From NCBI GenBank assembly GCA_001821435.1, contig MHLP01000007.1, positions 1,620-65,619 of the forward strand: a DNA stretch of 64,000 nucleotides, read 5' to 3'. Origin of the DNA: Candidatus Lloydbacteria bacterium RIFCSPLOWO2_01_FULL_50_20 (GTDB lineage Bacteria > Patescibacteriota > Minisyncoccia > Phycocordibacterales > UBA6899). The notes under the pieces were generated by a model. The model had not been told where the DNA came from. It saw only the letters and a list, made by a program, of their open reading frames with translations, and made no database searches. The position numbers and the translations under genes were made by a program. This document shows positions 1 through 64,000 of this stretch, piece after piece (positions within the stretch are counted from its first letter, which is position 1; every line of letters begins with the position of its first letter).

Positions 1-187
1 AGTGCGATAGAAAATGGCGCTGGCAACGATGCCACTCCAGAAGACATTTTGCCAGTCAACTGATCGGCCGGTCTCACATACTCTTTTCTCAACCCACTCT
101 GGCGGACAGACTGGTGCGGAATAATTCCACCAGTCATACGGTTCTAACGGAACTTGGCATCTTCCCATTGATTTCTCCGCATGTTGC

Positions 188-220
188 GGCTACCTGACCC
201 GTGTCAGGTAGCCGCAAATA
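188..220. repeat. Perfect 13-bp stem hairpin (gcggctacctgac ccgt gtcaggtagccgc) with no T-run; function unknown
   Basis: Inverted repeat read directly in the sequence. Confidence 0.4.
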
Positions 221-373
221 CGGAGGAAAGGCTTCTGGCTATACCTTACATCTTCCGGTCATTCAGTCAACGCGCATGGGAGATGAAAGGTTAATAGTCT
301 ATCGTCGACAATATTTTCTAGTCCTGTTAGCGTTCCCAAGATGTTAAATTCCTCATGAGTTATTCATTGCCGC

Positions 374-760
374 ATGTGGTATAATATTATATATAATTTT
401 TTTATATTGAAACAATCATCACCTCAGGTATATGCAACAGAACGTTTAAAAGCGGGCTTGAGTCCTGATGCGATCAAGCGGGATCTCCTTGCTGTCGGCT
501 GGTCGGAAGAGGAGGCGAATACGGCCATCGTCGGAGGGCTTATCGCTCTCGGGGTCCCTGTTCCGCCGAATGGAACGCGGACAGGCCACGGCAGACTCTC
601 TTCGACCGTTGAAGTAGTGCTCAATTTTTTCTCTTTTATCGCTCTTGGTGTTGCGAAATTTCCTATTCCTGTGACAAACGAAGGTTTTATAAAAACCACT
701 AATTTATCCCTTTCTCCATTTGTGATCTTATCGCTTCGATTTGCTCATCGGTCAATATGA
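374..760 (+). pseudogene. N-terminal fragment (about 87 aa, then divergent) duplicating the start of the 2607..3824 membrane protein; likely a gene remnant
   Basis: About 245 nt (approx. 410-653) is about 95% identical to 2630-2875, including the promoter-like tgtggtata upstream; the reading frame diverges after the repeat. Confidence 0.45.
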
Positions 761-962
761 GCTCACCGTTTTCGTTAACTTCAGCCCCCTCACGCATGAG
801 TGCCTTAGCCACTTCTCCTTGGTTATATTTTGTTAATCGAGCGATCTTTCCGACCGCTTCTGCGATGCGCTCGGCGTGTTCTTGTGGGTTGCGTTCAGTA
901 AGTTCATCGCGTATTTCTGCCTCGCTCCTTATTAAACCTTCTGCTGATTCATGTGATCCCAT
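699..962 (-). CDS. Hypothetical small acidic protein
   Basis: 87-aa ORF with no recognisable motif; lies inside the AT-rich segment between the duplicated copies. Confidence 0.3.
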   Translation of the reverse strand: MGSHESAEGLIRSEAEIRDELTERNPQEHAERIAEAVGKIARLTKYNQGEVAKALMREGAEVNENGELILTDEQIEAIRSQMEKGIN

Positions 963-1170
963 GATAGTTGGTTATTAATATACGATTCATTATTGACTAA
1001 TGTCTAAATTTTGTCAAAACAGGCGGAGAGTTAAGCCTCACGCGATTGACGACCCGATTAAAAAATTTATTGCGCCCCGCTATACCATGCGGTCTCTTGC
1101 CACAGGGTGGTTGATTGAGTTATTATTAAAATGGCGCCATTATTTAAAAAACTACATAAAACATAATCAT

Positions 1171-1830
1171 ATGAGTAGAGAAAGTGTAAATGCACAAAAG
1201 ACTTTTCCTGAGTTCACGTCAGTAAATATTAATGAAAACGAAAGAGCAAAATTGATTAATGGAATTCTTGAAGGAAAGAAAGTCGAGGTCCTTTCACAAG
1301 AAGAAGTGGCTAAAATTTTAAAAGCTGTTTCTGAAAAAGTTACAGGAACTGTTGATACCGCGTCGCTTGAAGAGCGAATGGCTGGTAAAATTAGTACTGA
1401 TTGGGATCTTGAGCAACATGAGGTAAAAAAAGATGAATCACATAGGGGCACCTTTTCAAGCCCCAATAATGGTGTATTTTCTTGGGTTGATGAGTCGGGC
1501 GATGTGTGGGTTGCGTCTTCGTCTTCATCCGTTTATGAGTTGGCTCGCAAGAGTGGGTTGAGGGAAGCTGAGTATGGCGTGCCTCATTCAAATGACGAAG
1601 GTGAATGGATGGCACACCATAGTAAATTTAGACAAGCAGAAACACTCCGGCAATTGGAGCACGATCTCGCTGAAGCAAAAGATGAGATTACGAAATCAAC
1701 TATTGAGAAGGAAATCCAAAAAATTAACAGTGGTTTCTACAACGACGAAAATTACAGAGCCGCAATCGAACAACGTACTAGAAAACCTGAAGCGGACCAG
1801 GCAGATACAGTGGAAGCACCCAAAATCTGA
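1171..1830 (+). CDS. Hypothetical protein (charged, coiled-coil-like C-terminus)
   Basis: ORF in an AT-rich segment; internal Met at 1171 chosen as the plausible start; no recognisable domain. Confidence 0.35.
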   Translation: MSRESVNAQKTFPEFTSVNINENERAKLINGILEGKKVEVLSQEEVAKILKAVSEKVTGTVDTASLEERMAGKISTDWDLEQHEVKKDESHRGTFSSPNNGVFSWVDESGDVWVASSSSSVYELARKSGLREAEYGVPHSNDEGEWMAHHSKFRQAETLRQLEHDLAEAKDEITKSTIEKEIQKINSGFYNDENYRAAIEQRTRKPEADQADTVEAPKI

Positions 1831-1959
1831 CGCCTATGGTAGTAGAGTTGGAATACACATTACCAGGTTACTTTTAGACCAAAAAAAAGTTCTAACGTCG
1901 TCTATAAAAGTGTACCACAAGGTTTATCCACAACCTCACTCAGTCGGCTTTGCTCGCGC

Positions 1960-2265
1960 ATGTACGATATGAAAATGGGGACAACGATTGCGGAAGGTAA
2001 CTTTGAATGGCTGGGGGTTACTGAAATTATAGACAAAAAAAAGAATGCACTTTACCGGGCAAATTCGACCACGTTGGTCCTGGTCGTAATGTTTCTGATT
2101 GTCTACCTCATACTGCCATCGGTAACAGAGGTGCCAGCGTCATCTTCGCCGATGCTGGTGTTGTTATTTGGTGCTTTGATTTCTGTAATATGGGGTGTTT
2201 CCTTTGCATTTGGTTACGCCGGATTGAGCTACGTTTCCACATATGGGATCCGACCGGACAGATAA
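1960..2265 (+). CDS. Hypothetical small membrane protein (two TM segments)
   Basis: Hydrophobic stretches LVLVVMFLIVYLILP and LVLLFGALISVIWGVSFAFGY. Confidence 0.3.
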   Translation: MYDMKMGTTIAEGNFEWLGVTEIIDKKKNALYRANSTTLVLVVMFLIVYLILPSVTEVPASSSPMLVLLFGALISVIWGVSFAFGYAGLSYVSTYGIRPDR

Positions 2266-2588
2266 CGCCGAACACAGATATAGCACTACGTAGCATGGTT
2301 TGGAAATTTCGACCATCTCGCTTGAAAGAGACTCTTGCGGGCGACTTGGCCTTTGGGAGATTGGCTGTGTCTGAATGGGGATTGAAGGGAGTCGTCGGCG
2401 TGCCGTGGCATGACATAAAGTCGATGTCCTTGATCAATTCACAAACAGTTTCGTTGCTAAGAGCAGAGAGATTTTTTCATGTGCCTGTTGCAAAAAGGAA
2501 AGTTGTTCTTCACTTTAATACGAACGACGATTGTCAGCAGTTCGTCCAAGCGGTAAAGGGGAGATTGCTCAGCATATCGGAATCTTAA
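2190..2588 (+). CDS. Hypothetical protein
   Basis: 132-aa ORF in a different frame from, and overlapping, the previous ORF; no motif. Confidence 0.25.
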   Translation: MGCFLCIWLRRIELRFHIWDPTGQITPNTDIALRSMVWKFRPSRLKETLAGDLAFGRLAVSEWGLKGVVGVPWHDIKSMSLINSQTVSLLRAERFFHVPVAKRKVVLHFNTNDDCQQFVQAVKGRLLSISES

Positions 2589-2606
2589 CTATCTGCTTGC
2601 CTCAAT

Positions 2607-3824
2607 TTGTGGTATACTACCAATATTATGGAACAATCATCACCTCAGGTATATGCAACAGAACGTTTAAAAGCGGGCTTGAGTCCTGATGCGATCAAGC
2701 AGAATCTCCTTGCTGTCGGCTGGTCGGAAGAGGAGGCGAATACGGCCATCGTCGGAGGGCTTATCGCTCTCGGGGTCCCTGTTCCGCCGAACGGCGCGCG
2801 GACGGGCCACGGCAGACTCTCTTCGACCGTTGAAGTAGTGCTCAATTTCTTCTCATTTATCGCTCTTGGTGTTGTGGCGTTCGCGCTGGTGACGCTTTAT
2901 TACCAGATCATCAATTATTATTTTCCGGATCCGCTCATCATTCGTTACGGAGGCTCGGATGTCTCTTCGGAGGCAATCCATTATGCCATTGCTGCACTGA
3001 TCATCACTTTCCCGATCTATGTACTTGCCGTGCGGCTTTGGTTCAAGCGCTTTCGCGAAGATCTGGAAAAGGTGGAGACCAAGCTTACCAAGTGGCTTAC
3101 GTATCTCATACTGCTCGTCTCGGCGATCACCATTGTCGGTGACCTTATCGCGGCCGTATTTTTTCTCCTTCAAGGCGAAGTCACTCCGCGATTTTTCTTA
3201 AAGGCATTAGTTATCCTGATACTTGCGGGGATGATCTTCGGTTTCTATTTCTTAGAACGAAAAAAGATCCAATATCGCAGAGATATCCCGCGCCGCACAT
3301 TCCAGACCCTCGGATGGGTCGCGCTGGGGATCGTCCTTGTCGCGATCGTGCTCGGTTTTATTGTCGGCGGATCGCCCAGCACCGCGCGAAAGAGCGGTTT
3401 TGATACGCAGCGTGCAGATGATCTTCGAACGATAGCAAGCTGTGTCGCGAATTTCGGGATCAATCAAAAACGGCTCCCCGATACCCTTGGAGAGCTGTCG
3501 AAGAGCGGGCAATATGCATATTGTCTCTCGGGAATGGCAGATCCTGAAACGGGAATGCCGTATGAATATCGCATTGTCGTGCCTTCGGTTGTTGTCGGAG
3601 GAGTGCGCCAGGGAGAATTTGAGCTCTGTGCCGAGTTCTCGCTTCAGTCAGAAAGTGTCCCGATCGAGAAAAATGGCTATGGTTTTCCTCCAGACAAATG
3701 GAGCGAACATGGGTCGGGCAGAAACTGTGACACGGAAACGGCAAATTTGGAACGCTATCTTGATGCTCCTCTGCCGGGTGAAAGCGCAGTTCCCGCTCCA
3801 GCCATACAGTCGAGATACTATTAA
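2607..3824 (+). CDS. Multi-pass membrane protein: cytoplasmic N-terminal domain, about four TM helices, large C-terminal extracytoplasmic Cys-containing domain
   Basis: 405-aa ORF; TM segments after residue 85; the N-terminus is duplicated at 374.. Confidence 0.6.
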   Translation: MWYTTNIMEQSSPQVYATERLKAGLSPDAIKQNLLAVGWSEEEANTAIVGGLIALGVPVPPNGARTGHGRLSSTVEVVLNFFSFIALGVVAFALVTLYYQIINYYFPDPLIIRYGGSDVSSEAIHYAIAALIITFPIYVLAVRLWFKRFREDLEKVETKLTKWLTYLILLVSAITIVGDLIAAVFFLLQGEVTPRFFLKALVILILAGMIFGFYFLERKKIQYRRDIPRRTFQTLGWVALGIVLVAIVLGFIVGGSPSTARKSGFDTQRADDLRTIASCVANFGINQKRLPDTLGELSKSGQYAYCLSGMADPETGMPYEYRIVVPSVVVGGVRQGEFELCAEFSLQSESVPIEKNGYGFPPDKWSEHGSGRNCDTETANLERYLDAPLPGESAVPAPAIQSRYY

Positions 3825-3889
3825 TGTCTTATCCACATGCAGGGAGCCTGTGTTATACTTGTTCGACATTAATAAATAATCTCATCGTC

Positions 3890-4138
3890 ATGAAACCAGT
3901 TGCAATTTATACGACCGAAACCTGCGGATATTGCCGGCTTGCAAAGGAATTTTTTCAGAAAAACAACATCCAGTATCAGGAATTCAACGTCGGAACGGAT
4001 CTTGAAAAACGCAAAGAGATGATCGAGAAAAGCGGACAAATGGGGGTTCCGGTCATCGTGGTGGGGGATGATATGATCGTCGGATTCAACAAGCCGAAGC
4101 TCGAGGGACTCCTCAATATCCCCGCGGCGGTTGCATAG
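3890..4138 (+). CDS. Glutaredoxin-like protein (NrdH/Grx family)
   Basis: CGYC active-site motif in MKPVAIYTTETCGYCRLAKEFF; about 82 aa; thioredoxin-fold pattern with GVPVIVVGD. Confidence 0.75.
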   Translation: MKPVAIYTTETCGYCRLAKEFFQKNNIQYQEFNVGTDLEKRKEMIEKSGQMGVPVIVVGDDMIVGFNKPKLEGLLNIPAAVA

Positions 4139-4233
4139 GCAGAGAAGAAAATCCGTGACGACGAATGTCACCTCCTTTCCTACGTGTGGATAAAATAACC
4201 ACATACTAGTGTATATGTGCTATATTATATAAT

Positions 4234-4872
4234 ATGCGGAGATTATCCGATGAGCGACACAAGCATCTCGTTACTTTGCGAATGAGTGGCAAAAGTATTC
4301 CCGAAATCTCAAAAGAAACCGGAGTTGCAAAAACCACCGTTCTTCGCCACATAAAGGGTGTTCAAGTTCCACATAAATTTCAAACAATCCTTAGAGAAAA
4401 ACAAGGGGGGTCAAAAGATCGTGCTAAAGCCCTTCGAGTAAACATAACAGCGGAAACAGAGAAATTGGTGGGAAGTATTTCCAACCGAGATTACCTTTTC
4501 CTGCTCGTTGGATTGTATTGGGGTGAAGGCACCAAGATGGATTTCTCTGTAATTAACTCAGACCCGCTTCTTATACAAACCTTCATCCATTGCTTGAAAA
4601 CCCTAAATATAGCGAATGATCGGCTCGCTATTTCTCTGAGAGTGCATAGGGGAATTTCTATACCAGAAGCAAAAAGGTTCTGGGCTCGGACAACGGGTTT
4701 ACCGAAACAAATAATAGAGCGAGTTGAAATTATAGATGGAAAGAAGAAGGGGAAACTTCCGCACGGCATGTGTCGAGTGCGGGTGAGGTCAGGAATACGC
4801 GATCGCCTACTCATTCAAAGTGCCATAGATTTTATTGGAAAAGAATGTAATAAAGGAATAGTATCCCAATAA
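4234..4872 (+). CDS. Free-standing LAGLIDADG-like homing endonuclease (single motif) with an N-terminal HTH-like region
   Basis: Motif LLVGLYWGEGTK resembles LAGLIDADG; lower GC than the flanks; stop codon directly abuts tRNA-Arg. Confidence 0.5.
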   Translation: MRRLSDERHKHLVTLRMSGKSIPEISKETGVAKTTVLRHIKGVQVPHKFQTILREKQGGSKDRAKALRVNITAETEKLVGSISNRDYLFLLVGLYWGEGTKMDFSVINSDPLLIQTFIHCLKTLNIANDRLAISLRVHRGISIPEAKRFWARTTGLPKQIIERVEIIDGKKKGKLPHGMCRVRVRSGIRDRLLIQSAIDFIGKECNKGIVSQ

Positions 4873-4947
4873 GCCGCCGTAGTTCAATGGATAGAACGAG
4901 GGACTCCTAAGCCCTAGATGCAGGTTCGATTCCTGCCGGTGGCACCA
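4873..4947 (+). tRNA. tRNA-Arg (anticodon CCT), CCA encoded
   Basis: Hand-folded cloverleaf: acceptor GCCGCCG/CGGTGGC, T-loop GGTTCGATTCC, anticodon loop cuCCUaa. Confidence 0.8.
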
Positions 4948-5132
4948 AAACAGAACTCAACGGCTTTTTCAAAGCCAGAAGGTGGGACGCGCTCCGCGCG
5001 TGGCACATCATTTGTTTTGAAAATAGGTTCGAGCTTGGTACAATAAACACACCAGTGGCGGGGTCGGGACGGGTGCGATTCCACTTGGCGCGACAATTTT
5101 TGATTCACTGCTCGAGATGATACAATGAAAAT

Positions 5133-5420
5133 ATGGAGCCCAATGAACAAAGAAAGATCGACGAGCTGCTTAAGCTTGAAAAGGAAAACAACAGCATGCT
5201 GCGCCGCATGCGGCGGAGCATGGTCTGGAGTCAGATCTTCACCGCCTTTTACTGGCTCGTGATACTTGGTGCGCTCGGTTGGTCATATTATTATTTGCAA
5301 CCTTATATTACGCAGTATTGGAACGCCTATCAGTCGGCAATAAAAACGCTGCATGAAATAGGGGAGCAAGGGAAAACCTTGCCGGCGAATCTTCAGGAAG
5401 TTCTTGATAAAGTTCGCTAG
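5133..5420 (+). CDS. Hypothetical small membrane protein
   Basis: 95-aa ORF with one TM segment (VWSQIFTAFYWLVILGALGW). Confidence 0.35.
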   Translation: MEPNEQRKIDELLKLEKENNSMLRRMRRSMVWSQIFTAFYWLVILGALGWSYYYLQPYITQYWNAYQSAIKTLHEIGEQGKTLPANLQEVLDKVR

Positions 5421-5443
5421 TGTGTTATTCTTGAAAAACTCCG

Positions 5444-5471
5444 ATTTCTGCTCGGGTAGCTGTTTTGGCAG
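5444..5471 (+). repeat. Diverged partial copy of the tRNA-Phe 5' region (leader plus nt 1-12, followed by GTTTTGGCAG) about 60 nt upstream of the gene
   Basis: tttctgctcgggtagct is identical to 5521-5537; the continuation gttttggcag differs from the genic cagttggtag; the same derived motif occurs upstream of tRNA-Lys. Confidence 0.6.
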
Positions 5472-5525
5472 ATAACGTTAGATGGTTACAAGGGTATTAT
5501 GTATGTGAAAAAGTTCGAAGTTTCT

Positions 5526-5598
5526 GCTCGGGTAGCTCAGTTGGTAGAGCGTCCGCCTGAAGAGCGGTAGGTCACCAGTTCGACCCTGGTCCCGAGCA
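5526..5598 (+). tRNA. tRNA-Phe (anticodon GAA), no CCA encoded
   Basis: Acceptor GCTCGGG/CCCGAGC, D-arm AGCTCAGTTGGTAGAGC, anticodon loop cuGAAga, T-loop GTTCGACCC. Confidence 0.8.
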
Positions 5599-5806
5599 CT
5601 TGTTAATGTTGAGCTACCCGAGTTTTAAGGAAGCTCAGTTAGCAAGCGAGGTCTCGCGAAGACACGAGACACCAGGCTCGCTTTTTGGTTAAGGAGCGTC
5701 CCGCCGGACGCACAATAGCACAACTCGCTTTCTCCGCTTCGCTTCGAAAACGATCTCCAATAAGCCGATCACCGAAGACGGCGAACCGGGTCGGCTTATT
5801 GGGGAA

Positions 5807-6385
5807 TTAATTATGAGTGATCGATTTCACTTTCAATTCCTGGGTTTTTGTCGTATCAACGCGGGGGAGTCTGATGACCAAGAGACCATACTTTTCAACG
5901 GCTTCAGCGCCATCGGTATCGATCTCGAAAGGAAGCTCAATGTTTCGCGAGAATTCTCCCCAGTAAAGCTCCCGCATTCTGTACCGTTCTTCTTGAACGC
6001 CCTTAGGTGCGACACGCTTTCCTTCGATAGTGACCATATCGCGCGTGATCGTGATATGCAGATTCTCCGGAGTAACACCCGCGATCATGCTTTGTATGAT
6101 AAGCTCATTGTCCTCTTCATACATATCGATCGCCAGCCCGGGCTCTTCATCGCCGTCTTCTTCTTCGTACGATGTTTCTTCCTCATCGATTTCCTCGTGT
6201 TCATTTTCAGTATCTCGAGCGTATCCATGATCTTCGCTCTCTTCTTCAGTATCATCTACACGCGGTGACCAAGGTTTCTCGCTCAGGATGTGCGCCGCCG
6301 AACTTCCTTTCATTGCCGAAGTTGTGTCTCCGATTGTCTGCGTACCGGTCAATCGCTCAAGAAATGATTGTTTTCGCTCTTTCAT
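5807..6385 (-). CDS. Hsp20/alpha-crystallin family small heat-shock protein with an acidic N-terminal extension
   Basis: C-terminal alpha-crystallin domain pattern (ELIIQSMIAGVTPENLHITI ... GLLVIRLPRV). Confidence 0.7.
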   Translation of the reverse strand: MKERKQSFLERLTGTQTIGDTTSAMKGSSAAHILSEKPWSPRVDDTEEESEDHGYARDTENEHEEIDEEETSYEEEDGDEEPGLAIDMYEEDNELIIQSMIAGVTPENLHITITRDMVTIEGKRVAPKGVQEERYRMRELYWGEFSRNIELPFEIDTDGAEAVEKYGLLVIRLPRVDTTKTQELKVKSITHN

Positions 6386-7167
6386 AACGAAATATTTTTA
6401 GGCGGAATACTGATAACAATGCCCGTGTGGGGATGCTCGACATGGCTTCGCAACGCCAAACGTTTGATCTTTTCACAGATCAGCAATATTCCAATAATAA
6501 GGATCCAGAGCACGATGAAGACCTCATACAGGAGGGTGCCTTCACTTGCAATTATAGAAAAGTTAAAGAGTGTGTGCAATGCAAAGGCGCCCAGTAACGC
6601 AACGCATACTGCGGTCAAACGGACAGTTCTCCTCTGGTAGAATGTAAGGGCAAAGGCAATGCCCACCAGCCCGCTTGCGGCGACATGGAGGAGCGTCGCG
6701 CCGATAAACCTCAGATTGCTCAGGGTGATCGCTGAGAGCGTATCGCCCTGCCCGAGCGGGTTGAAGAGGAACATGGCATTTTCAAGCGCCGCAAAGCCCA
6801 GCGCTATCGTTATAAAATAGATGACCGCATCGATCGGTTCATCAAAGTATTTCGTTCTTAATGCAACGACATAGATCCCGACAAACTTCAGCAATTCTTC
6901 AGTGACGGCCCAAAGGAAAAGGATACGGTAATCTCCGTCCGCCAGATGATAGGTGTTCCGTGCCAGATCGTAGACAGAACTTTCAAGCGGAAAGGCGAGG
7001 GCAGCCGCGATCATACCGACAAGAAAGGAGAGTATCAAAAGCCCACGCGGTTCCGGATGAAGTCTGTCTTCTTTGAGCCAGAACCAGAGCCAGAATGTCG
7101 CAGGAAGTATTCCTCCGAGGAGTGCGAGGAAAAGCGCTCCAGGCGTCATCAAAAGATCAATAGTCAT
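6382..7167 (-). CDS. CPBP/PrsW-family intramembrane metalloprotease-like membrane protein
   Basis: Multi-TM protein with EExxK (TEELLKF), LLHVAASG and HTLFNF (HxxxN) motifs typical of CAAX/PrsW proteases. Confidence 0.5.
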   Translation of the reverse strand: MTIDLLMTPGALFLALLGGILPATFWLWFWLKEDRLHPEPRGLLILSFLVGMIAAALAFPLESSVYDLARNTYHLADGDYRILFLWAVTEELLKFVGIYVVALRTKYFDEPIDAVIYFITIALGFAALENAMFLFNPLGQGDTLSAITLSNLRFIGATLLHVAASGLVGIAFALTFYQRRTVRLTAVCVALLGAFALHTLFNFSIIASEGTLLYEVFIVLWILIIGILLICEKIKRLALRSHVEHPHTGIVISIPPKNISL

Positions 7168-9361
7168 ATGGGGTCACGATAAGCGGCCGCTTTCTGTCGG
7201 GAAGCGATTGCCAGATCTCTTCAGTGATGAACGGCATGAAGGGGTGAAGAAGCACCAGACTCTTTTCGAGCAGCATGAAAAGCATATATTGCGCGGAAAG
7301 TTTATCAGCGGGATCTTCTCCGGTGAAGCGCGGTTTGCATTCTTCGAGGATCTTGTCGGCAAATGTGTGCCAGACATAGTGATAGATCTTTTCTCCGGCA
7401 ATATAAAAACGATACGCCTCGATGTCCTCGGTGATATCTTTTGCGATAGCGGTGAGCTCATCGAGGATCGCACGGTCTTTTTCCCCAAGCGCGGGCGGCT
7501 TACTGAGGTCGGTGCCTTCGATGGCTGTCAGAACAAAGCGTGAGATATTCCAAAGCTTATTCGCAAAATATTTATACGCCTTTACCTTATCCTCGGAGAT
7601 GCGGGTGTCGGTTCCCGGCGTGTTGCCGATGATGAGGGCCATACGTCCGGCATCCGCACCGAACTTTTTCGCGATGTCGATGGGATCTATACCGTTACCG
7701 AGCGATTTAGACATTTTTCTTCCATGCGCGTCGCGTACGGTGCCGTGAAGATAGACGGTGCGGAAAGGAATAGTACCGAGCGCGTATCCGGTCATGAGTA
7801 TCATGCGAGCAACCCAGAAAAAGAGGATCTCATAGCCTGTTTCGAGTACCGTTGTGAGGTGGTACGTCTCCAGATCTTTCGTCTTCTCCGGCCAGCCGAG
7901 CGTGGAGAATGTCCAGAGCCCCGAAGAGAACCATGTGTCGAGCGTATCGGGATCCTGATCCCAGCCTTCGCCGTCCGGCGCCTCGACACCCGCATACACC
8001 TCATCGTTTTGGCCTGCCGTGAGCTTCGTCGAACGGTACCATACAGGAATACGGTGTCCGTACCAGATCTGCCGTGAAATGCACCAATCGCGCAGGTTAT
8101 CTATCCAGTGAAAATAGGTTTTTTCAAAATGTTCAGGAATGATCGTTGTCGCACGGCTCTCGACCACCTTGCGCATGATCTCTTTCAGTGTTGTCTTTGA
8201 CCCTGATGCTATCCCCGGAATAGCGGAATAGGGGAGAGTGAATTCTTTGTTGACCGCAACAAACCACTGTTTCATGATCTGCGGTTCAATAAGTCCGCCC
8301 GTTCGTTCGGCTGTGGCCACGTTGTGTGTGTAGGCTTCTTCTTTGACGACGAGACCTTTTGCGCGCATTTTTTCCACAATTAGTGCACGAGCTTCGCTAA
8401 TTTTTTTCCCGGCAAATTCACCCGCTATCGAAAGTAGCCTCCCATAAGTATCAATGATCTGCTCCTTGTCGAGGTTATGCCGTTCTGCAATCTCAAAGTC
8501 GACCATACTATGCCACGGTGTGATCGTCATAACCCCTGTTCCGAACGCCATGTCGATGGCAGGGTCTTTTACCACTGTTGCAGTAATGGGGCCGTTGATC
8601 CATTCAAGTTCAAACTTTTCGCCATTTTTATATTTTGTATAGCGCTTGTCATCAGGATGCATGACAACGTACTTATCACCGAATTTCGTTTCCGGGCGGG
8701 CGGTGGCAATTTCAAACGGACCATACTTAAAAGTGTAAAATGTTGTTCCTTCTTCTTTGTAAACAATTTCATCGTCCGATATCGTTGTCTGACCCTTCGG
8801 ATCCCAGTTCACGATCCGCTGTCCCCGATAGACAAGACCGTCGTCATACATTTTTTTGAACATTGTCCGTACGGCCTTTGTGCGCACCTCGTCGAGCGTG
8901 AACGCTTCCCGCGACCAGTCACAAGAGGCGCCGGTCACCTTTATCTGTTCAACGATGGTGTCGTGGCTTTCTTTTGCGAATCGTTCGATCCGGCGCAGTA
9001 ATTCGTCGCGTCCGATATCGTGACGCGATCTTTTCTCTTTTTTATAGATGTCTTTCTCGACTTTTGCCTGAGTTGCTATGGCGGCATGGTCTGTTCCCGG
9101 AAGCCATAATGTCCGCTTTCCGCTCATGCGCGCAAAACGTATGAGAATGTCTTCGATGGTGATCATGAGCGCGTGGCCCATATGAAGCACCCCGGTCACA
9201 TTGGGCGGCGGCATGACGATCAAATAAGGCTCAGCATCGGCTTTCGTATACCCCTTTTTAACGCAAATATCCGGATCAAAGACGCCGAGATCGAGCCACA
9301 GCTGATAGATACGCCCCTCGGTTTCTTCGGGGTTATACGGAGACAGAAATTTAGGGTCCAT
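7157..9361 (-). CDS. valS: Valyl-tRNA synthetase (short form, 734 aa)
   Basis: PPPNVTGVLHMGHA (HIGH) and KMSKSLGN (KMSKS) class I motifs with ValRS-type surrounding sequence. Confidence 0.85.
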   Translation of the reverse strand: MDPKFLSPYNPEETEGRIYQLWLDLGVFDPDICVKKGYTKADAEPYLIVMPPPNVTGVLHMGHALMITIEDILIRFARMSGKRTLWLPGTDHAAIATQAKVEKDIYKKEKRSRHDIGRDELLRRIERFAKESHDTIVEQIKVTGASCDWSREAFTLDEVRTKAVRTMFKKMYDDGLVYRGQRIVNWDPKGQTTISDDEIVYKEEGTTFYTFKYGPFEIATARPETKFGDKYVVMHPDDKRYTKYKNGEKFELEWINGPITATVVKDPAIDMAFGTGVMTITPWHSMVDFEIAERHNLDKEQIIDTYGRLLSIAGEFAGKKISEARALIVEKMRAKGLVVKEEAYTHNVATAERTGGLIEPQIMKQWFVAVNKEFTLPYSAIPGIASGSKTTLKEIMRKVVESRATTIIPEHFEKTYFHWIDNLRDWCISRQIWYGHRIPVWYRSTKLTAGQNDEVYAGVEAPDGEGWDQDPDTLDTWFSSGLWTFSTLGWPEKTKDLETYHLTTVLETGYEILFFWVARMILMTGYALGTIPFRTVYLHGTVRDAHGRKMSKSLGNGIDPIDIAKKFGADAGRMALIIGNTPGTDTRISEDKVKAYKYFANKLWNISRFVLTAIEGTDLSKPPALGEKDRAILDELTAIAKDITEDIEAYRFYIAGEKIYHYVWHTFADKILEECKPRFTGEDPADKLSAQYMLFMLLEKSLVLLHPFMPFITEEIWQSLPDRKRPLIVTPYDY

Positions 9362-9737
9362 CGAATAAATTATAGCATGCAGGTTTGCCTATCTTTTTAT
9401 GGAGAATGCGCAGGAGAAAGAGTGATAAATTTCCCTGAAGACTTTCTTTGCATGCTCGCATTACGTCGGGATATTTCTCAAGGACAACATTAAGGACATT
9501 TCATAATGTCCTTAATGTTCAGAATTTTTTCATTACCACATAATACCCATTTTTATATTTGAAATATTTTATCTTTGAGAGAATTTTTTTCACGGGTATT
9601 CATTATCACCTCATCACACTCTTTTATAATGAGCGTGCGCAAAAAAAAGATCACCATTCTTATTTTTTTAGGATATCTTTGCGGCCGTTTTTAAATTCCT
9701 TATATTTTTCTTTTGTTGCGGATTACACGCATTTCAC

Positions 9738-10616
9738 TTGGAATTTTTAACGAAAAATTTCCCTAAACTTATGATCATAAATTCACCCATACGAAATGTG
9801 GGCTACAAACGAAAATTGCCTTTTTTTATTCTCGCATGTTTTGCTGTTTTGTCGGGATTCATCTCCGCCCACTTTCTATTCACGGTTGAAGCAACCACCA
9901 GTTTTCCCATAAACAGTTCGTTTGAAAATACCGCTTCTTTGGAAGATGATGCGATAGGAGGGGTTAATGATATTGTCCTTGAGACAGAAGGGGATAACTC
10001 TGTGGATAACTTGGGCATTAATGAGTCTTTTTGTCGGCAGGCGTGACTACCGAAGCGGTCTCTCAGCAACGATATTCTCTCTCAAGGACAAAGCCGCAAA
10101 ATTTATCACAAAAAATGGAGAACCAGGAGGAGAAACAGGAACCGGCTGGCACGGAGAAACTTTTTGCAGCAGAGCCGGTAACTACCGATTCGCTTGATCT
10201 TTTTACTCTTATCAATAATTCAACGACGACGATCATCGGGAACATTCAAAGCGGCGATATGACCGGAACAGGAACGAAACTCTTGAATTTGCTTGCCACC
10301 CCCTCCGATCATTGGAGAGGCTGCCCCCTTAGACGACACGATGGGGAAGAATGTTTCCGCTTCTTTTCTCGAGTCCGACCATCCGACTGCTGTCACTTTT
10401 ACCGCAAAAGTAAAAGAAGGGCTCAGTATGCTCGGTTCCGCAGTAAACCCGCGAAGACTTTCCTCTCTCGACGGGTGGGTCATCTACATTATCTTTCGGG
10501 TAGTCCTTGCCGTAGCTCTCGGACTGTTTCACAAACGTCGATGCAGCAATCTCACCGTCGAGGAAGAAGCAATCAGGGAACAAATAACCAAAACAAAGAG
10601 GTATCCACGAATATAA
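9738..10616 (+). pseudogene. Possible disrupted gene for a secreted/surface protein split over three frames (9738-10046, 10031-10663, 10293-10616)
   Basis: N-terminal signal/TM segment, then successive overlapping ORFs in different frames, the last with a C-terminal TM plus basic tail; none individually convincing. Confidence 0.25.
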
Positions 10617-10677
10617 AACATGCCGCCAGGAAAATATGCCCCACGCCCGCGAGAGATGGATAGACAGGCGGCGTGTT

Positions 10678-11886
10678 TCACTCCAGCCGCCAATTTCCGT
10701 CGGCACGGATGTCCGCGATGTCCGTCGTTCCGGAGCTATAGCGGAGCGCTCCTCCGACGGCGATCATGAGCGCGTTATCGGTGGAGAGCGCATGATCAGG
10801 AATATACAAAGAAATTCCCGGAAGTTTCTCGGCAACAGCTTCCGCGAGCATTTTTCGCAGACGTTTATTTGCGGAGACGCCTCCTCCGAGTACGATGGTC
10901 TTTGCGCCGGTCACTTCTGCCGCACGCACTGTTTTTGCGATAAGCACTTCAATGCATGCTTCCTCGAATTCCCGCGCGATGTCCGCCTTTTGCGTCTCGG
11001 CGAGCAGTCCGATCTTTTTTATAAGATACAGCACCGCAGTTTTGAGTCCCGCAAAAGAGAAATCATGATCACTGGACTGAAGCATCGGACGAGGGAGAGC
11101 AAACTTGCCGGGTGTTCCTGTCTCACCTAGGCGCGATATTTCGGGGCCTCCGGGGTAAGGAAGACCAAGCATGCGTGCCACCTTGTCGAAAGCTTCACCC
11201 ACCGCATCGTCCCGTGTTTCGCCGATCACTTCGTATGCACCCCAGTCATGCATAAGCACAAGCTCCGTATGTCCGCCGGAAACCAAGAGTCCGAGTAGGG
11301 GGAATGTTGCCGGCGCAAATTTATACCGGACATCTTCTCGCTCATTCCGCTTTTTTTCGCGCGAAGATGTCTCCGGAGCGATCCTCGTCAGAAGCGGTGA
11401 GAGTAGGTGACCCTCCATGTGGTTGACGGGTATAACGGGAATTTTCCATATTAATGACAGCGCTTTGGCGAAATTGAGACCAACCCAAAGCGCAGGCTCA
11501 AGTCCCGGTCCTCGGGTCACCGCTATCGCATCAAAGGGCGGACGGTCGACGTGCGGGATCTCCGTAATGAATTGTGCGAATAATTCCGGCTCATGATCGA
11601 GAATATCCCGGAAATCTTTTCTGAGCGGACTTTCGATGACATGCCGGCTTGTTTTTTTATAGAATCCCGCATCTTGTAATGTTTTGATGAACAGCGGAAC
11701 GAGCGAGCGTGCATGTTCCCGTTTTGCCAGCATAGGGAATACTCCGCCGTACTCTTTGTGTACGGCGATCTGCGAAAGCGTGTTATCGGCGAGGACGCGA
11801 AAAGTGACCGATGGAAGAGTGCCGTCAGTTTCAATGATGGAGAGCGCAGTCTCGTCGCAAGATGTCTCTATGCTCAATATGAACAT
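10678..11886 (-). CDS. tsaD: tRNA N6-adenosine threonylcarbamoyltransferase TsaD (Kae1/Gcp family), with an insertion
   Basis: N-terminal MFILSIETSCDETALSI signature; HxxH-type metal motif (NHMEGHLLS); 402 aa. Confidence 0.85.
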   Translation of the reverse strand: MFILSIETSCDETALSIIETDGTLPSVTFRVLADNTLSQIAVHKEYGGVFPMLAKREHARSLVPLFIKTLQDAGFYKKTSRHVIESPLRKDFRDILDHEPELFAQFITEIPHVDRPPFDAIAVTRGPGLEPALWVGLNFAKALSLIWKIPVIPVNHMEGHLLSPLLTRIAPETSSREKKRNEREDVRYKFAPATFPLLGLLVSGGHTELVLMHDWGAYEVIGETRDDAVGEAFDKVARMLGLPYPGGPEISRLGETGTPGKFALPRPMLQSSDHDFSFAGLKTAVLYLIKKIGLLAETQKADIAREFEEACIEVLIAKTVRAAEVTGAKTIVLGGGVSANKRLRKMLAEAVAEKLPGISLYIPDHALSTDNALMIAVGGALRYSSGTTDIADIRADGNWRLE

Positions 11887-12219
11887 GATCGCCGTCGGAG
11901 GAGCGCTCCGCTATTTCGGCAGTTACCATTAGAGCATAATTGCGAATAAATAGACAATTTACCGTGAAACACGCGAATGGAAACCAACGGTTCATTCAAT
12001 CATCATCTTCCTTGTGTTATAGTCTGAAAGTATTTGGCCGCTTAGACTGCAGATCGGGAATACGCATGAGAAAGAAAATCGTGTTTTCTTTCTCACCTGG
12101 AACGACGCCATCGCGTCCGGATACAGACCATGCAAAAAATGCAAACCTGTGCCATAGCTACGTTTGAACCGTAACTATTTCAGTTACGTTTTTATGCTTA
12201 AGTTTTGACTCGATGCGGC

Positions 12220-12305
12220 GGAGGAGGTGAGATTCGAACTCACGGTCCCCTTACGAGGACACTGCATTTCGAGTGCAGCGCACTAGACCACTATGCGACT
12301 CCTCC
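12220..12305 (-). tRNA. tRNA-Ser (anticodon CGA), class II long variable arm, no CCA encoded
   Basis: Reverse-complement fold: acceptor GGAGGAG/CTCCTCC, anticodon loop cuCGAaa, variable arm TCCTCGTAAGGGGACC, T-loop GTTCGAATC. Confidence 0.8.
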
Positions 12306-13193
12306 AAGAAAACGTTCCAAACGCTCGGAGTGTTTGAGATTACTCGTTCCAATTTCTTTGAAATATCTTACAATATTTTCTCTTTTCCGCAAATAGATCG
12401 ATCGATGTGTGCCAACTCCGCCAGTTGGATTATAATCTAGTGCCAGCAATATCTCGATGATATCTTTCCTTAGAGATTCGGAGGCACTGCTGAAGAGTAG
12501 TCCAATTCCTTGATAGCGTCGACCCTTTATTACACGAAAATCTTGGTACACCGATCCGTCCGTATCGAAAAGTCCCCGCAGAAAGCTTTTTTTGTAATTT
12601 TTATTTTGTGTTATCCACAGGGGAATATGCAGATTGCCAGCCAACTTATTTCCTTTGGGCATTCCCTTTTTGTGTAAAAAATTCACAAGATTTTTTGCGG
12701 TCACTACCACGGTAAGCGCATTCTGCCCCTTCTTTTTTCTGATGCGAGCGCGAAGACCAAAAAGGAGATAGATCATTTTTTGCACAAACTCCGCATGTTC
12801 ACTATCCGTTTTAGAATTAGTCGTTACACTCATCCAATATGTAGCGAGATGTCCATCGCCAATAAGGATGCCAAGGAATTCAGCGAGCAATCGTGAGTTT
12901 CTCGGGCGACGAATTTGAGTGAGCTGTTTGAATTGGGTTTTTCTTAAGTGATGAGTCCGTAGGGAATTTAATCCTCCCTTGCGCCGTCCTTCTTCTGTGC
13001 CAGGATTTCCATATAAACGAATGCGCGAATATCCACCCTCACTTGCAATATGCCTCAAGCGTGTTGCGCGAAATTCATTCATAAATTTCATGCTATATTT
13101 CGAGTAGCAATTTGTCAACCGGTCTACAGCAGGAAACTTGTTTTTTGTGCCGCATGATGTTAGTATCACAACCATCAGGCCCATCGTCTTCAT
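12291..13193 (-). CDS. Double-motif LAGLIDADG homing endonuclease (free-standing)
   Basis: Two LAGLIDADG motifs: LLAEFLGILIGDGHL and FLRGLFDTDGSVY; AT-rich; the stop codon overlaps the 5' end of tRNA-Ser and the start lies about 36 nt from tRNA-Glu. Confidence 0.8.
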   Translation of the reverse strand: MKTMGLMVVILTSCGTKNKFPAVDRLTNCYSKYSMKFMNEFRATRLRHIASEGGYSRIRLYGNPGTEEGRRKGGLNSLRTHHLRKTQFKQLTQIRRPRNSRLLAEFLGILIGDGHLATYWMSVTTNSKTDSEHAEFVQKMIYLLFGLRARIRKKKGQNALTVVVTAKNLVNFLHKKGMPKGNKLAGNLHIPLWITQNKNYKKSFLRGLFDTDGSVYQDFRVIKGRRYQGIGLLFSSASESLRKDIIEILLALDYNPTGGVGTHRSIYLRKRENIVRYFKEIGTSNLKHSERLERFLGGVA

Positions 13194-13228
13194 GGCGTAA
13201 ATGGAGGCTGAATGCCAGTTTTTAGACT

Positions 13229-13300
13229 GGCCCTATCGTCTAATGGTTAGGACGGCGCCCTTTCACGGCGTAAATCGGGGTTCGACTCCCCGTGGGGTCA
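13229..13300 (+). tRNA. tRNA-Glu (anticodon TTC)
   Basis: Acceptor GGCCCTA/TGGGGTC with two G-U pairs, anticodon loop cuUUCac, T-loop GGTTCGACTCC; resembles E. coli tRNA-Glu. Confidence 0.75.
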
Positions 13301-13348
13301 CCTAAAGCAACAAAACGGCTCGCAAGAGCCTGGAATCCGTTTCTACAT

Positions 13349-14962
13349 TTATATTCCTGTTTTTTCAGACAGTCTAAGTTCGGAAAAGATTATTCGAGCG
13401 ATCCGATCTTTTTCCAGACCATTTGCCGAACGGTAATATGTAGCACCGGTTTTCAGCAGTTCGGAAAGTTTTACGACATCCTTGATCGTCTCGCTCATTG
13501 AACCGTCAGACGCCTCCTCAGCGGCACGTAACCCCTCGAGCTCAAGACTAATACGCGCCTCTTCGGCCACGATTGCCTCCGCACTATAGGCACCCGTGCG
13601 TAGGAGCAGAAGCCTGTTTGCGGTCAGATATGCGAGGTCCTCGCGGAGTTTTTTCTCAAGACGCTCTGCGTTATCGAGGTCGTTGAGCCGCTTCGTTTCC
13701 AAGACGGCGATGCCCGTGCTCGCGCGTGTCTCTATATATTCGAGCTCCGCATCGGTAAAAGACAGCGCATCTATAAGAGTACCGATCTTTTCGCCGATGA
13801 ATGCGAGGGTGAAGCTCTTGGTCGAATTCGAGCATCCCGGTGCGCATCGCGCCCCGTAGTAAATCATTCCTTTCTGCTCATAGGGGGTGTAGACACGTCC
13901 GCAAAGTACACAGCGAATCATTCCTCGCAATGGATGTTCGAGAACTTCGGCGTAGTGGGCGCTGATCTTCTTGCGTCGCAGCTGTAGCTGGACTCTGCCG
14001 AACACTTCATCAGTGACAAGAGCCTCATGGCTGATGCTTTGCAGCAGAACGCCATCATTCCCAGGCACCTTGCCCGCATAGAATGGGTTGGTCAGGATCT
14101 TATGGATCGAGTTGAAGGTAGGAATCCGCGGCACGGGGTCGATCTTGAGCCGGATATCGTCCTCTTCCTCAGCGAGGATCTCCTCATCGGTTCGCCGCCG
14201 ACGCATCGGCGGCATCGTCAACCCCCGTGCAATCGCCCTTCGCGCCAAGTCGGCTAAGGTCCACTGTCCTGTTGCGGCGAGTTCAAAGAGCTCTTTAATG
14301 ATCGGCGCGCGTACGGGGTCAATGGGTTTGTGCGCCATGTCGCCCGTGTTGAGATATCCGACCGGTGCGCGATGTGTGCAGATACCTCGTGCACGATTGC
14401 TGCGCATCGTTAGGGTAACCTTCTCGCGCGTGACCCGCGAGTGGTGCTCGGCAAACATACCATCGATATCCATATGCAGCTCGCCCGCGCTCGTCTTGTC
14501 GTAGTGCGCAAGCGTGAAGCGGATATCGATGCCGGCCTTCATAAGCTTGCGGAGTATTGTGTCGTCTCCTTTGTTTCTGCTCGCCCGATCCCAGCAGAGG
14601 AAAATGACACCCTTGAAATAGCCTTTGCTCAGCAACTGCACAAGTCGGTGGAACTTCGGCCGCTCCACCCGATAACGTACGGTATTGTTGTAGCCGAACG
14701 TGAGTCTGAGGTCTTCCTTGAAACCCGAATGTCTTTCCGAAATGATCCCGTCGGTCGCGAAGCTCTGGAGCGTGATCGGCGCGATCGCAAGGTGCTCGCG
14801 GTATGCAAAGCGGGCATTCTCGGACTTCTGATATTTGATCGAATTCTTCTGGTTGGCTGTGTCGTCCGTGCTCTTGCGGTTGTATATGAGAAAGTTGTTG
14901 CGGTACTTGCCGCTCTGGATCTCTTTCAGTACCTGCTTTTCATGTTCTGCACTCCTCGTCAT
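13349..14962 (-). CDS. Large serine recombinase/integrase (resolvase catalytic domain, recombinase domain, zinc ribbon, coiled-coil)
   Basis: N-terminal catalytic region YNRKSTDD (Ser nucleophile); zinc-ribbon CVLCGRVYTP...CAPGC; 537 aa; 3' end lies 48 nt from tRNA-Glu. Confidence 0.8.
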   Translation of the reverse strand: MTRSAEHEKQVLKEIQSGKYRNNFLIYNRKSTDDTANQKNSIKYQKSENARFAYREHLAIAPITLQSFATDGIISERHSGFKEDLRLTFGYNNTVRYRVERPKFHRLVQLLSKGYFKGVIFLCWDRASRNKGDDTILRKLMKAGIDIRFTLAHYDKTSAGELHMDIDGMFAEHHSRVTREKVTLTMRSNRARGICTHRAPVGYLNTGDMAHKPIDPVRAPIIKELFELAATGQWTLADLARRAIARGLTMPPMRRRRTDEEILAEEEDDIRLKIDPVPRIPTFNSIHKILTNPFYAGKVPGNDGVLLQSISHEALVTDEVFGRVQLQLRRKKISAHYAEVLEHPLRGMIRCVLCGRVYTPYEQKGMIYYGARCAPGCSNSTKSFTLAFIGEKIGTLIDALSFTDAELEYIETRASTGIAVLETKRLNDLDNAERLEKKLREDLAYLTANRLLLLRTGAYSAEAIVAEEARISLELEGLRAAEEASDGSMSETIKDVVKLSELLKTGATYYRSANGLEKDRIARIIFSELRLSEKTGI

Positions 14963-15104
14963 GCTCGGTTGTCGGTTTTATGATCTCGCCATTGATAATC
15001 GTGTATCCCTCCGATAACAGACGGTCGTGTACGCTGCGGAGCGCTTCGCCCAACTCAACGAGCGATGCGATGGTGTCATCGCTAAACGTCTGTTCCTCGG
15101 GACA

Positions 15105-15165
15105 CAAAGAGGGGCAACGAGAAGAGTCAGTGTTGCTACACAAAGACCCTCGTTGCCCCTCTTTG
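15105..15165. repeat. Perfect 17-bp inverted repeat (caaagaggggcaacgag / ctcgttgcccctctttg) with a 27-nt spacer, 140 nt upstream of the recombinase start
   Basis: Read directly; the spacer contains a cacaaaga direct repeat; candidate recombination site or regulatory hairpin. Confidence 0.6.
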
Positions 15166-15475
15166 GGTACAAGCTTGTTCTGCTCTTTTTGATCTTCGTG
15201 TAGCTCCTTCATAGTACAAAATGTGTCGCGCCCCGCAAGTCACTCCCTGGGGATCGACCGTCAGCCCAGCGTAGTCAAAGGAGACCGGTAATCCAAAGAC
15301 GCTGAAACGTGACTGGCAAGTCGCTCGCCGCTTGTTGGCCCAGCTCCGTCCAGACTTCCGATGTCAAATGTTTCGGCCTTAGGACTCGAGTCGCGACACG
15401 CGTTGCGCATGTTGTGAAGTAGGTACACCAGGGCAATCGTTATACGATTAGGGGCATATTCATAACCCCTCTCGT

Positions 15476-18400
15476 ATGGAGGAACATCGAGGGCTCTTTT
15501 TATTTATCAGCACACAGCGGCGTCAGAGTGCGCATCTGGTCGCACTCATCGTGGTCAGCATAACTTTGCTCATTCCCACGATCGCGTTCGCAGCAAACAA
15601 CGACCCATTTCGCAGTGGTCGTGAAGCAGTCAACCCCAAGCAGTCGGCTGGTGTAGGTCAATCGACCGGTGCCATGACCTACAGCTACCCCCTCGTCATT
15701 CCTCCGGGGCGAAATGGCGTACAACCCAACCTCTCCCTTAACTATTCGAGCGATGACAAACGCCCAGACAGTATTTTTGGATACGGCTGGTCGATGACGC
15801 TTCCATATATAGAACGTGTCAACAAACTGGGAACCAATAATTTATATAACCAAGATACTGCACACACCTTCTTCACCTCGTCGATTTCAGGGGAATTATT
15901 GCCGGTGGTTAATTCCACACCGATTGGCGGAAGTTTTCTGGGGATGATCCTGGGCGCTTCACCACTTGCGCTTCTTGAAACCTCCGAAGAATCAAATACC
16001 ACCCAAACGCAGAGCGAGCCGACTGAACAAAGTGCCAGCCCAGCGCCTGATCCAACGATTGTGAGCGATGAGATTGCTCAGTCATTCCATACATTTGCCG
16101 ACACGTTCTCGACTGCTTTTGTCTATCACCCAAACGAAGAAGGAGAGTGGAACAGTGCTCGCGAGCGAGGTACTCATGATGCAAAATTAGGCATCCCAGG
16201 ATTTCCCGTGGCCGGCAAGTCTCTGTCGCTCGTAAGCGTAATACCCAACCCCCTCACCCCCGCCCTCGAAAACCTTCCGGCAACGGAACGCGCCACCCTC
16301 AAGGGCGAAGCCATCGCGCAAATAGGCAGCATCCCTAAGACGCTCCACGGTGATTATTGGATCGAGGTCACCGCCATGAACCCCATCGAGGGCGGCGTCG
16401 AATTGTTCGCCCGCGCCTGGGATACAAATGACGATCCGATCGGCTTCGGCCAAGACGGTACTGTCGAGACCGAACGGTTCCGCATCTTTAACCCTCCTAT
16501 CCTGGTTGACGATCCCAATGGAACTATCGTCCGCACTTGGACCGATGAAATAACCAACGAAGTAAAGACTCGCACATTGCGAGAAGACCCCGTTCAAGCG
16601 ATCACCGAAACGCTTTTACACACCATCAGTCTCGTCGGAAGAGAAGACACGCAAATAAACGCCGGAAGCGTCGGAAACACAACTGATATTTTTTATCCCA
16701 GTACCGACGGTCGTGCGTACCGCATCCCCGCATCTGAAACATTTGCCACGATTCGCGCGGGTGCGGGTCAAGGTTCTCCCACTGGAGAGACGTCTGCTGC
16801 CGCCGTGACGCTTCAAGCATCGGGAACCAGTAATCAGTACAACGTGCTCACTCGCGGATTCTTTCTGTTTGACACATCTCCAATAGGCACTGACAGCATT
16901 TCATCTTCCACGCTCTCTCTTGTGGCTTCCAATACTTCTTTCTTCGACGACTTCACCGATAGTGTGGGAGTGGTTGCCGCAACCACGGCGTCAGATAGTG
17001 ACGTCGCCAACTCTGACTTTGAAGGAACAGTGGGGAATACGACAAGGTGGGCAACCGACAGAACAATTGCCAGTCTTGCCCATGACGATGCGACCTATAA
17101 CAGTTGGACATTGAATGCGACGGGGATTGCCGGGATCAACAAGACAGGGATCACCAAGATCGGCCTCAAGTCCGCCCTTGACATTGATAACACCGCACCG
17201 ACATGGGGAAGCGAGCTTGCATCGAATGTCATATTCTATTTTGCAGACAATGAAGGAGCAGGAACAACCGCTGACCCAAAATTAGTTGTTGTGCATTCCG
17301 CAGTTCCACAGGGCCCCACTAGCCTTCTGCTTGACGATCTGACCAATCCCTCGAATATCGCCACGAGCTCCCCGTACTTCTCGGCGATCCACGCGAACGC
17401 TTCCACCACCGCCTTAGCTACCAGCTACCAGATCCAAGTGGACACCGCCGGCACCTTCACCGCTCCCTATTGGGATTCCGGGAAGCGCACCCTCTCCTCC
17501 TCCACTCCGGCAGGCATGCGCTCACCAAACATCTACGCCACCAGCACCTTCGCACTCGATGGCACCACCTACTATTGGCGTCTCCGCTTTTACGATCAGA
17601 TGGGGGGAGTGGGGGACTATTCCACCGCGACGTCGACATTCAGGATGCGTTCGGCATCGACGGTGCTCCAAGACCTGAATTACACCTACGACGCGGTCGG
17701 GAACATCATCACCATCCAGGATTATTCCGGCAACAACGCTGCTGCCTCGACCACGTACACCTATGACAATCTCTATCGCTTAACGAGGGCGAGCAGCACG
17801 GATGCCGTCCTCACCAACTGGCTCCAGACGTATGCGTATGATGACCTCGGGAACATCACAAGCAAGAGCGATGTGGGGAGTTACACCTACGCGGGTACCG
17901 GCTGGGCCAATCCGCATGCGCCGACGACGGTGAATGGGGTGACGTATGGCTATGACGCAGCGGGGAATCTCACAAGTGCGGGAGCTGCCAGCTACTTCTG
18001 GAATTATCGCAACCGACTGACGGACACCAACGTCAATTCCACCACTACCCATTATCAATACGACCACCTTGATCAACGTGTTCAACAAGACGTGAAGATC
18101 GGAGCCTCCGCGACTTCAAGCACAATTTATTGGAGTAAACTTTTTGAGACCAAGGGGGCGACCACGACTTTGTATGTGTTTCTGCCCAATGGTGAACTCT
18201 TGGCGACGGTGGAGGGGAATGGGAGTGCGACCTCGACGTACATCGCACATACCGATCATCAGGGTTCGACTAATGTGATGAGTGATAAGAATGGAAATCT
18301 TGCACAACTTGCCACGTATTATCCGTTTGGGGGGAAGAGGAATAATGAACTTTCATCAAATGGGTTCCAAGAAAAGAGAGGATTCATAGGTCAATATGAA

Positions 18401-19255
18401 GATGCCGTCGTCCAACTCTCGTACCTAAATGCGAGATATTACGATATCACCCGAGGCCAATTTGCAAGTGAAGACCCACTAGTACAGAAGATCGGCCTTG
18501 ACCTCAAGGAAGTACAGCGGCTTCTTCTTGATCCACAGTTACAGAATTACTATTCTTATGCTCGCAATAATCCGATCAATTTAAGTGATCCGAGTGGAGA
18601 GGCAACCATCGGTCAGTTACTATCGCAGATCAGCGCGCTACTCACACAATTAAGTGCGGCTATAACGAAGCAATACTCTAGTACTGTGTCATCTGTTTCG
18701 AGCACCCTGCAAACAGTGAGTGCGGCAAGTACACAACAGGTATCGAAGGCAGTGAATACTGTTTACAACTTTCATGGTGGCGCAGGATTAACATTTGGCG
18801 GTGAGACTTCAGTTGGCGTACGGTCAGGAGGTGCTGGTGCTGGCGTCACTGCGCAACAATCCTACTCCTTTGGGGTTTTTAAGGACAAGGGATTCAAGTT
18901 CAGTATCGGCGGTTTTAAGAGTTACGGAAACGCATTTGCGGCAGGAGATACTGAAGTCACTTCTGCGGAATTGAATATGTGTCCTGTACTCACGGAACGA
19001 CCAGTTATATTTGGGCTTTCATACGGTGTTGGTGTCGGTGGCTTTGTTGCGCCTAACGCTGGCAGTGTTAATGATTTGTTGGGAACATCAAATTCAGTTT
19101 CTTATAATGCTCCATTTGGTAGCTTTCAATATTCCTTGGGAGAACAGCCGACGTATGCCTTGACCTACGGGCCACACCTATCAGGCGTAACCCCAGGCGC
19201 CTCGTACACTCAACTCCCTGTATCCAATGAACATTGGTTTAGTACTAGCCCTTAA
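15476..19255 (+). CDS. Secreted RHS/YD-repeat polymorphic toxin, 1259 aa: signal peptide, N-terminal and middle domains, a short YD-repeat block, an RHS repeat-associated core, and a Gly-rich C-terminal domain of unknown function
   Basis: YD repeats (YTYDAVGN, YAYDDLGN, YGYDAAGN); core ATYYPFGGKR and NARYYDITRGQFASEDP; canonical boundary YSYARNNPINLSDPSGE before the C-terminal domain (about aa 1046-1259). Confidence 0.8.
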   Translation: MEEHRGLFLFISTQRRQSAHLVALIVVSITLLIPTIAFAANNDPFRSGREAVNPKQSAGVGQSTGAMTYSYPLVIPPGRNGVQPNLSLNYSSDDKRPDSIFGYGWSMTLPYIERVNKLGTNNLYNQDTAHTFFTSSISGELLPVVNSTPIGGSFLGMILGASPLALLETSEESNTTQTQSEPTEQSASPAPDPTIVSDEIAQSFHTFADTFSTAFVYHPNEEGEWNSARERGTHDAKLGIPGFPVAGKSLSLVSVIPNPLTPALENLPATERATLKGEAIAQIGSIPKTLHGDYWIEVTAMNPIEGGVELFARAWDTNDDPIGFGQDGTVETERFRIFNPPILVDDPNGTIVRTWTDEITNEVKTRTLREDPVQAITETLLHTISLVGREDTQINAGSVGNTTDIFYPSTDGRAYRIPASETFATIRAGAGQGSPTGETSAAAVTLQASGTSNQYNVLTRGFFLFDTSPIGTDSISSSTLSLVASNTSFFDDFTDSVGVVAATTASDSDVANSDFEGTVGNTTRWATDRTIASLAHDDATYNSWTLNATGIAGINKTGITKIGLKSALDIDNTAPTWGSELASNVIFYFADNEGAGTTADPKLVVVHSAVPQGPTSLLLDDLTNPSNIATSSPYFSAIHANASTTALATSYQIQVDTAGTFTAPYWDSGKRTLSSSTPAGMRSPNIYATSTFALDGTTYYWRLRFYDQMGGVGDYSTATSTFRMRSASTVLQDLNYTYDAVGNIITIQDYSGNNAAASTTYTYDNLYRLTRASSTDAVLTNWLQTYAYDDLGNITSKSDVGSYTYAGTGWANPHAPTTVNGVTYGYDAAGNLTSAGAASYFWNYRNRLTDTNVNSTTTHYQYDHLDQRVQQDVKIGASATSSTIYWSKLFETKGATTTLYVFLPNGELLATVEGNGSATSTYIAHTDHQGSTNVMSDKNGNLAQLATYYPFGGKRNNELSSNGFQEKRGFIGQYEDAVVQLSYLNARYYDITRGQFASEDPLVQKIGLDLKEVQRLLLDPQLQNYYSYARNNPINLSDPSGEATIGQLLSQISALLTQLSAAITKQYSSTVSSVSSTLQTVSAASTQQVSKAVNTVYNFHGGAGLTFGGETSVGVRSGGAGAGVTAQQSYSFGVFKDKGFKFSIGGFKSYGNAFAAGDTEVTSAELNMCPVLTERPVIFGLSYGVGVGGFVAPNAGSVNDLLGTSNSVSYNAPFGSFQYSLGEQPTYALTYGPHLSGVTPGASYTQLPVSNEHWFSTSP

Positions 19256-19304
19256 ATATCAAGGGAGATAAAAACTTTATTCATTTAATTCTGAACTGAA
19301 AAAC

Positions 19305-19670
19305 ATGTTAGAAAATATTATGATTGCTTGCTTTTTCCTTGCCGGATTTGATTATCTATTTTTTGGTAAAGTGCTAATTACTTACCAGTTCACCGAAACC
19401 GAATTGAGGGTGATCTTATTAAAATTATTTCCACTACACATTATTCCCCTCAAAATAGTGGAGAAAGTTGAAAAGATTTCATACCCCAAAATGTTTGCGG
19501 GAATGGCAATTTATGTCAGCGCATTTCGTTCACGCGCATTTGGTGGCGGTGTTCTCATTAGAACAAGTACCAAGCATGGTAATGAAGTCGTTGTGACCCC
19601 CCCCCGTGTTGACGAATTCATTTCGGAAGTTAAGAGACGCGTGAGAGAAAAAACCAGAAGAGAAATATAA
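19305..19670 (+). CDS. Candidate immunity protein (small membrane-anchored protein immediately downstream of the toxin C-terminal domain)
   Basis: Position immediately 3' of the RHS C-terminal domain; AT-rich; N-terminal TM segment (IMIACFFLAGFDYLFFGKVLI). Confidence 0.45.
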   Translation: MLENIMIACFFLAGFDYLFFGKVLITYQFTETELRVILLKLFPLHIIPLKIVEKVEKISYPKMFAGMAIYVSAFRSRAFGGGVLIRTSTKHGNEVVVTPPRVDEFISEVKRRVREKTRREI

Positions 19671-19746
19671 CGCCCCCATGCTCCGCATCGCTGAAAAATT
19701 CCCACTCACCGAATCTCTTTGGAGCCGCTATCGCTCGCAACGAAAC

Positions 19747-19775
19747 GGGGACAGCCACCATTAATTGACTGATGG
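19747..19775. repeat. REP-like element (ggggacagccaccattaattgactgatgg)
   Basis: Shares the GGGGACAG core with the REPs flanking the RAYT gene at 48.5-49.3 kb; near-identical copy at 20070..20093. Confidence 0.55.
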
Positions 19776-19836
19776 TGTGGGGCAGAAATGGGGATAAGTC
19801 CGTTATTTAAATAAAATATGTGGTATTATATTCCCC

Positions 19837-20091
19837 ATGCCCAGACAAGCCAGAGTCGCCGTGGGGGATGTGGTCTATCATGTGATTAACCGCGCCAACG
19901 GCCGCGTGCGGATATTCCACTCCGACAAAGACTACCAACATTTTGAATCACTGCTTGAGGAAGCAAAAGAACTCACTGGTATGCGTATCCTCGCGTACGT
20001 GATCATGCCGAATCACTGGCATCTCGTGCTCTATCCAAGTCAAGACACTGATCTTTCTGGGGGGAAAATGGGGACAGCCACAATTGACTGA
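19837..20091 (+). pseudogene. Truncated HUH Y1 transposase (RAYT/IS200-like), N-terminal 84 aa only, lacking the catalytic Tyr
   Basis: Aligns with 48600..49232 (VYHVINRANGR..., HUH motif MPNHWHLVLYP) but stops before the YQGRY region; flanked by REP-like copies. Confidence 0.65.
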
Positions 20092-20093
20092 CC
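20070..20093. repeat. REP-like element (ggggacagccacaattgactgacc)
   Basis: Direct near-copy of 19747..19775. Confidence 0.55.
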
Positions 20094-20127
20094 TCTAAAA
20101 TAACGAGGTGAGGTTCCCAGAACCTGA

Positions 20128-20685
20128 TCACGGTCGATGAATCTCCTTAAGCAAGTCGGCAAGAACATCGCAGAACTGGTACCCGGTTTCGGGCGGCTTT
20201 CCGGTCGCCGCATCCACCGGCTTTCGGAGACTAGGCGGAAGTTCGATGTGATACGACGTCCACCTAGCGTCAGAAATCGTGACCGCCTTGCTCGCTTTGA
20301 ACTTCAATGTATCGTATTCACCACGAATCGCCAGCTTCTTGAGATCGTCTGCAGAAGAAGCAAACGCTCCCTCGAGCTTTCCAGCAAGTGCTTGAGAGAA
20401 CTTGTCGTTCACCGCGCTACCGGAGGAGATTTCCACCACATCGGAACCCGCTTTCTTTCCGCCGTGTCCGTGGATCTCCACTAACAGTCTCGGCTTCCAT
20501 TGGGCTATCTGTTCGGTGTAGTCGGTATCAGCGCGCTTGTTGACGTCGACGCGGTAGTTGCAGGCTATGACGCTGCAGCAGTCCAACCGTTCGGCAAGGT
20601 AGCGCCCGAGAAATCCGGCATTTTCGTCTGCGTCTTCATGTTCCGGACACGGCAGTTTCGGTGTGACCCTCCCCCCGAATTTCAT
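20128..20685 (-). CDS. Hypothetical protein (possible hydrolase; contains HGHGG)
   Basis: 185-aa ORF with no confidently recognised family; bracketed by REP-like elements. Confidence 0.35.
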   Translation of the reverse strand: MKFGGRVTPKLPCPEHEDADENAGFLGRYLAERLDCCSVIACNYRVDVNKRADTDYTEQIAQWKPRLLVEIHGHGGKKAGSDVVEISSGSAVNDKFSQALAGKLEGAFASSADDLKKLAIRGEYDTLKFKASKAVTISDARWTSYHIELPPSLRKPVDAATGKPPETGYQFCDVLADLLKEIHRP

Positions 20686-20733
20686 ACACCAATCTTGTAA
20701 TTATTCGTTAGAATAGTTGCATATGACGGTAAT

Positions 20734-20877
20734 GGGGACAGTCACGATTAAATAGCAAAGAGTATGGTCTAATATTTCCATTAATTCTCTTGCAATATGT
20801 TACGATAGCGGATAGCGAATGCGGTCGCACGCGAATAATTATGACACGTGTTTATGAAATCAATCGTGACTGTCCCC
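20734..20877. repeat. Pair of perfect 16-nt inverted REP-like repeats (ggggacagtcacgatt ... aatcgtgactgtcccc) enclosing about 112 nt (BIME/MITE-like)
   Basis: Read directly; same GGGGACAG core as the RAYT-flanking REPs. Confidence 0.6.
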
Positions 20878-22414
20878 ATTCTCCATTCTCCTCATTCTCC
20901 CGATGTTTTGCGGCGAGCGCTGCGGCGACGGTCCATGCCTGGATCTCCTGAGGAGGCTGCTCGATACGGTTCTTTACGCCACGTGATTCATCCCAGATGT
21001 CCACAATCCGTTCGTTCAATGTTGGTTCGGCATCGTCACCGCCTTGAGCAAATTCAGGAAACTTATTGAACTTACTGACGACCGCGAACATGCGCTCTTC
21101 GAGGTCGTCGGCCGCGGCAATATGCCCGTGTTTTCTTAGGCCGCATGCGATCATATATGAATCCCACAGCCACACGCTTCCATTGTGATATGCACCGGGC
21201 CGGAAACGGGGCTCATTTTTCGCAAGCGTCCGTATTCCGCTCGCAGAGAGCATAAGGGGAGACAAGAGTGTAGTGACGATCGCGGATCTTTTTTTGACGG
21301 TATCCAGGTCGTCGCCGATGAGCATGTCCGAAGAAAGCAGATGCCCCATGTTCGAGGTACGGATCGCAAGCTGACGGGGATTCCCTTGGCTGTCCCGGTC
21401 TGTTCCGAGGGCAAAAAAACTTTCTCCATTCTTCTCTTCGACCCACATTTCACTGAACACAGATGATCGCAATTTTTCCGCCCGCGATAGGAGGTCATCG
21501 GCGACCGAGGCGGCAAAACGTTCATCCCTCGGCATTTTTTCAAAGATCTTCCGATACAATTTACTTGCCGAGAGAAGCGCGTCATACGCATAACCTTGCA
21601 CCTCGACGGAAGCGATACCCCGCGCATGGTTCGCTATTGCACCGTCCGCGTGGAAATAGGAGTCGTTGGAGTCTTTCCATGCTTGGTTCAAAATGCCGTT
21701 CGGATTTGCGCGGCAAAATTCGACGAATCCTTGCGGGTTCGCGTCCATGCGTTTTTTGATCCAGTTCACTGCGCCGACAAGCGCGTCAAGAATTGTCCTC
21801 CTCTCTCCGTCTTTGTTCGTGAATATCCGTCCCAATATGCACCTGTTTTCTTGAGCGATGTATTCCGTGATCAGTTTCACGAAGAGCGGCGTCGTGTCGA
21901 CTGAGCCGTAATAGGGGAATTCCCAGCCGCGCTCCTCACGCAAAAATTTTCCGATCGCGGACCGATGATCGCGATATTCATGAAGGATGCGGCCAGGTTC
22001 TTCTTCGGCGTGAGACTCGTATCTCGTCCCCTGAAACTTCGCGAGCCGTATAATCGTCATCCGGGCAAGCAGAGGAAATTGCGGAAGAAGAAATGAAGAG
22101 ACGACAAGCGAGTCTCTTCCAAAAAATGCCGAAAAGAGATTTAGTTCCTCGACATCCTCGTTGGCTTCGGTGGCAAGTGCCGCGAAAGGCGGGCCGTGTT
22201 TTCCTATTTCACCGGGAGTCTTTGCGTGCGTCAGACGCATCAACTCCGTGAGTGCATCCGGTCGTTTTGTTGGTGTAACGATCAAAGGTTTTTCGACTGC
22301 GATGACCCGTTCGTTCGGAAGCAGGTAGGGGATAAGATCGGCAACTGCTTTCGTCAGATCGGTTTCTTCGGTAGCTGGTGTTTCATTCATGTTGCCGTGA
22401 GTTGATTGCGTCAA
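20852..22414 (-). CDS. Glycoside hydrolase with an (alpha/alpha)6-barrel, glycogen debranching enzyme/amylo-alpha-1,6-glucosidase-like
   Basis: 520 aa; GDE C-terminal-like motifs (NGSVWLWD, GYAYDA, acidic residues); family assignment from memory. Confidence 0.5.
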   Translation of the reverse strand: MTQSTHGNMNETPATEETDLTKAVADLIPYLLPNERVIAVEKPLIVTPTKRPDALTELMRLTHAKTPGEIGKHGPPFAALATEANEDVEELNLFSAFFGRDSLVVSSFLLPQFPLLARMTIIRLAKFQGTRYESHAEEEPGRILHEYRDHRSAIGKFLREERGWEFPYYGSVDTTPLFVKLITEYIAQENRCILGRIFTNKDGERRTILDALVGAVNWIKKRMDANPQGFVEFCRANPNGILNQAWKDSNDSYFHADGAIANHARGIASVEVQGYAYDALLSASKLYRKIFEKMPRDERFAASVADDLLSRAEKLRSSVFSEMWVEEKNGESFFALGTDRDSQGNPRQLAIRTSNMGHLLSSDMLIGDDLDTVKKRSAIVTTLLSPLMLSASGIRTLAKNEPRFRPGAYHNGSVWLWDSYMIACGLRKHGHIAAADDLEERMFAVVSKFNKFPEFAQGGDDAEPTLNERIVDIWDESRGVKNRIEQPPQEIQAWTVAAALAAKHRENEENGEWGQSRLIS

Positions 22415-22454
22415 ATATATCTACAATTTATTACAATTAAAGGATTTTTTCAAT

Positions 22455-22481
22455 AAAAACACCAGCGGAATCAACCGCTGG
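22455..22481 (-). terminator. Rho-independent terminator (hairpin ccagcgg ttgatt ccgctgg followed by a T-run on the minus strand)
   Basis: Stem-loop plus tgttttt immediately after the 22505 ORF end. Confidence 0.55.
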
Positions 22482-22504
22482 CGTGGAGAAGAACGAGATC
22501 GTAA

Positions 22505-22906
22505 CTATGAGCGCGACCCTCCGGGGTGTGACAGCTTGCCCTGAGTGAAATGTTTTTCCGTCTTTTGGCCGTGAACTGAAAGGCGGTTGAACAGCTCATT
22601 GAGACCGACCTCTTTCCCGAGCAACTCCGGGTAAGTAAAAACGTAGTCCACGAATGCGTGATATGGAGTTGGAGGAAGCATTTTGAGAGAGAAACGTTCG
22701 GTTCCGTAAATTTCCCGTATCTGCTCCATTGCTTCGGAAAGTTCCGGGAAAAATGATCCGGCTACGCGCCTTTTTGAACCTGCATACGCGCATACCCGCA
22801 GCTCCTTTTCCTCCAGGTTTTCATTGAGCATTGCCAGGAGATCTTTGAACAGGGCATGTCTGGTCGGCTTGGGAGTGTATGCGCCGTACAAAATAGCGAG
22901 GATCAT
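22505..22906 (-). CDS. Hypothetical protein, possibly the C-terminal part of a gene split with 22903..23136
   Basis: 133-aa ORF directly abutting the upstream 77-aa ORF in another frame. Confidence 0.3.
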   Translation of the reverse strand: MILAILYGAYTPKPTRHALFKDLLAMLNENLEEKELRVCAYAGSKRRVAGSFFPELSEAMEQIREIYGTERFSLKMLPPTPYHAFVDYVFTYPELLGKEVGLNELFNRLSVHGQKTEKHFTQGKLSHPGGSRS

Positions 22907-23136
22907 AAAGCAGCGCGGAATGAGATCGGGGTACCGTTTTTTGCCCGTGCGATGAGTGAAACATGCTCGTTATGTTTCAAAAAACCCGCGATTACGTGCC
23001 ACATAGCCATGGTGAAGTCATCCCTTGAGAGCTCCATGCGGCCGATGCGCCCGTATATGTCGTCACTCCATTGGTCCAGCCTTTCCGAGCCTGCAGTCAT
23101 GTCATCCGCCGTCATTTTTCCTCCAGCATTGGGCAT
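22903..23136 (-). CDS. Hypothetical protein, possibly the N-terminal part of a split gene
   Basis: 77-aa ORF ending exactly where the 22906 ORF begins. Confidence 0.25.
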   Translation of the reverse strand: MPNAGGKMTADDMTAGSERLDQWSDDIYGRIGRMELSRDDFTMAMWHVIAGFLKHNEHVSLIARAKNGTPISFRAAL

Positions 23137-23263
23137 TGAAAGAAAATACTAAAATCACACTACATTTCAATTTTTAGTATGTCAAGTTCTTTTGCAAAAA
23201 AAGAGGTCGTGAGCGCAAAAAGTACGGCATGCATTCGATAAAAAAATGCGTTATTTGAGGGGC

Positions 23264-23497
23264 CTATTTTAAACCGCCATTCCGCGGAAGCCACTCAATA
23301 AGTTTCTTTCGATGCAGATCGAGTGACCAGAAGTCGCCGTGCTTAAAAAGCCCCGCATGAGCTTCGCGGAATTTATTCAATAGAAGCATGGTCGCACGGG
23401 GAAATGTTGCGGGCATATTTTGATTATAGGATCTCAAAAAATCCGAGATCGATATCTGTTTTTCGTACTCCTTGATCTCGGTCTTGTTGTTTTTCAT
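23264..23497 (-). CDS. Hypothetical small protein
   Basis: 77-aa ORF, no motif. Confidence 0.3.
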   Translation of the reverse strand: MKNNKTEIKEYEKQISISDFLRSYNQNMPATFPRATMLLLNKFREAHAGLFKHGDFWSLDLHRKKLIEWLPRNGGLK

Positions 23498-23697
23498 GAG
23501 CTAAATAGTACCATAAATCATGAAAAAATGCAATGCGAATGCGTATACCCGCCTTATCAGATATTCATGCGTTGGATAGTACAGGGCTCTCGACTACCGT
23601 CGCGGGTGGTTTTCGATTTACTCGAACGAAGTTCTCGTAAATAACGAAAACCCTTTCGAGCCCCGCCGAAGCACAAGCAGCTGTGCTTCTACTGCTG

Positions 23698-23770
23698 TGG
23701 ACGGTACAGGGCTCGAACCTGTGACCCCAGCAATGTGAATGCTGTGCTCTACCAACTGAGCTAACCGTCC
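23698..23770 (-). tRNA. tRNA-Val (anticodon CAC)
   Basis: Reverse-complement fold: acceptor GGACGGT/ACCGTCC, D-arm GCTCAGTTGGTAGAGC, anticodon loop uuCACau, T-loop GGTTCGAGCCC. Confidence 0.8.
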
Positions 23771-23900
23771 TTGTGGTGATCAAAATATACCTAACGGATG
23801 AATGCCATGCTCCCCGCCCGTACCGAACGGCACGTTCGGGCGGGTAACCAACTGCTTGCCCCGGTAGCAAGTCTTCTTTGCTACCGGGGAGCACATCGTC
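23771..23900. ncRNA. Candidate structured RNA adjacent to tRNA-Val: nested helices closed by a 7-bp acceptor-like stem (gctcccc/ggggagc), a 12-bp hairpin (ccccggtagcaa/ttgctaccgggg) and an 8-bp hairpin (cccgcccg/cgggcggg)
   Basis: Complementarity read directly; no ORF; identity unknown. Confidence 0.35.
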
Positions 23901-24075
23901 CGTTATTCCAAAAATACTAACACAAAGAAATGGTGGGCGGTAGAGAAAGGAATTTGTTGCAGCCGCGAGCTTTTTTGTGAAAAAAAATTTGACATTTCTT
24001 TAAAATTTGCGATAGTTCCGTAAGTCAATTTCTGCTCTTTCACAAAGGGGAACTATCATCACTACCAAAACACCG

Positions 24076-24516
24076 ATGGATGGTACGATGTGGTATCTTG
24101 GACTGTATACGCCGATCACCGATCCCGCAGAGCTTGAGAAAGATTTTGGCGCCTTTTTGGTTGGCGCAGGTTTCCAGATCGTTTCGGGTCTTCTGAAGCC
24201 GTTTCAGCCTCAAGGCTACAGCTCATACAAAAAGCTTTCCGTAGATGCTTTTCTACTGAGCGAGAGTCATTCTTCCATGCATACATTTCCTGAAGAGGAT
24301 CGTACATATGTCGATTTGTTGAGCTGTGTGAAAGCTCAACTTGAACGATTCCATGAACTCATCAGGCCATGGGAGGGAACAGTAGTATTTGTGGTGGAAC
24401 AGCCGTCGATCATCATGCCGCCCAAAGGCATGAAAAAAGTGGGCGCTATTTCGCGTGAGCTTCGCGCCTTCCGTTCCGCTGCACTACGGGCACAAAAAAT
24501 GAAAGACCGACAATGA
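24076..24516 (+). CDS. speH: S-adenosylmethionine decarboxylase proenzyme (pyruvoyl-dependent, SpeH/SpeD type)
   Basis: Self-processing region FLLSESHSSMHTFPEE matches the AdoMetDC ES|H cleavage motif. Confidence 0.75.
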   Translation: MDGTMWYLGLYTPITDPAELEKDFGAFLVGAGFQIVSGLLKPFQPQGYSSYKKLSVDAFLLSESHSSMHTFPEEDRTYVDLLSCVKAQLERFHELIRPWEGTVVFVVEQPSIIMPPKGMKKVGAISRELRAFRSAALRAQKMKDRQ

Positions 24517-25397
24517 TGAACACATTTCGTTTGCGGAAGAGCAGAAAAAAGAAATTTCGGGAAAGTTTGTACACCGATATCTCGCTTGGCCTCACGTGTG
24601 AGGCCATCGTTCCGGAATTCCGGACGCCATTCGGGCAGAAACTTGCGCTCTATCGTCACGACAAGCTCGGACACATCCTTGTGCTCGACGGCAACATTCA
24701 GTGGATGGAAAAGGATGAGGCGATCTACCATGAAACGATGGCGCATTGGCCGATGCATTCGGTCGCAGAGCCCCAGCGCGTGCTTATCGTCGGCGGCGGC
24801 GATCTCGGTGTTGCACGCGAGCTCGTCAAATATCCGATGCTCGAAGAGATCGATGTTGTTGATATCGATCCATGTGTGCGCGAAGTAACGCTCATGTATG
24901 TTCCGCACATTGCAGGACACGCGGCGACCGATCCTCGTGTGAACAAATACGATGTCGACGCCGCGCGTTTCATCAAAGAGGCGGTGAGCAGCCATTACGA
25001 TATCGTGGTCCTCGACACGACGGACGAAGTCAATGTCGCGACACCGCTTTTCGGAGAGAAATTTCAATCCGAAGTGTATCGTGTGCTCACAAAAGGCGGG
25101 GTCATGGTGCGCGTTGCCGGATCGGTGTTTCTCCAAGAAGATGAGGTGAAAAAAACACTTGAACTTGTGAGAAGCATTTTTAGCCGGATTTCGACCGGAA
25201 TGCTTACACTCCCGACAATGATGTATCTCGGATGCTTTTTTGGGATCGTAGTCGCGGTAAAAGAGGGGATATGGAGCTCGATCCCTACGCGGAGGATCAG
25301 CGTCAGCGGACTTCTGCCGCTTTCCTGGTACGACGCGCGCTGGCACGCTTTTGTTGCGGAGCGGCCACCCTACATCCAGAAAACATTTTTCAGCTGA
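24513..25397 (+). CDS. speE: Spermidine synthase / polyamine aminopropyltransferase
   Basis: VLIVGGGDLGVARELVKY Rossmann motif plus the DVVDIDP and VVLDTTD spermidine synthase pattern; operonic with speH (ATGA overlap). Confidence 0.8.
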   Translation: MMNTFRLRKSRKKKFRESLYTDISLGLTCEAIVPEFRTPFGQKLALYRHDKLGHILVLDGNIQWMEKDEAIYHETMAHWPMHSVAEPQRVLIVGGGDLGVARELVKYPMLEEIDVVDIDPCVREVTLMYVPHIAGHAATDPRVNKYDVDAARFIKEAVSSHYDIVVLDTTDEVNVATPLFGEKFQSEVYRVLTKGGVMVRVAGSVFLQEDEVKKTLELVRSIFSRISTGMLTLPTMMYLGCFFGIVVAVKEGIWSSIPTRRISVSGLLPLSWYDARWHAFVAERPPYIQKTFFS

Positions 25398-25607
25398 TTG
25401 AGAGGAGCCGGTATACCGGCTCTTTTTTTGTTTTTTCAAATAGTGGAAGCCAAGCAGGATGCGTTGGTCACGAATGTTGAGTAAAAAATCCGCCGAAGCG
25501 TTCATCGATAAATTTACTCCAGTTACAGACGCTGACCGGCAACTGGCCTAAAGAATATCTGGGGAATAAAAAATAATAGATAATTAAAAACACGCTTTGG
25601 TCACGGC

Positions 25608-26140
25608 GTGTTTTTAATTGCACCATTTACAGAACATGATTATTTAAGTATAATCACTTCTACAAAATCAGCCAAACAGCCGGGTCGTCCTTTTTTTGGC
25701 GAAATGATGGACAGGATAGAAAAAGGAGAGGCAAGCGGCATTTTGTGCTGGAAAATAGATCGGTTGTCCCGGACGAAATGTATGTGCGTAAAGAAACGGA
25801 ACTTCTGGAGAAGAAAAGAGATCTGAAGCGATTGCTTGACGGGGATGATAAGCGGGTAGATGACTGGCTCGTTCGGCTTGAAAGTACTCTCACTTTTGCG
25901 GAGAGGGCGAGAGAGGAGTTCAAAAATGGTGACATTGCCAAGAGAAGGCAAATTCTGACAGCACTTGGAACCGAGCATATCCTTAAAGACAGGGCAATTC
26001 ACATTCAAACGGAAAAACCACTCCTTGTGCTTCAAGAAGTGGTTTCCGTGAACAATCAACTGATGGATTCGTTAGAACCTCCCAAGGGTGTTGAAAACAA
26101 TGGGCGGATGAAACAAATCTATGCTGAAAGTTCATCAATG
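25608..26140 (+). pseudogene. Degraded serine recombinase remnant (catalytic-domain fragment plus C-terminal region in another frame) abutting the tRNA-Val(GAC) 3' end
   Basis: GRPFFGEMMDRIEKGEASGILCWKIDRLSR matches the resolvase-domain core (..LvvwKlDRLgR); the N-terminal Ser region is missing; frameshift into the 25745.. ORF. Confidence 0.55.
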
Positions 26141-26213
26141 TGGGCGGTAGAGGAGTCGAACCTCTGACATCCACTACGTCAAAGTGGCGCTCTACCAACT
26201 GAGCTAACCGCCC
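26141..26213 (-). tRNA. tRNA-Val (anticodon GAC)
   Basis: Reverse-complement fold: acceptor GGGCGGT/ACCGCCC, anticodon loop uuGACgu, T-loop GGTTCGACTCC. Confidence 0.8.
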
Positions 26214-26353
26214 ATAATGTCGGATATTAGCATACCTACTCTTGTTCAACAATAATCTGCGGTTTGCCATATGCATATTCAATGATGCTTGCATTATTTC
26301 GCCAACTCTGTAACTTAAAAATAGACGCGGTTTTACATTGAAAAGGAAACCTC

Positions 26354-27760
26354 ATGAACGCGATTCTGAGGACAATATGTTTGGTGCTTTTCGTCATATT
26401 CGGTACCGCTTCGAGCTGGGCCTCCTCTTCTGACGATGCCAAAGAGGAAGCCCGCGCATCGCGGTCGAATATTACGGTAGACTTCGAGGGCTCGGCAGAG
26501 GACAGGAAAGAATTAGCTAAGTTCTTAAATTTGGTATTCGTTCTCTGCAAAGAAATTTATCCCAAACTGACATTTAAAGACTGCATGAACAACGTCAAAG
26601 AAGGGGTCGGGAACTCTTTTGATCCGCATACCGGATTTCTTAACGCGGAAAAAACTCGGGAACTGTTAGCGGATATGCGCGGGAGATTCGGAGGAATAGG
26701 GATCGAGATTTTCAAACCGGCCACGGGAACATCGTATGTTGACATTGTTAATGTGCTTTCCGATACACCTGCAAAAAAAGCAGGACTTGCTTCCGGGGAT
26801 GTCATCGTCCGAATCGGTACAGTTCCGACGACATCGCTGAAGGGGACGCAGAAAGCGGTAGAACTCATCAGGGGTGATCCGGGCACGACGGTCGAACTGA
26901 CGATCGAACGCAAGGGTGTCCCTCAACCGATCGTGGTTACTCTTGTACGTGAAGAGATCAAGATCGTTCAGATCGAAGCGAAACTGCTCCGCTCAAACGG
27001 AAAAACGTATGCCTTGCTCACCACAAGGATGTTCAATGAGTATTTTGCGAAAGAAATGAAGCAAAAATACCTTGAACTCAAGTGGGAGTCCGGCGACAAA
27101 CTTTCGGGACTCATCATCAGCCTGGAAAATAATCCCGGAGGCCGTCTTGACGAGGTCTACAACGCCGTCGATCTTTTTATGGATGCGGAAACTTTTTTGC
27201 TGCAACGCACGAATGAGGGTACGGTAAGATATGAACCTGGTCTTCTCCAGCGAATGAAAACTCCCGGTGATATTTCCCGCGGTCTCCCGATCCTTGTGGT
27301 GGTGAACGGCGGAAGCGCGTCCGCGTCGGAGATCTTTGCCGGCGCACTGAAGCATTTCGGCCGGGCGGTCATCGCCGGCACCGAAACGACTTTCGGGAAA
27401 TGTTCAGTTCAGTCGCTCATGAGTCTTCCTGGTGAGGAAATGGCAAAGGCCACTACCGCCGAATGCCTGATCGGAGCAATGAATGATTGGGTTCCCATAC
27501 AATGTGTTGGTGTCACCCCGGATATTTTGTTCGCCTATCCCGGCATCAAGTCACGCAAGGGTCCTAAGGAGTGTGAGTTGAGCGGACGGCTCAGTTCCGG
27601 AGGTCCGATGAAGGACGCACCAAAACACCCTCCGATCAAAGAGGTGAAGCCGGGACTTCATCGTGCTGCGGAAGAAATGCTGGAGACATTCAAGCTCCAC
27701 CGTCTGCCGAAACTCAAGGAAGAAGAAACACGTATCAAGTTGCTCGAGAAATTAGAGTAA
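26354..27760 (+). CDS. ctpA: Carboxyl-terminal processing peptidase, S41 family (CtpA/Prc-like) with a PDZ domain and signal peptide
   Basis: GGIGIEI, PDZ-like segment (GDVIVRIGTVP), and S41 catalytic region VVVNGGSASASEIFAGAL. Confidence 0.8.
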   Translation: MNAILRTICLVLFVIFGTASSWASSSDDAKEEARASRSNITVDFEGSAEDRKELAKFLNLVFVLCKEIYPKLTFKDCMNNVKEGVGNSFDPHTGFLNAEKTRELLADMRGRFGGIGIEIFKPATGTSYVDIVNVLSDTPAKKAGLASGDVIVRIGTVPTTSLKGTQKAVELIRGDPGTTVELTIERKGVPQPIVVTLVREEIKIVQIEAKLLRSNGKTYALLTTRMFNEYFAKEMKQKYLELKWESGDKLSGLIISLENNPGGRLDEVYNAVDLFMDAETFLLQRTNEGTVRYEPGLLQRMKTPGDISRGLPILVVVNGGSASASEIFAGALKHFGRAVIAGTETTFGKCSVQSLMSLPGEEMAKATTAECLIGAMNDWVPIQCVGVTPDILFAYPGIKSRKGPKECELSGRLSSGGPMKDAPKHPPIKEVKPGLHRAAEEMLETFKLHRLPKLKEEETRIKLLEKLE

Positions 27761-28100
27761 AACATGCCACCTGTTTATCCCTGTCCTTACCTGCCTGCCG
27801 ACAGGCGTCCGTGGCATTCTGGCTCACACCAGTAAGTACAGCTACCCGCTTCGGCGGGTAGTTTTTAAATACCAGGAAACCCCGCACGGAGAGGGCGTCG
27901 GACGATGAACATAGCCCGTCGCGAGTGCGGGGATGAATGGAACCTTAGACCGGTTCGCGCTTCGCGAATCCGGCAATTACGCATGCGGAGCATGTGCCAA
28001 GAGAGGAAACCCCGGACAGAGCATAGCGGAGTCCGGGGAGGAGGTCATTTATTGGAAACATCAGATGGGCGACCTGTTTTATGAACGGAAAAGCGGCGAG

Positions 28101-29024
28101 CTAGCGCGCGTGCACATGCATGTAGATATCTTCAAGCGCACGGACGGCATCGCCGGCAGCGATATTGTTCTGATGATAGAGACCATCGGTGCAGTCTCCG
28201 GCAGCCCAGATCCCGTGTGTTTTTGTCTGCTGACTTCTGGGGTCGGTTATGATCTGCCCGATTTTATTGAGCTCTACGATATCTTTCACATACCCCGTGG
28301 AAGGCACAAGGCCGATCTCGACGAAGATCCCCTCACAGGGAATCTCCTTGTTTTGTCCATCGGCAAGGTCTTTATAAACGATCCCGGTGACGAATTTGTC
28401 GCCCCTCACTTCGACAAGTTCCGTATTTGTTATCCCGCGCATTTTCCCATTTGCGAGCACTTTTTGCACCGTTACCGGGTCTGCCCTGTATTCCGGTCCG
28501 CGTTGAAGAAGCGTGACGCTCTTGGCATACGCCAAAAGTTGTGCCGCAGTCTCAAAACCGGCATTACCTCCGCCGCCGACGACGACCTCTTTGCCGGCGA
28601 ACATCGGTCCATCGCAGGATGCGCAATAAGTGATGCCTTTGTTTTCGAATTCCGCCGCACCGGGGATCTCGAGTTTCCGCCGCGTGCTTCCCGAAGCGAT
28701 AAGTACGGTTTTCGTTTCGTATGTTCCTCCGGTACCGGTAGTAACAGCGAAACCTTTCCCACGGTGCGCGATATTCGTCACTTTTTCAGACTCTTTGATG
28801 TCGACGATCTCGTCTTTGTATGCCTCAAGATGTTGGCGTAGAGTTTTGGCGAGCTCAGCTCCTGAGATCACTATCGTCCCGATCCAGTTTTGTATTCCTT
28901 CAGAAACAGTCGACTGCCCGCCCCATTCATAAGCGATAAGAAGAGTTTTCAGACGTTTTCGCGCGGCATAAACCCCAGCGGCAACACCGGCCGGACCGCC
29001 ACCAATGATAACAAGGTCGTACAT
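28101..29024 (-). CDS. trxB: Thioredoxin-disulfide reductase
   Basis: FAD motif IIGGGPAG, redox-active CASCDG, NADPH motif VVGGGGNAG. Confidence 0.85.
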   Translation of the reverse strand: MYDLVIIGGGPAGVAAGVYAARKRLKTLLIAYEWGGQSTVSEGIQNWIGTIVISGAELAKTLRQHLEAYKDEIVDIKESEKVTNIAHRGKGFAVTTGTGGTYETKTVLIASGSTRRKLEIPGAAEFENKGITYCASCDGPMFAGKEVVVGGGGNAGFETAAQLLAYAKSVTLLQRGPEYRADPVTVQKVLANGKMRGITNTELVEVRGDKFVTGIVYKDLADGQNKEIPCEGIFVEIGLVPSTGYVKDIVELNKIGQIITDPRSQQTKTHGIWAAGDCTDGLYHQNNIAAGDAVRALEDIYMHVHAR

Positions 29025-29141
29025 AATTTTATACTATATTTGCATTAAGAATATCACAGTTCCTCATAGGACTTACGCAAATGGATGAAATTCGAGTCGC
29101 AGAGGCTCCGCAACGATGAAGTTCGCCATTGGCGTATGTCC

Positions 29142-30365
29142 TTAGCGTAACTTCGAGCGGCGAAGGAAGGACGGAATCACCCCCAGATCGTCATCTTCTT
29201 TTTCTTTGGGATCGCCATCATCGCGGTTGCCATCAAGAGCACGCGTTTTTTCGTCCGGCATGGTATTAAAGATCGCACGTGATGTGCCGGCCTTGTCTTT
29301 GCGGACGGCGTCTACCAACTTCTCTTCCGGCTCCGCGAAAAGTGTTTCATCGCTTCTTTCGCGTCTCAATGTTTCATTTGAACGCTCGCGCATGCCGTTG
29401 CCTTTTCGTCCTTCTTCCGGAAATCCAGATGCGATCACCGTGATCTTGAGCTCGCCCTTCCGGAGTTTCGGATCGATGATCGCGCCGAAAATGACTCGTG
29501 CGTTTGCGTCGACAGATTCCGTGATGACCTTCGCAGCTTCTTGGACTTCGTTCATGGTGAGGTCTTCTCCGCCGGCGATCGCAAAAAGCACGCCGCGGGC
29601 GCCATTGATCGAAATGTCGAGGAGTGGGGAGTTGATCGCCATGTGCGCCGCTTCCACCGCGCGGTTCTCTCCCGATGCGACCCCGACGCCCATAAGCGCC
29701 GTTCCCGCATCCGCCAAGACTGCGCGAATATCGGCAAAGTCGACATTAATGAGTCCGGGAGTCGTAATAAGGTCGGAAATCCCCTCGACCGCCTGGCGCA
29801 AAACCTCATCACACTGGGCAAAGGCGGAAAGGAGCGTCGTGTCTTTTGCGCTGTTCAAGAGTTTGTCATTCGGAATGATGATGAGTGCATCTACTTCTTC
29901 TTCCAGCGCTTCAAGTCCTTTCTCCGCAAGAAGCATGCGTTGCGCGCCCTCAAAAAAGAACGGCTTCGTCACCACGGCGATCGTGAGCGCCCCAAGCTCT
30001 CTCGCGGTCTTTGCGATGATGGGCGATGCGCCGGTACCGGTGCCGCCCCCCATGCCGCTGGCGATGAAAACCATGTCGGCCCCCTTCAGCGCTTCCTGAA
30101 TTTCTTCTTTCGTTTCTTCTGCAGCCCGGCGTCCCAGCTCAGGATTCATTCCCGTGCCGAGTCCTTTGGTAAGATTTTTTCCGATATGGATCTTTTTCGA
30201 GGCGAGCGAATTATGAAGGTCTTGCGCATCGGTATTGGCAACGATGAATTCAACACCAGTCACCTTTGAGCGGACCATGTGGTTGATCGCATTGCGTCCC
30301 GATCCGCCAGGACCAACAACCTTGATCCGTGCGAAGGCTTCGATCTGCGGATTCACTTTTGGCAT
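29142..30365 (-). CDS. ftsZ: Cell division GTPase FtsZ
   Basis: Tubulin signature [13 protein letters not shown]; N-terminal [17 protein letters not shown]. Confidence 0.9.
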
Positions 30366-30633
30366 AATAAAAAAAGTTTAGCGACACCGTCCTTAAGCGA
30401 CCAAAATCTCTTCGAGCATGGCGACTTAGAGATTTGGAAGTACTCCTGTGGTGCGGTATCCGAGACCCTCACTGGAACGATCCGGCCTTTCCGGAATTCG
30501 AGTTTAGTTCTCTTCTCAAATAATAACGAGAGTATAACAAAAAAGATTTGCAAAGCAAAGTAAAAGAGAAATGTGAGGCATTCCGATTCCGCAGGGAACT
30601 TGTCGCGATAGAACGGCTTAATAGAGGGCTTGT

Positions 30634-31845
30634 TTAAGGCATGAGCTGTTTGACCAAATGGGCAAAAGATTCTTTGATTCGTCCGAAGATATGATCGCCG
30701 CCGACAAGCGCGCTGCGGTCGTTCGTCACCCCCCATATCGCAAGTCCGTACGCGACGAACCATGAGGTGTCTTTGATCTGTTTTTTATTTTTTGCATTTG
30801 CGTTGAAATCCAAATTAATGAACGGAACTTTCGAAGGAAGGCGCATTATGCCACGCGCAAAATCTTCGAGTGTTTCGATGCCGGATCCTCCGCCGGTCAA
30901 AATGATCCCCGCAGGCAGTAGCTCGTGTTTTCCGATCTTCTTCAGATGCGCGATGACCAGACTGAACATATCTTCGAGACGGGAGACGATGATGTCGTTC
31001 AGTTTCTTTTTTGGAAATTGCTGTCCGCCGCGTCCGAGTTTGACGAGTTCCGCTTCTTCGAGGGGGATCTTGAGGCCGAGTGCAATGTCGTTCGTGATAT
31101 CGGTCGAACCGATCGGAAAGACTTCCAGTGAGATCGGGATCCCTTCTTCATAGACGACGATGGAAAGCGTTTCCGCTCCGATATTCGCGAGCACACAGCC
31201 CGCCATCTTTTGCGCTTTCGTGAGTGCGACGAATGAAGCTGCGATAGGGGAGGCGCATGCATCGACGGGTTCGACGCCGGCTTCTTCGACGGCGCGGATC
31301 ATGTCATTCAAGTGCTGATCAAGGCACGAAACGATGAGGCATTTCGTTTCCAGCTTGAGTCCGCGCATGCCTTCGGGTCGCCCGTATACTTTTTTTCCGT
31401 CGATCGTATATTCGATCGGAATGGTATGCAGTATTTTTTTATTGGCGGGATTCGGGAGATTTTGTTCAGAAGTACGGAGGGCGCGATCGACATCATTCCC
31501 GCCGATCTCGGAATCAGCACGGGAGATGATCGCTGCCCCGGTCGTTCCTGCTCCCTCAAGACCAACGCCGCCCACCGAGAGATACGCCTCGCGAATATGC
31601 ACTCCCGCAATTTTTTCCGCTTCGTCTACCGCCGCTCGGACGCCCTTCACCGCATCGGCGATGTTGATGATATAGCCGTGTCTTAGTCCGCGCGATTCGG
31701 CTTTCCCCATGCCGATGATGCGCGGAAGCCCTGCGCCCGGCGTGTATTCCGTGATCACCACACGAACAGTGTGCGTGCCGATATCGATCCCGGTTATGAT
31801 GCGCTTGTTTGCCATAAAGGGGAACGCATGCTCCGTTCCACTCAT
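30634..31845 (-). CDS. ftsA: Cell division protein FtsA (actin-like ATPase)
   Basis: Actin-fold phosphate motifs (GIDIGTHTVRVV; DIGAETLSIVVYEEG); located directly upstream of ftsZ. Confidence 0.85.
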   Translation of the reverse strand: MSGTEHAFPFMANKRIITGIDIGTHTVRVVITEYTPGAGLPRIIGMGKAESRGLRHGYIINIADAVKGVRAAVDEAEKIAGVHIREAYLSVGGVGLEGAGTTGAAIISRADSEIGGNDVDRALRTSEQNLPNPANKKILHTIPIEYTIDGKKVYGRPEGMRGLKLETKCLIVSCLDQHLNDMIRAVEEAGVEPVDACASPIAASFVALTKAQKMAGCVLANIGAETLSIVVYEEGIPISLEVFPIGSTDITNDIALGLKIPLEEAELVKLGRGGQQFPKKKLNDIIVSRLEDMFSLVIAHLKKIGKHELLPAGIILTGGGSGIETLEDFARGIMRLPSKVPFINLDFNANAKNKKQIKDTSWFVAYGLAIWGVTNDRSALVGGDHIFGRIKESFAHLVKQLMP

Positions 31846-31860
31846 GCAACAGATCTGCCG

Positions 31861-32277
31861 TTATGGCCGGGAGCTATTTTTGATGTGAAACTTCGCGAGC
31901 AATTGTTGTTCCTGTCTCTCCATTGTACCGCCATGACGGTATCCTTTCAAATGCAAAAGCGAGTGGATAAAGAGGAGTGCGGTAAAAAAACGGAAAGATT
32001 CATTCCGCGACCGGCATTCCCGTTTTGCCTGCCGGAGATTGAGCACGATCTCCCCGCTCTGTTTCTCGAGCGGAAACGAGAGGACATTAGGAACATAGGA
32101 CTTTTTGCGATAGGTCCGGTTGAGTTTTTGGGAATAGGCATCCCCGGCAATGACCAGGGAGAGGACGTACTTCTTTCCGAGCACTCGCCCTTTCATGCGC
32201 AAAAAAGGAAGGACGGGCATCCTCCCCTTTGTGAGTCGTGTGATCGCGAATCCTGATGTCTTATCGGCGACGGCCAT
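31861..32277 (-). CDS. ybeY: rRNA maturation endoribonuclease YbeY
   Basis: HSLLHLKGYRH zinc-binding motif (HxxxHLxGYxH). Confidence 0.75.
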   Translation of the reverse strand: MAVADKTSGFAITRLTKGRMPVLPFLRMKGRVLGKKYVLSLVIAGDAYSQKLNRTYRKKSYVPNVLSFPLEKQSGEIVLNLRQAKRECRSRNESFRFFTALLFIHSLLHLKGYRHGGTMERQEQQLLAKFHIKNSSRP

Positions 32278-32518
32278 TGCTTCCGGGAACTTTTTCCACG
32301 ATCTTCCCCAGTTTCTTCAGCCGTTCATAGGCCTTGCGTTTGTCTATGGAGACCAGAGCGCGGCGCTTTGTTTTGAGTTTGGACAGTTTTCGGCTGAAAT
32401 ACCGCTCTTCTCTGACTTTCATGAGTGCCTTTGTTCCCTGAACGCGCTTCGTAAAACGGCGGATAAGCGCCGCTCCGGATTCATTCCCCTGTTTTTTCAC
32501 TTCGGCGATGATTTTCAT
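32261..32518 (-). CDS. rpsU: 30S ribosomal protein bS21
   Basis: Basic 85-aa protein with an S21-like pattern (ALIRRFTKRV ... REERYFSRKLSKLKTKRR). Confidence 0.6.
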   Translation of the reverse strand: MKIIAEVKKQGNESGAALIRRFTKRVQGTKALMKVREERYFSRKLSKLKTKRRALVSIDKRKAYERLKKLGKIVEKVPGSNGRRR

Positions 32519-32571
32519 GATGTGCGTCCAAATCTAGCACAGGGTATTCTCGATTGCAACCAAGAATATAA

Positions 32572-32597
32572 AAAACGGCCACTGTGGCCGTTATCAT
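32572..32597 (-). terminator. Rho-independent terminator on the minus strand (cggccacagtggccg plus T6) closing the upstream non-coding region
   Basis: GC hairpin followed by TTTTTT, read on the minus strand. Confidence 0.6.
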
Positions 32598-33367
32598 CGT
32601 CTTTTGGTCGGTTCCCGGCGACGAGCGTTTTGAGGGCATCACTTTCGCGCCGCCACACACCACGCCGCCGGGATTCCCGCGCACCCTGCATCGAATTAAG
32701 TAGCCCCTGCAGGGGAGAGCCATTTCGAGCAACTCCAGTGGCGGCTGTGACTATACGCGGCGGCGATTTCCGGAAAACACCGCCATTTGCCGCAATTGCG
32801 GAGTGCTCGGGTTTGCACGTGGCCACGCTGGTCCCGCCTACGCGGGGAGTATTGCGAGGCCAACGGCGCAACGGGCATCTTTACAATCGAAACGGTCTAG
32901 CCCGGTTCAACCGATCCTTTGAAAGTGTAGTAGATTCACAAAAATTGTCAAGCTTCATAAAATGGCTAAAATTAAGGAGAAAAACTTATACAAAAAATAC
33001 ATAAGGCAGTCTTGTGGACTATCATAGGACTCTCTTGTGTATTTTAGGCGGGCATACAACCGCGTGCTCTGCACGGGCCTGGAACCGCAGTTTACGCCTA
33101 CGGCTTTGCGTGGCGCAAACTCAGCAACGTCTTCGTTGCTGCCACAGCTAACCTTCGAGCTCTAGAACTACGATCAAACCGCGGACTCCTGTCCGCGGTG
33201 ATTGACTTTTCACTCGCATTTTCCTCTCAAGCGAAGGTTTTCCTCTTTTGAAAAACATTGCGGAGGCCAACGGGCCGAGCATAGGAATTCGCCAGCCCTT
33301 CGGCAGTGAGCTCAGGGCCGAACTGCAGGCGAATATCCGCGTTTTTCAAAAGAAAAAAACCAGAGCG
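32598..33367 (-). ncRNA. Candidate structured non-coding RNA locus (about 770 nt, GC-rich, no plausible ORF) between hisS and rpsU; identity undetermined
   Basis: Only Arg-rich antisense-like ORFs present; numerous GC-rich helices (tagcccctgcaggggagagc; ccgcggactcctgtccgcgg); terminated by the 32572 hairpin. Confidence 0.35.
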
Positions 33368-34759
33368 CTATTTTATGTTCTTTATATAGTCCGCGAGTTT
33401 TGCCACTTTCACCGTGTCCTGCGAGCGGGTGAGCATGTTGCGGACGATGACCGTTCCGTCGAGCGCTTCTTTTTGTCCAAAAATGATCGCATAGGGGATC
33501 TCGAGTTTCTCGGCGGTTCCCAACTGCCCCGAAAGCGAGTCTCTATTCAATGAGTGCGCGACCGGAATACGCGCGCTTCTTAATACCTCGATGATCTCGA
33601 GCGACTTCAGCTTCGCTTCAAAACCCAGCTGAATAAAATAGATCTTCGGTTTTTTGACGATGCGCGGCGTGACCGCCTTGTAGTTTTGCGACATGAGCAC
33701 GCGGTCCACTCCGATCGATGCGCCAACGGCGGGCACATCCTTCTTGCTTCCGAGACGTTTGGCAAGATAGTCATAGCGTCCTCCGCCAGCCAGCGCAAGC
33801 GGTGCGTTTGCCGCCGCTTCCCGCTCGTCTTTTGCGGTTCTCTTTCCCTTTTCTTCGACGGTCTCTTCAAGCTGCGTCGTATTTTCAGCGGGAGCATCCG
33901 GGATCTTGGCGTCGGGCACCTCGACGATCTCAAAAACGGTATGCGTATAATAATCGAGCCCGCGGACAAGATAGGGGTTAATGCGGTAATTCAGCTTGAG
34001 TGCGTCGAGGTATTCCAGTACTTCTTTGAAATGTGCTTTCGATGCGAGAGAAAGATGGGCGATCGATTGCGGAGCTTTTTCCTTATACGGCTGACATTCC
34101 GGATTCTTGCAATCAAGGAGGCGAAGCGGATTGGTTTTGATGCGCTCTCTGCAGTTCGCACAGAGATGGTTGATGTGTTTGCGGTAGTATTGGGTCAGTT
34201 CGCGGAGGTATGGCACGCGCGAATCTTTGTCGCCGATGGAATTCACGTCGATCACGATATTTTTGAGTCCAACGTCGGAGAGTATCATCGCCGTAAGGTA
34301 GATCACCATGGCGTCCGAGACCGATTTCGGCGAACCGATCATTTCGATGCCGAATTGTCTGAACTCGCGATAGCGCCCGCGCTGCGGATTATCATGCCTG
34401 AAGAACGATCCGTAATAATAGAGTTTGATCGGCTGCGGCTGTGACTGCATGCCGTGCTCAAGATACGCGCGCATGGCGGGGGCGGTTCCTTCCGGACGGA
34501 GCGCGAGTTTGTCGCCGCCTTTGGTCTTCAGCGTATACATTTCTTTTCCGACAAGATCGGTATCTTCGCTATTCGTCGAAAGAAAGACATCTTCGCGCTC
34601 AAGCATGGGAAGCTCTATCGGCTGAAAACCGTAATAGAGTGCGACTTCAGAGGCTTTTTCAAAAAATCCCTGATATTTGTGATGCTCATTTCCCACAATA
34701 TCCCGCATGCCCTTTGGCGCTGTCGGAACATCTTTACGCGCTGCCCCCTTTTTTGCCAT
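33368..34759 (-). CDS. hisS: Histidyl-tRNA synthetase
   Basis: Class II motifs including GRYREFRQFGIE and the HisRS-type N-terminus KGMRDIV. Confidence 0.85.
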   Translation of the reverse strand: MAKKGAARKDVPTAPKGMRDIVGNEHHKYQGFFEKASEVALYYGFQPIELPMLEREDVFLSTNSEDTDLVGKEMYTLKTKGGDKLALRPEGTAPAMRAYLEHGMQSQPQPIKLYYYGSFFRHDNPQRGRYREFRQFGIEMIGSPKSVSDAMVIYLTAMILSDVGLKNIVIDVNSIGDKDSRVPYLRELTQYYRKHINHLCANCRERIKTNPLRLLDCKNPECQPYKEKAPQSIAHLSLASKAHFKEVLEYLDALKLNYRINPYLVRGLDYYTHTVFEIVEVPDAKIPDAPAENTTQLEETVEEKGKRTAKDEREAAANAPLALAGGGRYDYLAKRLGSKKDVPAVGASIGVDRVLMSQNYKAVTPRIVKKPKIYFIQLGFEAKLKSLEIIEVLRSARIPVAHSLNRDSLSGQLGTAEKLEIPYAIIFGQKEALDGTVIVRNMLTRSQDTVKVAKLADYIKNIK

Positions 34760-34794
34760 AGAAATTTTTTTTTGCGCCCGATTACCATTGATAA

Positions 34795-35454
34795 TTATTC
34801 TCCGCGAGCGCTCGCTTCCGCAGGCTCTCCGGTGTCGAGATCGAATTCCGAGAGTGCGCCCGGATACAGGCCGACTTTGCTGATCGGGAACAGGCGCAAC
34901 AACGCTTTGCCATCCATCATATTTTTTGGCACCGGACCCCAGACACGGGAATCCGAGCTCTGGGCGCGGTTATCGCCCATGACAAAATATTGTCCGTCCT
35001 CAAGCGTTCGGGATAAATTTTCCTGCTTGGGACTTTTCACATAAGGCTCGGAAAGCGTAAGCGGAGCGGTATGCCCGGGGCCGGTGATCGTCACTACGCC
35101 GTCGACGATCGTTAAGGTTTCTCCCGGAAGTCCTATCACGCGCTTAATGAAATATTTCGAAGTGTCGAGAGGGTAACGCAGGATCACCACGTCGCCGCGC
35201 TGATAATTGTCCTGATATTTCGCGAGTTCGTTCACGATAAGATACTCGCCGTTGTGAAAAGTGGGATACATGGAATTTCCCGAAACAACGAAAGGCTGCG
35301 CGATGAAGGTCCGGATGGGGATGATGATGAGTGCGGCGATCAGCGCATAGCGGAGGGTTTCCCAGACCACGCTCCATATACTGCCCCCACTCATTTCTCC
35401 CCCCTGCCCTGAGCCTGTCGAAGGGTTCTTTTCTGGCTGATTTTCAGTCTCCAT
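34795..35454 (-). CDS. lepB: Signal peptidase I (S26)
   Basis: Box motifs VVSGNSMYPTF (Ser), GDVVILRYP, KRVIGLPGE, GDNRAQSSDSR. Confidence 0.85.
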   Translation of the reverse strand: METENQPEKNPSTGSGQGGEMSGGSIWSVVWETLRYALIAALIIIPIRTFIAQPFVVSGNSMYPTFHNGEYLIVNELAKYQDNYQRGDVVILRYPLDTSKYFIKRVIGLPGETLTIVDGVVTITGPGHTAPLTLSEPYVKSPKQENLSRTLEDGQYFVMGDNRAQSSDSRVWGPVPKNMMDGKALLRLFPISKVGLYPGALSEFDLDTGEPAEASARGE

Positions 35455-35651
35455 CCCGTTAGAGGTTATTCGTGTTAATAAGGATTGTCATGCAAGTTTT
35501 CGCCATAGTGAGAATATCATACCTGCGCATCACCTTCCGTCCGGAAGTGCATGGCACTTCCTACCTCTAATGGGATCCAGTTGCGCCCATCATACGTGAA
35601 AAAATCCCTTGACGCAAGCGGTATTTTATGAGGATACGAGATGAAAATTTT

Positions 35652-37040
35652 TTAAAATCCGTAAGTGGACGGCGCGAGGAGAATAAAATTCACCAGTATG
35701 AGCAGTCCGACGAACGCCGCGAGCGTAAGCGCAAGCATCCTGTCGCCGGAAACCCGTGCGATGCAGTTCACGATGCGCGGCGCGATGCGAGGGAAGAGCA
35801 GAAAGAGAAAGATAAGTGAAGTGAAATAATGATAGAGGAACATCGGACGATGAATGAGAAAAAAGGGAAGATAATTCATGAGGTAGCCGAGAAGAAGAAT
35901 GGATTCGTTGCGGTCGATCGGAAAACGACGGTCGCGAAAGTAATGGGCGGCGATCCAGATGAGTTCAAAGATGAGCGCAAAGAATGTCACGATCCACAGA
36001 AGGGAGTTTCCGGTGAGGATGATGAACTTGTTCCCTTCGGAATTCTTCCAGACCGCGATCACACTCCGTGCGGGCGGCCACGCAAGAGGGCCGGGCGCGC
36101 TGGTGATCCCTTTGGTGATCTCGGGGTCGCGGTTTGTCTCAAGCATGACGCGATGATGGGCGAAGAAAAATGACGCGATCGATCCCGGGCGGTGTTCCCC
36201 TGGAAACTCGAGCTCAGTGACGATGGGAACGTCGTAAGTTTTAAGTACAGGGTCCGTTTTTCCGCCCCCAGGGAAAGAAAAAAGAAAAACAGTGAATATG
36301 GCGGTATAAACAATGGCAACAATTATCCCGGAGATAAAGATCTCGCGGTACATTTTTGCAAGAAGATAAGCGATGAAGACGACGCCGACAACACCGAGCG
36401 CCGTCCATTTGATCGAAACGGCAAGTCCGAGTGCGAGCGCGGCGGTGATAACTAGCGCGTATCTTTTCCACCCGGCAGTTTTTTTTGTCGCGGCAAAAGC
36501 GGCCAGGAATCCGGAGAATACACAGACGAGAAGGATCGTGTCGGGAAGCATCGTGCGGGAATAGAAGACCAGTGCATTATCGAATACGACAAAAAGCGCG
36601 GGAATCATTGCTATGCGCGGAATGTAGCCTAGGGTTCGCGCGAGAGCGTACACGAGCGGCACGAGCAGTATGCCGAAGAGTGCTACGAAGAAACGGAGTG
36701 CGACATACGGAAAATCCTGAAAGGACTGATTGATCGCTATCGGGATCGTCGAAACCTCGAAAGGGAAAAAACTTGCGACCTCGGCAAAGAGCATGCGTGC
36801 GAGCGGAGGGTGAATATCGAAGAAAGGCGCACCCGCAATGATGTTGATGGCAAAATTCGCATGGAGCACTTCATCGAAAAGTGTCTGGTTTGGATGACTC
36901 AAAAAAGGAACACGAAGAAGTACCGCAAGCATAATGATAAAAAGAACGATACCGGTGTCCTTTACCGTGTGCGCCAGGAACCACGCACGGACCGTATTTG
37001 CGAACCGAATGACCGGCTCAAATGTACTCCGGAGGTGCAT
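35652..37040 (-). CDS. GT39/PMT-family protein O-mannosyltransferase-like integral membrane glycosyltransferase
   Basis: FDEVLHANFA ... FFDIHPPLARMLFA matches the PMT DE and HPPL(G/A)K signature; about 11 TM helices. Confidence 0.65.
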   Translation of the reverse strand: MHLRSTFEPVIRFANTVRAWFLAHTVKDTGIVLFIIMLAVLLRVPFLSHPNQTLFDEVLHANFAINIIAGAPFFDIHPPLARMLFAEVASFFPFEVSTIPIAINQSFQDFPYVALRFFVALFGILLVPLVYALARTLGYIPRIAMIPALFVVFDNALVFYSRTMLPDTILLVCVFSGFLAAFAATKKTAGWKRYALVITAALALGLAVSIKWTALGVVGVVFIAYLLAKMYREIFISGIIVAIVYTAIFTVFLFSFPGGGKTDPVLKTYDVPIVTELEFPGEHRPGSIASFFFAHHRVMLETNRDPEITKGITSAPGPLAWPPARSVIAVWKNSEGNKFIILTGNSLLWIVTFFALIFELIWIAAHYFRDRRFPIDRNESILLLGYLMNYLPFFLIHRPMFLYHYFTSLIFLFLLFPRIAPRIVNCIARVSGDRMLALTLAAFVGLLILVNFILLAPSTYGF

Positions 37041-37473
37041 TGTTTTCTTTCCGGTAAGATTCGTGAAAAAGAAAAAATTTAAAGATCACGAATGTCACCG
37101 TTGAAAGGAGGAAGATCGTTGTCGCGATGACCAGAAGATAATATTGGAGCCCGACCGCCTCGGTGACGTATTTGACGATCACGGCTTGGAAGAGCGTGAG
37201 GATGACACTATAGGCGATGAAGCCGATCAGGCGTGAAAAATGACGCGAAGTGGTTTTGAATGTGACCAGCGTATGCAGGGTGAAATTATAGAGGAGATTG
37301 AACGTTGCGCCGATAAGATATGCCTTGAAATATCCCGGAAGTCCGAATACGAACGTCGTAAAAAACCACGTAAGAGATAGATTGATCGCGACACCCGAAA
37401 CGCCAGTCATGAAAAAATGAAAATATTTATGCCGGAACAATATTGATTGCGCAAGCGCGATAAGTTTTTTCAT
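37018..37473 (-). CDS. GtrA-family membrane protein
   Basis: 151 aa, four TM helices, GtrA-like pattern; overlaps the GT39 gene start. Confidence 0.55.
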   Translation of the reverse strand: MKKLIALAQSILFRHKYFHFFMTGVSGVAINLSLTWFFTTFVFGLPGYFKAYLIGATFNLLYNFTLHTLVTFKTTSRHFSRLIGFIAYSVILTLFQAVIVKYVTEAVGLQYYLLVIATTIFLLSTVTFVIFKFFLFHESYRKENNAPPEYI

Positions 37474-37712
37474 AGATTATTTTTTTGTCCGCCATTTTCC
37501 CGTGCTATACTGGATATCATCCTGACGGAAAGGACGCTCGAACGGATTCTATGATAACAGAAAACTCTATTGGTGTCAGGGTATTATGGTGAGTCTCATG
37601 AGCAGTCGCGGACACGTGAAGAATAACTATTTATAAATGCAACAGTTGAATATTATGAACGATAATCGAGCAGGATGCAGGGTGTTTTTGCCTGCGTCCT
37701 ATTTTTAGCTGA

Positions 37713-38450
37713 ATGAAATTTACACTGGTCATCCCTGCGTTCAACGAAGTTTCGGTGATCGTCCCCACGCTCACCGGCCTTTGCGACGGTTTTCGTTTTT
37801 TTTATGATATCGATTGGACGATTCTCGTTGTCGACAACGGTTCTACTGATGGGACGAGGGAAGCCGTTCTTGACTTCGGAAATAAGAACGTCAAATTGCT
37901 CCGCGTCGAGGAGAAAGGAAAGGGGAATGCCATAAGGAGAGCATTCGCAAAAACAGACGCTGATATCTTCGGATTCACCGACGCCGATTTTCCCATCGCG
38001 CCGGTGGATATCATTTCGGCCGCTCAACTCATCATGAACAATGCAGCTGATGTGGTCGTCGGCTCACGTCTTCTTCCTCAGAGCAAAAGTATCGGGAGAG
38101 AATGGTGGCGCACATGGAGTTCGCATGTGTTCAACTTGCTGGCGCGGGCGATCGTCGGTGTGGCCGTCAGCGATACGCAGTGTCCGCTCAAGTTGATGAA
38201 CGCAAAGGGGCTTACGGTCATGCTTGCGACGAGAGAGCCCACTTGGTTTTTTGATGTCGAATTTTTTGCGCTTTTGAGTGGTGTGGGACTGTCGGTCCTT
38301 GAAATTCCCGTTACATGGAACGAGCACCGCTATCCGAAAAGAAAAAGCAAACTGAAACTTGCCGACAGTTTTCGCGCCGTACGGGCGATGTTCCGCATCC
38401 GCTCAATGATCCCGGCTCAGCTTTCACTGCTCCAGTCTATAAAAAGATAA
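37713..38450 (+). CDS. GT2 polyprenyl-phosphate glycosyltransferase (Dpm1/GtrB-like)
   Basis: VIPAFNE ... VVDNGSTDGT ... TDADF GT-A fold motifs (DxD). Confidence 0.75.
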   Translation: MKFTLVIPAFNEVSVIVPTLTGLCDGFRFFYDIDWTILVVDNGSTDGTREAVLDFGNKNVKLLRVEEKGKGNAIRRAFAKTDADIFGFTDADFPIAPVDIISAAQLIMNNAADVVVGSRLLPQSKSIGREWWRTWSSHVFNLLARAIVGVAVSDTQCPLKLMNAKGLTVMLATREPTWFFDVEFFALLSGVGLSVLEIPVTWNEHRYPKRKSKLKLADSFRAVRAMFRIRSMIPAQLSLLQSIKR

Positions 38451-38502
38451 TTTACTGCGTTATACTAGGGGGATGACCCCGTAGTGAGCTCTCAGTTTGA
38501 TT

Positions 38503-38773
38503 ATGTTCTCTACTTATCTTCTGCAAAGTACGAAAAATGATAAATTGTATATCGGATACACCACTGACCTCAAGACAAAGACTGCAAGAACATAATCACG
38601 GATTGAATTTTTCGACCAAACCGTACCGACCATGGAAAGTTATCTATGACGAGGCATGTTGTAACCAAGAGGACGCGAAACGAAGAGAAGTGTATCTCAA
38701 AACTACGCAGGGCAGGGGAATGATCAAGCGAAGGTTAAGTAAATATCTTTATGAAAATAGGTCGAAAAATTAA
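38503..38773 (+). pseudogene. GIY-YIG nuclease family gene interrupted by a 1-nt frameshift in an A-run near 38577
   Basis: Frame 1 (38503-38595) reads YLLQSTKNDKLYIGYTTDLK, the GIY-YIG motif. Frame 2 (38537-38773) continues RLQEHNHGL...PWKVIYDE. Removing one A from acaaag restores DLKTRLQEHNHG. Confidence 0.6.
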
Positions 38774-38875
38774 TCAAACTGAAGATCTACTACGGCTAGC
38801 GAGGAGCGTGTGTAAAATTCTTATTTTACACGACGTCCGAGCGACGACGTGGAGAAGTCTTAACTTACTACGGGG

Positions 38876-39466
38876 ATGAAATTTATTATCGTCGGTCTGG
38901 GAAATCCCGGAGGGGAATATGGCGGAACGCGCCACAATACGGGCCGCATCGTCCTTGAAGAATTTCGTGTAGCGCATGATCTCCCCGATTGGGAGATGAA
39001 AAAGCCGTACAATGCGCTGGTGTCGAAAGGCGATGTCACCGGCGGCGAAGTACTTCTCATCGAGCCGGAAACGATGATGAATAATTCCGGGAAGTCTCTC
39101 TCCTTGCTGGTGAAGAGCAAAAAACAAGCCGAACAGCTTGTCGTCATCTATGACGATCTCGATCTCCCGCTTGGTAAGTGGAAATTTTCGTTCGATCGCG
39201 GATCGGGCGGACATCGGGGAATCGAGTCGATCGCGCGTTCCATCAAGACGAAAGCGTTCGTTCGGGTTCGCGTCGGGATCTCCCCCACATCGCTCTTCGG
39301 CAAAATGAAAAAACCGAAAGGAGAAGATGCGGTGGTGAAATTCATTCTCGGAAAATTCACGAATAGTGAGCTTGTCGAACTACGGAAGATGAGCAAAGAA
39401 ATTTCCCAAGCGCTTGAAACGCTCGTAAGAGATGGTCTGGACAAAGCAATGGGCGAGTTTAATTGA
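38876..39466 (+). CDS. pth: Peptidyl-tRNA hydrolase
   Basis: MKFIIVGLGNPGGEYGGTRHNTG N-terminal signature. Confidence 0.85.
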   Translation: MKFIIVGLGNPGGEYGGTRHNTGRIVLEEFRVAHDLPDWEMKKPYNALVSKGDVTGGEVLLIEPETMMNNSGKSLSLLVKSKKQAEQLVVIYDDLDLPLGKWKFSFDRGSGGHRGIESIARSIKTKAFVRVRVGISPTSLFGKMKKPKGEDAVVKFILGKFTNSELVELRKMSKEISQALETLVRDGLDKAMGEFN

Positions 39467-39663
39467 GCCCAAGGTCCGGCCTTAAGGCAACTTCCCAAGT
39501 CCGGACCTTGGGCGGGCAATATAAAAATGGGCTCCCGTTGAGAGCTCGTTTGTTGACCTGCGCACCCAGCTTCGTCGTGACCCCTTTTTCCAGGCATCCG
39601 TCATCGGTTTTCGGAAAAGCAAAAGAAAAAACGCACAAGATTTCTGTGCGTTGTACGATTGTA

Positions 39664-40176
39664 TTAATAGATTTTATTCACCTGGGTCAATCGGAAAGTA
39701 AGTTCTTGTTTCGCGTCGAGGCATTCTCGATTGATCCATTTTTCGAGGGTATACCCATGAGGCGGCTTATAGAACGTCAAGAGTTTACCCGGCCCCTTGT
39801 TGATCGTGACCACATAATAGGGTTCTTGTTTTCCTGCGCGAACACTTTCGACAATACAATTGACTATCGCCACCCCGACACAGTCTTGCTTGATAAATCT
39901 GAACATTTTGCGGTATCTTTTGCCAAAAACCTTGCGGTATTCGACATTGACCTGCTCTAGAAAATGTCCTTGCTGAGAAAAAAAGAAGCATGCGGTCTCG
40001 GGATCAGCAAACAAATTATAGAATATCTCTTTACCTGGTACGAGATTCATAAGGTTATGATCGAGTCGCTGAACCTTCGCATCAGTGGGGTACCAATGTT
40101 CCGGAGCGAGATCTTTTAGTTTCTCAAGCCAGGGAAATTCCTCAATCAGCGCAGAAACGTGAAACACACTCATCAT
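39664..40176 (-). CDS. Hypothetical protein
   Basis: 170-aa ORF, no motif recognised. Confidence 0.35.
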   Translation of the reverse strand: MMSVFHVSALIEEFPWLEKLKDLAPEHWYPTDAKVQRLDHNLMNLVPGKEIFYNLFADPETACFFFSQQGHFLEQVNVEYRKVFGKRYRKMFRFIKQDCVGVAIVNCIVESVRAGKQEPYYVVTINKGPGKLLTFYKPPHGYTLEKWINRECLDAKQELTFRLTQVNKIY

Positions 40177-40384
40177 TTTCCTTTTGCGGCTTCCTGCCGC
40201 GTTAAGGGTTTAGAAAACTCTCCGATCCGATTCATCCCGAACCTTCTCAAAGAGTGGTTCCGCATCCCGCGGAATCCGCACTTAATGCAATCACAAAAGC
40301 TTTTTATGTCAAGAAAAAACCCTTGCGCTTTTTTGCTCTCTAAGATAGACAGAACAAAGAGGTACTTCCTATTCAGGAGAAGGC

Positions 40385-41032
40385 GTGATGACGAAAGGAA
40401 AGACGATGGACATTCTTCGAAGAGTTTCGATGGGTCCCGAGGACGAGCGTCAAGAGGTGCTTCGGAGGCACGGAGTATTCTTTCTTGATGCCGAAGAGGT
40501 CAATCGAGATGAGGCAGGTTGTTTTTATCGGGATATTTTTTTCCTGGTCGCATCAGGCTGGGCTAAGGAAAAACCGATGTGGGTGGTTCTCAATAGTCCG
40601 GGCGGCCACGCGGATCAGGGTTTTGCGATACACGACACCATACGCCTTCTTATTGCCGCGGGATACACTGTAAACACTTGTGTATTGGGTGAGGCGGCAT
40701 CGGTCGCGATGATGATTCTCATGGCCGGCACGCGGCGTTATGCATCCCCGAATACGCAATTCCTTCTCCACCAGGTGAGCGAAGAGTACATCTTCCTTCG
40801 GGTGGAGACCACCGAAGCGGAAGAACGTTCCAACGAGATGAAGCGGATCAACCACGTGTACTTGAGCGCGATCGCCGAGCGTAGTGGTATGGCGCTCTCT
40901 GACCTTACCACGCAGGTGAGGAAAAAAGATTTTTGGCTTGGCGCTGAAGAGGCACTAAAGTACGGCCAACACGGCCTGATTGACGAGATCTGCACGACCT
41001 TCCCGTTCATGGATGCTTTGCAAAAGAGCTGA
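40385..41032 (+). CDS. clpP: ATP-dependent Clp protease proteolytic subunit
   Basis: VVLNSPGG ... AIHDTIRL ... GEAASVAMM (Ser) ... LLHQVS (His) ... DFWLGAEEALKYG. Confidence 0.75.
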   Translation: MMTKGKTMDILRRVSMGPEDERQEVLRRHGVFFLDAEEVNRDEAGCFYRDIFFLVASGWAKEKPMWVVLNSPGGHADQGFAIHDTIRLLIAAGYTVNTCVLGEAASVAMMILMAGTRRYASPNTQFLLHQVSEEYIFLRVETTEAEERSNEMKRINHVYLSAIAERSGMALSDLTTQVRKKDFWLGAEEALKYGQHGLIDEICTTFPFMDALQKS

Positions 41033-41045
41033 TGCATCAACAAAT

Positions 41046-41072
41046 AAAAACTCCACCTCGAAGGGTGGTTTT
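41046..41072 (+). terminator. Rho-independent terminator after clpP (ccacctcgaagggtgg plus T7)
   Basis: Hairpin plus T-run read directly. Confidence 0.6.
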
Positions 41073-41073
41073 T

Positions 41074-41301
41074 TTATTCCTTTTTGTCTGCTATGTCTTT
41101 TTTTTCGCTCAGTTTTTTGAGCATCGTCGGGACATGAAAAAGTGTTCCGCAATTATCGCAGTAACACGTTTGCGGTACTTTCCACACTGGTTCCCCTCCG
41201 ATCATCGGCGAGACATTCCGTGTTTTCGTTTTGAGTATGACACTGCCGATCAGGCAGTGGCTGCAGCATTCGAGTTTTTGGGTTTCAACTCCAAGCGACA
41301 T
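41074..41301 (-). CDS. Possible small zinc-ribbon protein
   Basis: 75 aa with CCSHC and CYCDNCG cysteine pairs; low complexity otherwise. Confidence 0.25.
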   Translation of the reverse strand: MSLGVETQKLECCSHCLIGSVILKTKTRNVSPMIGGEPVWKVPQTCYCDNCGTLFHVPTMLKKLSEKKDIADKKE

Positions 41302-41415
41302 TCCGACTCCTATATATTGAACAAAATCCAGAACTTACTCTATCACAAGCGCACACAACACACATCACTCGCGTATGCCGGAAATGACAACGTGGTTTTT
41401 GTCTCCTTGTGCGAA

Positions 41416-42585
41416 CTACACTTTCTTTTCGACGTTGAATGACAATGTCATTCTCTGCTCCTTCGGCTCAAAGAGCGTGATGGTGAAGGGGTAAGTCTTG
41501 CCGAGCTCAAGGGCGGAACGCAGCTTCTCTTCGGTGCCGAATTCAGAAATATGTACGAGTCCCGCAACGCCCTCCTCGATCGACGCAAGCGCGCCGTATT
41601 TGTTGAACTTGATGACGACGCCGCGAACCGTATCGCCCTTCTTATATTTCTTTTCCGCGCCTTTCCACGGGTTCTCTTTCAAGACCTTCACGGAGAGCGA
41701 AACTTTGTTCTCTTTGATCTCGATGATCTGCGCTTTCACCTTGTCGCCCACCTTAAAGAGCTTGCGCGGATCATCGACGAGCCCCCAGTCCATTTCGGAG
41801 ATGTGGATCAATCCTTCGAGTCCTTCTTCGATCTTCATGAATGCGCCGAAGTCCACCACGCCGGTGATCTCGCCGTCAACGATCGCTCCCAACTGGTATT
41901 TCGCGACGATCTCTTCCTTCTCTTTCTGATTGTGCTCTTTCTCGGAGAAGATCAGTTTTCCTTCTTTGGGAACTGCGGTGATCATCACGACGGAAAGTTT
42001 CTCGCCGATCAGTTTCTTGAGTTCATCGAGGATCTTGTCTTTGTCGCCGTCGGAAACGCGTGGATAATGATCGCCGGAAAGCTGCGAAGCCGGCAAGAAT
42101 CCGGAAATGCCCTGCCAGTCAAGAATAAGTCCGCCCTTGTTCGCGTCTTTGACGGGAAGTTCGACGATGGTTTTCTTTTTGACCAGATCTTCCGCATCGG
42201 CCCAGATGAGCGACTGACGCGCTTCTTTAAGCGACAGTTCGATGTACCCGTCTTCATTTTCCGCGTCGACGACCTTTGCGGTCACCTTGTCACCCACGTT
42301 CATGTGCCGGATCAGATCGCGCGCATTCTGATATTCGCGTCCGAAGATAAGTCCGATACCGAAAGGCGCCATGTCTATATACACGGCTTTTTTGTCTACT
42401 TTGATGACTGCGCCCTCGACGAGCTCTCCGGGTTCGGGAACTTTCCCGATCTCAGCCATGTATTTCGCCATCACGTGATCAGGGGAGGGAATGTGCTCTC
42501 CGCCGACAATGATGATCTCTTCCTCGGTTGTTTTTGTTGTCATAATGAAAATCGAAAATATGCCGCATGCGTTTCTTTTCCCCAC
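41416..42585 (-). CDS. rpsA: 30S ribosomal protein S1 (four S1 domains)
   Basis: Repeated S1-domain pattern (GELVEGAVIKV..., GDKVTAKVVD..., GAIVDGEITGV..., GDTVRGVVIKF...). Confidence 0.8.
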   Translation of the reverse strand: MGKRNACGIFSIFIMTTKTTEEEIIIVGGEHIPSPDHVMAKYMAEIGKVPEPGELVEGAVIKVDKKAVYIDMAPFGIGLIFGREYQNARDLIRHMNVGDKVTAKVVDAENEDGYIELSLKEARQSLIWADAEDLVKKKTIVELPVKDANKGGLILDWQGISGFLPASQLSGDHYPRVSDGDKDKILDELKKLIGEKLSVVMITAVPKEGKLIFSEKEHNQKEKEEIVAKYQLGAIVDGEITGVVDFGAFMKIEEGLEGLIHISEMDWGLVDDPRKLFKVGDKVKAQIIEIKENKVSLSVKVLKENPWKGAEKKYKKGDTVRGVVIKFNKYGALASIEEGVAGLVHISEFGTEEKLRSALELGKTYPFTITLFEPKEQRMTLSFNVEKKV

Positions 42586-42831
42586 TTATTGAGGAAATAA
42601 AAAACTGCCGCAGGGCAGACTTTCATGTTGTCTGACCTCTAGGGGCCGTATGTCACCGCGACGAGTGCTACCATTTTTCTAAGAGAAATACCTCTAAGAA
42701 AAGTTAGTCGTACGGACACAAACGGGTTAGCCCTAATGGCATGGATAATATTCAATTGTCCTGAAAAGATTAACAGAAAGCGTCTTTCGGCGCAAGGCGA
42801 CGCATAATTACGTAGGTCGAATACAATACAT

Positions 42832-42880
42832 AGGTCGGACTTATGCGCTGCGCATAAGTCCGACCTATGTATTTTTTAAA
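42832..42880. repeat. Palindromic element, about 45 nt (cataggtcggacttatgcgc TG cgcataagtccgacctatg) followed by a T-run
   Basis: Perfect inverted repeat read directly; second copy at 43204. Confidence 0.6.
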
Positions 42881-43203
42881 TGACTGATGCATCTCATTTC
42901 CTGAAAAAAGAGAAGCCCCCGCGCTGTGCACGGGGGGTGTTTCGATTGGCCAGTGAGGCGGTTTCCACGATGAAGCACTGTGGGGGTTGCCGCCTTGTTA
43001 AAGGCCTGGCCGCCGGCGAGCAGCAGCTAGTCGTTCAATAAGATTTGTGCGACCGCGATGGTTTTCACCGATAGGCCTCCTCTCCTAGTTTGTTGTGGGA
43101 AAACAAATGTACAAAGAATCACGAATTTGACCACAATCAGCTCAGCCATTTCCGTGCTTCTTTAGCTTACACGAAGCAGAATTTCTGTCAAGCATGTGCG
43201 GTA

Positions 43204-43250
43204 CATAGGTCGGACTTATGCACGGCGCATAAGTCCGACCTATGTACCGC
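43204..43250. repeat. Second copy of the palindromic element (acataggtcggacttatgc acgg cgcataagtccgacctatgt)
   Basis: Near-identical arms to 42832..42880. Confidence 0.6.
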
Positions 43251-43299
43251 TACCTATGTATTTTGGTATTTTGCCACGCAAATAAAAACGGCCTCCGAC

Positions 43300-44100
43300 G
43301 AGGCCGTTGGGCTATGGACGCTGGTGTTGTTCGAGGGACGCAAAGCCGGATTTTGTACGCAGGCTAGCAACTACGTGCGCACTGGTCGGTGGTCCCAACG
43401 GAAGAACATTCTCTCGTCGATCGCCTGGTCGGCGGACTGCCGACCTTCTTGTTGGTCCTATCGCGTTACCAATTGAATGGAGTCCGCAGGACTTTGCGTT
43501 TGTACGCAGTGGACCGTTTGATATACGGTCTGGGCCGCCCCGAGCGGCCGTTCAGTCGACAAATGGCGTCATTGTGCGCTTATCTCCTTTGCCCGGCAGT
43601 GGGCGAGTGCGGCGACGGGTCGGTCGGTTCATTAAGGAGACCCGTGCCTGACAGCTCCGAATTGGAGCGAAACGGTGACACTCCTGGCGAGGCAAGCGCG
43701 GCGGGATCGATTCCTCCTCCGCGCGGCGCTATCCCGCATGTCGATGAGTTGCCACCACCTTAGAGGCGCCCTCGGGCGCGATTATTGGTTTCAGATCGCA
43801 CTACGGCCAGTGCATTGCGTCTCCTGTTCCTGGCGAAAGGCGGCTCACTGGTCCAGCGATGGACCCTGTGGCCAGAGAGCTCCGACGTCTCGGAGCGAAA
43901 CGGTGCGGCTCGGCCGGGCAAGCGCGGCGTGGATGAAACTATTCGCCAGCACGCCGGGCACTCTACTCGATGAAGCCGCTCCAACATTCGCGGCTCGGTT
44001 TACGCTGACGCGGCGGAATTGAACCTACTCTGATCCCCGCGCGCAACCGTGCATCGATGAGCCGCACCACCGTCATTATCAGGTTGTTGGTGGTTTGAGG
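43300..44100. other. GC-rich ORF-poor region with degenerate internal direct repeats (gagcgaaacggtg...gcaagcgcggcg...tcgatgag..gccaccacc at about 43650, 43880 and 44030)
   Basis: Only short overlapping ORFs in all frames; GC clearly above the surroundings; repeated motifs read directly. Confidence 0.4.
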
Positions 44101-44315
44101 CCTTTTCTACGTAAACGGCATCGTTCCTCCTGGCGTATAGGTCCTTATCTATGCGTACAAGTAAGTAAAAGAGCGCGAAAGATTAAAATTCACAATAGCA
44201 TGTCATTAATATACTGTCAATATGCTTTTCATATCTCCAAAATAGCCCAAAAAACATAGTGATTTCAAGCCTTTTCCCGCTTTCTATTTTTGAGAAGACT
44301 TGCTATACTCTACAC

Positions 44316-44987
44316 ATGATCATCACGTACCATGGGGGGTATTTTATTAAGGTCGCGCAAGGGGACACGGTCATTGCGGCCAATCCTTTTGGCAAAAATT
44401 CATCCAGGAAACCTATTCGTTTTGGCACGCGTATCGCACTCGTTTCGATGGATCATCCCGATATGAACGGCGTCGAGAATCTTTCGCACGGCGACAAGAC
44501 TCCTTTCGTGATCTCCGGTCCGGGCGAGTACGAGATCGGCGGGATCGCGATATCCGGATTTCCTTCTCCGAAGCCGGTCGGACCAAAAGGACTCTTGAAT
44601 ACCATCTACACCATCGAACTTGAAAACATCCATCTGTGTATTCTCGGCGCGATGCCCACTGCCGAACTTTCAGCGGAAGTTGTCGAGGGTATCGGGGAAG
44701 TTGATGTGCTTTTTGTTCCTGTGTTGGGCGGCGATGTGCTCTCACCCGCGGAAGCGGAAAAAGTGGCGGTTCTCCTTGATGCAAAACTCGTCATTCCGAT
44801 CGCGTGGGATGAAGGCGGTGACCCGCCTGCGTCCGACTTCGGACGGGCAGGAAAACAGCTGAAACTTTTTTTGAAAGAGGCCGGTGCGGAAGGAACGGCG
44901 GCCATCGAAAAATTGGTCCTCAAGAAAAAAGATCTTGAGGGTAAAGAAGGAGAGGTCATCGTCCTTGAGCCTCTTTCCCGCGCATAA
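44316..44987 (+). CDS. Metallo-beta-lactamase-fold protein
   Basis: MIITYHGGYFIKV ... MDHPD pattern typical of the MBL-fold UlaG/YtkL-like group; call from memory. Confidence 0.45.
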   Translation: MIITYHGGYFIKVAQGDTVIAANPFGKNSSRKPIRFGTRIALVSMDHPDMNGVENLSHGDKTPFVISGPGEYEIGGIAISGFPSPKPVGPKGLLNTIYTIELENIHLCILGAMPTAELSAEVVEGIGEVDVLFVPVLGGDVLSPAEAEKVAVLLDAKLVIPIAWDEGGDPPASDFGRAGKQLKLFLKEAGAEGTAAIEKLVLKKKDLEGKEGEVIVLEPLSRA

Positions 44988-44993
44988 ACGGTT

Positions 44994-45512
44994 ATGAACA
45001 TCCTCGATCATCTCGACAAATTACGCGCGAAACCTGTTCATGTGCGACAGCGCATCGCACTCTTCTCGACGTTCATCCTTTCTTTTTTGGTCGCCAGCGT
45101 GTGGTGGGCGACATGGAATACCGAGAGTCAGCCGGAAACCCTGTCTTCGAGCAGCGCATCCTCGATCATTTCGCCATGGGGTGTCGTCACTGACATGATT
45201 TCGGATGCGAAAAAAGATACGATGGCTGCTGTTGGGCAGTTGACGGGTCAGTTGCAGCGGGCGGCGGAAGATAACATAGAATATGACCCGACGCTTGAGG
45301 GGGAGAGCGGAGCGGAAACAAGTGAAGATTCGAGAAACGAAGCGTTTGCCCCCTACGACCTCGACGCCTCTTCGTCGGAAGTCTCCGGTGAAAGCACGCC
45401 GAGCGATGCCTCCTCAGGGGGTAACAGCGGTGAGATGATCCGGACGCGGCCAGGAACGTATCAGACGGCTGTTCCGTCAGAATTAGTTCCCAAGACCGAT
45501 GTGGTAGAGTAG
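44994..45512 (+). CDS. Hypothetical membrane-anchored acidic Ser-rich protein
   Basis: N-terminal TM segment ([19 protein letters not shown]), low-complexity acidic tail. Confidence 0.4.
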
Positions 45513-45526
45513 ATTTTTCAGCGATC

Positions 45527-48007
45527 ATGGCGAAAAACAAAGAACACAAAAAAGAAGAAGCAGCCGTCCCTGTCCCGCGTCCGACCGGCGTCATTCCGGC
45601 TAACATCGTGACGGAAATGCGCGAGAGCTACCTCGACTATGCCATGTCGGTCATCGTTGCGCGCGCGCTTCCCGATGTGCGGGACGGATTGAAACCGGTC
45701 CACCGCCGTATTCTCTATGCGATGCAGGAGGCGGGGCTCACTGCTTCCGCCCGGTTCAAAAAATCCGCGACGATCGTCGGTGACGTGCTTGGAAAATATC
45801 ATCCGCACGGGGATTCATCTGTTTATGACGCGATGGTCAAAATGGCTCAGGTTTTTTCAATGCGTTATCCGCTCGTCATCGGACAGGGAAACTTCGGTTC
45901 GATCGACGGGGATTCCGCTGCCGCTTATCGCTACACCGAAGCGAAAATGTCGCGCATCGCGGGCGAAGTGCTACAGGATCTCGAAAAAAATACGGTTGAG
46001 TGGGTGCCCAACTACGACGGCTCGCGCAAAGAGCCGACTGTTCTTCCCTCGGTTGTTCCCAATCTGCTCCTGAACGGCACGCTCGGTATCGCAGTCGGCA
46101 TGGCGACGAATATTCCTCCGCATAATTTGCGCGAGGTCGTCGACGCGCTCATGCACCTGATCGAGGATCCCAATGTGACAAGCGAAGACTTGCTCCAGTT
46201 TGTACAGGGACCGGACTTTCCGACGGGCGGCATCGCTTACAATAAGAGCGATATCCGTCATGCGTATGCTTCGGGGCGCGGCGGCGTCATCTGCCGCGGC
46301 GAAGCGGAGATCGTCGAGCCGAAAGCCGGGCATTCTGAGATCATCATCACGAGCATTCCGTACCGCGTGAACAAGGCCGACCTCTTGACCAAGATCGCGG
46401 AGCTCGTGCGCGAGAAAAAGATCGAAGGCATCAAAGACTTGCGCGATGAATCAGCAAAAGGCGATATCCGCATCGCGGTCTATCTCGGTTCGGGAGTTCC
46501 TCCGCAAAAGGTGCTTAATTATCTCTATCGACACACCGAGCTTGAGAGCGCGTATCACTACAACATGGTCGCGTTGGTCGACGGCGTTCCGCAGACGCTT
46601 TCGCTCAAGTCGCTCCTCGAGGAATTCATCAAACACCGCAAAACGGTCGTGAAGCGCCGTACCGAGTTCGAATTGAACAAAGCCAAAGACCGCGAGCATA
46701 TTCTGATCGGCCTCAAAAAAGCGCTCGATCATATCGATGCGATCATCAAAACTATCAAGGCGTCAAAAGATACGGCCGAGGCGCAGGTGAACCTGATGAA
46801 ACAGTTCAAGTTCTCCGATCGGCAAGCGGCTGCAATTTTGGAAATGAAACTCTCGCGCTTGGCAGGTCTTGAGCGCAAGAAAGTCGAGGATGAACTGAAA
46901 GTCGTACAGGCGCTCATCACAGAACTCGAGAGCGTACTTGGGAGCGTCAAAAAGATGATCGCCGTCATCAAGCAGGAATTACTCGCGGTCCGAGAGAAGT
47001 ACGGCGATGATCGTCGCACCAAGATCGTGAAGGGCGGCGTACAGACCATCTCTGTCGAAGATACGATCCCCGAGCGGGAAACTATCCTTGTTTTTACCGC
47101 GGGCGGCTATATCAAGCGCACCGATCCGTCGGAGTACCGTGTCCAGCGCAGGGGCGGAGTCGGCGTTGTCGATCTCGATACGAAAGAAGAAGATTTCGTG
47201 ACCATTTTTCTTTCCTGTTCGACGCACGAGGATATTCTCTTCTTCACTGACAAAGGCAAAGCGTATCAGATCAAAGCATACGAACTGCCGGAGGGGAGAC
47301 GTGCGACCAAGGGCAAGTCCATCCAAAATTATCTCGCGCTCGGCTCCGATGAACACGTGACCTCCATGCTTGCGATGCCGCGCGAGGTGAAAGAGGTCGC
47401 CAAGCTTTCGCTCCTCATGGTGACGGAGAAAGGCGTCGTGAAGAAAACTGCCGCAGATGCGTTCAAAGATGTGCGACGCTCGGGCTTGCTCGCAATTAAA
47501 CTCCATCCGAAAGACAAACTGCTCGCCGCACGCTTCGTTGAAGACAAAGACGACGTATCGCTGGTGACCTCGAAAGGCCAGTCGATCCGTTTCAAACAAA
47601 GCGACGTTCGCGAAATGGGACGCAACGCGGGGGGCGTGCGCGGCATGAAACTGCGCGCCGACGATCACATCGTGACGGCAGATGTTGTTCGCCATGTCTA
47701 TAGCAAACCGCTCTTGATCGTCATCAGCGAACAGGGTTACGGCAAAATGACGGATATGTCGGAATACAAGACGCAGGGGCGCGGCGGCTCAGGCATCAAG
47801 ACTGCGAATGTCACACCCAAGACCGGAAAAGTCGTTGCGGGCATGGTGCTCCCGGACCGCGAGGGGGAAATTGTCGCTATTTCAAAACAGAGTCAGGTTA
47901 TTCGTGTTTCTTTGAAAGAGATCGCGCTTTCGGGGCGTTCGACACAGGGTTCTCGAATTATGAGGCTTCGTCCAGGTGATAGTATAGCATCGTTAACAGC
48001 TCTGTAA
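45527..48007 (+). CDS. gyrA: DNA gyrase subunit A
   Basis: [29 protein letters not shown] with the active-site Tyr region; C-terminal beta-pinwheel repeats. Confidence 0.9.
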
Positions 48008-48032
48008 CTCTTCTCCTGTTGCTTGCCTCAAT

Positions 48033-48518
48033 ATGAATGAACATGAGAGATTTATGATGAAAGCGATAGAAGCTGCGCATGAGTCAGGGCACAGGAGCGA
48101 TTATCCTATCGGGACAGTCATCGTTAAAGATGGAGAGATAATTTCGAGTGGATACGAAACACTCAAATCGGCAAACGATCCTGTGAATGGCCACGCAGAA
48201 ATTGACGCTATTCGCAAAGCAACCCGGGAAATTTTGAAACAACCTTATCTTGAAGGTTGCACCCTTTACTCCACACACGAGCCTTGCCCGATGTGCGCCA
48301 CGGCCGCTTTTTGGTCAAAAATAAAAACTATTGTTTTTTCGGTTTCTCGGGAGGATATGATCGAACAAATGCCGAAAAGGGCATCCGGCAAGTTTTCGTG
48401 GAGACAGGTGGACATCTCATGCAAGGATGTTCTCGATCATGGCAGCGGGCATATGGTTGAACTTATTCCGAGCGTACTTCGCGAAGAAGGAATAAAACTT
48501 TTTGATTATACCGCTTAG
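48033..48518 (+). CDS. tadA: tRNA-specific adenosine deaminase / CMP-dCMP-type deaminase
   Basis: HAEIDAI and HEPCPMC zinc-binding motifs. Confidence 0.75.
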   Translation: MNEHERFMMKAIEAAHESGHRSDYPIGTVIVKDGEIISSGYETLKSANDPVNGHAEIDAIRKATREILKQPYLEGCTLYSTHEPCPMCATAAFWSKIKTIVFSVSREDMIEQMPKRASGKFSWRQVDISCKDVLDHGSGHMVELIPSVLREEGIKLFDYTA

Positions 48519-48540
48519 TTAAAAACGGTTTTAGGGTTTA

Positions 48541-48567
48541 GGGGACAGGTTTAGGGGACAGTCCCTC
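48541..48567. repeat. REP-like doublet upstream of the RAYT gene (ggggacagg ttta ggggacagtccc)
   Basis: Read directly; inverted counterpart at 49256..49285. Confidence 0.65.
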
Positions 48568-48599
48568 GAATAAGTAATTTATTGTGTTATAGTATTTTC

Positions 48600-49232
48600 A
48601 TGCCACGGCAACCACGCATCGCATTGGGGGGATATGTCTACCACGTGCTTAATCGTGCCAACGGCAGGGCGCGTATATTTCACACACCGGAAGCGTATAG
48701 GGAGTTTGAGCAGTTACTTTGTGAGGCGAATGAGCAATTTCACATGCGCATCCTTGCTTATACCCTTATGCCCAACCACTGGCATCTACTCCTTTATCCG
48801 CGAGAAGACACGGATATGCCCGACTTTGTGCGCTGGCTCTCTACGACGCACGCGGCAAAATTCCGCAACAAAACCAAGACAGTCGGCGAAGGCCATCTCT
48901 ACCAAGGGAGATACAAATCTTTTGTCATGGACACTGATACACATCTCCTCACTGTTTTGAAATACATTGAACGCAATCCAGTGCGGGCAAAACTTGTTGT
49001 ACATCCTGAGGATTGGGAATGGGGAAGTGCATACCGCAGAATATGCGGGACAAAAAAGGCACAAGCGTTACTTGCGGTCTCGCCAACGCCACTCCCGCAT
49101 CATTATCGTGCGTGGATCAACGGTGCGGAAAAATCTGAAGAACTCGATGAACTTCGCAAATCCGTCAATAAGGGTATCCCGTTTGGGGCGGAAGAATTTC
49201 TCTACCGTTTTGATCGAGGCAAGAAAAAATAA
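48600..49232 (+). CDS. HUH Y1 transposase, REP-associated tyrosine transposase (RAYT)/IS200-like TnpA, full length
   Basis: HUH motif LMPNHWHLLLYP, catalytic Tyr region LYQGRYKSF; flanked on both sides by inverted GGGGACAG REP doublets. Confidence 0.8.
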   Translation: MPRQPRIALGGYVYHVLNRANGRARIFHTPEAYREFEQLLCEANEQFHMRILAYTLMPNHWHLLLYPREDTDMPDFVRWLSTTHAAKFRNKTKTVGEGHLYQGRYKSFVMDTDTHLLTVLKYIERNPVRAKLVVHPEDWEWGSAYRRICGTKKAQALLAVSPTPLPHHYRAWINGAEKSEELDELRKSVNKGIPFGAEEFLYRFDRGKKK

Positions 49233-49255
49233 TAACATGTTTGTAAACTTTTTGG

Positions 49256-49285
49256 AGGGACTGTCCCCCAATTCCTGTCCCCCAA
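49256..49285. repeat. REP-like doublet downstream of the RAYT gene, inverted relative to 48541..48567 (gggactgtccccc aattcc tgtccccc)
   Basis: Its reverse complement, gggggacagg aatt gggggacagtccc, matches the upstream doublet. Confidence 0.65.
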
Positions 49286-49319
49286 TTCCAATTCTAATTC
49301 CCAGGTCAATACGGGTTTT

Positions 49320-49544
49320 ATGCTCGAAGTCATCAAAGAAAGCAAATTTAAGGCGACATTGCTTTCCGTGCGGTCTCAGGTTAATGAATTCGTGAGTGCG
49401 CTTGCAAGCTACGGCCTTGGACTTGCTATCGGCTATTTTTCATACCGGACGGGATTCGTTCTTTTGGCGGTAGGTTATCTTCTCTTGGCATTTCCTATTT
49501 ACTTTTTTATCCTTCGCGGTGGGCGATCTCCGGGCAGGCGATAA
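49320..49544 (+). CDS. Hypothetical small membrane protein
   Basis: 74 aa, two hydrophobic helices. Confidence 0.3.
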   Translation: MLEVIKESKFKATLLSVRSQVNEFVSALASYGLGLAIGYFSYRTGFVLLAVGYLLLAFPIYFFILRGGRSPGRR

Positions 49545-49605
49545 GATTTGCGCTTGTGCAAATAAAAAAACGGCGGATGAGCGTCCCGTCGTTTTGTTTT
49601 GCGTA

Positions 49606-49779
49606 TTATTCTTTCTTTTCGTCTTTTTCCCACACCACGAGTGTGAGACAGAATGCTCCGATCGTCAGCATTGTTGCCCCCAGTCCGTTCAGTATGCCGT
49701 GTGAACGGAACAGATAGGCGAGTCCGATGATGCCCGCCCAGATCGCAACAGTGGCGACGGCTTTCCCGATCTCTTTCAT
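49606..49779 (-). CDS. Unlisted small membrane protein (57 aa, below the ORF-track cutoff): MKEIGKAVATVAIWAGIIGLAYLFRSHGILNGLGATMLTIGAFCLTLVVWEKDEKKE
   Basis: Hand translation of the minus strand; two TM helices; terminator-like hairpin downstream. Confidence 0.3.
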   Translation of the reverse strand: MKEIGKAVATVAIWAGIIGLAYLFRSHGILNGLGATMLTIGAFCLTLVVWEKDEKKE

Positions 49780-49807
49780 TGTTGTCTTTCTCTGTCGGTT
49801 CTAACCG

Positions 49808-50050
49808 TTAGATCTTTACTTCGAGCTTTTTCATGAGTTCGGTAACGGCGCTTTGTATCGCCATCACCGGGTCGGTGCGCAGGAACACGCGGGGTTTTCT
49901 GGTCGTGTCGCTGGCGAAACGTGCGGATACTCGGTGAAAACCGCCTTCCTCGGACGACAGGGTGAGTGTAATGACGATGCCGCATTTTACCGCACTCTCG
50001 ATCGCCGCGTTGATGGCGAACTGTTTCGTACCTTCCATGATGCTCTCCAA
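49808..50050 (-). CDS. Hypothetical small protein
   Basis: 80-aa ORF, no confident motif. Confidence 0.3.
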   Translation of the reverse strand: MESIMEGTKQFAINAAIESAVKCGIVITLTLSSEEGGFHRVSARFASDTTRKPRVFLRTDPVMAIQSAVTELMKKLEVKI

Positions 50051-50192
50051 ATGATTATGAACGGGCCTTTCTCTTACTTTTGTCTACCATAGTCCCGCAG
50101 CCTGTAAAGGGTGCTGTAGTGAAGAGGGCATTACGAGACAACTGGGGATTCTGCGGTTCTCGCTTTAGAGCTCATGGTGCTATACTGAAAGC

Positions 50193-50759
50193 ATGTTTTC
50201 CGTTCCCGAAAAAAACGTCGAGGAGCTGCACCTTGCTCCCAATCAGACCGTTGCCGATTTCGGCACCGGAAGCGGCGCGTATGCTATCGCGGCGGCAAAA
50301 GCGATGCGTGGCACGGGAAAAGTCTATGCCGTCGATGTCCAGAAAGGCATTCTCACGCGGCTCGAAAATACCTGCAAAGAATATGGTCTGGGGAACATCT
50401 CCTTTATCTGGGGCGACCTGGAAAAGCCGGAGGGGACGCGGTTGCGCAATGATTCTTGCGATGCGGTGATCCTCTCGAATGTCCTCTCGCAGGCCTCTGA
50501 TAAAAAGGCGGTCATAGACGAAGTCAGGCGTGTCCTGCATCCGGGCGGAATATTGCTGCTCATAGACTGGACTGCATCATTCAATAATATGGGCCCCGTG
50601 AAGGAGCAGGTATTTCCGGAAGCGGAAAGTCGGAAACTCACCGAAGGATCCGGATTTCTTTTCGACCGCTCGATCAACGCGGGGAATTACCATTATGGGC
50701 TCGTCATGAGAAAAGTGATCTCCGCGGCTGCAAAAAAAGAAGAACACATTCACGCATAA
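50193..50759 (+). CDS. Class I SAM-dependent methyltransferase
   Basis: Motif I VADFGTGSGAYAI; motif post-I KVYAVDV; LHPGGILLLIDW. Confidence 0.75.
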   Translation: MFSVPEKNVEELHLAPNQTVADFGTGSGAYAIAAAKAMRGTGKVYAVDVQKGILTRLENTCKEYGLGNISFIWGDLEKPEGTRLRNDSCDAVILSNVLSQASDKKAVIDEVRRVLHPGGILLLIDWTASFNNMGPVKEQVFPEAESRKLTEGSGFLFDRSINAGNYHYGLVMRKVISAAAKKEEHIHA

Positions 50760-50769
50760 GCATATCCAT

Positions 50770-52098
50770 ATGAAATTTCAAACCATACTCCTTGCGATCT
50801 TCGGTGTCGTAGCGGTTGTCGCAGTCGTTATATTTTCGGTCGTTCCGGTAAAAAATAGTTCAAAGAACCAGGGAACGGTCGGTGCGGTGGGCGGCGTGAC
50901 GATCTGGGGAACTTTCCCGTCGACGAGAGAGCTGCTCAAGGTCTTCGAGATATTCAATGCCGGATATAAAGACAGTTTTGCGGTGAATTATGAATTTCAC
51001 GATCCCGCCGTTTTTGACAATGACATTGTCGAGGCGCTTGCCTCGGGGCGCGGTCCCGATATTCTTCTTCTTCCCGACGATCTCGTGCTTCGCCATTCCG
51101 ACAAGATCGAGCTTATTTCGTATCAATCCGTACCGCAGGTCGTCTTTCAGTCGAATTTCATTCAGGCGGCGGAGATCTACATGCGCGACAAAGGGCTGAT
51201 CGCGCTTCCGTTCGCGATCGATCCGATGGTCATGTATTGGAATCGCGATCTGTTCAACAACGCCTCACTTACCGAACCGCCGCGTTACTGGGACGAGCTC
51301 TTGACGATGACGCCGAAATTGACGAAACGCGATCCGCAGACTTCCGATATCGTACAGAGCGCTGTCTCGTTCGGAGAATACGAGAATGTGCTTTTTGCAA
51401 AGGATATTCTTGCCATGCTTTTCCTTCAGGTGGGGAACCCGCTGGTAGCCGTTCAGGATGGAAAACCCTACTCGAAGATCGTTACATCGAACGGGAAGGA
51501 AAATGTTCCTGCGCAGAATATCGTCTCTGCGTTCCGCTTCTACATGGACTTTTCGAACCCCCAAAAGCCGAATTATACCTGGGGACGCGCGCGCCAAAAC
51601 TCGCGCGACGAATTCATCAACGGGAATCTCGCGATCTATTTCGATTATGCGAGCGCATACAAGCCTATCCAGGAGAAAAATCCGCATCTGAATTTCGCCG
51701 TTGCGCAGGTACCGCTTCCGCGCGGCACTAACGCGGAGATCACCTTCACCAAAGTGTACGGGCTCTCGGTGCTTAAATCTTCGCGGAACAAACAGACGGC
51801 TTTTGTTGCCGTACAGCACCTGCTCACAGATCCGTTGCCGGAAAGAAGTTTTGCGTCCGCTTTCGATCTTCCCCCCGTTATCCGGTCTTATCTGGCTCAG
51901 CCACCGACAGACTCAGCGCTTGCGGTATTCTATGATGCGGCGATCCGCGGCAGAACGTGGCTCGATCCGAAGCCTGAAGTGAGCAACAAGGCGTTCCGGA
52001 GAATGGTCGAGTCGGTTGCCTCCGGGCGGAATGACGTGAGCATTGCGATCGCCATACTTCACGGGGATATGGTTGCCGCACTCGCCCCATATCAATAA
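50770..52098 (+). CDS. Membrane-anchored extracellular solute-binding-protein-like protein (SBP family 1-like), no cognate permease nearby
   Basis: N-terminal TM/signal anchor; 442 aa with a periplasmic-binding-protein-like pattern; family call from memory, medium-low certainty. Confidence 0.4.
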   Translation: MKFQTILLAIFGVVAVVAVVIFSVVPVKNSSKNQGTVGAVGGVTIWGTFPSTRELLKVFEIFNAGYKDSFAVNYEFHDPAVFDNDIVEALASGRGPDILLLPDDLVLRHSDKIELISYQSVPQVVFQSNFIQAAEIYMRDKGLIALPFAIDPMVMYWNRDLFNNASLTEPPRYWDELLTMTPKLTKRDPQTSDIVQSAVSFGEYENVLFAKDILAMLFLQVGNPLVAVQDGKPYSKIVTSNGKENVPAQNIVSAFRFYMDFSNPQKPNYTWGRARQNSRDEFINGNLAIYFDYASAYKPIQEKNPHLNFAVAQVPLPRGTNAEITFTKVYGLSVLKSSRNKQTAFVAVQHLLTDPLPERSFASAFDLPPVIRSYLAQPPTDSALAVFYDAAIRGRTWLDPKPEVSNKAFRRMVESVASGRNDVSIAIAILHGDMVAALAPYQ

Positions 52099-52107
52099 TC
52101 TTTTGCC

Positions 52108-52527
52108 ATGAAAAAAAATTTACATTTCATTCTCCCGATGATCTTCATGCTTATGGTGTTCTCACTTCCTCTTGTTGTATCTGCGCAAGGACAATGGAGA
52201 GGCATTGTCGTGTGTGGTAATACGAGCGGCGGAAATCAAGGCCTTGATAGTCAGCCGTGTACTTTTAATGACATCATCAATCAGGTAAAAGTAGTGATCG
52301 ACTTCGCGCTTTTCAAGATCGCCGCCCCGCTTGCCGCCGTCATGTTCGCCTACGCGGGATTTCTCTATGTGACCAACCGCGGAAATGAATCGCAGATCAA
52401 GCAGGCACACGAGATCTTCTGGAACGTCTTCATCGGTCTGGTCATCGCGCTTGCCGCATGGCTCACCATGAATTTCATCCTTACTTTTTTCCTCGGTCAA
52501 GACTCGGCGTTCAATTTCTTAAGATGA
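52108..52527 (+). CDS. Pilin-like paralog 1 (VirB2/TrbC-like, T4SS-pilin-like): signal peptide ending VVSA|Q then two hydrophobic helices
   Basis: Signal peptide with A-Q junction; shared two-helix architecture with the eight following paralogs. Confidence 0.5.
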   Translation: MKKNLHFILPMIFMLMVFSLPLVVSAQGQWRGIVVCGNTSGGNQGLDSQPCTFNDIINQVKVVIDFALFKIAAPLAAVMFAYAGFLYVTNRGNESQIKQAHEIFWNVFIGLVIALAAWLTMNFILTFFLGQDSAFNFLR

Positions 52528-52568
52528 CCTTTTGCTCATACACTATCTTTCGCAGTAGTATTTGCTCT

Positions 52569-52931
52569 ATGTCCAAACAAAGTTTTTTTTCAAATGTTTC
52601 AGCGTTCATCCTCTTGTTTAGCGGTTGGGCCGTTGTTGCTCATGCGCAGACGTCAATGTACCAAAATCCGATTACCTACGGCGGTATTCGGACGATACCC
52701 GATCTTCTTATTGCCATCGTCGATCTGGTCTTTTTGATCGCCGTTCCCATTATCGTTATCTTTATCATCTATTCAGGATTTCTTTTTGTGACTTCAGGAG
52801 ACAATGAAGCCAATATCAAGAAAGCGAAGACGGTGTTCATGTGGACGGTTGTCGGGGCGCTCGTATTGCTCGGCGCCAAGGCGATCTCCGCGGCGATACA
52901 GAGTACTATTTTAAGTCTTGGCGCGACATGA
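52569..52931 (+). CDS. Pilin-like paralog 2 (signal peptide ending AHA|Q)
   Basis: Start refined to MSKQSFF at 52569; same two-helix architecture. Confidence 0.5.
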   Translation: MSKQSFFSNVSAFILLFSGWAVVAHAQTSMYQNPITYGGIRTIPDLLIAIVDLVFLIAVPIIVIFIIYSGFLFVTSGDNEANIKKAKTVFMWTVVGALVLLGAKAISAAIQSTILSLGAT

Positions 52932-53299
52932 TCATTAATACAATAAAAAAATATCGCGTACTTCCATTTGTCGCCTCGACCGTGGTTTTGCTTTTTCCCG
53001 CAATTGTTTTTGCACAGCTCCCGCAGCCGACGGTGACGCTTTCCAATCCCGCTCCCGGTGCGGGATCAACACTTCAGGATTTCGTTTATCTGCTTATTGA
53101 GATCATCCAGTGGGTGGCGCTTCCCATCTTGGCTCTCTGTATCATCCATGCTGGATTTATCCTTGTTTCCGCCGGCGGCAATGAAGAAAAGATCACCAAG
53201 GGGAAGCTCTGGGTCATCTGGACCTTGGTCGGAGCGGCGATCATTCTCGGTTCTCGCGTCGTTGCCAATATCATTTTTGGTACGGCAAGCGTATTTTAA
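52928..53299 (+). CDS. Pilin-like paralog 3 (signal peptide ending VFA|Q)
   Basis: Start MIINTIKK at 52928 (ATGA overlap with paralog 2); same architecture. Confidence 0.5.
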   Translation: MIINTIKKYRVLPFVASTVVLLFPAIVFAQLPQPTVTLSNPAPGAGSTLQDFVYLLIEIIQWVALPILALCIIHAGFILVSAGGNEEKITKGKLWVIWTLVGAAIILGSRVVANIIFGTASVF

Positions 53300-53305
53300 C
53301 CATAT

Positions 53306-53674
53306 ATGATCTCACGATATAAAAAATTTCGGCAAATACTCCTCACGATCGCGGCTCTTTTCATGCCCGTTATCGCGTTTGCACAGGCGCCGACAAATTT
53401 CAGGGAGTTTGCCTCGCTTGTTGTCAGAATGCTCCAGAGCGTTATTGCCGTTCTTTTCGTGTCGCTTGCCGTCGGCCTCGTGTTTGGCGTGGTGTTGTTC
53501 TTGGCGAATGCCGATAACGAAAAAAAGCGCATGGAGATCAAGGGATATCTGCTTTGGGGTGTTATCGGTATCATCGTGGTTATGGGTATCTGGGGTATTC
53601 TTGAGACACTCAGTGTCAGTGTCTTCGGTCCCGGTGCTGTCGGCATTCCGCAGTTGAGGCCTCCCGCATTATGA
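53306..53674 (+). CDS. Pilin-like paralog 4 (signal peptide ending AFA|Q)
   Basis: Same architecture; conserved GxxLWGxIG segment. Confidence 0.5.
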   Translation: MISRYKKFRQILLTIAALFMPVIAFAQAPTNFREFASLVVRMLQSVIAVLFVSLAVGLVFGVVLFLANADNEKKRMEIKGYLLWGVIGIIVVMGIWGILETLSVSVFGPGAVGIPQLRPPAL

Positions 53675-54042
53675 AATACAGACATCTTACCTTGATCCAG
53701 TCGGGCGCCCTGTTTTTCGCTTTCCCGTTTATCGGCTCTGCGCAGGTGAATGACGTTTTTGGGCTTGCGACGCTGGCCTATAACATCCTCGTACGGCTCG
53801 GTTCGCTCTTCTGGATATTAGCAGTGATGCTTTTTGTGTGGGGGATCGTCAAATTCATCGGCAATGCCGGCGACTCGGCTGCGCATGCAGAGGGAAAGAA
53901 ATTCATTGTCTGGGGACTCATTGCTTTTGTGGTGCTGACGTCACTTTGGGGCATTGTGAACTTGGTTCTCTCAGACACATTCAACATCACCCCGGGAGGA
54001 CAGGTGCAATATGTCGATAAAACCGGCAATATCGTCAATTAG
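53671..54042 (+). CDS. Pilin-like paralog 5 (signal peptide ending GSA|Q)
   Basis: Same architecture; ATGA overlap with paralog 4. Confidence 0.5.
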   Translation: MKYRHLTLIQSGALFFAFPFIGSAQVNDVFGLATLAYNILVRLGSLFWILAVMLFVWGIVKFIGNAGDSAAHAEGKKFIVWGLIAFVVLTSLWGIVNLVLSDTFNITPGGQVQYVDKTGNIVN

Positions 54043-54288
54043 CCGATTTTTTGCTGGTCACAGTCTTACTATTGGTGATTAGAAAAATGGCCTTAAATAA
54101 GGATTTTTTTGTGTTCATGCCAATTAGTTTACATGGCGGCCTAGTTGAGATCAACAAAAAGTCCGTTTTTGAGTAATCCACAGAGCCTTGCGAATAATCA
54201 TTGCCCCAATTCAACAAGTGGGCTATTATAAATTTATTGTTTTATAGGAGGTTGTTTGCAATTTTATTAACTTATTTTTCATTTAAAT

Positions 54289-54642
54289 ATGAAGAAAATT
54301 ATTACTGGTGCTCTGTTTCTCGGCCCGATGACGGCTTTCGCGCAGGGAACACCTCTCCTGAATACGGTAAATCAGATCAGTCAGATCGTGGGTCTTTTGA
54401 TCCCACTCCTTCTGGCGGTTGCGGTTCTTCTCTTTTTCTGGGGATTGGTCAAGTTCATTGCCAATGCTTCTGACGAGGCGGCAAAAGAGTCAGGCAAAAC
54501 CCTGATGATCTGGGGTATGATCGCCATCTTCGTCATGGTCGCTTTCTGGGGGATCATCGGTTATGTTCAGCAGTCGCTTGGTGTCACGGGTAGCGTTACG
54601 ACCACCGCACCGCCTGTCGTGAATGTTGTCCCTGCATCCTAA
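54289..54642 (+). CDS. Pilin-like paralog 6 (signal peptide ending AFA|Q; C-terminal tail ...TTAPPVVNVVPAS)
   Basis: LFFWGLVKFIANASDEAAKESGKTLMIWGMIAIFVMVAFWGIIGYVQ core; own AT-rich promoter region upstream. Confidence 0.55.
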   Translation: MKKIITGALFLGPMTAFAQGTPLLNTVNQISQIVGLLIPLLLAVAVLLFFWGLVKFIANASDEAAKESGKTLMIWGMIAIFVMVAFWGIIGYVQQSLGVTGSVTTTAPPVVNVVPAS

Positions 54643-54653
54643 TTTATCTGAAC

Positions 54654-54953
54654 ATGTTTACTCCTTTTGGAAACACGCTGAGTATCATCAGTTACTATGT
54701 CAGCTTATTGGTTCCGCTCCTTCTGGCGGTTGCGATTGTACTCTTTTTCTGGGGACTGGTCAAGTTTATCGCCAATGCTTCTGACGAGGCGGCAAGGGAA
54801 TCCGGCAAAAATCTGATGATCTGGGGTATGATCGCCATCTTCGTCATGGTCGCCTTCTGGAGTATCATCGGCTACGTTCAGTCATCGCTTGGCGTCAGCG
54901 GGAATATCAATACCGGTTCTGCTCCGACAGTGAGCATTGTGCCGATGACGTAA
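54654..54953 (+). CDS. Pilin-like paralog 7 (no signal peptide; about 90% identical core to paralog 6; tail ...GSAPTVSIVPMT)
   Basis: LFFWGLVKFIANASDEAARESGKNLMIWGMIAIFVMVAFWSIIGYVQ. Confidence 0.5.
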   Translation: MFTPFGNTLSIISYYVSLLVPLLLAVAIVLFFWGLVKFIANASDEAARESGKNLMIWGMIAIFVMVAFWSIIGYVQSSLGVSGNINTGSAPTVSIVPMT

Positions 54954-55107
54954 TTACCGTTATTGCCGATATACAAAAATCCGTCCGTTAGGGGCGGATT
55001 TTTGCTTGTCCGAATAGAGAACCGTTGTCATTCTTTAATTCTTTTAAGAGGAGTTTTCCCCCTATGTTTTTTGTTCGGCAATACTTTCTTGCTATACTGC
55101 ATACATA

Positions 55108-55422
55108 ATGAATATATTACTTCCGAACATCGCGCATGCGCAGACTAGGCCGCCCGACTCCGTTCTTGTTTTGGTGGGAAAAATCTCCACAGAGATATTG
55201 AATCCGATCATCGCCATTATGTTTTCGCTTGCGCTGGCGTATTTTATCTATGGCGTTGCGGCCTACCTCTGGAATCCCGAAAATGAAGAAGCGCGGACAA
55301 CGGGAAAAAGAGGAATGCTCTGGGGTGTGATCGGCATGTTTATCATGGTTTCGGTCTTCGGCATTATGCAGTTTCTTATCAGATCCATCGGTGCCGATCC
55401 TAATCTGATGAAGTATGTCTAA
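55108..55422 (+). CDS. Pilin-like paralog 8 (signal-like N-terminus ending AHA|Q)
   Basis: Same two-helix architecture (MLWGVIGMFIMVSVFGIMQF). Confidence 0.45.
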   Translation: MNILLPNIAHAQTRPPDSVLVLVGKISTEILNPIIAIMFSLALAYFIYGVAAYLWNPENEEARTTGKRGMLWGVIGMFIMVSVFGIMQFLIRSIGADPNLMKYV

Positions 55423-55717
55423 CGGAATACTCGGAGTCATTGATATTGTCATCGCCCTCATATCTGCGATCATACCTGTCTTAGTCGGTTTTGCGGTTGT
55501 GGTTTTTTTCTGGGGAGTGGTCAAGTTTATCGCTCATTCCGGCGATGAAAAGGCTCTTCAGGAAGGGAAACAGCTGATGATCTGGGGAATGATCGGCATC
55601 TTCGTTATTGTTGCGCTCTGGTCTGTGGTCGGCTATATACAGATGTCACTTGGCCTCAATCTTGTAACTCCTTCGCGAACGGCACCGTCCGCACCGACGG
55701 TCATTCCCGCGATCTGA
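55415..55717 (+). CDS. Pilin-like paralog 9 (no signal peptide; tail ...TAPSAPTVIPAI)
   Basis: VVFFWGVVKFIAHSGDEKALQEGKQLMIWGMIGIFVIVALWSVVGYIQ closely parallels paralogs 6 and 7. Confidence 0.5.
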   Translation: MSNGILGVIDIVIALISAIIPVLVGFAVVVFFWGVVKFIAHSGDEKALQEGKQLMIWGMIGIFVIVALWSVVGYIQMSLGLNLVTPSRTAPSAPTVIPAI

Positions 55718-55844
55718 GGCCCCACTCACCCTCGTTTTTCCGATAAAAAAACCCTGTAGTAGGCCGCTTCCGAGCGGACTTACTACAGGGTTTTGCACTT
55801 TTGTTCGAGGGTGAACCCTCGATGGTGCTAATGTACAATTTGAG

Positions 55845-57155
55845 TCATCTTTTCCGAAAGAATCGCAGCATTATCTTCGGGATCGGCGGCGAACTCCATA
55901 TCCCAAAGTTATCACGATTGGGGAGGCTGTTCGGGCCGTAGAGATACGCAGTGAATGCCGTACCCCACGTGTCGACCTCCAGATAATAGTAACCGGAGAT
56001 CTTTCCGCCGCGGTCTTTCCAATCACCCACGCAGGTCTTTGACGCCCGCTTGTGGGAGACATATCCGCATGACCCCGGGGTACTTTTGAGTTCGATGTCG
56101 AGATCGGCGAATGCTTCCCCAAAACCGAGCGTCAAGTTTGCCGCATCAGTCACTTCTCGTCTTGGCTTTGGCAGGATATGGATCCTTTTTCCGTTCCACG
56201 CTCCTTGCGGAACGACGTACTGCGGATTCGCCGCAACATACTCCACCCACCAATTTTCTCCGAGATCCTTCGACGTCAAATTTGGTTCCCTCGGTACTCC
56301 CGGTGGGATGAGCGGATCCTTTGGTCCGCCCAATGTTTGTCCGGAGAGTGGCAGTTTCTTTCCGGTCAATTCTTCCCATGCTCCTTCGGGAGCCATGAAC
56401 ACATAGTAGGCACCGACAAGTAGGGTAGACAGGAACGCAAGCCGGAACAGCAGCATGGTTGTTGTCGTAAGACCAGGATATGCCGCTTTCTCTTTTCCGC
56501 CGTTCCTTATTTTGGATGCCATCCTCGCCCTTGCGACGAAAAGATAGAGCACCCATAATACTGCCGAGATCCACACCAGGTTCGGCGTGGTGATCAGTTT
56601 TGGACTGTACCACCACATCGCCCCAAGCATTGTCACCAACAATATCCATGTAACGGGATACGTCAGTGAATCAAGGAAAACATCTCCGAGGGTGTGGTTG
56701 GGCACCGTCTTGGTGATCGTACCTTGTGTCAGTGCTGCCGGACCCGACGACGGTGTTACAGATGTTACTGTCGGCCTTTTCCTGCGTGGAAGCTTCCTGA
56801 GAAGAATGACGCCTGCGATGAACATGATGAGCAACAGTGTCACCGCAAAGCTCCACAGAATGATTTTTGCAAGACTGCCGACGGTGTTTCCGGAAAAGAA
56901 GTAGGACAACAAGAGCAGTGAGATCATCAAAAGACCGAACACGATCCCTGCCCTATAACGTTTCATTCTTATTCCCTTTTCCTTTCGGAAGATACGCAGG
57001 GCGGACATGGTGACGCCTGCAAGATACTTCATTGTCCCCGCAAGCGCCTTCTGGAACTTCACCAAACGTTGTTTAACGTTGAGTTTTCGGAGCATTCTTT
57101 TTGATCTCCTCAAGGATCTGCGCATTAATGGGGTCGACCTGCTGATCTCCCCCAA
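55845..57155 (-). CDS. Hypothetical polytopic membrane protein with a C-terminal extracytoplasmic domain
   Basis: 436-aa ORF, several TM helices, Cys/Trp/Tyr-rich C-terminal region; no motif. Confidence 0.4.
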   Translation of the reverse strand: MGEISRSTPLMRRSLRRSKRMLRKLNVKQRLVKFQKALAGTMKYLAGVTMSALRIFRKEKGIRMKRYRAGIVFGLLMISLLLLSYFFSGNTVGSLAKIILWSFAVTLLLIMFIAGVILLRKLPRRKRPTVTSVTPSSGPAALTQGTITKTVPNHTLGDVFLDSLTYPVTWILLVTMLGAMWWYSPKLITTPNLVWISAVLWVLYLFVARARMASKIRNGGKEKAAYPGLTTTTMLLFRLAFLSTLLVGAYYVFMAPEGAWEELTGKKLPLSGQTLGGPKDPLIPPGVPREPNLTSKDLGENWWVEYVAANPQYVVPQGAWNGKRIHILPKPRREVTDAANLTLGFGEAFADLDIELKSTPGSCGYVSHKRASKTCVGDWKDRGGKISGYYYLEVDTWGTAFTAYLYGPNSLPNRDNFGIWSSPPIPKIMLRFFRKR

Positions 57156-58305
57156 CTTGCATGATGACTGTACCCGCCTCTTTTGCGACGTTGACTTGCG
57201 TTTGCTGGTCGATAAGTTTGAGGCCTAATGCACCTTGTGCACGTGCCTCTTTTGCCAATTCGCGCATATAACCCGCTTCAGCAGTGGCATCAGCGGCTCG
57301 GAGAGTTTTTCTCTTATCGGCTTCGGCACCAGCTTCGATTCTTACCACTTCGGCCTTACGGTCAGCAGTGTACTTCAACGTCCGCGACTTATCGGCTTCC
57401 GGGTCGGACATCTCCATTGTTTCGATGAGTACGCGAGAAACTCGAACACCGAAAAGTTTTTCGGTACCCGGGCCTTCGTCGATCTGGGTACTCACTTTGG
57501 CGAGGTCAACATTGAGCAGTTCGCGAAGTTCTGAGCCCTCCTCTACATCTTTCCCCAGTTCTCCAAGGAGTGTATCGAAGTCTCTCGCTCTCACGAAATT
57601 TCTTCCGCGGACTTGTATCGCAGCGATGGACTGCTGAAGCCACTTAATATCACCAAATGCGGATTTCCAGGGATTGATGATCTGGAAAGTCACTTTTCCG
57701 CGAAGAGTTGCCTTGACGTTTTCCTGTCTACCTGTGTCCGTATCGGTGATAGTGATGGAGTATGTCTGTTCGGAAAGCAGGAAATAGTCAGAGTTATCGG
57801 TGACGCCGATAACCTTGAGGTGACCGTCACTGCTCATCAACTCCTTGGTCCGTGCAAATTCGTATATGTAGATGTGTTCATTGAACGGATTGAAGAATCG
57901 ATACCCCGAATGACGATAGATGTAAGCGTCAATGCTTCCCATTTCCTCTTGAGGCGGCGCTTCGTTTTGTTGGAGTGGAACAATTTCATATTTATCTGGA
58001 GCTGTTGCACCCCCGCGCTGCTTGAATTGCTCACTATTGAGCAAACCAGACACTACTTTCCCGCCCCTCATTTTGAATTTGAATTTGTTCGGTCCGACCT
58101 TGGTCGTGGCTGCGAACTTGGCGGGATCATTCGGGTCATTTTCAAAGAATCTTGCAAGAATGGGAAGCCAGATCGAGACGGTAGCATGTGCGACCAAAAC
58201 GATCGCCAGCAACATTCCCATCAGCATTCCGAGTGCGATAAGCATAATGCGCTCCTTCTGTGATTTGCCGCATATTACAACGAATTTCTGAAAAAACTGT
58301 AACAA
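57073..58305 (-). CDS. SPFH/band 7 domain protein (stomatin/flotillin/HflK-like)
   Basis: N-terminal TM anchor; SPFH-like core; long Ala/Glu-rich coiled-coil C-terminus. Confidence 0.55.
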   Translation of the reverse strand: MLQFFQKFVVICGKSQKERIMLIALGMLMGMLLAIVLVAHATVSIWLPILARFFENDPNDPAKFAATTKVGPNKFKFKMRGGKVVSGLLNSEQFKQRGGATAPDKYEIVPLQQNEAPPQEEMGSIDAYIYRHSGYRFFNPFNEHIYIYEFARTKELMSSDGHLKVIGVTDNSDYFLLSEQTYSITITDTDTGRQENVKATLRGKVTFQIINPWKSAFGDIKWLQQSIAAIQVRGRNFVRARDFDTLLGELGKDVEEGSELRELLNVDLAKVSTQIDEGPGTEKLFGVRVSRVLIETMEMSDPEADKSRTLKYTADRKAEVVRIEAGAEADKRKTLRAADATAEAGYMRELAKEARAQGALGLKLIDQQTQVNVAKEAGTVIMQVGGDQQVDPINAQILEEIKKNAPKTQR

Positions 58306-58347
58306 AAAACACAGGAAAAGTCAAGGTTTCCCAAGTGTGAGTTTGTT

Positions 58348-58432
58348 TGGTGGGCAGGAGAGGACTCGAACCTCCATGGGTTACCCCGTTGCGTCCTAAG
58401 CGCAGTGCGTCTACCAATTTCGCCACCTGCCC
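58348..58432 (-). tRNA. tRNA-Leu (anticodon TAG), long variable arm, CCA encoded
   Basis: Reverse-complement fold: acceptor GGGCAGG/CCTGCCC, anticodon loop cuUAGga, variable arm GGGGTAACCC, T-loop GGTTCGAGTCC. Confidence 0.8.
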
Positions 58433-58521
58433 TTTTATTACTACGCTATGAATGGTATCCAAGTTTTTCGTCTTGCGCAAAGAAAAACACCGCAGCGGAG
58501 TTCCGTGCGGCGTCGGGTGTG

Positions 58522-58911
58522 CTAAAGTTCGAGCTCGTACTCCCAGTGCTCAATGGGGTTGCTCAAGCCGGACAAGCGAAAACATTGTGGAGTTTTGACG
58601 TCTGCGAAAGCCCTCAGAAAGACACCCTGTGCTGTTTCGGAATCTTCCTTGACTGAGTTCGCCATTGATTCGCTGCGGTAGGGTCGTCCTCCGATTATCA
58701 CTTTTCTCCAACGGCCCTTTTCATATACCTCTGCCATGGGGAAATAATAGTTGAAACGACCGATCAACTCGCTGACCCTTACTTGAACCACCTCGAAATC
58801 AGCGTAGTAATTCACGCCGAGTTTTTCGGCGATCTTCTGCAGTGTGTCTTCTGCTTCTGCTACAGGCACTGTCTCGGCAGTATTTCGCAGGCTTTTTCTT
58901 GCTGAGGCCAT
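58522..58911 (-). CDS. Hypothetical protein
   Basis: 129-aa ORF, no motif. Confidence 0.35.
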   Translation of the reverse strand: MASARKSLRNTAETVPVAEAEDTLQKIAEKLGVNYYADFEVVQVRVSELIGRFNYYFPMAEVYEKGRWRKVIIGGRPYRSESMANSVKEDSETAQGVFLRAFADVKTPQCFRLSGLSNPIEHWEYELEL

Positions 58912-59016
58912 ACTTGCTCCTTGGTTGGATTCTCTGAAACAAAACTACGAAATTTTTAGTTTGGTGTCAAGTATACGTATATCGTATATAGACTCAACAA
59001 AGCAGTAGTGCAATTT

Positions 59017-59512
59017 CTACTTTACTATCGATTGTCCCTTTGCAGATGCGTATTTAATGACCCCAACAATAAGCGAAATGACTCCAAATGATTGAAAAAA
59101 CCCAAACAGAAAAGTGGTTGTTATCATTGTGATTGATCTCGTGTCATAAGAAGCAGTGGGCATATTAGAACCGCCTACAAGTGAGTAAACAATAGATTGA
59201 ACAACGATCGGAATTAAAGATAAATGCAACGCCGCGCCACATTATACGTTTTGCGAGTTTTGTGTGCCGAGTAGCAATGTCCGAAGCCTGAGTGGCCCCG
59301 ATACTATTATTATCACTGTATATTAAACCAGTTGCGGTCAAAGCTCCTCCGACAGGAACAGTAAACATCATTAAAAATAAATAAAATAACCCCAAGCCTG
59401 CACCTGCACCTGCTGCAGCATCGTTATTAAACAGAGATGCAGTTAAGCCAAATAATATCGGAAGAACAGCAAATATCAGACCAACTATCCAAACCCAAAT
59501 TTTTCTATTCAT
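59017..59512 (-). CDS. Hypothetical membrane protein, possibly split by a frameshift (ORFs 59165..59512 and 59017..59229 overlap)
   Basis: Two overlapping hydrophobic ORFs in different frames. Confidence 0.25.
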
Positions 59513-59575
59513 AAATTATACAACAAAGAACTTATGTTAATTTCTAGACATCGTTATTATAACGTTTTGTGATTG

Positions 59576-59648
59576 TGCCCCCGGGAGGATTCGAACCTCC
59601 GACCGTCTCGTTAAGAGCGAGCTGCTCTACCAACTGAGCTACGAAGGC
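59576..59648 (-). tRNA. tRNA-Lys (anticodon CTT)
   Basis: Reverse-complement fold: acceptor GCCTTCG/CGGGGGC with two G-U pairs, anticodon loop cuCUUaa, T-loop GGTTCGAATCC. Confidence 0.75.
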
Positions 59649-59661
59649 ATTGTTAAGCTAA

Positions 59662-59693
59662 CGACCTGCCAAAACAGCTACGAAGGCAGGCAC
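59662..59693 (-). repeat. Diverged partial copy of the tRNA-Lys 5' region (nt 1-12 then GTTTTGGCAG) about 35 nt upstream of the gene, embedded in a cctgcc...ggcagg hairpin
   Basis: Minus-strand cctgccttcgtagctgttttggcagg versus the gene gccttcgtagctcagttggtag; the same derived GTTTTGGCAG occurs upstream of tRNA-Phe. Confidence 0.6.
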
Positions 59694-59743
59694 ATTAATT
59701 GTGTTTGTATTCTAGCAAATAAAGCTTGAAATGCAATCAAATT

Positions 59744-60139
59744 TTAGACCGTTCCGTCGTATGTCGACGTCTTTTCGGTTTCCCACGGAAAGATCACCCA
59801 ACATTTCTTCTCGCGAACAAAAAAGTGCGGCGCATGTTTTGCCGCTTTATTGTAGAAAATGCTGGCGACGTGATGATGTTCTCCGATCGATGCGAGCAGA
59901 CGCTCGATGGTGTTACCTTCATCGATGATGTCGTCAAGAATGAGCGTATCCCTCGTGATATCGTCGCGATTTAAGACAAGCGGAATGTCGAGAAGATGTG
60001 AAAGTTTTACGCCTGCGACTAGGCCGCCACGGGGAATGCCATAGATGTTTTTGACATGCCGACTTTTTGCCCATGCGGCGATCTTTTTACAGTCCTTTTC
60101 AAATTCTTCCCACGTATATTTTTCCTTTTTCATGTTCAT
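59744..60139 (-). CDS. Type I phosphoribosyltransferase domain protein (purine PRTase-like)
   Basis: PRPP-binding motif LILDDIIDEGNT. Confidence 0.7.
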   Translation of the reverse strand: MNMKKEKYTWEEFEKDCKKIAAWAKSRHVKNIYGIPRGGLVAGVKLSHLLDIPLVLNRDDITRDTLILDDIIDEGNTIERLLASIGEHHHVASIFYNKAAKHAPHFFVREKKCWVIFPWETEKTSTYDGTV

Positions 60140-60145
60140 GATCTA

Positions 60146-60727
60146 TTAAGCGATCTTGAGCAAGGACTCTAGTACCACGGGAAGTTCCGTTATGCCGTCG
60201 TTGCCACCCTTGAAGTGTCCCATGCGTTCTTTTAAGACGATCTCTGAACCGAGTTTGTCACGAAAATCGTCCTGATTATCGAGGGGCACGTAAGGATCGT
60301 TGTCGGAGAATATCGCGATACTTTTGGGAAGATGCGCTCTTACGCTATTGAGGTCGAGCGGCGTGTCGAGCCAATGCTGCTCAGTTTCTCGTACGTCCGG
60401 TTCATTCTCAAGTCCGGTAAGGTGTTTGAAAAATCCGGCGACAAATACAGCACCGCCAACCTTCGCCGCCTCAGGAAGCGTTGCAAGATATCGTGCAATA
60501 GCCTGGCATCCCATGCTATGCCCGACGAGATATGTTTGTTCATCGGGAGTTCCGATCACTTCTTGAAGTTTCGGTATCCATTTTTCTATGCGCGGGTTAT
60601 CGGCGTCGGGAAGCGCTGGAATGTGTACCTCAAAACCTCTTGCCTCAAGTGCTTGTGTAAGCCAAGGGAACCATCCCTCCTTGGGGCTTCCTTCCCATCC
60701 GTGGGCAATAATTACTCTTTTTTTCAT
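60146..60727 (-). CDS. Alpha/beta hydrolase, YdeN/RBBP9-like serine hydrolase
   Basis: GHSMG nucleophile elbow; about 190 aa; the Asp/His catalytic triad partners were not individually identified. Confidence 0.6.
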   Translation of the reverse strand: MKKRVIIAHGWEGSPKEGWFPWLTQALEARGFEVHIPALPDADNPRIEKWIPKLQEVIGTPDEQTYLVGHSMGCQAIARYLATLPEAAKVGGAVFVAGFFKHLTGLENEPDVRETEQHWLDTPLDLNSVRAHLPKSIAIFSDNDPYVPLDNQDDFRDKLGSEIVLKERMGHFKGGNDGITELPVVLESLLKIA

Positions 60728-61003
60728 ATGGAAGAATTTTGTTTGTTAAGTTCCCCGTGGAAGTTCTTATTCATAGTGCAGTATTCTTGAATTAGTCCGA
60801 ACCGCTTTCGCCGCCTGCGGCGGCGAGGAAGTCCCCCCGCGAAAAATCCGAAAGGCGGCGGAGCCGCACCGCTGACAATTTCAAGTTTTTCTTTGGCGGC
60901 ATTCAATTCAGAATTCGCAAAGCGAATACAAATAGATTATATGAAAAATAATGAGATAAATCAACAAAATGAAAAGCCACTTTTTCAAGGGAAAGTGGCA
61001 AAC

Positions 61004-61426
61004 CTAACGGAACATGTTGTCGATTGTGAACGCGAGCCAGAGAGAGCCGACGAGCCAACCAAGTGTCAAGAGCTTCTTGACGACTGTCGGCAGAGGAATA
61101 CTCACTTTGCTGAATCTCTCCACGATGACGACAACCGCGTTCATCATGAAAAAGATTGTGGAGCCGTACTCGAAGTTTCTCTTGCCGAAGTATACGAGCC
61201 AGATAAATCCGTCATGCCACAGACCCGTGACAAGAAAGATTACCAGTATCGTCGGCAAGACAGCGATCCGAGTTCCCGTCTTGCGGCGAATCCACCGCAG
61301 AAGCAGGAAGTACATGTAGTGAATCGCCGGATTCCACTTGCTCCAGAAATCAGCGACTGTGTTGGCCTCCCAGAATCTTCCGGGAAACCACATCGTGTTG
61401 GGTTTACCCGAAAGTCTACTCATCAT
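61004..61426 (-). pseudogene. C-terminal fragment of an MBOAT-family (AlgI/DltB-like) membrane O-acyltransferase
   Basis: DFWSKWNPAIHYMYF and VTGLWHDGFIWLV match the conserved MBOAT C-terminal region with its His; about 340 N-terminal residues are absent. Confidence 0.5.
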
Positions 61427-61706
61427 CTTTTCTCCTTTAAGGTACAGTTCTCTACGGCACTATTAGCCAGAGATTGTCAGTTTCTTGCGATTCTGGAAAT
61501 ATTACCAATATAGCATATATGAGCTTGAAAGTCAAGCTCAATAGAAAAAGCCCCTATTCTAGGCTTTTTCTAGGTTTCAGTATTGGATTAAAAAATTTTC
61601 TTCCCCCAAAATGCGAAACCGCCAATTCGTTTCTTCCCCCAAAATTGAATACAAATTAGTCGCCGAGCGAAGCGAGGCGAACCTTTCAAACTTGCAATTT
61701 CCTACG

Positions 61707-61793
61707 TGGTGCCCGGGGTCGGAATCGAACCGACACGTCCTTTCGGACAATTGATTTTAAGTCAATCCTGTCTACCAGTTTCAGCACCCGGGC
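61707..61793 (-). tRNA. tRNA-Leu (anticodon TAA), long variable arm, CCA encoded
   Basis: Reverse-complement fold: acceptor GCCCGGG/CCCGGGC, anticodon arm ATTGA-cuUAAaa-TCAAT, variable arm GTCCGAAAGGACGT, T-loop GGTTCGATTCC. Confidence 0.8.
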
Positions 61794-61804
61794 TTGAATT
61801 GTCA

Positions 61805-62281
61805 CTAGCCCCTCTTTTTATTTCTACCACGATGTGTGGGTTGCAGGCTATGGCAATTTGGGCAAAGTATTCTTAAGTTAGTAATCCTATTATCATAACG
61901 GTCGCCGTTGATGTGGTCGAGCTCAAGTGGGAGCCGTCCATCAGGGGAAATTGTCGCCCAACTGCACTGCTCACATTTTGGCTCCTTTCTTCCTTCAGCG
62001 AACAGCCTCTTTTTTAGTTTATAACTTTGGAAGTTGTTATTTTTCGTAAGTATTTGCGTAAGGGAGTAAACCGGTTCGCGGGGGATCTTCCTGCCCTTGT
62101 TTGCTCCTACACTTAAAAAGTGATCAGTATTTATGTGACACTCCTTGATATGTCTCTTTATTTGTTCATAATTTCCCCCTGCTTCCACAAGCCCAAGTCG
62201 ATGTAAAACCTGACGCCTATTGGTTGAAAGATGTACGGCATCACGCAAACTCGCCTCATCCCATTTTTTGTGCCGTGACAT
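61805..62281 (-). CDS. Free-standing HNH homing-endonuclease-like protein
   Basis: HNH motif LELDHINGDRYDNRITNLRILCPNCH plus an upstream CxxC (CEQC); AT-rich; wedged between tRNA-Leu(TAA) and tRNA-Cys. Confidence 0.75.
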   Translation of the reverse strand: MSRHKKWDEASLRDAVHLSTNRRQVLHRLGLVEAGGNYEQIKRHIKECHINTDHFLSVGANKGRKIPREPVYSLTQILTKNNNFQSYKLKKRLFAEGRKEPKCEQCSWATISPDGRLPLELDHINGDRYDNRITNLRILCPNCHSLQPTHRGRNKKRG

Positions 62282-62381
62282 ATTGGTGGGATATCACATA
62301 CTCAGTCATAGATGTCTCTACCATTGCACTTTTGAAACTTTTCTTATACCAAAAAACGTGTTATATTCTTTCTGTTTCAAT

Positions 62382-62453
62382 GGCGTGGTGGCGAAGTGGC
62401 AACGCAGCAGTCTGCAAAACTGTTATGCGCGGGTTCGATTCCCGCCCACGCCT
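62382..62453 (+). tRNA. tRNA-Cys (anticodon GCA), discriminator U
   Basis: Acceptor GGCGTGG/CCACGCC, anticodon loop cuGCAaa, T-loop GGTTCGATTCC. Confidence 0.75.
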
Positions 62454-62470
62454 CAGTATTGTTGCTTTTA

Positions 62471-62797
62471 TTATTCCGTTTCCAGCAGCTCCTCGATGCG
62501 CTGGCGATTTTGTTCACCGAGGTCCGGCAAGAAGGTGACCTGCGGAAGCACACGCATCCGTGAATGCTTCTTCAAATATTCCTTGAATTCAGGTCGAAGA
62601 CGATTGGCAAACAGAACGGCGGTATGCTCGCTGTTCTTTGGAAGTACGGAGAGAAGGATATTCGCGCGCTTAAGATCCGGAGAAAGGATTACATTTGTCA
62701 CCGTAATCAGCGAAGTACGATTCGAATGACGGTTCAGGAATTCTCCGGCAAGATCTTTCAAATGGAAAAGTAGTTTTTCCTCTTTATGTATCGTCAT
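62471..62797 (-). CDS. rbfA: Ribosome-binding factor A
   Basis: ITVTNVILSPDLKRANILLSV matches the RbfA KH-like signature; immediately downstream of infB. Confidence 0.75.
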   Translation of the reverse strand: MTIHKEEKLLFHLKDLAGEFLNRHSNRTSLITVTNVILSPDLKRANILLSVLPKNSEHTAVLFANRLRPEFKEYLKKHSRMRVLPQVTFLPDLGEQNRQRIEELLETE

Positions 62798-62798
62798 A

Positions 62799-64000
62799 TC
62801 ATTGCCTGCTTACCACGGTATACGGAATGAGGACGTCTCTTTCAGCAATGGTGATCTTCGACTCGACCTGCAGTCCGCATTCGTTGCCTTCGTCGACTTC
62901 CGGGACCTTGATCTTTTGCGCCTGAAGTTCAATTATCCTTCCTTCACCGACCTCCGTATCTCGGCGCATGATCTTGAATTTTGCTCCGCTCGCGATCTTT
63001 CCTCTTGTGACGCGTCCGCCGATCACCTGCCGTTCTTTTTGCTGGCTGAAAAATCGTATCACGCGCAACTGGCCTAATTCTTCGACGACCTCGATATGGG
63101 GCGCGCGATGGAGCATTTCTTCCGCAAGCCACTCGGTAAGTTTGTAGATAATATCAAAATCGTAGATCGCTATATTGTTCCGTGAAGCAAGATCTGCGGC
63201 GAGCGCGTCGGTCTTCGTATGGAAACCGATGACGAGCGGATCCGTCGCACCGAGCGCCACCTTGATATCCGACTCCGATATTGCGCCGACCCCGCACTGA
63301 ATGAGCTTTATGTGTACGCGCTCGTGGGTAAGTTTTTTGAGTTCGTGTTCGACCGCTTCGAGCGTTCCCGCGACATCTGTTTTAAGAATAATAGGTATGA
63401 TGACCGTGCCTTCGGGAAGCGTTTCCTCTTTCGGTTTGATCGGATGAGTTTTCGCTTTTACCAGCGCCTGTTCGGCATCTTTTTTCTTCGCGTAGGAGGT
63501 AACGATCGCTCCGACTTCAGGCATTTTGCTCCAGCCGGTAAGAAGGATGGGGGATGAAAACGTCGCCGTTTCGATAGCGTTGCCCGTAAAATTTTGCATC
63601 ATCCGCCCGGGAACAAGTGCGTCTTCGGCAACTGCGAACATACTGCGTGTCAGCGCCCCATCGGTCAGTACCACTGTCGCGGTGATGCCCCTTTTCGGGT
63701 CCATGTGCGATTCAATGACGACGCCTTCTCCGGGCTTTTTCGGATCACCGGTAAGCTCGGCAAGTTCCGCAACGAGAAGCATCATGTCGAGCAGTTCGCT
63801 CACTCCCGTTCCTTCTTTTGCGGAGATCGCGACGGAGGGTATATCGCCGCCGTAGCCCTCGACGTAGATCCCCGCTTCGGCGAGGGTTTGTTTGGTGCGG
63901 TCGATGTTCGCGTTCGGTTTATCGATCTTATTGATCGCAACGATATAGGGGATCTCCGTTTCCATGATCGACTTATATGCTTCGATCGTTTGCGCCTTAA
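62799..64000 (-). CDS. infB: Translation initiation factor IF-2, C-terminal portion; the gene continues beyond the window end
   Basis: G-domain NKxD motif AINKIDKP and IF-2 C-terminal domains; the ORF is open at the window edge. Confidence 0.85.
   Translation of the reverse strand, partial: KAQTIEAYKSIMETEIPYIVAINKIDKPNANIDRTKQTLAEAGIYVEGYGGDIPSVAISAKEGTGVSELLDMMLLVAELAELTGDPKKPGEGVVIESHMDPKRGITATVVLTDGALTRSMFAVAEDALVPGRMMQNFTGNAIETATFSSPILLTGWSKMPEVGAIVTSYAKKKDAEQALVKAKTHPIKPKEETLPEGTVIIPIILKTDVAGTLEAVEHELKKLTHERVHIKLIQCGVGAISESDIKVALGATDPLVIGFHTKTDALAADLASRNNIAIYDFDIIYKLTEWLAEEMLHRAPHIEVVEELGQLRVIRFFSQQKERQVIGGRVTRGKIASGAKFKIMRRDTEVGEGRIIELQAQKIKVPEVDEGNECGLQVESKITIAERDVLIPYTVVSRQ

What the first reader, a model, noticed from the sequence alone, without database searches (positions are those of the whole stretch)
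5444..5598. Diverged copy of the tRNA 5' region carrying a shared derived motif (GTTTTGGCAG) upstream of tRNA-Phe and tRNA-Lys
About 60 nt upstream of tRNA-Phe lies tttctgctcgggtagct + gttttggcag, which equals the gene's leader plus nt 1-12 followed by a variant D-arm. About 35 nt upstream of tRNA-Lys (minus strand, 59662-59693) lies gccttcgtagct + gttttggcag, the same construction. In both cases the genic cagttggtag is replaced by the identical gttttggcag, and the copy sits inside a hairpin (tctgc...gcaga, cctgcc...ggcagg). Identical derived changes at two unrelated tRNAs argue for a functional element rather than independent decay. Options are a leader regulatory or processing structure, a remnant att core, or a target mimic for the tRNA-adjacent endonucleases.
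Basis: seen in the sequence. Interest (0 to 1): 0.55.

Follow-up and report, generated by a model that had tools for sequence, protein, structure and literature searches.

The report
Vestigial tRNA starts upstream of tRNAs
Just upstream of tRNA-Phe and tRNA-Lys lies a leftover copy of each gene's first 12 bases followed by one shared ~30-base block that originates from the tRNA-Lys locus; it is a repeat-prone duplication scar that is common in this group of tiny bacteria and may carry a second promoter, not a conserved RNA hairpin.

Summary
TAGCTGTTTTGGCAG occurs exactly twice in the window, each time after a perfect copy of the neighbouring tRNA's first 12 nt.

It is not chance. The same element precedes the orthologous tRNA-Lys(CTT) in at least four other Parcubacteria lineages, once as a 6 x 39-nt tandem array. 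The 12-nt stub always matches that genome's own tRNA.

The two window copies are not independent decay. The whole 27-30-nt block is homologous (0/2000 shuffles), resembles tRNA-Lys and not tRNA-Phe, and was found only at Lys loci in the genome, metagenome and viral scans. The Phe copy is therefore secondary.

The proposed hairpin has no comparative support. Relatives lacking the element start the tRNA exactly where the window has the stub, 21 nt (Lys) or 18 nt (Phe) after the canonical -10 box. So the stub marks the old gene start and lies in the transcribed leader.

The block's 3' half (CGTTAGMTT) resembles the lineage's TGnTAGAAT tRNA promoters. At Lys it lies 6 nt from tRNA +1, so it may be a proximal promoter.

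5' stubs are enriched at tRNAs across these genomes (6/52 at p<=0.01). Best reading: slippage-prone partial tandem duplication across the tRNA 5' boundary. Modest interest.

The parts
5404..5431 (+). Canonical (distal) promoter of the tRNA-Phe unit: TTGATA-16 nt-TATTCT with TG before the -10. It overlaps the stop codon of the 95-aa ORF.
   Evidence: Promoter scan. The -10 lies 18 nt before the stub. That equals the 18 nt between the -10 (TATTTT) and tRNA-Phe +1 in relative L017, which has no stub.
5445..5461 (+). 5' stub of tRNA-Phe: leader TTTCT plus tRNA nt 1-12 (GCTCGGGTAGCT). It is 17/17 identical to 5521-5537.
   Evidence: 0/200 shuffles; p=0.000.
5462..5491 (+). Lys-type block at the Phe locus: GTTTTGGCAG-ATAA-CGTTAG-ATGG-TTACAA. 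It contains the shared motif and a -10-like box, CGTTAGATG (5476-5484), that lacks the final T.
   Evidence: Homologous over its full length to the Lys block (score 30, 0/2000 shuffles). No similarity to tRNA-Phe nt 13-end (461/2000). Aligns ungapped with the L023 D-arm plus TGTTAGAAT (2/2000).
5492..5525 (+). Diverged duplicate of the Phe locus's own -10 and leader: GGG-TATTAT-gtatg-TGAAAAAgTtCGA-ag-TTTCT. It ends at tRNA-Phe +1.
   Evidence: Local alignment to the distal ORF end, promoter and leader: 11/2000 shuffles. Read directly from the sequence.
5526..5599 (+). Intact tRNA-Phe(GAA).
   Evidence: ARAGORN; Rfam tRNA 67.3 bits.
5610..5670 (+). Further tRNA-Phe debris downstream. It comprises an inverted copy of nt 2-14 (TGAGCTACCCGAG, 5610-5622), a D-arm-like piece AGCTCAGTTAGCAAGCG (5632-5648) and an anticodon-arm-like hairpin with GAA (5649-5670).
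   Evidence: (inverted 13-mer, p about 0.005). In L023 the following ~150-nt element sits inside a broken old tRNA-Phe. The link to the upstream stub is inferred.
59709..59736 (-). Canonical (distal) promoter of the tRNA-Lys unit: TTGCAT-16 nt-TAGAAT with an extended -10, TGCTAGAAT.
   Evidence: Aligns with the TTGCGA-16 nt-TGTTAGAAT / TGCTATGAT promoters of relatives L014, L015 and L018. The -10 is 21 nt from the stub. L014 and L015 have exactly 21 nt from the -10 to tRNA-Lys +1.
59676..59687 (-). 5' stub of tRNA-Lys: GCCTTCGTAGCT, 12/12 identical to tRNA-Lys nt 1-12.
   Evidence: Identical in two other assemblies of the species.
59649..59675 (-). Lys block, 27 nt: GTTTTGGCAGGTCGTTAGCTTAACAAT. 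It contains the shared motif and a -10-like box, CGTTAGCTT (59663-59655), whose hexamer ends 6 nt before tRNA +1. Stub plus block make a 39-nt unit.
   Evidence: 20/21 identical to the block in L009 and L005, whose tRNA-Lys genes are only 75-78% identical to the window's. The same 39-nt period occurs as a 6.2-copy array in L009. Resembles tRNA-Lys nt 24-40 (7/2000).
59575..59648 (-). Intact tRNA-Lys(CTT).
   Evidence: ARAGORN; Rfam tRNA 66.9 bits.

Best explanation
The finding is the visible part of a "5' stub repeat".

(1) Origin of the structure.
- A partial tandem duplication spanning the 5' boundary of a tRNA gene leaves, upstream of the intact gene, a dead copy of the gene's first 12 nt. 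This is the stub.
- After the stub comes the sequence that precedes the next copy.
- The canonical promoter still sits in front of the stub. The stub and the block are therefore transcribed as a longer 5' leader, which RNase P would remove. This step is inferred.

(2) Nature of the block.
- The block carrying GTTTTGGCAG is a single old sequence native to the tRNA-Lys(CTT) locus of Parcubacteria.
- Its 5' half looks like a decayed D-arm or tRNA interior.
- Its 3' half (CGTTAGMTT) looks like the lineage's extended -10 tRNA promoter (TGnTAGAAT).
- At Lys it ends 6 nt before tRNA +1, so it may act, or once have acted, as a proximal promoter starting at or next to the mature 5' end. This is inferred and was not tested.

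(3) How stub identity is kept.
- Replication slippage or unequal exchange between the stub and the tRNA 5' end expands, contracts, deletes and refreshes the 39-nt unit.
- That explains three observations: stubs that stay identical to each genome's own acceptor stem, a sharp junction after nt 12, and copy numbers of 0, 1 and 6 in relatives.

(4) The Phe copy.
- It is a secondary copy of the Lys block, lodged at the junction of a duplication of the Phe promoter, leader and 5' end.
- The most likely route is template switching through the shared GTAGCT. The mechanism is inferred.
- Its -10-like box is broken (TAGATG), and a duplicated Phe -10 (TATTAT) lies downstream of it.

The shared motif therefore reflects common descent of one block, not convergent selection on an RNA hairpin.
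For: Shown by tool results:

- Orthologous instances. The element lies upstream of tRNA-Lys(CTT) in the conserved Cys/Leu(TAA)/Lys(CTT)/Leu(TAG) cluster. It is present in L001/L009 (Zambryskibacteria), L003/L005/L007, L020 and L018, and in badly decayed form in L021 and perhaps L019.
- Tandem array. L009 has period 39, 6.2 copies and 87% matches, plus a higher-order 117-nt repeat. The array runs into the tRNA's own 5' end.
- Stub tracks the local tRNA. The stub matches each genome's own tRNA at 12/12 in the window, L009 and L020, 10/12 in L005 and 9/12 in L018. Stubs from different genomes share only 5-11/12.
- Stub sits at the old gene start. L014 and L015 have no element, and their tRNA starts 21 nt after the -10 of the same promoter. 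The window's stub starts 21 nt after its -10. At Phe the distance is 18 nt in both L017 and the window. L022 is pristine.
- One block, two places. Phe block against Lys block: 0/2000 shuffles. Phe block against tRNA-Phe: 461/2000. Lys block against tRNA-Lys: 7/2000. The rest of the Phe spacer against the Phe locus's own promoter and leader: 11/2000.
- Lys-locus origin. The genome and metagenome scans found tRNA-linked hits only at tRNA-Lys; the viral scan found no tRNA-linked hit.
- Intermediate form. L023 reads GCTCGGGTAGCT[hairpin]CAGTTGGCAGAGC-ATGTTAGAAT-11 nt-tRNA start.
- Promoter resemblance. TGnTAGAAT-like boxes lie 5-22 nt upstream of many tRNAs in these genomes. One example is TGTTAGATT, 8 nt before L020 tRNA-Cys.
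- State of the box. It keeps G-14, T-12, A-11 and T-7 where it abuts the tRNA (window Lys, L009). It is broken in three of the four displaced copies.
- General trait. 6 of 52 tRNAs have an upstream copy of their own first 12 nt at p<=0.01, against about 0.5 expected. The canonical -10 lies in front of the stub at window Val(CAC) and Glu, and at tRNA-Cys in L014, L015, L018 and L019.
Against: - The block is better conserved than a neutral relic should be. Window against L009 or L005 is 20/21 identical, while the tRNA-Lys genes are 75-78% identical. This needs selection (for example promoter function) or recent transfer, and neither is shown.
- The promoter reading is weak on standard criteria. 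The box has CG where the lineage's boxes have TG. There is no -35, and the sigma-70 scan finds no promoter in the L009 array or in the window blocks.
- The link between box integrity and position rests on six cases and is not significant. L005 is an exception.
- Whether the 5' half of the block is a decayed D-arm, a decayed anticodon arm or old promoter spacer cannot be settled on about 20 nt.
- The sharp junction after nt 12 at every locus, plus small palindromes inserted at exactly 12|13 in other stubs (L023, window Val(CAC)), also fit a site-specific insertion process.
- The route of the block from the Lys locus to the Phe locus is pure inference.
Confidence: 0.6

Rival explanations
1. Footprint of site-specific insertion or horizontal transfer. 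A mobile DNA (an integrase-borne element, or a small MITE-like cassette) targets the D-loop of tRNA genes at TAGCT|CAGTTGG. It brings a replacement leader and 5' end, and it displaces the resident 5' end, which becomes the stub. GTTTTGGCAG..CGTTAG would then be the conserved end of that element. Alternatively, the block spreads between genomes by recombination that uses the tRNA itself as portable homology.
For: - The junction is always after nt 12.
- The distribution among relatives is patchy.
- The window's block is closer to those of distant L009 and L005 (20/21) than to that of close relative L018 (17/21).
- L023 shows a 176-nt inverted-repeat-bounded cassette carrying a different tRNA-Phe allele, inserted in the D-loop of the resident tRNA-Phe. 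The old 3' remainder lies downstream.
- GC-rich palindromes sit at exactly 12|13 in the L023 stub and the window Val(CAC) stub.
- Partial tRNA copies are the classic result of element integration (PMC9897764).
- An ~85-nt element follows the CCA end of three different tRNAs in three genomes, so tRNA-targeting DNA is active in this group.
Against: - Only 27-66 nt separate the stub from the tRNA at every locus. No integrase, cargo or terminal repeats belong to the block.
- A 39-nt head-to-tail array is a slippage signature, not an integration signature.
- The viral-contig scan found only 3 hits, none near a tRNA.
- Clade-specific variants (TAGCT in the window and L018, TAGAT in L009, L005 and L020) fit vertical descent.
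- Integrases normally duplicate the 3' part of the tRNA.
- The Phe spacer is largely a duplicate of local Phe sequence.
Confidence: 0.17
2. Functional leader RNA. The stub plus block, transcribed ahead of the tRNA, folds into a hairpin or partial tRNA mimic (acceptor 5' strand plus a variant D-arm). This structure would control RNase P processing, tRNA folding or stability, or would act as a decoy for a factor that recognises the tRNA 5' region.
For: - The element lies downstream of the canonical promoter, so it is probably transcribed.
- The block is 95% identical between genomes whose tRNA-Lys genes are 75-78% identical.
- The Lys hairpin folds better than shuffles (z -2.9).
- A 3-bp CUG/CAG D-arm-like stem is kept, including G-U variants.
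- Other tRNA leaders in this group hold tRNA-derived modules, and the tRNA-Cys stubs show covarying stems.
Against: - The proposed hairpin pairs in 68.5% of cells against 67.7% in shuffles, with no compensatory change. It is absent in L009, L020 and L018.
- The Phe hairpin is not better than shuffles (z -0.9).
- The element is dispensable. It is absent in L014 and L015. It is drifting in L018, whose tRNA-Lys is 73/73 identical to the window's.
- Copy number ranges from 0 to 6.
- There is no Rfam match, even at E<=10.
- What is conserved is sequence, not structure.
Confidence: 0.12
3. Target mimic or immunity site for the endonucleases encoded next to tRNA genes in the window. The variant D-arm would be an uncleavable copy of a homing-endonuclease site.
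For: - An HNH endonuclease ORF (61805-62281, - strand) abuts tRNA-Leu(TAA).
- HNH genes occur in Patescibacteria tRNA introns (bioRxiv 10.1101/2025.07.03.662931).
- Several rearrangement junctions fall in the D-loop.
Against: - No endonuclease gene lies at the Phe or Lys loci.
- The ORF next to tRNA-Arg gives only weak HTH hits. LAGLIDADG is not confirmed.
- No displaced tRNA fragments lie upstream of either ORF.
- The two tRNA-Val genes carry the same D-arm sequence. Val(GAC) has no stub; Val(CAC) has a decayed stub (9/12), but it is followed by palindromes and its own D-arm, not by the GTTTTGGCAG block.
- Nothing links the block to any nuclease.
Confidence: 0.03

Closest known systems
Partial tRNA gene copies (tRNA gene fragments) left by integration of mobile elements at tRNA genes (att-site duplications)
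   Same: - A short exact direct repeat of part of a tRNA gene lies next to an intact copy.
- The fragment is non-functional and confuses annotation.
- tRNA genes act as recombination hot spots (PMC9897764).
   Different: - The known cases flank 9-23 kb of integrated DNA with an integrase. To my knowledge they usually duplicate the 3' part of the tRNA (my own knowledge; the paper read does not say which part).
- Here the 5' 12 nt is duplicated, and the copies are 27-66 nt apart with no cargo.
- The unit can be tandemly amplified (6 x 39 nt).
- The stub lies between the promoter and the gene.
Tandem repeats linked to bacterial tRNA genes, such as the 178-bp repeats after E. coli tyrT that each contain the 3' end of tRNA-Tyr (from my own knowledge; not found in the paper library)
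   Same: - Head-to-tail units each include a terminal piece of the adjacent tRNA gene.
- They are thought to arise by unequal recombination or slippage.
   Different: - Those repeats lie downstream and carry the tRNA 3' end. They are longer, and they encode products (rtT RNA, Tpr).
- Here the units are upstream, are 39 nt long and carry the 5' end plus a promoter-like box.
Tandem duplication followed by decay of one copy, leaving pseudo-tRNA remnants (the tandem duplication-random loss model of organelle genomes; PMC5122201, listed)
   Same: - A duplication that includes a tRNA is followed by degeneration and deletion of one copy.
- Recognisable fragments remain beside the working gene. Window tRNA-Glu and L019 tRNA-Cys look just like this.
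   Different: - This is a bacterial chromosome.
- The surviving copy was the downstream one at every upstream stub I examined.
- The first 12 nt are kept or refreshed to perfect identity while the rest is unrecognisable.
Extended -10 (TGn) promoters, tandem P1/P2 promoters of stable-RNA operons, and transcription that starts at the mature tRNA 5' end as in Nanoarchaeum equitans (PMC3491384 and PMC10100707, listed)
   Same: - The block holds a box one or two mismatches from the lineage's TGnTAGAAT tRNA promoters.
- At Lys it is placed so that initiation would fall at or next to tRNA +1.
- With the distal promoter this would make a tandem promoter pair.
   Different: - It has CG instead of TG and no -35.
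- There are no transcript data.
- N. equitans is an archaeon with a different promoter type, and its leaderless tRNAs go with loss of RNase P, which was not examined here.

Membership tests
att-site duplication made by an integrating element | The direct repeats of the tRNA segment flank an integrated element (kb-sized, usually with an integrase gene) | tested here: not met
   Repeats are 27 nt (Lys) and 59 nt (Phe) apart in the window and 27-66 nt apart in relatives. No ORF lies between them.
att-site duplication made by an integrating element | An identical core is shared by the partial and the complete tRNA copy | tested here: met
   12/12 (Lys) and 17/17 (Phe) identity.
att-site duplication made by an integrating element | A matching attP-like sequence occurs on phages or other mobile DNA | tested here: not met
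   The viral-contig scan gave 3 hits, none near a tRNA. Only one collection and one pattern were tried.
Slippage-type tandem repeat (minisatellite) | Head-to-tail units of constant period | tested here: met
   L009 has period 39, 6.2 copies and 87% matches. The window's Lys locus has one 39-nt unit plus the tRNA start.
Slippage-type tandem repeat (minisatellite) | Copy number differs among related genomes, including precise loss | tested here: met
   0 units in L014 and L015, 1 in the window, L005, L018 and L020, and 6 in L009. No variation was seen within the window's own species (2 other assemblies).
Bacterial extended -10 promoter | TGn directly upstream of a TAnnnT hexamer | tested here: inconclusive
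   The block has CGT-TAGCTT (Lys) or CGT-TAGATT (L009, L005). G-14, T-12, A-11 and T-7 are present, but T-15 is C. The Phe copy, TAGATG, lacks T-7. The lineage's tRNA promoters read TGnTAGAAT.
Bacterial extended -10 promoter | Placed a few nt upstream of a transcript start that makes sense for the gene | tested here: inconclusive
   6 nt to tRNA +1 in the window's Lys locus and in L009. This is within the 5-22 nt range seen for other tRNAs. The distance is about 40 nt in L005, L018, L020 and the window's Phe locus.
Bacterial extended -10 promoter | A mapped transcription start | not testable with these tools
   No transcript data are available.
Structured cis-acting leader RNA | A secondary structure conserved across homologues and supported by covariation | tested here: not met
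   The 6-bp hairpin pairs in 68.5% of cells against 67.7% in shuffles, with 0 compensatory pairs. The 3-bp D-arm-like stem shows no covariation.
Structured cis-acting leader RNA | Match to a described RNA family | tested here: not met
   Rfam gave only the tRNAs at gathering threshold. Nothing credible appeared at E<=10 over 5300-5900.
tRNA pseudogene | Recognisable tRNA-like sequence or structure over most of the molecule | tested here: not met
   No tRNA model hit on the stub plus block at E<=10. Beyond nt 12 only weak similarity remains: Lys block against tRNA-Lys nt 24-40, 7/2000 shuffles.

The most novel reading that the evidence does not exclude
The 39-nt unit is a selected, promoter-sized module and not debris. 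In this reading, stub plus block form a compact promoter that starts transcription exactly at the mature 5' end of tRNA-Lys. Tandem amplification of the module would tune tRNA-Lys(CTT) dosage.

More broadly, Parcubacteria would systematically place tRNA-derived modules (5' stubs, minihelix-like stubs with covarying stems as at tRNA-Cys) in tRNA leaders. These modules would act in transcription or processing control. That would explain why the block is better conserved than the tRNA itself across classes of Parcubacteria.
Probability: 0.15. Interest if true: 0.65.

Novelty: new variant of a known kind. Interest (0 to 1): 0.35.

Why it matters
Partial tRNA gene copies are normally read as signs of integrated mobile elements. 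Here they are a different thing: short 5' stubs sitting between the promoter and the gene. They can be amplified in tandem, and they are common across a group of reduced-genome (CPR) bacteria.

This matters in three practical ways.

1. Annotation. Stubs and stub arrays can be mistaken for att sites, pseudogenes or regulatory RNAs.
2. Genome evolution. The loci show how single-copy tRNA genes in minimal genomes turn over by duplication, replacement and decay without loss of function.
3. Transcription. The data give a first sketch of tRNA promoters in Parcubacteria (TGnTAGAAT, 5-22 nt from the gene). They also point to a testable candidate for tandem or near-leaderless tRNA promoters.

If the block proved to be under selection, it would be a rare conserved non-coding element in CPR bacteria.

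Tried and rejected
- **Chance.** Rejected, because orthologous instances exist and shuffle tests are clear.
- **Assembly artefact.** Rejected, because the unit is identical in independent assemblies.
- **Conserved hairpin.** Rejected.
- **Sigma-54 promoter (TGGCA-N-TTGC-like).** Considered by eye. The -12 GC is absent in L009 and L005, and the spacing differs by 2 nt at Phe, so I dropped it.
- **TTGGCA as a -35 box.** The distance to any -10-like hexamer is 6-13 nt and not 16-18, so I dropped it.
- **Small ORF or repeat peptide.** Stops occur in all forward frames. One reverse frame is open across the L009 array, but the window has a single unit, so I dropped it.
- **Pairing of the block with the tRNA-Lys anticodon loop.** UCGUUAG can pair with UUAACGA in the window, but the pairing is not kept in L009. 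Dropped.
- **Phe block as a diverged duplicate of the ORF end (GTTCTTGATAAAGTTCGCTAG).** The similarity is weaker than to the Lys block, and the local alignment uses it only partly. It remains a minor possibility for the ATAA..GTT part.
- **Displaced tRNA fragments upstream of the HNH ORF and the ORF next to tRNA-Arg.** None found.
- **The hit at 24062-24076 (TCGGTGTTTTGGTAG).** No tRNA copy is attached, so I treat it as chance.
- **Collection hits L002, L004, L006, L008 and L010-L013.** No tRNA lies near the match, so I treat them as chance.
- **Literature search for tRNA-linked repeats and tyrT.** Nothing usable.
- **Full reconstruction of the window and L023 Phe loci by alignment.** Only partly successful. 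The history is too complex for three sequences.
Full report
**1. What is in the sequence**

Phe locus (+ strand):
- The 17-mer TTTCTGCTCGGGTAGCT occurs at 5445-5461 and again at 5521-5537. It consists of 5 nt of leader plus tRNA-Phe nt 1-12.
- After the first copy comes GTTTTGGCAG (5462-5471), where the gene has CAGTTGGTAG.

Lys locus (- strand):
- GCCTTCGTAGCT occurs at 59687-59676 and again as nt 1-12 of tRNA-Lys(CTT) (59648-59575).
- The first copy is followed by the same GTTTTGGCAG.

Frequency:
- The 15-mer TAGCTGTTTTGGCAG is exact only at these two places in 64 kb.
- The bare 10-mer with one mismatch is at chance frequency.

Extent of the similarity:
- Both copies continue with CGTTAG and TTA(A)CAA.
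- So a whole 27-nt (Lys) or 30-nt (Phe) block is shared. Its local alignment scores 30, and 0 of 2000 shuffles reach that.

Two other assemblies of the same species from different samples have the identical Lys unit.

**2. Organism**

- RbfA and the small ORF next to tRNA-Phe are 100% identical to proteins of a Candidatus Lloydbacteria MAG (Parcubacteria, CPR).
- Rfam finds nothing but the ten tRNAs in the window.

**3. Other instances**

A scan of species-representative genomes with TAGCTGTTTTGGCAG-N2-4-CGTTAG returned one contig, from a Zambryskibacteria MAG.
- The same tRNA-Lys(CTT), in the same Cys/Leu(TAA)/Lys/Leu(TAG) cluster beside rbfA and infB, is preceded by about six head-to-tail 39-nt units.
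- TRF gives period 39, 6.2 copies and 87% matches. A higher-order 117-nt repeat runs into the tRNA's own first bases.
- Each unit is [leader + first 12 nt of that genome's tRNA-Lys, CCGCCCATAGCT or a decayed version] + GTTTTGGCAGGTCGTTAGATT + 6 nt.

A metagenome scan found the element again upstream of tRNA-Lys(CTT) in a third organism (L003/L005/L007). The other hits, and the three viral-contig hits, have no tRNA nearby and are chance.

Orthologous loci fetched without reference to the motif, through RbfA homologues, give the following:

| Locus | State of the element |
|---|---|
| L020 | Present; 12/12 stub, block 17/21 |
| L018 | Present but decaying; stub 9/12, block 17/21 |
| L021 | Barely recognisable |
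| L019 | Perhaps present, barely recognisable |
| L014, L015 | Absent |

**4. The stub marks the old gene start**

Lys locus:
- L014, L015, L018 and the window share a promoter: TTGC(G/A)(A/T), 16 nt, then TG(T/C)TA(G/T)(A/G)AT.
- In L014 and L015 the tRNA begins 21 nt after the -10 hexamer.
- In the window the stub begins 21 nt after it. The real tRNA is 39 nt further on.

Phe locus:
- The scan-predicted promoter is TTGATA-16 nt-TATTCT. Its -10 is 18 nt from the stub.
- In L017 the homologous -10 is 18 nt from the tRNA itself.
- L022 has the same tRNA-Phe allele with no stub.

So the stub and block most likely lie inside the transcribed 5' leader. This is an inference, because there are no transcript data.

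**5. The two window copies are not independent**

| Comparison | Shuffles reaching the score |
|---|---|
| Phe block vs Lys block (full length, two small indels) | 0/2000 |
| Phe block vs tRNA-Phe beyond nt 12 | 461/2000 |
| Lys block vs tRNA-Lys nt 24-40 | 7/2000 |
| Rest of the Phe spacer (5492-5525) vs the Phe locus's own -10 and leader | 11/2000 |

- The rest of the Phe spacer reads TATTAT..TGAAAAA..CGA..TTTCT, against the distal TATTCT TGAAAAA..CGA TTTCT.
- In the public collections the block was found only at Lys loci.
- The Phe locus is therefore a duplication of the Phe promoter, leader and first 12 nt, with a copy of the Lys block at the junction.
- Template switching through the shared GTAGCT would produce this. 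That step is inferred.
The identical "derived" changes arose once.

**6. The hairpin**

- The Lys hairpin folds better than shuffles (z -2.9). The Phe hairpin does not (z -0.9).
- Across nine instances, the 6-bp helix pairs in 68.5% of cells against 67.7% in column shuffles. No pair changes on both sides.
- It is present in the window copies and in L005, and absent in L009, L020 and L018.
- A 3-bp CUG/CAG stem in D-arm position is kept, with G-U variants but no covariation.

**7. What the block is made of**

L023 supplies an intermediate at a Phe locus. After the L022-type promoter comes:
- GCTCGGGTAGCT
- a 30-nt GC hairpin
- CAGTTGGCAGAGC (tRNA nt 13-25, with the same T-to-C change that gives GGCAG)
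- ATGTTAGAAT
- 11 nt
- the next copy of the tRNA start

This aligns ungapped with the window's GTTTTGGCAGATAACGTTAGAT (2/2000 shuffles).

A survey of 52 tRNAs shows that TGnTAGAAT-type extended -10 boxes, 5-22 nt upstream, are the usual tRNA promoter in these genomes. Examples:
- TGTTAGAAT at L005 Leu, L014 and L018 Lys, and L023
- TGTTAGTAT at window Glu and Val(CAC)
- TGTTAGATT, 8 nt before L020 tRNA-Cys

So the block's 3' half, CGTTAG(A/C)TT, is a one- or two-mismatch version of that box.
- In the window's Lys locus and in L009 its hexamer ends 6 nt before tRNA +1. Initiation would then fall at or next to the mature 5' end.
- The box keeps G-14, T-12, A-11 and T-7 in those two loci and in L005.
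- It has lost a key base in L020, L018 and the window's Phe copy. All three are about 40 nt from the tRNA, with other -10-like boxes in between.
- That fits a promoter constrained only when correctly placed. Six cases prove nothing, though.
- It has CG and not TG, there is no -35, and the sigma-70 scan sees no promoter in the array.

**8. Constraint**

- Window against L018: tRNA-Lys 73/73 identical, block 17/21, stub 9/12. The element drifts at an intergenic rate in L018.
- Window against L009 or L005: tRNA 75-78% identical, block 20/21.
- The clade-specific base after TAG (C in the window and L018; A in L009, L005 and L020) fits vertical descent.
- The high conservation in some lineages needs either selection (a promoter would do) or transfer. 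I cannot decide between them.

**9. How stub identity is kept**

- Acceptor stems differ between genomes: GCCTTCG, CCGCCCA, CCGCCCG, GCGTCCA. Yet the stub equals the local tRNA in the window, L009 and L020.
- In the L009 array, units with a perfect stub and the tRNA's own leader (gaatatCCGCCCATAGCT) alternate with decayed ones.
- Slippage between the stub and the tRNA start recopies block + leader + fresh 12 nt.
- The same process deletes the unit precisely. That gives the L014/L015 state.
- This explains the sharp junction after nt 12 without invoking selection.

**10. A general trait**

- For 52 tRNAs, the best upstream match to the gene's own first 12 nt reached p<=0.01 in six cases, against about 0.5 expected. 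It reached p<=0.05 in about a dozen.
- In the clearest cases the canonical -10 box lies in front of the stub:
  - Window Val(CAC): TGTTAGTAT, 12 nt, GGACGatgtGCT, a palindrome, CAGTTGGTtA, a palindrome, GAGCA, ..CGTTAGGTATATT, 13 nt, tRNA.
  - Window Glu: TGTTAGTAT, 11 nt, a tRNA-Glu copy lacking nt 14-32, about 12 nt, tRNA.
  - tRNA-Cys in L014, L015, L018 and L019. L005 tRNA-Cys also has a 12/12 upstream stub, but I did not identify a -10 box in front of it.
- L016 tRNA-Arg has a 5' half of another allele 165 nt upstream of the gene. No -10 box in front of it was identified.
- L023 also shows outright replacement. A 176-nt inverted-repeat-bounded cassette carrying a different tRNA-Phe allele sits in the D-loop of the old gene. 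The old gene's remaining parts lie downstream.

**11. Comparison with what is known**

- Partial tRNA copies are well known as products of element integration (PMC9897764). Those flank kilobases of DNA and, to my knowledge, usually duplicate the 3' part (my own knowledge; the paper read does not say which part).
- Group I introns with HNH genes occur in Patescibacteria tRNAs at position 35/36 (bioRxiv 10.1101/2025.07.03.662931). That is a different phenomenon.
- I found no description of 5' stubs or stub arrays in tRNA leaders.

**12. Verdict**

- This is a real, non-random, evolutionarily recurrent feature.
- Its best explanation is mutational: partial tandem duplication, slippage and ectopic copying at tRNA 5' boundaries. 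A promoter-like box may add function.
- It is a new variant of a known kind.
- Interest is modest (0.35).
- The reading that it is a selected promoter or leader module is not excluded (about 0.15).

Noticed in passing
window 13158-13228 (+): Upstream of tRNA-Glu(TTC) lies an extended -10 box, TGTTAGTAT (13158-13166). After 11 nt comes a decayed tRNA-Glu copy (13178-13216) that keeps nt 1-13 and about nt 33-55 but lacks the D-arm 3' side and the anticodon stem 5' side. After about 12 more nt comes the intact gene. The order is promoter, dead copy, live gene.
   Followed up: partly
window 23784-23922 (-): Upstream of tRNA-Val(CAC), in order:
- TGTTAGTAT
- 12 nt
- stub GGACGATGTGCT (9/12)
- a 35-nt GC-rich palindrome inserted exactly after nt 12
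- CAGTTGGTTA
- a 32-nt palindrome (CCCGCCC...GGGCGGG)
- GAGCA
- CGTTAGGTATATT
- 13 nt
- the tRNA

Small GC-rich palindromes seem to target the D-arm of stubs. L023 has one at the same 12|13 position.
   Followed up: partly
window 23573-23589 (-): A direct copy of the 3' end of tRNA-Val(CAC) (GAGCCCTGTACTATCCA, 15/17) lies about 110 nt downstream of the gene. This is the classic att-like 3' duplication, but I did not look for an associated element.
   Followed up: no
window 5610-5800 (+); L023 3577-3790: - Downstream of tRNA-Phe lie an inverted copy of its nt 2-14, a D-arm-like piece and an anticodon-arm-like hairpin with GAA.
- After these comes a ~150-nt element (gacaccagg..gctttttggttaaggag...cgcttcgcttcgaaaacgatctccaata).
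- In L023 that element sits inside a broken old tRNA-Phe, between about nt 47 and the T-arm.
- Its first hairpin covaries between the two genomes (GCGAG/CTCGC against GCCAA/TTGGC).
- Its nature is unknown.
   Followed up: partly
L023 3401-3576: A 176-nt cassette bounded by inverted repeats (TTGCCCGCCCACTTAAG ... CTTAAGTGGGCGGGTGA) carries an intact tRNA-Phe of a different allele (GCCGAGG...). It is inserted in the D-loop of the resident tRNA-Phe (GCTCGGG... allele). The resident gene's 3' parts and its terminator remain downstream. It looks like a miniature mobile tRNA-gene cassette replacing its own target.
   Followed up: partly
window about 61620-61706 (-); L014 about 9149-9230; L024 about 3189-3270: An ~85-nt conserved sequence directly follows the CCA end of three different tRNAs in three genomes: Leu-TAA in the window, Lys in L014 and Phe in L024. 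It reads cgtaggaaa..gtcaaag..ggttcgcctcgcttcgctcggcgactaa.ttgtattcaattttggggg. In the window and in L014 it lies at the tRNA-proximal edge of roughly 2 kb of genes that separate neighbouring tRNAs (about 200 nt in L018); whether it marks the end of an inserted element was not tested.
   Followed up: partly
window 61805-62281 (-) and 4234-4872 (+): An HNH endonuclease ORF (Pfam HNH_3, 27.1 bits) ends 11 nt before tRNA-Leu(TAA) on the same strand. A 212-aa ORF ends at the base before tRNA-Arg(CCT). The second ORF has a LAGLIDADG-looking motif (LLVGLYWGEGTK), but Pfam gives only weak N-terminal HTH hits.
   Followed up: partly
L014 6400-6675; L015 6420-6501; L018 3110-3187: Upstream of tRNA-Cys in three Lloydbacteria-like genomes, in order:
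- a TG(C/T)TATA(T/G)T box
- a few nt (8 nt in L018)
- a minihelix-like stub: an acceptor-type stem (L015 GGCGTGA...TCACGCC) plus one hairpin with a compensatory change (AAGGAT/ATCCTT against AAGGGT/ACCCTT)
- a conserved ~48-nt leader (cgttcggtcgaagaacaa..acattt.ttc.tcttcctc.cta)
- the tRNA

The stub-plus-leader unit is doubled in L014. This might be a structured leader RNA.
   Followed up: no
L016 3636-3837: A 5' half of tRNA-Arg(CCT) (nt 1-38, ending in the anticodon loop) lies 165 nt upstream of the intact tRNA-Arg. It has a different acceptor stem (GCCTCTG against GCCCCCA) but is identical from nt 8 to nt 38.
   Followed up: no
window and loci L005-L024: tRNA genes in these Parcubacteria are typically preceded by an extended -10 box of the form TGnTAGAAT (variants include TAGTAT and TATATT), only 5-22 nt from tRNA +1. 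A recognisable -35 is often missing. This implies very short or absent 5' leaders.
   Followed up: partly

Follow-up and report, generated by a model that had tools for sequence, protein, structure and literature searches.

A predicted LAGLIDADG homing endonuclease gene overlapping a divergent tRNA-Ser in a Candidatus Lloydbacteria genome, with the tRNA-Ser gene as its likely target

We analysed a 64,000-nt stretch of DNA (hereafter the window) from Candidatus Lloydbacteria bacterium RIFCSPLOWO2_01_FULL_50_20, in which a long open reading frame (ORF) sits between two tRNA genes. Directly downstream of the ORF and co-oriented with it lies a functional tRNA-Ser(CGA) of 89 nt on the minus strand (12217..12305; ARAGORN; Rfam tRNA model, 58.2 bits). 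On the other side is a divergently oriented tRNA-Glu(TTC) on the plus strand (13229..13302; ARAGORN; Rfam, 61 bits), a conserved gene that bounds the site on its left. Both tRNA genes were found intact and uninterrupted by ARAGORN and Rfam. The longest ORF (12291..13193, minus strand) encodes 300 aa and starts 35 nt from the tRNA-Glu; its G+C content is 42.3%, compared with 49.6% for the window, which places it at the 3rd percentile of windows of the same size. The last 15 nt of the ORF (12291..12305, minus strand; GGA GGA GTC GCA TAG) comprise four sense codons and the stop (G G V A *), and they are at the same time nt 1-15 of the tRNA-Ser, with the reading frame in register with tRNA position 1. 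An earlier note on this DNA had described an AT-rich ORF with two LAGLIDADG motifs that lies between uninterrupted tRNA genes and has its stop codon within the first 15 nt of tRNA-Ser, and this description proved accurate. A second endonuclease copy was searched for within the window, and none was found. A recombinase island neighbours the tRNA-Glu, and direct repeats of the tRNA-Glu 3' end bounding this island were also sought, with no exact repeat of at least 16 nt detected.

The first LAGLIDADG motif, LLAEFLGILIGDGHL, occupies aa 102-116 (12846..12890, minus strand), and the second, FLRGLFDTDGSVY, occupies aa 204-216 (12546..12584, minus strand). In a family alignment of 22 sequences, G112-D113-G114 of the first motif and D210, D212 and G213 of the second were invariant, and acidic catalytic residues end both LAGLIDADG helices (..GILIGDGHL, D113; ..GLFDTDGSV, D212). 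The profile search that the earlier note had suggested returned Pfam LAGLIDADG_3 (PF14528) over two stretches of the ORF (E 5.7e-14; 52.6 bits; cut-off 22.5). The AlphaFold model (pLDDT 84.7) showed two alpha-beta-beta-alpha-beta-beta-alpha domains forming one DNA-binding saddle. The best PDB fold match by Foldseek was I-Tsp061I (E 1.6e-12; TM 0.79 on the target), and the other top matches included the VMA and PI-PfuI intein endonuclease domains, I-AniI, I-OnuI and I-DmoI; identity to the solved structures was 15-22%. The family also has conserved motifs of its own, GNPGTxEGRRKGG near the N-terminus and SNPKH near the C-terminus. Many relatives, the long forms, carry an N-terminal HTH_3 domain, and the window copy is a short form without it. 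A dN/dS of 0.12 between the window endonuclease and that of a relative (L095), calculated over the core, indicates an intact short form under purifying selection. From its motifs and modelled fold, the ORF is a genuine gene for a monomeric double-motif LAGLIDADG homing endonuclease, with cleavage activity predicted.

We found nothing to place this gene in an intron or intein. Within 11850-13400, Rfam gave no intron or ribozyme match at E<=1, no Hint (intein splicing) domain was present, profile matches to inteins covered the endonuclease domain alone, and the ORF is not fused to a host protein. With no ribozyme match, both flanking tRNAs uninterrupted and no Hint domain, the gene is free-standing and not intron- or intein-encoded, in agreement with the earlier note.

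The contact between the endonuclease gene and the tRNA was then seen across the family. In 78 of 80 homologous loci from CPR bacteria, Omnitrophota and DPANN archaea, a same-strand tRNA gene lies at or overlaps the 3' end of the ORF, and the remaining two loci end at a contig edge. The linked tRNA is tRNA-Ser in bacteria and tRNA-Gln in archaea. The distance from the ORF end to tRNA position 1 falls between -60 and +30 nt in 65 of 73 scorable loci, and 54 of the 73 have their stop codon within the tRNA. The overlapping tails of homologs show the same arrangement as the window (GGVA*, GGVG*, GxVPKWS* and GxVPKRS*). The overlap with tRNA-Ser noted earlier is thus real but not incidental, for contact with the tRNA 5' end is a rule of the family and not a local accident. 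In a quick neighbour-joining tree without support values, the endonuclease clades track the anticodon: one is all Ser-CGA, others are Ser-TGA/GCT, one from Omnitrophota is GCT/GGA, and the archaeal clade is all tRNA-Gln. The family is large (a few hundred members) and mostly from CPR/Patescibacteria, with a DPANN archaeal branch. A literature search for LAGLIDADG/tRNA-Ser linkage in CPR bacteria returned nothing relevant and no prior description, and the family is apparently undescribed. An unusual D-arm, GGTACCGAAGYGGTCATAACGG, occurs beside many family members and was considered as an endonuclease-specific feature. It was rejected, since 68 of 70 metagenomic tRNA-Ser(CGA) genes that carry GGTACCGAAGYGGTCATAACGG and have at least 900 nt of upstream sequence lack an upstream endonuclease; most of these genes lie on high-G+C contigs that are probably not CPR.

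The same tRNA-Glu/tRNA-Ser site was compared in six related hosts whose TsaD proteins are 68-78% identical; three further relatives (L088, L091 and L092) gave no usable site, having no tRNA-Ser near TsaD. Results showed that the site is occupied in the window, L095 and L090 and empty in L087, L094, L089 and L093, where a short promoter-bearing spacer directly precedes tRNA-Ser. In this comparison of empty and occupied loci, which the earlier note had called for, the endonuclease is absent from four related sites, and so it is not an ordinary host gene conserved in all relatives. The tRNA-Glu served as an internal control for tRNA conservation at the site and was 91-99% identical in all six related hosts. 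The tRNA-Ser genes of the four empty sites were 83-98% identical among themselves, whereas endonuclease-linked and empty-site tRNA-Ser genes shared only 66-71% identity. The window tRNA-Ser is 97% identical to that of L095, whose endonuclease is 80% identical to the window's, and the tRNA-Ser of L090 shares 80-83% identity with the tRNAs that other hosts carry beside the closest relatives of the L090 endonuclease. The endonucleases of the two occupied relatives are only 47% identical, as are those of the window and L090, and each pair falls in different subclades of the tree without support values. The tRNAs nearest to that of the window (L025, L066, L028 and L024; 73-75%) do not accompany the endonucleases nearest to the window's, and tRNA similarity and endonuclease similarity are not cleanly parallel for the window. 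An exact 45-nt search of a metagenome collection for the window tRNA-Ser gave 0 matches. These identities suggest that the downstream tRNA-Ser, intact as the earlier note had stated, is not the host lineage's own gene but apparently a divergent, xenologous copy that came with the endonuclease.

These data also bear on whether the protein is still mobile. It might have been acquired anciently, inherited vertically and domesticated, as a WhiA-like regulator of the tRNA-Ser unit or a factor acting on tRNA-Ser, and then repeatedly lost. The linkage of gene and tRNA across very deep lineages, the strong purifying selection (dN/dS 0.12), the N-terminal HTH_3 of the long forms and the appearance of WhiA among the weaker fold and profile matches all fit such a history. 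WhiA, a conserved housekeeping gene product, has a C-terminal HTH and has lost its catalytic residues. It resembles the long-form relatives in joining a LAGLIDADG scaffold to an HTH, but the family differs in its N-terminal and optional HTH, its invariant catalytic residues and its patchy distribution. WhiA profiles scored under their cut-offs against the ORF, and membership of a WhiA-like class of domesticated regulators was rejected on these three grounds, the window copy moreover having no HTH. We consider domestication improbable, because both catalytic acidic motifs are invariant in the 22-sequence alignment, four of the seven sites compared among close relatives lack the gene, two related hosts hold 47%-identical copies from different subclades, the G+C content of the ORF is atypical, decayed endonuclease copies exist elsewhere (e.g., L011 and L022), the target tRNA switches among Ser isoacceptors and to Gln, and the linked tRNA looks foreign.

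Upstream of the endonuclease gene in the window lies what we read as a decayed, orphan 5' part of a tRNA-Ser(CGA), reaching roughly from the D-loop to the anticodon arm (13093..13137, minus strand; 5' limit approximate). It contains GGTTGA (13120-13115) and CTCGAAA (13104-13098), whose spacing is exactly that of a genuine tRNA-Ser, while its 5' acceptor part is unrecognisable. Local alignment against the tRNA-Ser genes of the empty-site relatives gave p values of about 0.003-0.07, which is weak when this orphan is judged alone. Its inferred start lies about 91 nt from tRNA-Glu, and tRNA-Ser starts 74 and 108 nt from tRNA-Glu in empty sites. Across the family, an excess of tRNA-Ser-like 5' fragments was seen at a fixed distance, about 1005-1060 or about 815 nt, upstream of the real tRNA. 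With a family-wide position-weight matrix, 26 of 63 loci exceeded the 95th percentile of controls (p = 1.2e-16), and the best orphans matched 16-20 of 24 tRNA-Ser positions. The spacing GGTT-12 nt-(C/T)TCG was kept in 12 of 12 orphans of the window's clade, and archaeal members carry tRNA-Gln-like upstream fragments instead. The breakpoint varies by clade, from about nt 23-26 in some to about nt 45 in the window's subclade. When the first 24 nt of each locus's own linked tRNA were used as the query, no upstream enrichment was found (mean 13.6/24 compared with 13.4 for shuffled queries); a signal that appears only with the family tRNA-Ser matrix fits the orphan and the linked tRNA being different types of tRNA-Ser. 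At the few informative positions (GGTTGA; CTAC..TAG), the window orphan matches the tRNA type of the empty sites, and the same features occur in the orphans of distant hosts. Since GGTTGAC and CTAC-TCG are common to orphans in distant hosts, the orphans may travel with the element instead of being remnants native to each host. Downstream of the functional tRNA, in both the window and L090, a search for an orphan 3' part of tRNA-Ser detected none (p 0.46-0.99).

The significance of these fragments is weighed against a simpler account, in which a plain free-standing endonuclease gene inserted into the tRNA-Ser 5' leader, between the promoter and the mature 5' end. Nothing would then have been duplicated or replaced: RNase P processing would render the insertion harmless, the tRNA-Ser would simply have diverged, and the tRNA-like fragments would be lookalike promoter and ribosome-binding sequences. 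The position of the ORF end (-60 to +30 nt from tRNA position 1 in 65 of 73 loci) and the short promoter-bearing spacer before tRNA-Ser in empty sites agree with this account. The window orphan is statistically weak alone, and GGAG (Shine-Dalgarno-like) and TTGAC (-35-like) could give part of the tRNA-like signal. Lookalike sequences do not readily account for the best orphans matching 16-20 of 24 tRNA-Ser positions at a fixed distance from the tRNA, for the anticodon TCG lying the correct 12 nt away from GGTT in all 12 orphans of the window's clade, or for the tRNA-Gln-like character of the archaeal fragments. Divergence alone also leaves unexplained why tRNA-Ser is 66-71% identical when the adjacent tRNA-Glu is 91-99% identical. 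Leader insertion is therefore rather unlikely in our judgement.

In the window's subclade the orphan stops close to the anticodon arm, where tRNA introns classically lie, and this would suit an origin as a remnant of an intron-encoded endonuclease, with an ancestral tRNA-Ser group I intron bearing the ORF, later loss of the ribozyme and a tRNA duplication that rescued function. Group I introns occur commonly in the tRNA and rRNA genes of Patescibacteria, and the rRNA introns there encode LAGLIDADG enzymes (PMC13011429, PMC11270868). Against this history, orphans end after the D-loop in other clades, no orphan 3' exon lies downstream, and no ribozyme model matched at E<=1 in 11850-13400. The interval between orphan and tRNA is taken up entirely by the ORF, which leaves no room for a ribozyme, and the survey in PMC13011429 reported no LAGLIDADG gene in Patescibacteria tRNA introns, with tRNA-Ser unmentioned. 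We regard this origin as very improbable indeed.

A sigma-70-like putative promoter, TTGACA-17 nt-TAGCAT, was found on the orphan (13090..13118, minus strand; 10/12 matches), with its -35 element within the orphan D-loop. Only 7 nt separate the -10 element from the ATG at codon 38 (Met38) of the long ORF, a spacing that predicts a leaderless mRNA. The pattern TTGACN-17-TAnnnT with 6-8 nt to a start codon was also present in L009, L016, L017, L027 and L035. A strict form of the pattern occurred in 7 of 66 loci compared with 6 of 308 control windows (p = 0.003), and because so few loci carry it, the promoter is proposed for the window's subclade and not family-wide. The N-terminal stretch of the ORF matched the 80%-identical relative (L095) at 3 of 21 aligned residues, and residues 1-19 of the 300-aa ORF had pLDDT below 50. 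From the promoter position and the lack of conservation upstream of Met38, the ATG at 13082 is likely the start, giving a 263-aa product (12291..13082, minus strand; Met38 to the TAG within tRNA-Ser). Codons 1-37 are probably untranslated and lie over what would be non-coding promoter and orphan sequence. The earlier note had placed the start of the gene beside tRNA-Glu, which holds for the longest ORF but probably not for the translated gene. There is no room for a promoter of the tRNA-Ser's own, and the tRNA would thus be transcribed through the endonuclease gene; the promoter-like site on the orphan is predicted to have to supply tRNA-Ser as well.

We propose, with moderate confidence, that this is a mobile endonuclease gene that targets a tRNA-Ser gene and brings its own divergent replacement, with cleavage activity and target site both putative. 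In order, the element would consist of the orphan (the decayed remains of the 5' part of the resident tRNA), the endonuclease gene and a full, functional tRNA with matching specificity, the latter two adjoining without a spacer and often overlapping. The endonuclease would act on an uninterrupted tRNA-Ser(CGA) gene, with the cut falling somewhere from the D-loop to the beginning of the variable arm, and the copy bearing the element would serve as the repair template for the break. Repair would bring in the endonuclease gene together with the divergent tRNA-Ser, so that function would be restored and the target match lost, and the old 5' part of the tRNA would stay behind as the orphan. The new tRNA-Ser would be transcribed through the endonuclease gene and then freed by RNase P. 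The earlier note had suggested homing into a conserved tRNA-adjacent target; the decayed 5' tRNA-Ser fragment upstream of the endonuclease gene makes the tRNA-Ser gene itself the likely target.

Several known systems share parts of this organisation. Free-standing phage endonucleases such as T4 SegB, which lies in a tRNA cluster, and mobE home without introns by cleaving the endonuclease-less allele and co-converting flanking markers. Like the window gene they are free-standing and lie between or beside tRNA genes, but they are GIY-YIG or HNH enzymes encoded by phages and are not known to duplicate gene fragments or to abut position 1 of one particular tRNA in a fixed way. The mORFs of fungal mitochondria (Allomyces macrogynus atp6; Glomus atp6, atp9, cox2 and nad3) create hybrid genes (PMC3630166). 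As in the window element, a free-standing LAGLIDADG gene (or, in mORFs, a GIY-YIG gene) stands within a host gene, beside a foreign copy of the displaced segment (PMC3630166). The native segment is likewise a nearby orphan, the foreign segment is far more divergent than expected for the host, and the ORF can be in phase with host gene sequence. Two features by which mORFs are recognised were found here: an ORF between a displaced fragment and the functional copy, seen across the family with a decayed fragment in the window, and a functional copy that appears foreign (66-71% identity between linked and empty-site tRNA-Ser). mORFs replace the 3' (C-terminal) end of protein-coding genes and leave the orphan downstream, whereas here the likely target is a tRNA gene of bacteria and archaea, and the orphan is a 5' part that lies upstream. 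In contrast to mORFs, the whole functional tRNA appears divergent, the orphan appears to be reused as promoter and start region, and the arrangement is kept across hundreds of members.

The monomeric enzymes I-Tsp061I and I-DmoI and those of CPR rRNA introns (PMC11270868) have the same double-LAGLIDADG fold, come from the same host groups and target conserved stable-RNA genes. Compared with these archaeal and CPR intron-encoded enzymes, the window element has no intron, a likely tRNA rather than rRNA target, motifs of its own and, in its relatives, often an HTH_3 domain. Bacterial tRNA group I introns encode a LAGLIDADG enzyme of PF03161 in cyanobacterial tRNA-Arg(CCU) and an HNH enzyme in Patescibacteria tRNA-Asn (PMC13011429). 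They resemble the window family in their tRNA gene niche and in having enzyme families specific to a tRNA or anticodon (PMC13011429). Such endonucleases depend on self-splicing in the anticodon loop, whereas the window element has no intron, an intact tRNA downstream and a PF14528 domain.

The arrangement might also be viewed as a natural cleave-and-rescue element, in which the host tRNA-Ser (tRNA-Gln in DPANN archaea) would be destroyed and a cleavage-resistant replacement tRNA both carried and transcriptionally driven; we put this forward tentatively, as possible but somewhat doubtful. Synthetic cleave-and-rescue and home-and-rescue drives, engineered with Cas9 in animals, combine nuclease-mediated destruction of an essential gene with a linked, functional version of it that resists cleavage. 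The logic would be the same if the model is right, although the window element is natural and protein-only, with tRNA resistance and cleavage both putative. The tRNA-Gln genes linked to archaeal members contain D-loop introns, and under cleave-and-rescue these introns would sit at the enzyme's target and protect it. The tRNA genes of CPR and DPANN genomes would in that case be horizontally exchanged cargo.

For annotation, these results indicate that the 5' end of the 300-aa ORF is probably over-called and that, in this endonuclease family, a stop codon within a tRNA gene is normal. If the proposed model holds, replacing the broken gene would be a third route to host harmlessness besides intron and intein splicing, a strategy documented so far only for protein-coding genes of fungal mitochondria, and the element would be a natural counterpart to engineered cleave-and-rescue gene drives. 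The few hundred diverse LAGLIDADG enzymes of the family would have approximate targets (tRNA-Ser and tRNA-Gln) readable from their flanks and may be useful for meganuclease engineering. The old idea that tRNA introns shield tRNA genes from mobile elements would become testable. The tRNA genes of ultra-small bacteria and archaea would be swapped horizontally together with a selfish gene, which would bear on tRNA phylogeny, annotation and genome binning in these organisms.

The longest ORF at the site spans 300 codons on the minus strand (12291..13193), flanked by tRNA-Ser(CGA) (12217-12305, minus strand) and tRNA-Glu(TTC) (13229-13302, plus strand). An earlier note had read it from the sequence as an AT-rich, double-motif LAGLIDADG homing endonuclease running into tRNA-Ser, and this observation was confirmed by its motifs, profile match, tRNA overlap, base composition and fold. 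Both motifs were found (aa 102-116 and 204-216), and the ORF matched Pfam LAGLIDADG_3 (E 5.7e-14), while NCBIfam gave only partial matches, all far under the cut-offs: WhiA, and intein-containing proteins in their endonuclease parts. The final 15 nt of the ORF (GGA GGA GTC GCA TAG) are nt 1-15 of tRNA-Ser, and its G+C content is 42.3% against 49.6% for the window, at the 3rd percentile among same-size windows. The AlphaFold model (pLDDT 84.7) showed a double alpha-beta-beta-alpha-beta-beta-alpha fold, and its best match among solved structures was the archaeal, intron-encoded I-Tsp061I (E 1.6e-12), followed by the VMA and PI-PfuI intein endonuclease domains, I-AniI, I-OnuI and I-DmoI; the nearest known proteins in fold are monomeric archaeal intron enzymes. 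No Rfam ribozyme model matched the locus (11850-13400, E<=1). By its sequence, modelled fold and mobility features, the gene is a member of the LAGLIDADG homing endonuclease family, with predicted cleavage activity.

Relatives of the window protein at 30-52% identity number in the hundreds and come chiefly from CPR/Patescibacteria metagenome bins; an exhaustive search returned 205 clusters (50% identity) at E<=1e-30 and 964 at E<=1e-10. Their association with tRNA genes was surveyed by tRNA scan at 80 homologous loci from species-representative genomes, 73 of which were scored automatically. Results showed a same-strand tRNA at the ORF 3' end in 73/73 of these, with an ORF-to-tRNA distance of -60 to +30 nt in 65 and the stop codon within the tRNA in 54. 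Outside the 73, locus L031 likewise had a tRNA at the ORF 3' end, and four archaeal loci had an intron-bearing tRNA-Gln overlooked by ARAGORN, giving 78/80 overall; the other two stop at a contig edge. Contact with a tRNA gene is therefore the rule for the whole endonuclease family. Bacterial endonuclease genes have tRNA-Ser (CGA, TGA, GCT or GGA) directly downstream, and those of DPANN archaea have tRNA-Gln. A quick neighbour-joining tree (no support values) placed every CGA-linked protein in a single clade and TGA- and GCT-linked proteins in other clades, while the Omnitrophota copies (GCT and one GGA) and the archaeal copies each formed their own clade. Relatives end in GGVA, GGVG, GxVPKWS or GxVPKRS, tails that are translated tRNA-Ser 5' ends. 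Since no spacer separates ORF from tRNA, there is no room between the two for a promoter belonging to the tRNA, and its transcription would have to pass through the ORF or begin inside it.

The earlier note had proposed comparing empty and occupied sites in related genomes. By its TsaD homologues, the host falls near Candidatus Lloydbacteria. Contigs of relatives of the host protein TsaD, whose gene adjoins the site, were searched for the tRNA-Glu/tRNA-Ser pair, and six further genomes were recovered. The endonuclease gene showed a presence/absence polymorphism: L090 and L095 were occupied, and L087, L094, L089 and L093 were empty, with spacers of 74, 108, 283 and 306 nt, respectively. The last two spacers contain an unrelated non-coding insert of ~210 nt. 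TsaD identity was 68-78% for all pairs among the window and five of the six genomes (L095 left out), and the adjacent tRNA-Glu was 91-99% identical in every pair. The tRNA-Ser(CGA) genes of the four empty sites were 83-98% identical among themselves, but the divergent endonuclease-linked copies shared only 66-71% identity with them, and those of the window and L090 only 68% with each other. The L090 tRNA-Ser was 80-83% identical to the tRNAs that, in other hosts, accompany the closest relatives of the L090 endonuclease. The endonucleases of the window and L090 are only 47% identical and belong to different subclades of the tree, which carries no support values; the tRNAs nearest to the window's tRNA-Ser are not linked to the window's nearest endonucleases. 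The simplest reading of these sequences is that the endonuclease arrives with donor tRNA-Ser sequence, the foreign copy replacing the resident gene; co-conversion could bring in the donor sequence, or the element itself could carry it.

The insert in L089 (4967-5175) is hairpin-rich and lies between tRNA-Glu and a shared promoter spacer, and a like insert occupies the L093 spacer between tRNA-Ser (3056-3146) and tRNA-Glu (3453-3527). Next to the insert, both genomes repeat the first ~29 nt of tRNA-Glu in diverged form, so that the layout is that of the endonuclease element (orphan 5' piece, insert, complete tRNA) with no ORF. Rfam gave no match to the insert at E<=1, and it may be a decayed relative of the endonuclease element or a different small element.

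A decayed 5' tRNA-Ser piece, the orphan, was found upstream of the endonuclease ORF. A position-weight matrix was derived from 91 tRNA-Ser genes, using nt 1-24 of each. When the region with the ORF 5' end was scanned with it, scores greatly exceeded those of 278 control windows (Mann-Whitney p = 1.2e-16), the control 95th percentile being surpassed at 26/63 loci. The interval between match and real tRNA was constant, ~1005-1060 nt in long forms and ~815 nt in short forms, with the best examples in L057 (GGAGAGGTGCGTGAGCGGTTGAAA) and L012 (GGAGAGGTGCCAGAGTGGTAGAT). Orphans of the window's clade read GGTT, 12 nt, (C/T)TCG(A/T)A in 12/12 cases, the exact D-loop-to-anticodon-loop spacing of real tRNA-Ser(CGA). 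The window orphan (..GACCGGTTGACAAATTGCTACTCGAAATATAGCAT.., ~13137-13090, minus strand) gave an alignment p of ~0.003-0.07 against empty-site tRNA-Ser and is therefore weak when taken alone. Its inferred nt 1 lies ~91 nt from tRNA-Glu, and the real tRNA-Ser starts at 74 and 108 nt in empty sites. In clades other than the window's, the orphan stops after the D-loop and the ORF start codon is its A7-U8-G9. In the Ser-GCT/TGA clades the start ATG occupies orphan positions 7-9 (GGAGAT-ATG-GCT-GAG-TCG..), as at the ORF 5' ends of L082 (84-130), L074 (3731-3775), L066, L076 and L070, so the ORF opens in one tRNA-derived sequence and closes in another. An orphan 3' tRNA part was sought downstream of the complete tRNA in the window and L090 and not found.

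The fragments at archaeal loci resemble tRNA-Gln (AGCGGTCAAA..) and have a TATA-like box after them. In L064, L068, L079 and L083 (~4600-4800 each), the downstream tRNA-Gln is interrupted directly after the D-loop (..AGCGGTCAA|...), where the upstream orphan fragments stop. Placed at the presumed target, such an intron would shield the linked archaeal tRNA-Gln from the enzyme.

The closest relative of the window protein, P0002 (contig L095), is 80% identical, and the gene core is under purifying selection (dN/dS 0.12), but codons 1-37 matched P0002 at only 3/21 aligned residues, and disorder was predicted by AlphaFold at residues 1-19. Within these codons lies a sigma-70-like site, TTGACA-17-TAGCAT (13118..13090), whose -35 is the D-loop of the orphan; the ATG of Met38 (13082) begins 7 nt past the -10. 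A like layout, with 6-8 nt from -10 to start codon, was found in L009, L016, L017, L027 and L035, and the site is limited to one subclade of the family. Given the unconserved 5' codons, in part predicted to be disordered, and the promoter-like site before Met38, we infer a product of 263 aa (12291-13082) translated from a leaderless mRNA. Many relatives are ~333 aa long, with an additional N-terminal HTH_3 domain that the window copy lacks; P0022 and P0009 score high enough for the Pfam cut-off of this domain.

The architecture, tRNA linkage, polymorphism, divergent tRNA and purifying selection are observed; the mechanism is our proposal. In it, the enzyme would cut an uninterrupted tRNA-Ser gene between D-loop and variable arm. 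Repair from an element-bearing copy, in which the homology arms would be the orphan and the tRNA body, would bring in the endonuclease gene along with divergent tRNA sequence. The replacement tRNA would evade cleavage because its sequence differs. Expression would run from the orphan-borne promoter across the ORF into the tRNA, which RNase P would then free. With the stop codon inside the tRNA, RNase P would, speculatively, strip the stop from the mRNA and could limit endonuclease output.

A D-arm type frequent beside family members, GGTACCGAAGYGGTCATAACGG, was considered as an element-specific mark and rejected; 68/70 metagenomic tRNA-Ser(CGA) genes with this D-arm had no endonuclease upstream, and most were on high-G+C contigs. 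Two high-G+C metagenome contigs of unrelated organisms carried a tandem, near-identical tRNA-Ser(CGA) pair (L165 4640-4950; L170 1184-1570), the T-loop of the upstream copy being broken by ~90-130 nt of G+C-rich sequence.

The gene just past the tRNA-Glu 3' end (minus strand, 13349-14962) encodes a 537-aa large serine recombinase with Resolvase and Recombinase domains, and beyond it lies the gene of an RHS/YD-repeat toxin-like protein (1259 aa, 15476-19255). As the recombinase was absent from the corresponding site of L087, L089, L090, L093 and L094, 13349-19255 looks like an island integrated beside tRNA-Glu; the window was searched for exact repeats (>=16 nt) of the tRNA-Glu 3' end and has none. 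A terminator-like 7-bp hairpin with a T-run (plus strand, 12170-12188) lies in the 330-nt tRNA-Ser/tsaD gap, pointing away from both genes, with no evident plus-strand gene upstream. Two other short stretches, at 9400-9800 and 19200-19600, are markedly lower in G+C (0.32-0.37) than their surroundings.

In strategy, the nearest known systems come from fungal mitochondria, where mobile endonuclease ORFs (Allomyces atp6; Glomus atp6, atp9, cox2 and nad3) carry a foreign C-terminal gene piece and leave the native piece orphaned (PMC3630166). The bacterial and archaeal family described here is their mirror image, since it sits at a tRNA gene and on its 5' side. A survey of Patescibacteria tRNA introns does not mention the tRNA-abutting family, its endonucleases being intron-borne and of other families or tRNAs (PMC13011429); a CPR rRNA-insertion survey nowhere mentions tRNA (PMC11270868), and further searches of open-access papers and preprints returned nothing relevant to the family. 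The window gene is one instance of a lifestyle in tRNA genes that is common to its family and of which we found no description in the open-access literature.

What the first reader, a model, noticed from the sequence alone, without database searches (positions are those of the whole stretch)
13229..20880. Integrase-associated island at tRNA-Glu carrying the RHS toxin module
An intact large serine recombinase (13349..14962) lies convergent with tRNA-Glu, and its 3' end is 48 nt from the tRNA. Continuing away from the tRNA are a 17-bp perfect inverted repeat, the RHS toxin and immunity pair, and a truncated RAYT flanked by REP-like copies. Next come a hypothetical hydrolase-like ORF and a 16-nt perfect inverted-repeat pair. 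GC composition fluctuates, and the immunity gene is AT-rich. This is the signature of a tRNA-targeted integrative element delivering a toxin cargo. The far boundary is not defined from the sequence alone.
Basis: inference. Interest (0 to 1): 0.65.

Follow-up and report, generated by a model that had tools for sequence, protein, structure and literature searches.

The report
Stump of a tRNA-targeting, self-splitting serine-integrase element
The recombinase gene next to tRNA-Glu is the decayed remnant of an apparently undescribed kind of small bacterial mobile plasmid whose serine integrase carries its attachment site inside its own gene and inserts at the very end of tRNA genes; whether that element brought in the neighbouring RHS toxin gene could not be shown.

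Summary
A 2-nt deletion near 13357 cuts the ORF short, and the family's conserved C-terminus continues in another frame, antisense through tRNA-Glu.

The tRNA/recombinase junction is a true integration junction. Of 67 distinct complete homologous 3' ends from metagenomes, 38 read antisense into a tRNA (31 Glu, 4 Ala, 2 Arg, 1 Leu). In 15 loci the displaced C-terminal piece lies 1.7-9.7 kb upstream at the other end of the element. All 15 pairs rejoin in frame at a 4-6-nt core (GTGAC for tRNA-Glu; window 13297-13301). One relative is a circular 11.8-kb contig with the gene unsplit. So attP lies inside the integrase gene and attB is the extreme 3' end of a tRNA gene, which I did not find described for a serine integrase.

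In this window only a stump remains (13297 to about 15240). There is no replication module and no distal junction anywhere in 64 kb, and the arrangement looks fixed in the species.

The RHS/immunity pair lies in a variable region that ends by 23.7 kb. Its delivery by this element is unproven (about 0.35).

The parts
13229..13302 (+). tRNA-Glu(UUC). This is the host half of the junction (the B' arm of attB). The gene is intact.
   Evidence: ARAGORN; Rfam tRNA at 61 bits, 13229-13300.
13297..13301 (.). Crossover core GTCAC (GTGAC on the recombinase strand), at the discriminator base A13300. Host DNA lies to the left and element DNA to the right.
   Evidence: Homology to unsplit relatives (L009) runs through GGTGACCCCACGGG and then switches to tRNA sequence. 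Fifteen junction pairs in relatives share only GTGAC(C), GTGC or GTGGAC. A DNA HMM of the sites finds only this position in the window.
13240..13356 (-). Out-of-frame continuation of the recombinase reading frame (EYKCRNGFQALASRFVALGDPTGSRTPIYAVKGRRPNH*). The part before the core is the P arm of the old attP. The part after it is an antisense read-through of the tRNA.
   Evidence: tblastn of homologue C-termini, up to 78% identity over 37 aa; three-frame translation.
13349..14962 (-). Large serine recombinase gene, truncated by a 2-nt deletion near 13357 (537 aa against 556-590 aa in relatives). The catalytic Ser31 (YNRKST), the four zinc-ribbon Cys and the coiled coil are present. The last beta-strand and last helix are lost.
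   Evidence: Pfam; alignment; AlphaFold model of homologue P0001; Foldseek hits to Bxb1, PhiC31 and LI integrases at E down to 3e-14.
14940..15212 (-). Conserved 90-aa partner ORF whose stop overlaps the recombinase start. Function unknown; a candidate regulator or directionality factor (inference).
   Evidence: tblastn finds it directly upstream of the recombinase in 78 of the related loci examined. No Pfam, PHROGs or NCBIfam match.
15105..15165 (.). 17-bp perfect inverted repeat with a 27-nt loop, inside the small ORF. Its arms are built from family-conserved motifs (GAGGGGCAACGAG; GACTTTTGTGTAGC). It is not the att site.
   Evidence: This is the best-conserved DNA of the region across relatives, 75-83% identity.
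15213..15240 (.). Last DNA with homology to the element family. This is the right-hand limit of the recognisable stump.
   Evidence: blastn against L009/L010 stops at 15239. No F2, F3, F4, F5 or F11 module genes are found in the window.
15476..19255 (+). RHS/YD-repeat toxin gene: SpvB N-terminal domain, YD shell, Rhs core at aa 948-1041 and a variable C-terminal tip. Whether it belongs to the element is undetermined.
   Evidence: The low-GC, compositionally deviant tip is shown.
19305..19670 (+). 121-aa ORF in the immunity position. AT-rich, with no family match.
19743..20880 (.). REP-like repeat cluster: copies at 19743-19769, 20066-20092 and 20730-20756 (+), and 20862-20880 (-). It encloses a truncated Y1 (RAYT/IS200-like) gene at 19837-20091 (+) and an unassigned 185-aa ORF at 20128-20685 (-).
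23697..23770 (-). tRNA-Val(CAC). This is the upper bound for any island, because from here on the order tRNA-Val(CAC), tRNA-Val(GAC), o302, o407 is shared with the closest available relative.
   Evidence: Synteny with L020 and ten further relatives.

Best explanation
The tRNA-Glu/recombinase boundary is an attL-type junction left by a small integrative, plasmid-like element of Patescibacteria.

How the family works:
- The elements are 5-12 kb circles. They carry a replication module (a primase-helicase or a 458-aa Walker NTPase, plus DUF5659 and other small genes), a conserved small ORF, a large serine recombinase, and variable cargo on the opposite strand.
- attP lies inside the last ~35 codons of the recombinase gene.
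- attB is the extreme 3' end of a tRNA gene, mostly tRNA-Glu.
- Strand exchange takes place in a 4-6-nt core at the discriminator base, so the whole tRNA is kept.
- The recombinase gene is split by integration. Its terminal alpha-helix (WLSEL...I..SI..L) ends up at the far end of the element, and the integrated gene instead reads antisense into the tRNA.
- Excision would rebuild the full-length gene.

What is in this window: only a stump survives, about 13297 to 15240. It consists of the core, a recombinase gene further broken by a 2-nt deletion, and the small ORF with its hairpin. The replication module, any cargo and the distal junction have been lost, and the arrangement is fixed in this Lloydbacteria species, so the element is very probably immobile.

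The RHS/immunity cassette, the REP/RAYT debris and the 185-aa ORF lie in a variable segment that ends no later than 23.7 kb. That the RHS arrived with this element is possible but not shown.

Shown: the junction, the split-gene architecture, the tRNA targets, a circular form of a relative, and the decay in this window. Inferred: that the recombinase itself catalyses the reaction, the role of the small ORF, and any regulatory meaning of the helix swap.
For: **The junction in the window**
- Homologue C-termini match window 13356-13246 on the minus strand, antisense to the tRNA.

**Family-wide pattern**
- Two tail classes exist among the 120 closest homologues, 69 with their own WLSEL tail and 37 reading into a tRNA.
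- Among 67 distinct complete 3' ends from JGI metagenome loci, 38 run antisense into an intact tRNA: 31 Glu, 4 Ala, 2 Arg, 1 Leu.
- The two states are interleaved on a similarity tree, needing at least 19 state changes, so this is repeated recombination rather than one ancestral fusion.

**Split gene**
- In 15 loci the missing tail lies on the same strand 1.7-9.7 kb upstream, next to host genes.
- All 15 pairs rejoin in frame at the shared core to give 573-586-aa proteins, or 550 aa for the internally deleted L116.

**Free form**
- Contig L153 (11,834 nt) has a 127-nt terminal overlap, so it is circular. It carries the unsplit gene with the same modules as integrated L142, L143, L144 and L180.
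- The starts of contigs L110 and L148 show the attP join.

**Sequence constraint**
- Synonymous-site conservation rises from about 0.40 to 0.53-0.71 over the last ~90 codons.

**Protein**
- The recombinase has a large-serine-recombinase fold.
- The crossover maps to the loop (aa 552-560 of P0001) just before the terminal helix 561-586.

**Decay in the window**
- The 2-nt deletion is seen.
- DNA homology to the family ends at 15239, and no replication-module genes are present.
- No distal junction is found.
- In an independent look-up through the neighbouring LAGLIDADG gene, all nine places listed (of 16 contigs read) had the recombinase ORF ending 155 nt from that gene.
- L116 is an analogous decayed remnant reduced to the recombinase gene.

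**Not ancestral**
- Relatives have tRNA-Glu followed within 0.3-7 kb by o302/o407 or by unrelated genes.
Against: - Everything is computational. No recombination assay exists for any member.
- Unsplit copies also sit on 240-860-kb contigs of non-CPR phyla. There the gene is not split, and I did not work out how, or whether, those elements integrate.
- About half of the tRNA-joined loci with 9-10 kb of upstream flank show no tail, so larger or differently organised elements exist.
- The exact crossover dinucleotide is not resolved.
- The displaced tail of the window's element could lie elsewhere in the genome after a rearrangement. Only 64 kb could be searched.
Confidence: 0.8

Rival explanations
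1. The RHS/immunity cassette, and perhaps the REP/RAYT block, entered as cargo of this same recombinase element. The island originally ran from 13.3 kb to about 19.7-20.9 kb, and its replication module and distal junction were later deleted or overwritten by the REP/RAYT insertion.
For: - RHS and the immunity-position ORF lie on the strand opposite the recombinase. That is the usual place and orientation of cargo in 10 of 13 delimited elements.
- The two closest RHS homologues (P0123, P0125) lie 0.4-9.6 kb from large serine recombinase genes, in regions that also carry SIR2/HerA-like and OLD/UvrD-like genes.
- The segment 13.3-23.7 kb is absent from relatives.
- The REP/RAYT debris begins right after the immunity ORF, where a distal junction would be expected.
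Against: - No RHS occurs in any of the 13 delimited elements or about 90 related loci.
- The recombinases next to the RHS homologues belong to other families, at 21% identity or no match.
- In L131 an RHS-like fragment lies 0.9 kb outside the distal junction.
- No tail remnant is found at 19.67-20.9 kb by HMM or by eye.
- Composition is not shared specifically between the recombinase and the RHS.
Confidence: 0.35
2. An intact, still mobile tRNA-Glu island of about 7.6 kb (13229-20880) with a functional recombinase.
For: A long ORF retains the catalytic serine and the recombinase domains. The proximal junction is intact.
Against: - The frameshift removes a conserved beta-strand and helix.
- No distal junction exists within 50 kb.
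- No replication module is present.
- No empty-site or circular variant appears among the contigs read in the two look-ups (16 each), which come from about 12 samples.
Confidence: 0.05
3. A domesticated recombinase or invertase acts on the 17-bp inverted repeat to switch RHS expression.
For: A perfect inverted repeat lies between the recombinase and the RHS.
Against: - The repeat lies inside a conserved ORF that accompanies the recombinase in 78 related loci, none of which has an RHS.
- The 27-nt spacer is far too short for an invertible segment (established knowledge of serine invertases).
- The recombinase is frameshifted.
Confidence: 0.03
4. The overlap of recombinase and tRNA is a chance or assembly artefact.
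For: The source is a metagenome-assembled genome.
Against: The same junction appears in independent assemblies from ENA, NCBI, JGI and Logan. The same architecture appears in 38 other distinct loci. All 15 split pairs rejoin in frame, with a chance probability of about 7e-8.
Confidence: 0.01

Closest known systems
Phage and ICE large serine integrases (Bxb1, PhiC31, A118/LI, TP901-1, CcrAB)
   Same: The domain order is the same: catalytic Ser domain, recombinase domain, zinc ribbon and coiled coil. attP and attB share only a very short core rather than a long direct repeat. A small gene lies next to the integrase.
   Different: The target is the 3' end of tRNA genes. Mageeney et al. [quoted passage not shown] The carriers are 5-12-kb replicative circles of Patescibacteria, and no close homologue is present in IMG/VR.
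SSV-type 'suicidal' tyrosine integrases of archaeal viruses and plasmids (SSV1, SSV2, pTN3, pT26-2)
   Same: The recombination site lies within the integrase's own gene, which is fragmented on integration. By my own knowledge of SSV1, the target there is also a tRNA gene. The review PMC8371274 calls this a compact integrase-plus-att module.
   Different: [quoted passage not shown] The family here is a bacterial serine recombinase. The cut removes only the last ~30 residues (one helix), and the truncated gene gains a tRNA-antisense tail, so it may remain active.
Integration-dependent immunity of mycobacteriophages BPs and Brujita (from memory: Broussard et al. 2013)
   Same: attP sits inside a coding sequence, so integration changes the C-terminus of a protein and thereby its behaviour.
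   Different: There the split gene is the repressor and the integrase is a tyrosine recombinase. Here the integrase itself is split. No functional consequence has been shown for this family.
Tycheposons and other small tRNA-targeted replicative islands (Hackl et al., bioRxiv 10.1101/2020.12.28.424599)
   Same: Both are small elements next to tRNA genes, with a site-specific integrase, a primase/helicase module and variable cargo. 27 of 937 tycheposon-like elements carry a large serine recombinase.
   Different: Tycheposons are defined in Prochlorococcus and are overwhelmingly tyrosine-recombinase based. A split integrase gene is not mentioned in the passages I read.
Rhs/YD-repeat polymorphic toxins with downstream immunity genes
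   Same: The protein has an SpvB N-terminal domain, a YD shell, an Rhs-associated core (aa 948-1041) and a low-GC variable tip, followed by a small AT-rich ORF.
   Different: Neither toxin activity nor immunity is assigned, because the tip and the small ORF have no family match. The host is an ultrasmall Lloydbacteria.

Membership tests
Large serine recombinase (serine integrase) | N-terminal resolvase-type catalytic domain with the nucleophilic serine | tested here: met
   PF00239 at E = 1.9e-12. Ser31 in YNRKST is invariant across two alignments of 10 and 50 sequences.
Large serine recombinase (serine integrase) | C-terminal recombinase domain, zinc ribbon and coiled coil | tested here: met
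   PF07508. Cys351, Cys354, Cys373 and Cys377 are invariant. The model has long helices at 404-448 and 461-484. Foldseek matches full-length Bxb1, PhiC31 and LI integrases at E from 3e-14 to 1e-10.
Large serine recombinase (serine integrase) | Complete, undisrupted reading frame in this window | tested here: not met
   A 2-nt deletion near 13357 truncates the ORF about 37 codons before the stop used by integrated relatives.
Large serine recombinase (serine integrase) | Catalyses attP x attB recombination | not testable with these tools
   This needs an in vivo or in vitro assay.
tRNA-targeted integrative element (genomic island) | Integrase gene at one end, abutting a tRNA gene that stays intact | tested here: met
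tRNA-targeted integrative element (genomic island) | A second junction (attR) that delimits the element | tested here: not met
   Absent from the 64-kb window. Present in 15 related loci.
tRNA-targeted integrative element (genomic island) | Empty site in related genomes | tested here: inconclusive
   More distant relatives (TsaD 46-66% identical) lack the recombinase and carry other genes after tRNA-Glu. No empty site was found within the species, and the exact-tRNA scan of JGI metagenomes found nothing.
tRNA-targeted integrative element (genomic island) | Excised circular form | tested here: inconclusive
   Seen for relatives: circular contig L153 and the attP joins in L110 and L148. Not seen for the window's element.
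Self-splitting ('suicidal', SSV-type) integrase | att site inside the integrase ORF, so the gene is partitioned on integration | tested here: met
   Fifteen split pairs all rejoin in frame. The same junction is present in the window.
Self-splitting ('suicidal', SSV-type) integrase | Tyrosine recombinase fold; archaeal host | tested here: not met
   The fold is a serine recombinase. The hosts are Patescibacteria. It works like the SSV type but is not a member.
Rhs/YD polymorphic toxin-immunity pair | YD/RHS repeats and an Rhs-associated core, followed by a variable C-terminal tip | tested here: met
   PF05593 and PF03534; TEN_YD-shell, precomputed; TIGR03696 at aa 948-1041; deviant low-GC tip.
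Rhs/YD polymorphic toxin-immunity pair | Identifiable toxin domain and cognate immunity protein | tested here: inconclusive
   No significant family match for the tip or for the 121-aa ORF. The assignment rests on position alone.
REP/RAYT system | Y1 (IS200-like) transposase flanked by repeated palindromic REP copies | tested here: inconclusive
   The Y1_Tnp match covers only half the profile. Four local repeat copies are present, but there are no further copies in the 64 kb.

The most novel reading that the evidence does not exclude
This locus is a fossil of an undescribed class of bacterial mobile elements. They are small replicative circles of Patescibacteria whose large serine integrase carries attP inside its own coding sequence and inserts at the discriminator base of tRNA genes. 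This would be the first self-splitting integrase outside Archaea and the first in the serine family. The swap of the terminal helix for a tRNA-antisense peptide would then act as a built-in switch that makes the integrated enzyme differ from the free one, controlling directionality or locking the element in.
Probability: 0.55. Interest if true: 0.8.

Novelty: new variant of a known kind. Interest (0 to 1): 0.68.

Why it matters
Serine integrases are major genome-engineering tools, and their natural targets are regarded as non-tRNA. A 2020 survey called tRNA use by serine integrases unreported and in need of proof (PMC7192596). Self-splitting integrases are described as an exclusively archaeal, tyrosine-family trait (PMC8371274). 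This family gives 38 independent tRNA insertions, 15 delimited elements and one circular form, so both statements can now be tested directly.

It also provides compact integrase-plus-attP modules aimed at a very conserved target, the 3' end of tRNA-Glu. It is also one of the few mobile-element types that can be delimited in ultrasmall CPR bacteria.

For this particular window the practical message is more modest. The recombinase is a dead remnant, and the RHS toxin should not be annotated as its cargo without further evidence.

Tried and rejected
- Searching for a direct repeat of the tRNA-Glu 3' end (26-nt, 21-nt and 14-nt probes with 2-3 mismatches) found only the tRNA itself. In hindsight the test does not suit this family, which shares only 4-6 nt.
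- The 15105-15165 inverted repeat is not attP. It lies inside the conserved small ORF, and other family members pair different arms.

**Candidate distal junctions in the window, all rejected**
- 15282-15296 (-), TTGGATTACCGGTCT: three mismatches, no GTGAC at the fixed 9-nt spacing, and 8.5 such hits are expected by chance.
- 25467, GTGACC...TTGGCTTCC: wrong spacing of 14 nt.
- 29438, GTGATC...TGGATTTCCGGAA: lies inside the conserved host gene o407.
- 19705, CTCACC near CTGAAA: not picked up by either HMM.

**Searches that gave nothing useful**
- An exact search for the window's tRNA-Glu in JGI metagenomes returned 0 hits.
- IMG/VR holds only a 31%-identical recombinase, so there is no evidence the elements are phages.
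- Looking for an empty-site strain through exact LAGLIDADG and recombinase look-ups found the same arrangement at every place shown.
- GC, GC3 and dinucleotide signatures did not help to delimit the island.
- An inovirus identity, suggested by element size and by Roux 2019, has no support in PHROGs or Pfam for the 458-aa NTPase.
- Rfam found nothing but tRNAs between 9 and 28 kb.

Full report
**Source and setting**

The window comes from a Patescibacteria (CPR) genome. Its RHS protein is identical to one that NCBI names from 'Candidatus Lloydbacteria bacterium RIFCSPLOWO2_01_FULL_5...'. The same locus is on MHLK01000059.1 of GCA_001821385.1.

Gene order around the finding is:
- a class-I aminoacyl-tRNA synthetase at 7157-9361 (-)
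- TsaD at 10678-11886 (-)
- tRNA-Ser(CGA) at 12217-12305 (-)
- a free-standing LAGLIDADG ORF at 12291-13193 (-)
- tRNA-Glu(UUC) at 13229-13302 (+)
- the recombinase at 13349-14962 (-)
- a 90-aa ORF at 14940-15212 (-)
- RHS at 15476-19255 (+)
- a 121-aa ORF at 19305-19670 (+)
- a Y1-transposase fragment at 19837-20091 (+)
- a 185-aa ORF at 20128-20685 (-)
- an MGH1-like glycoside hydrolase at 20852-22414 (-)
- small ORFs, then tRNA-Val(CAC) at 23697-23770 (-)
- AdoMetDC and SpeE
- tRNA-Val(GAC) at 26140-26213 (-)
- an S41 peptidase
- two conserved genes, here called o302 (27933-28841) and o407 (29142-30365)

**Checking the observation**

The important exception is the word 'intact'.

The 120 closest homologues are 57-72% identical over the whole protein and mostly 560-610 aa long. 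Aligned with them, the window protein stops at FSELRLSEKTGI*. The homologues continue ...SENTLxYKCKxGFxALxSRFVxxxDPTGWLSEL....

A tblastn search with the homologues' C-termini found the missing part in the window itself, at 13356 down to 13246 on the minus strand. It lies in another frame and antisense to tRNA-Glu, with up to 78% identity over 37 residues. Direct translation gives EYKCRNGFQALASRFVALGDPTGSRTPIYAVKGRRPNH*.

Codon by codon, the window has ...TCT GAA AAA ACA G GAA TAT AAA TGT... where relatives have a full Leu codon. This is a 2-nt deletion near 13357.

**What the overlap with the tRNA means**

At the DNA level the window and the closest unsplit relative (L009, 72% protein identity) are homologous through ...GCTTTAGGTGACCCCACGGG. 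After that point the window continues as tRNA (GAGTCGAACCCC...), while L009 continues TTGGATTTCCGAACTG, coding W-I-S-E-L.

The 120 homologues fall into two classes:
- Class A (69 proteins) ends in a WLSEL...I..SI..L tail.
- Class B (37 proteins) ends in ...DPTG(N/S)RTP..., which is the antisense translation of a tRNA T-arm.

ARAGORN confirmed complete tRNA-Glu genes antisense under the 3' ends of class B genes in independent genomes: L013 (UUC) and L017 (CUC).

I then fetched 80 metagenome loci using an alignment of the family. Among 67 distinct, complete 3' ends:
- 38 run into an intact tRNA (17 Glu-CUC, 14 Glu-UUC, 3 Ala-UGC, 1 Ala-GGC, 1 Arg-GCG, 1 Arg-CCU, 1 Leu-CAA)
- 24 have their own tail
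- 5 are aberrant

The two classes are interleaved on a similarity tree and need at least 19 state changes. The tRNA fusion has therefore arisen many times.

**The split gene**

If attP lies in the 3' end of the gene, the displaced tail must sit at the other end of an integrated element. It should be on the same strand and next to host DNA. A profile of class A tails found exactly this in 15 class B loci, and only in that orientation, 1.7-9.7 kb upstream of the tRNA.

The two junctions of each element share only GTGAC(C) for tRNA-Glu, GTGC for tRNA-Leu and tRNA-Arg, and GTGGAC for tRNA-Ala. On the tRNA strand this is ...C72-A73-C. The exchange therefore happens at the discriminator base and the whole tRNA remains host DNA.

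Joining the recombinase gene to the distal tail at the shared core gives, in all 15 cases, an uninterrupted ORF with a class A tail. The products are 573-586 aa, or 550 aa for the internally deleted L116. The chance of 15 in-frame joins out of 15 is about 7e-8.

Three further points support the model:
- Contig L153 (11,834 nt) has a 127-nt terminal overlap, so it is a circle. It carries the unsplit gene behind the same gene modules as the integrated L142, L143, L144 and L180.
- Contigs L110 and L148 begin with the attP join.
- Among codons for the same amino acid, the fraction of identical codons rises from about 0.40 over most of the gene to 0.53-0.71 over the last ~90 codons. The only other peak is the 5' overlap with the small ORF. 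This indicates a nucleotide-level constraint where attP is proposed to be.

**The enzyme and the swapped piece**

Pfam finds the Resolvase and Recombinase domains. Ser31 and four zinc-ribbon cysteines are invariant.

An AlphaFold model of P0001 (mean pLDDT 79) matches full-length Bxb1, PhiC31 and LI integrase structures, with E from 3e-14 to 1e-10. After the coiled coil the model shows:
- a beta-hairpin at aa 526-540 (FSEL...YKC)
- a helix at aa 542-551 (GFQALASRFV)
- a loop at aa 552-560 (PLGDPTGW), which corresponds to the crossover
- a terminal helix at aa 561-586

Integration therefore removes exactly the terminal helix and replaces it with about 17 residues encoded by the antisense tRNA. 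The window's extra frameshift also removes the second hairpin strand and helix 542-551.

**What the elements are**

Thirteen delimited elements (5.4-9.7 kb) share an operon on the recombinase strand:
- a DUF5659 protein
- either a 447-500-aa Walker NTPase or a 427-673-aa AAA_25 / DnaB-like primase-helicase
- two or three small proteins
- the small ORF, which tblastn finds directly upstream of the recombinase in 78 of the related loci examined
- the recombinase

Variable genes lie on the opposite strand at the distal end. Examples are a peptidoglycan-binding/LamG surface protein, a 1368-aa NACHT-like NTPase and an Mrr-type nuclease.

IMG/VR contains no close homologue. The elements look like small replicative integrative plasmids.

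Tandem tails in L114, L142 and L155 point to successive insertions at one tRNA. L116 is a 1.7-kb remnant holding only the recombinase gene with both junctions.

**The state of the window's copy**

DNA homology to the family runs from the tRNA core (13297-13301) to 15239, which is 27 nt upstream of the small ORF's start, and then stops. None of the replication-module families is encoded anywhere in the first 30 kb.

No distal junction is present in the 64 kb. This was tested with tblastn at E up to 100, a protein HMM over the six frames, a DNA HMM of 37 tail sites that recovers only the proximal junction, and pattern searches.

The look-up by the exact recombinase shows the same neighbourhood at all eight places listed. 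An independent look-up through the LAGLIDADG gene shows, at all nine places listed, a recombinase ORF ending 155 nt away. Both look-ups read 16 contigs, from about a dozen samples. The frameshift and the insertion therefore appear fixed in this species.

The simplest reading is a stump: proximal junction, broken recombinase gene and small ORF, with the rest deleted.

**How far could an island extend, and is the RHS cargo?**

TsaD, the synthetase, PrsW and HSP20 are syntenic across 80 Paceibacteria relatives. On the other side, at least eleven relatives have tRNA-Ser and tRNA-Glu followed within 0.3-7 kb by o302 and o407.

The closest relative available is L020 (TsaD 64% identical). It has an ABC transporter, a lipase and a surface protein in place of the window's 13.3-23.7 kb. 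It then shares the order tRNA-Val(CAC), tRNA-Val(GAC), o302. The variable segment therefore ends by 23,697.

Within that segment, composition does not help. The recombinase and the RHS N-terminal part fall within the host range. Only the RHS tip and the immunity-position ORF deviate, as is usual for Rhs tips.

Against the RHS being cargo:
- No related locus has an RHS.
- In L131 an RHS-like fragment (50% identical to aa 53-146) lies 0.9 kb outside the distal junction.

For it being cargo:
- Its position and orientation match the cargo zone of intact elements.
- The two closest RHS homologues (49% and 42% identity) sit 9.6 kb and 0.4 kb from large serine recombinase genes. Those recombinases are unrelated to this family, and the neighbourhoods also hold SIR2/HerA-like and OLD/UvrD-like genes.

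I put the chance that this element brought the RHS at about 0.35.

**Comparison with what is known**

Mageeney et al. [quoted passage not shown] They add that their 14 of 297 cases need experimental proof. Hackl et al. list 27 of 937 tRNA-associated Prochlorococcus elements as carrying a large serine recombinase. Durrant et al. do not mention tRNA.

[quoted passage not shown] Six full-text searches found no description of a serine integrase with attP inside its own gene.

The family therefore works like an SSV-type self-splitting integrase but is not a member of that group. It is a large serine recombinase with an unusual target and an unusual att-site placement.

**Limits**

- All evidence is computational.
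- The crossover dinucleotide is not fixed.
- Unsplit copies on very long contigs of Proteobacteria, Bacteroidota and Acidobacteriota were not explained.
- About half of the tRNA-joined loci with long flanks show no tail within 10 kb.
- Only 64 kb of this genome could be searched.

**Verdict**

The finding is real but was mis-described. The island as drawn (13229-20880, carrying RHS as cargo) is not demonstrated. What is demonstrated is a dead proximal end of a self-splitting, tRNA-targeting serine-integrase element. Through it, a widespread and apparently undescribed element family has come to light.

Noticed in passing
window 12291-13193 (-), with tRNA-Ser at 12217-12305: A free-standing 300-aa LAGLIDADG ORF lies between tRNA-Ser(CGA) and tRNA-Glu, and its 3' end overlaps tRNA-Ser by about 15 nt. 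A 37%-identical LAGLIDADG ORF sits at the same place in relative L022, so it appears to be conserved at this locus rather than intron-borne.
   Followed up: partly
window 19743-20880: The REP-like motif AATGGGGACAG[C/T]CAC occurs four times here and nowhere else in the 64 kb. The truncated Y1 transposase ORF ends inside the second copy, and two copies form the 19-nt perfect inverted repeat that brackets the region upstream of the 185-aa ORF.
   Followed up: partly
L185/L186 (RHS homologue P0123) and L187/L188 (RHS homologue P0125): The two closest homologues of the RHS protein lie 9.6 kb and 0.4 kb from large serine recombinase genes of other families. Each of those recombinases also has a 63-65-aa ORF just upstream. 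The neighbourhoods hold SIR2/HerA-like and OLD-TOPRIM/UvrD (Gabija-like) genes. RHS genes of CPR bacteria therefore seem to travel on recombinase-bearing islands.
   Followed up: partly
L153 (JGI contig Ga0315274_10013035, 11,834 nt): A circular contig with a 127-nt terminal overlap carries the unsplit recombinase and the full replication module. It is a candidate free form of the element and a good source of attP for experiments.
   Followed up: yes
Recombinase family alignment, last ~90 codons (window equivalent about 13240-13510): Synonymous sites are unusually conserved over about 270 nt, which is much longer than a typical 50-bp attP. There is a second peak about 180 nt upstream of the crossover. 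An additional cis element embedded in the gene's 3' end is possible.
   Followed up: no
window 15105-15165 and the homologous small ORFs (for example L165, L141, L152, L168): The small ORF contains two conserved DNA motifs (GAGGGGCAACGAG and GACTTTTGTGTAGC). Different family members form a hairpin from different motif pairs: A with A' in the window, B' with B elsewhere. This could be a protein operator or an RNA structure.
   Followed up: partly
L011, L012, L123, L135, L159 (contigs of 240-504 kb): Unsplit copies of the recombinase occur on long contigs. The two with named sources (L011 Casimicrobiaceae, L012 Bacteroidetes) lie next to TrwB/TraG-like ATPases, RadC and ArdC, and one is near a tyrosine integrase. 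How these copies are integrated is unexplained.
   Followed up: no
L114, L142, L155: Two displaced recombinase tails lie in tandem upstream of one recombinase/tRNA junction. This suggests successive insertions at the same tRNA, leaving remnants.
   Followed up: partly
L130 distal junction compared with its tRNA junction: The displaced host flank reads ...GGTCACCA (encoded CCA), while the tRNA after integration ends ...GGTCACAATT. Integration therefore removes the encoded CCA end, and the host must rely on a CCA-adding enzyme.
   Followed up: no
window 9250-9999: A sharply AT-rich stretch (GC 0.34-0.36) lies between the aminoacyl-tRNA synthetase and TsaD and carries two small unassigned ORFs. 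The spacing between these two genes varies from about 0.05 to 5 kb among relatives.
   Followed up: no
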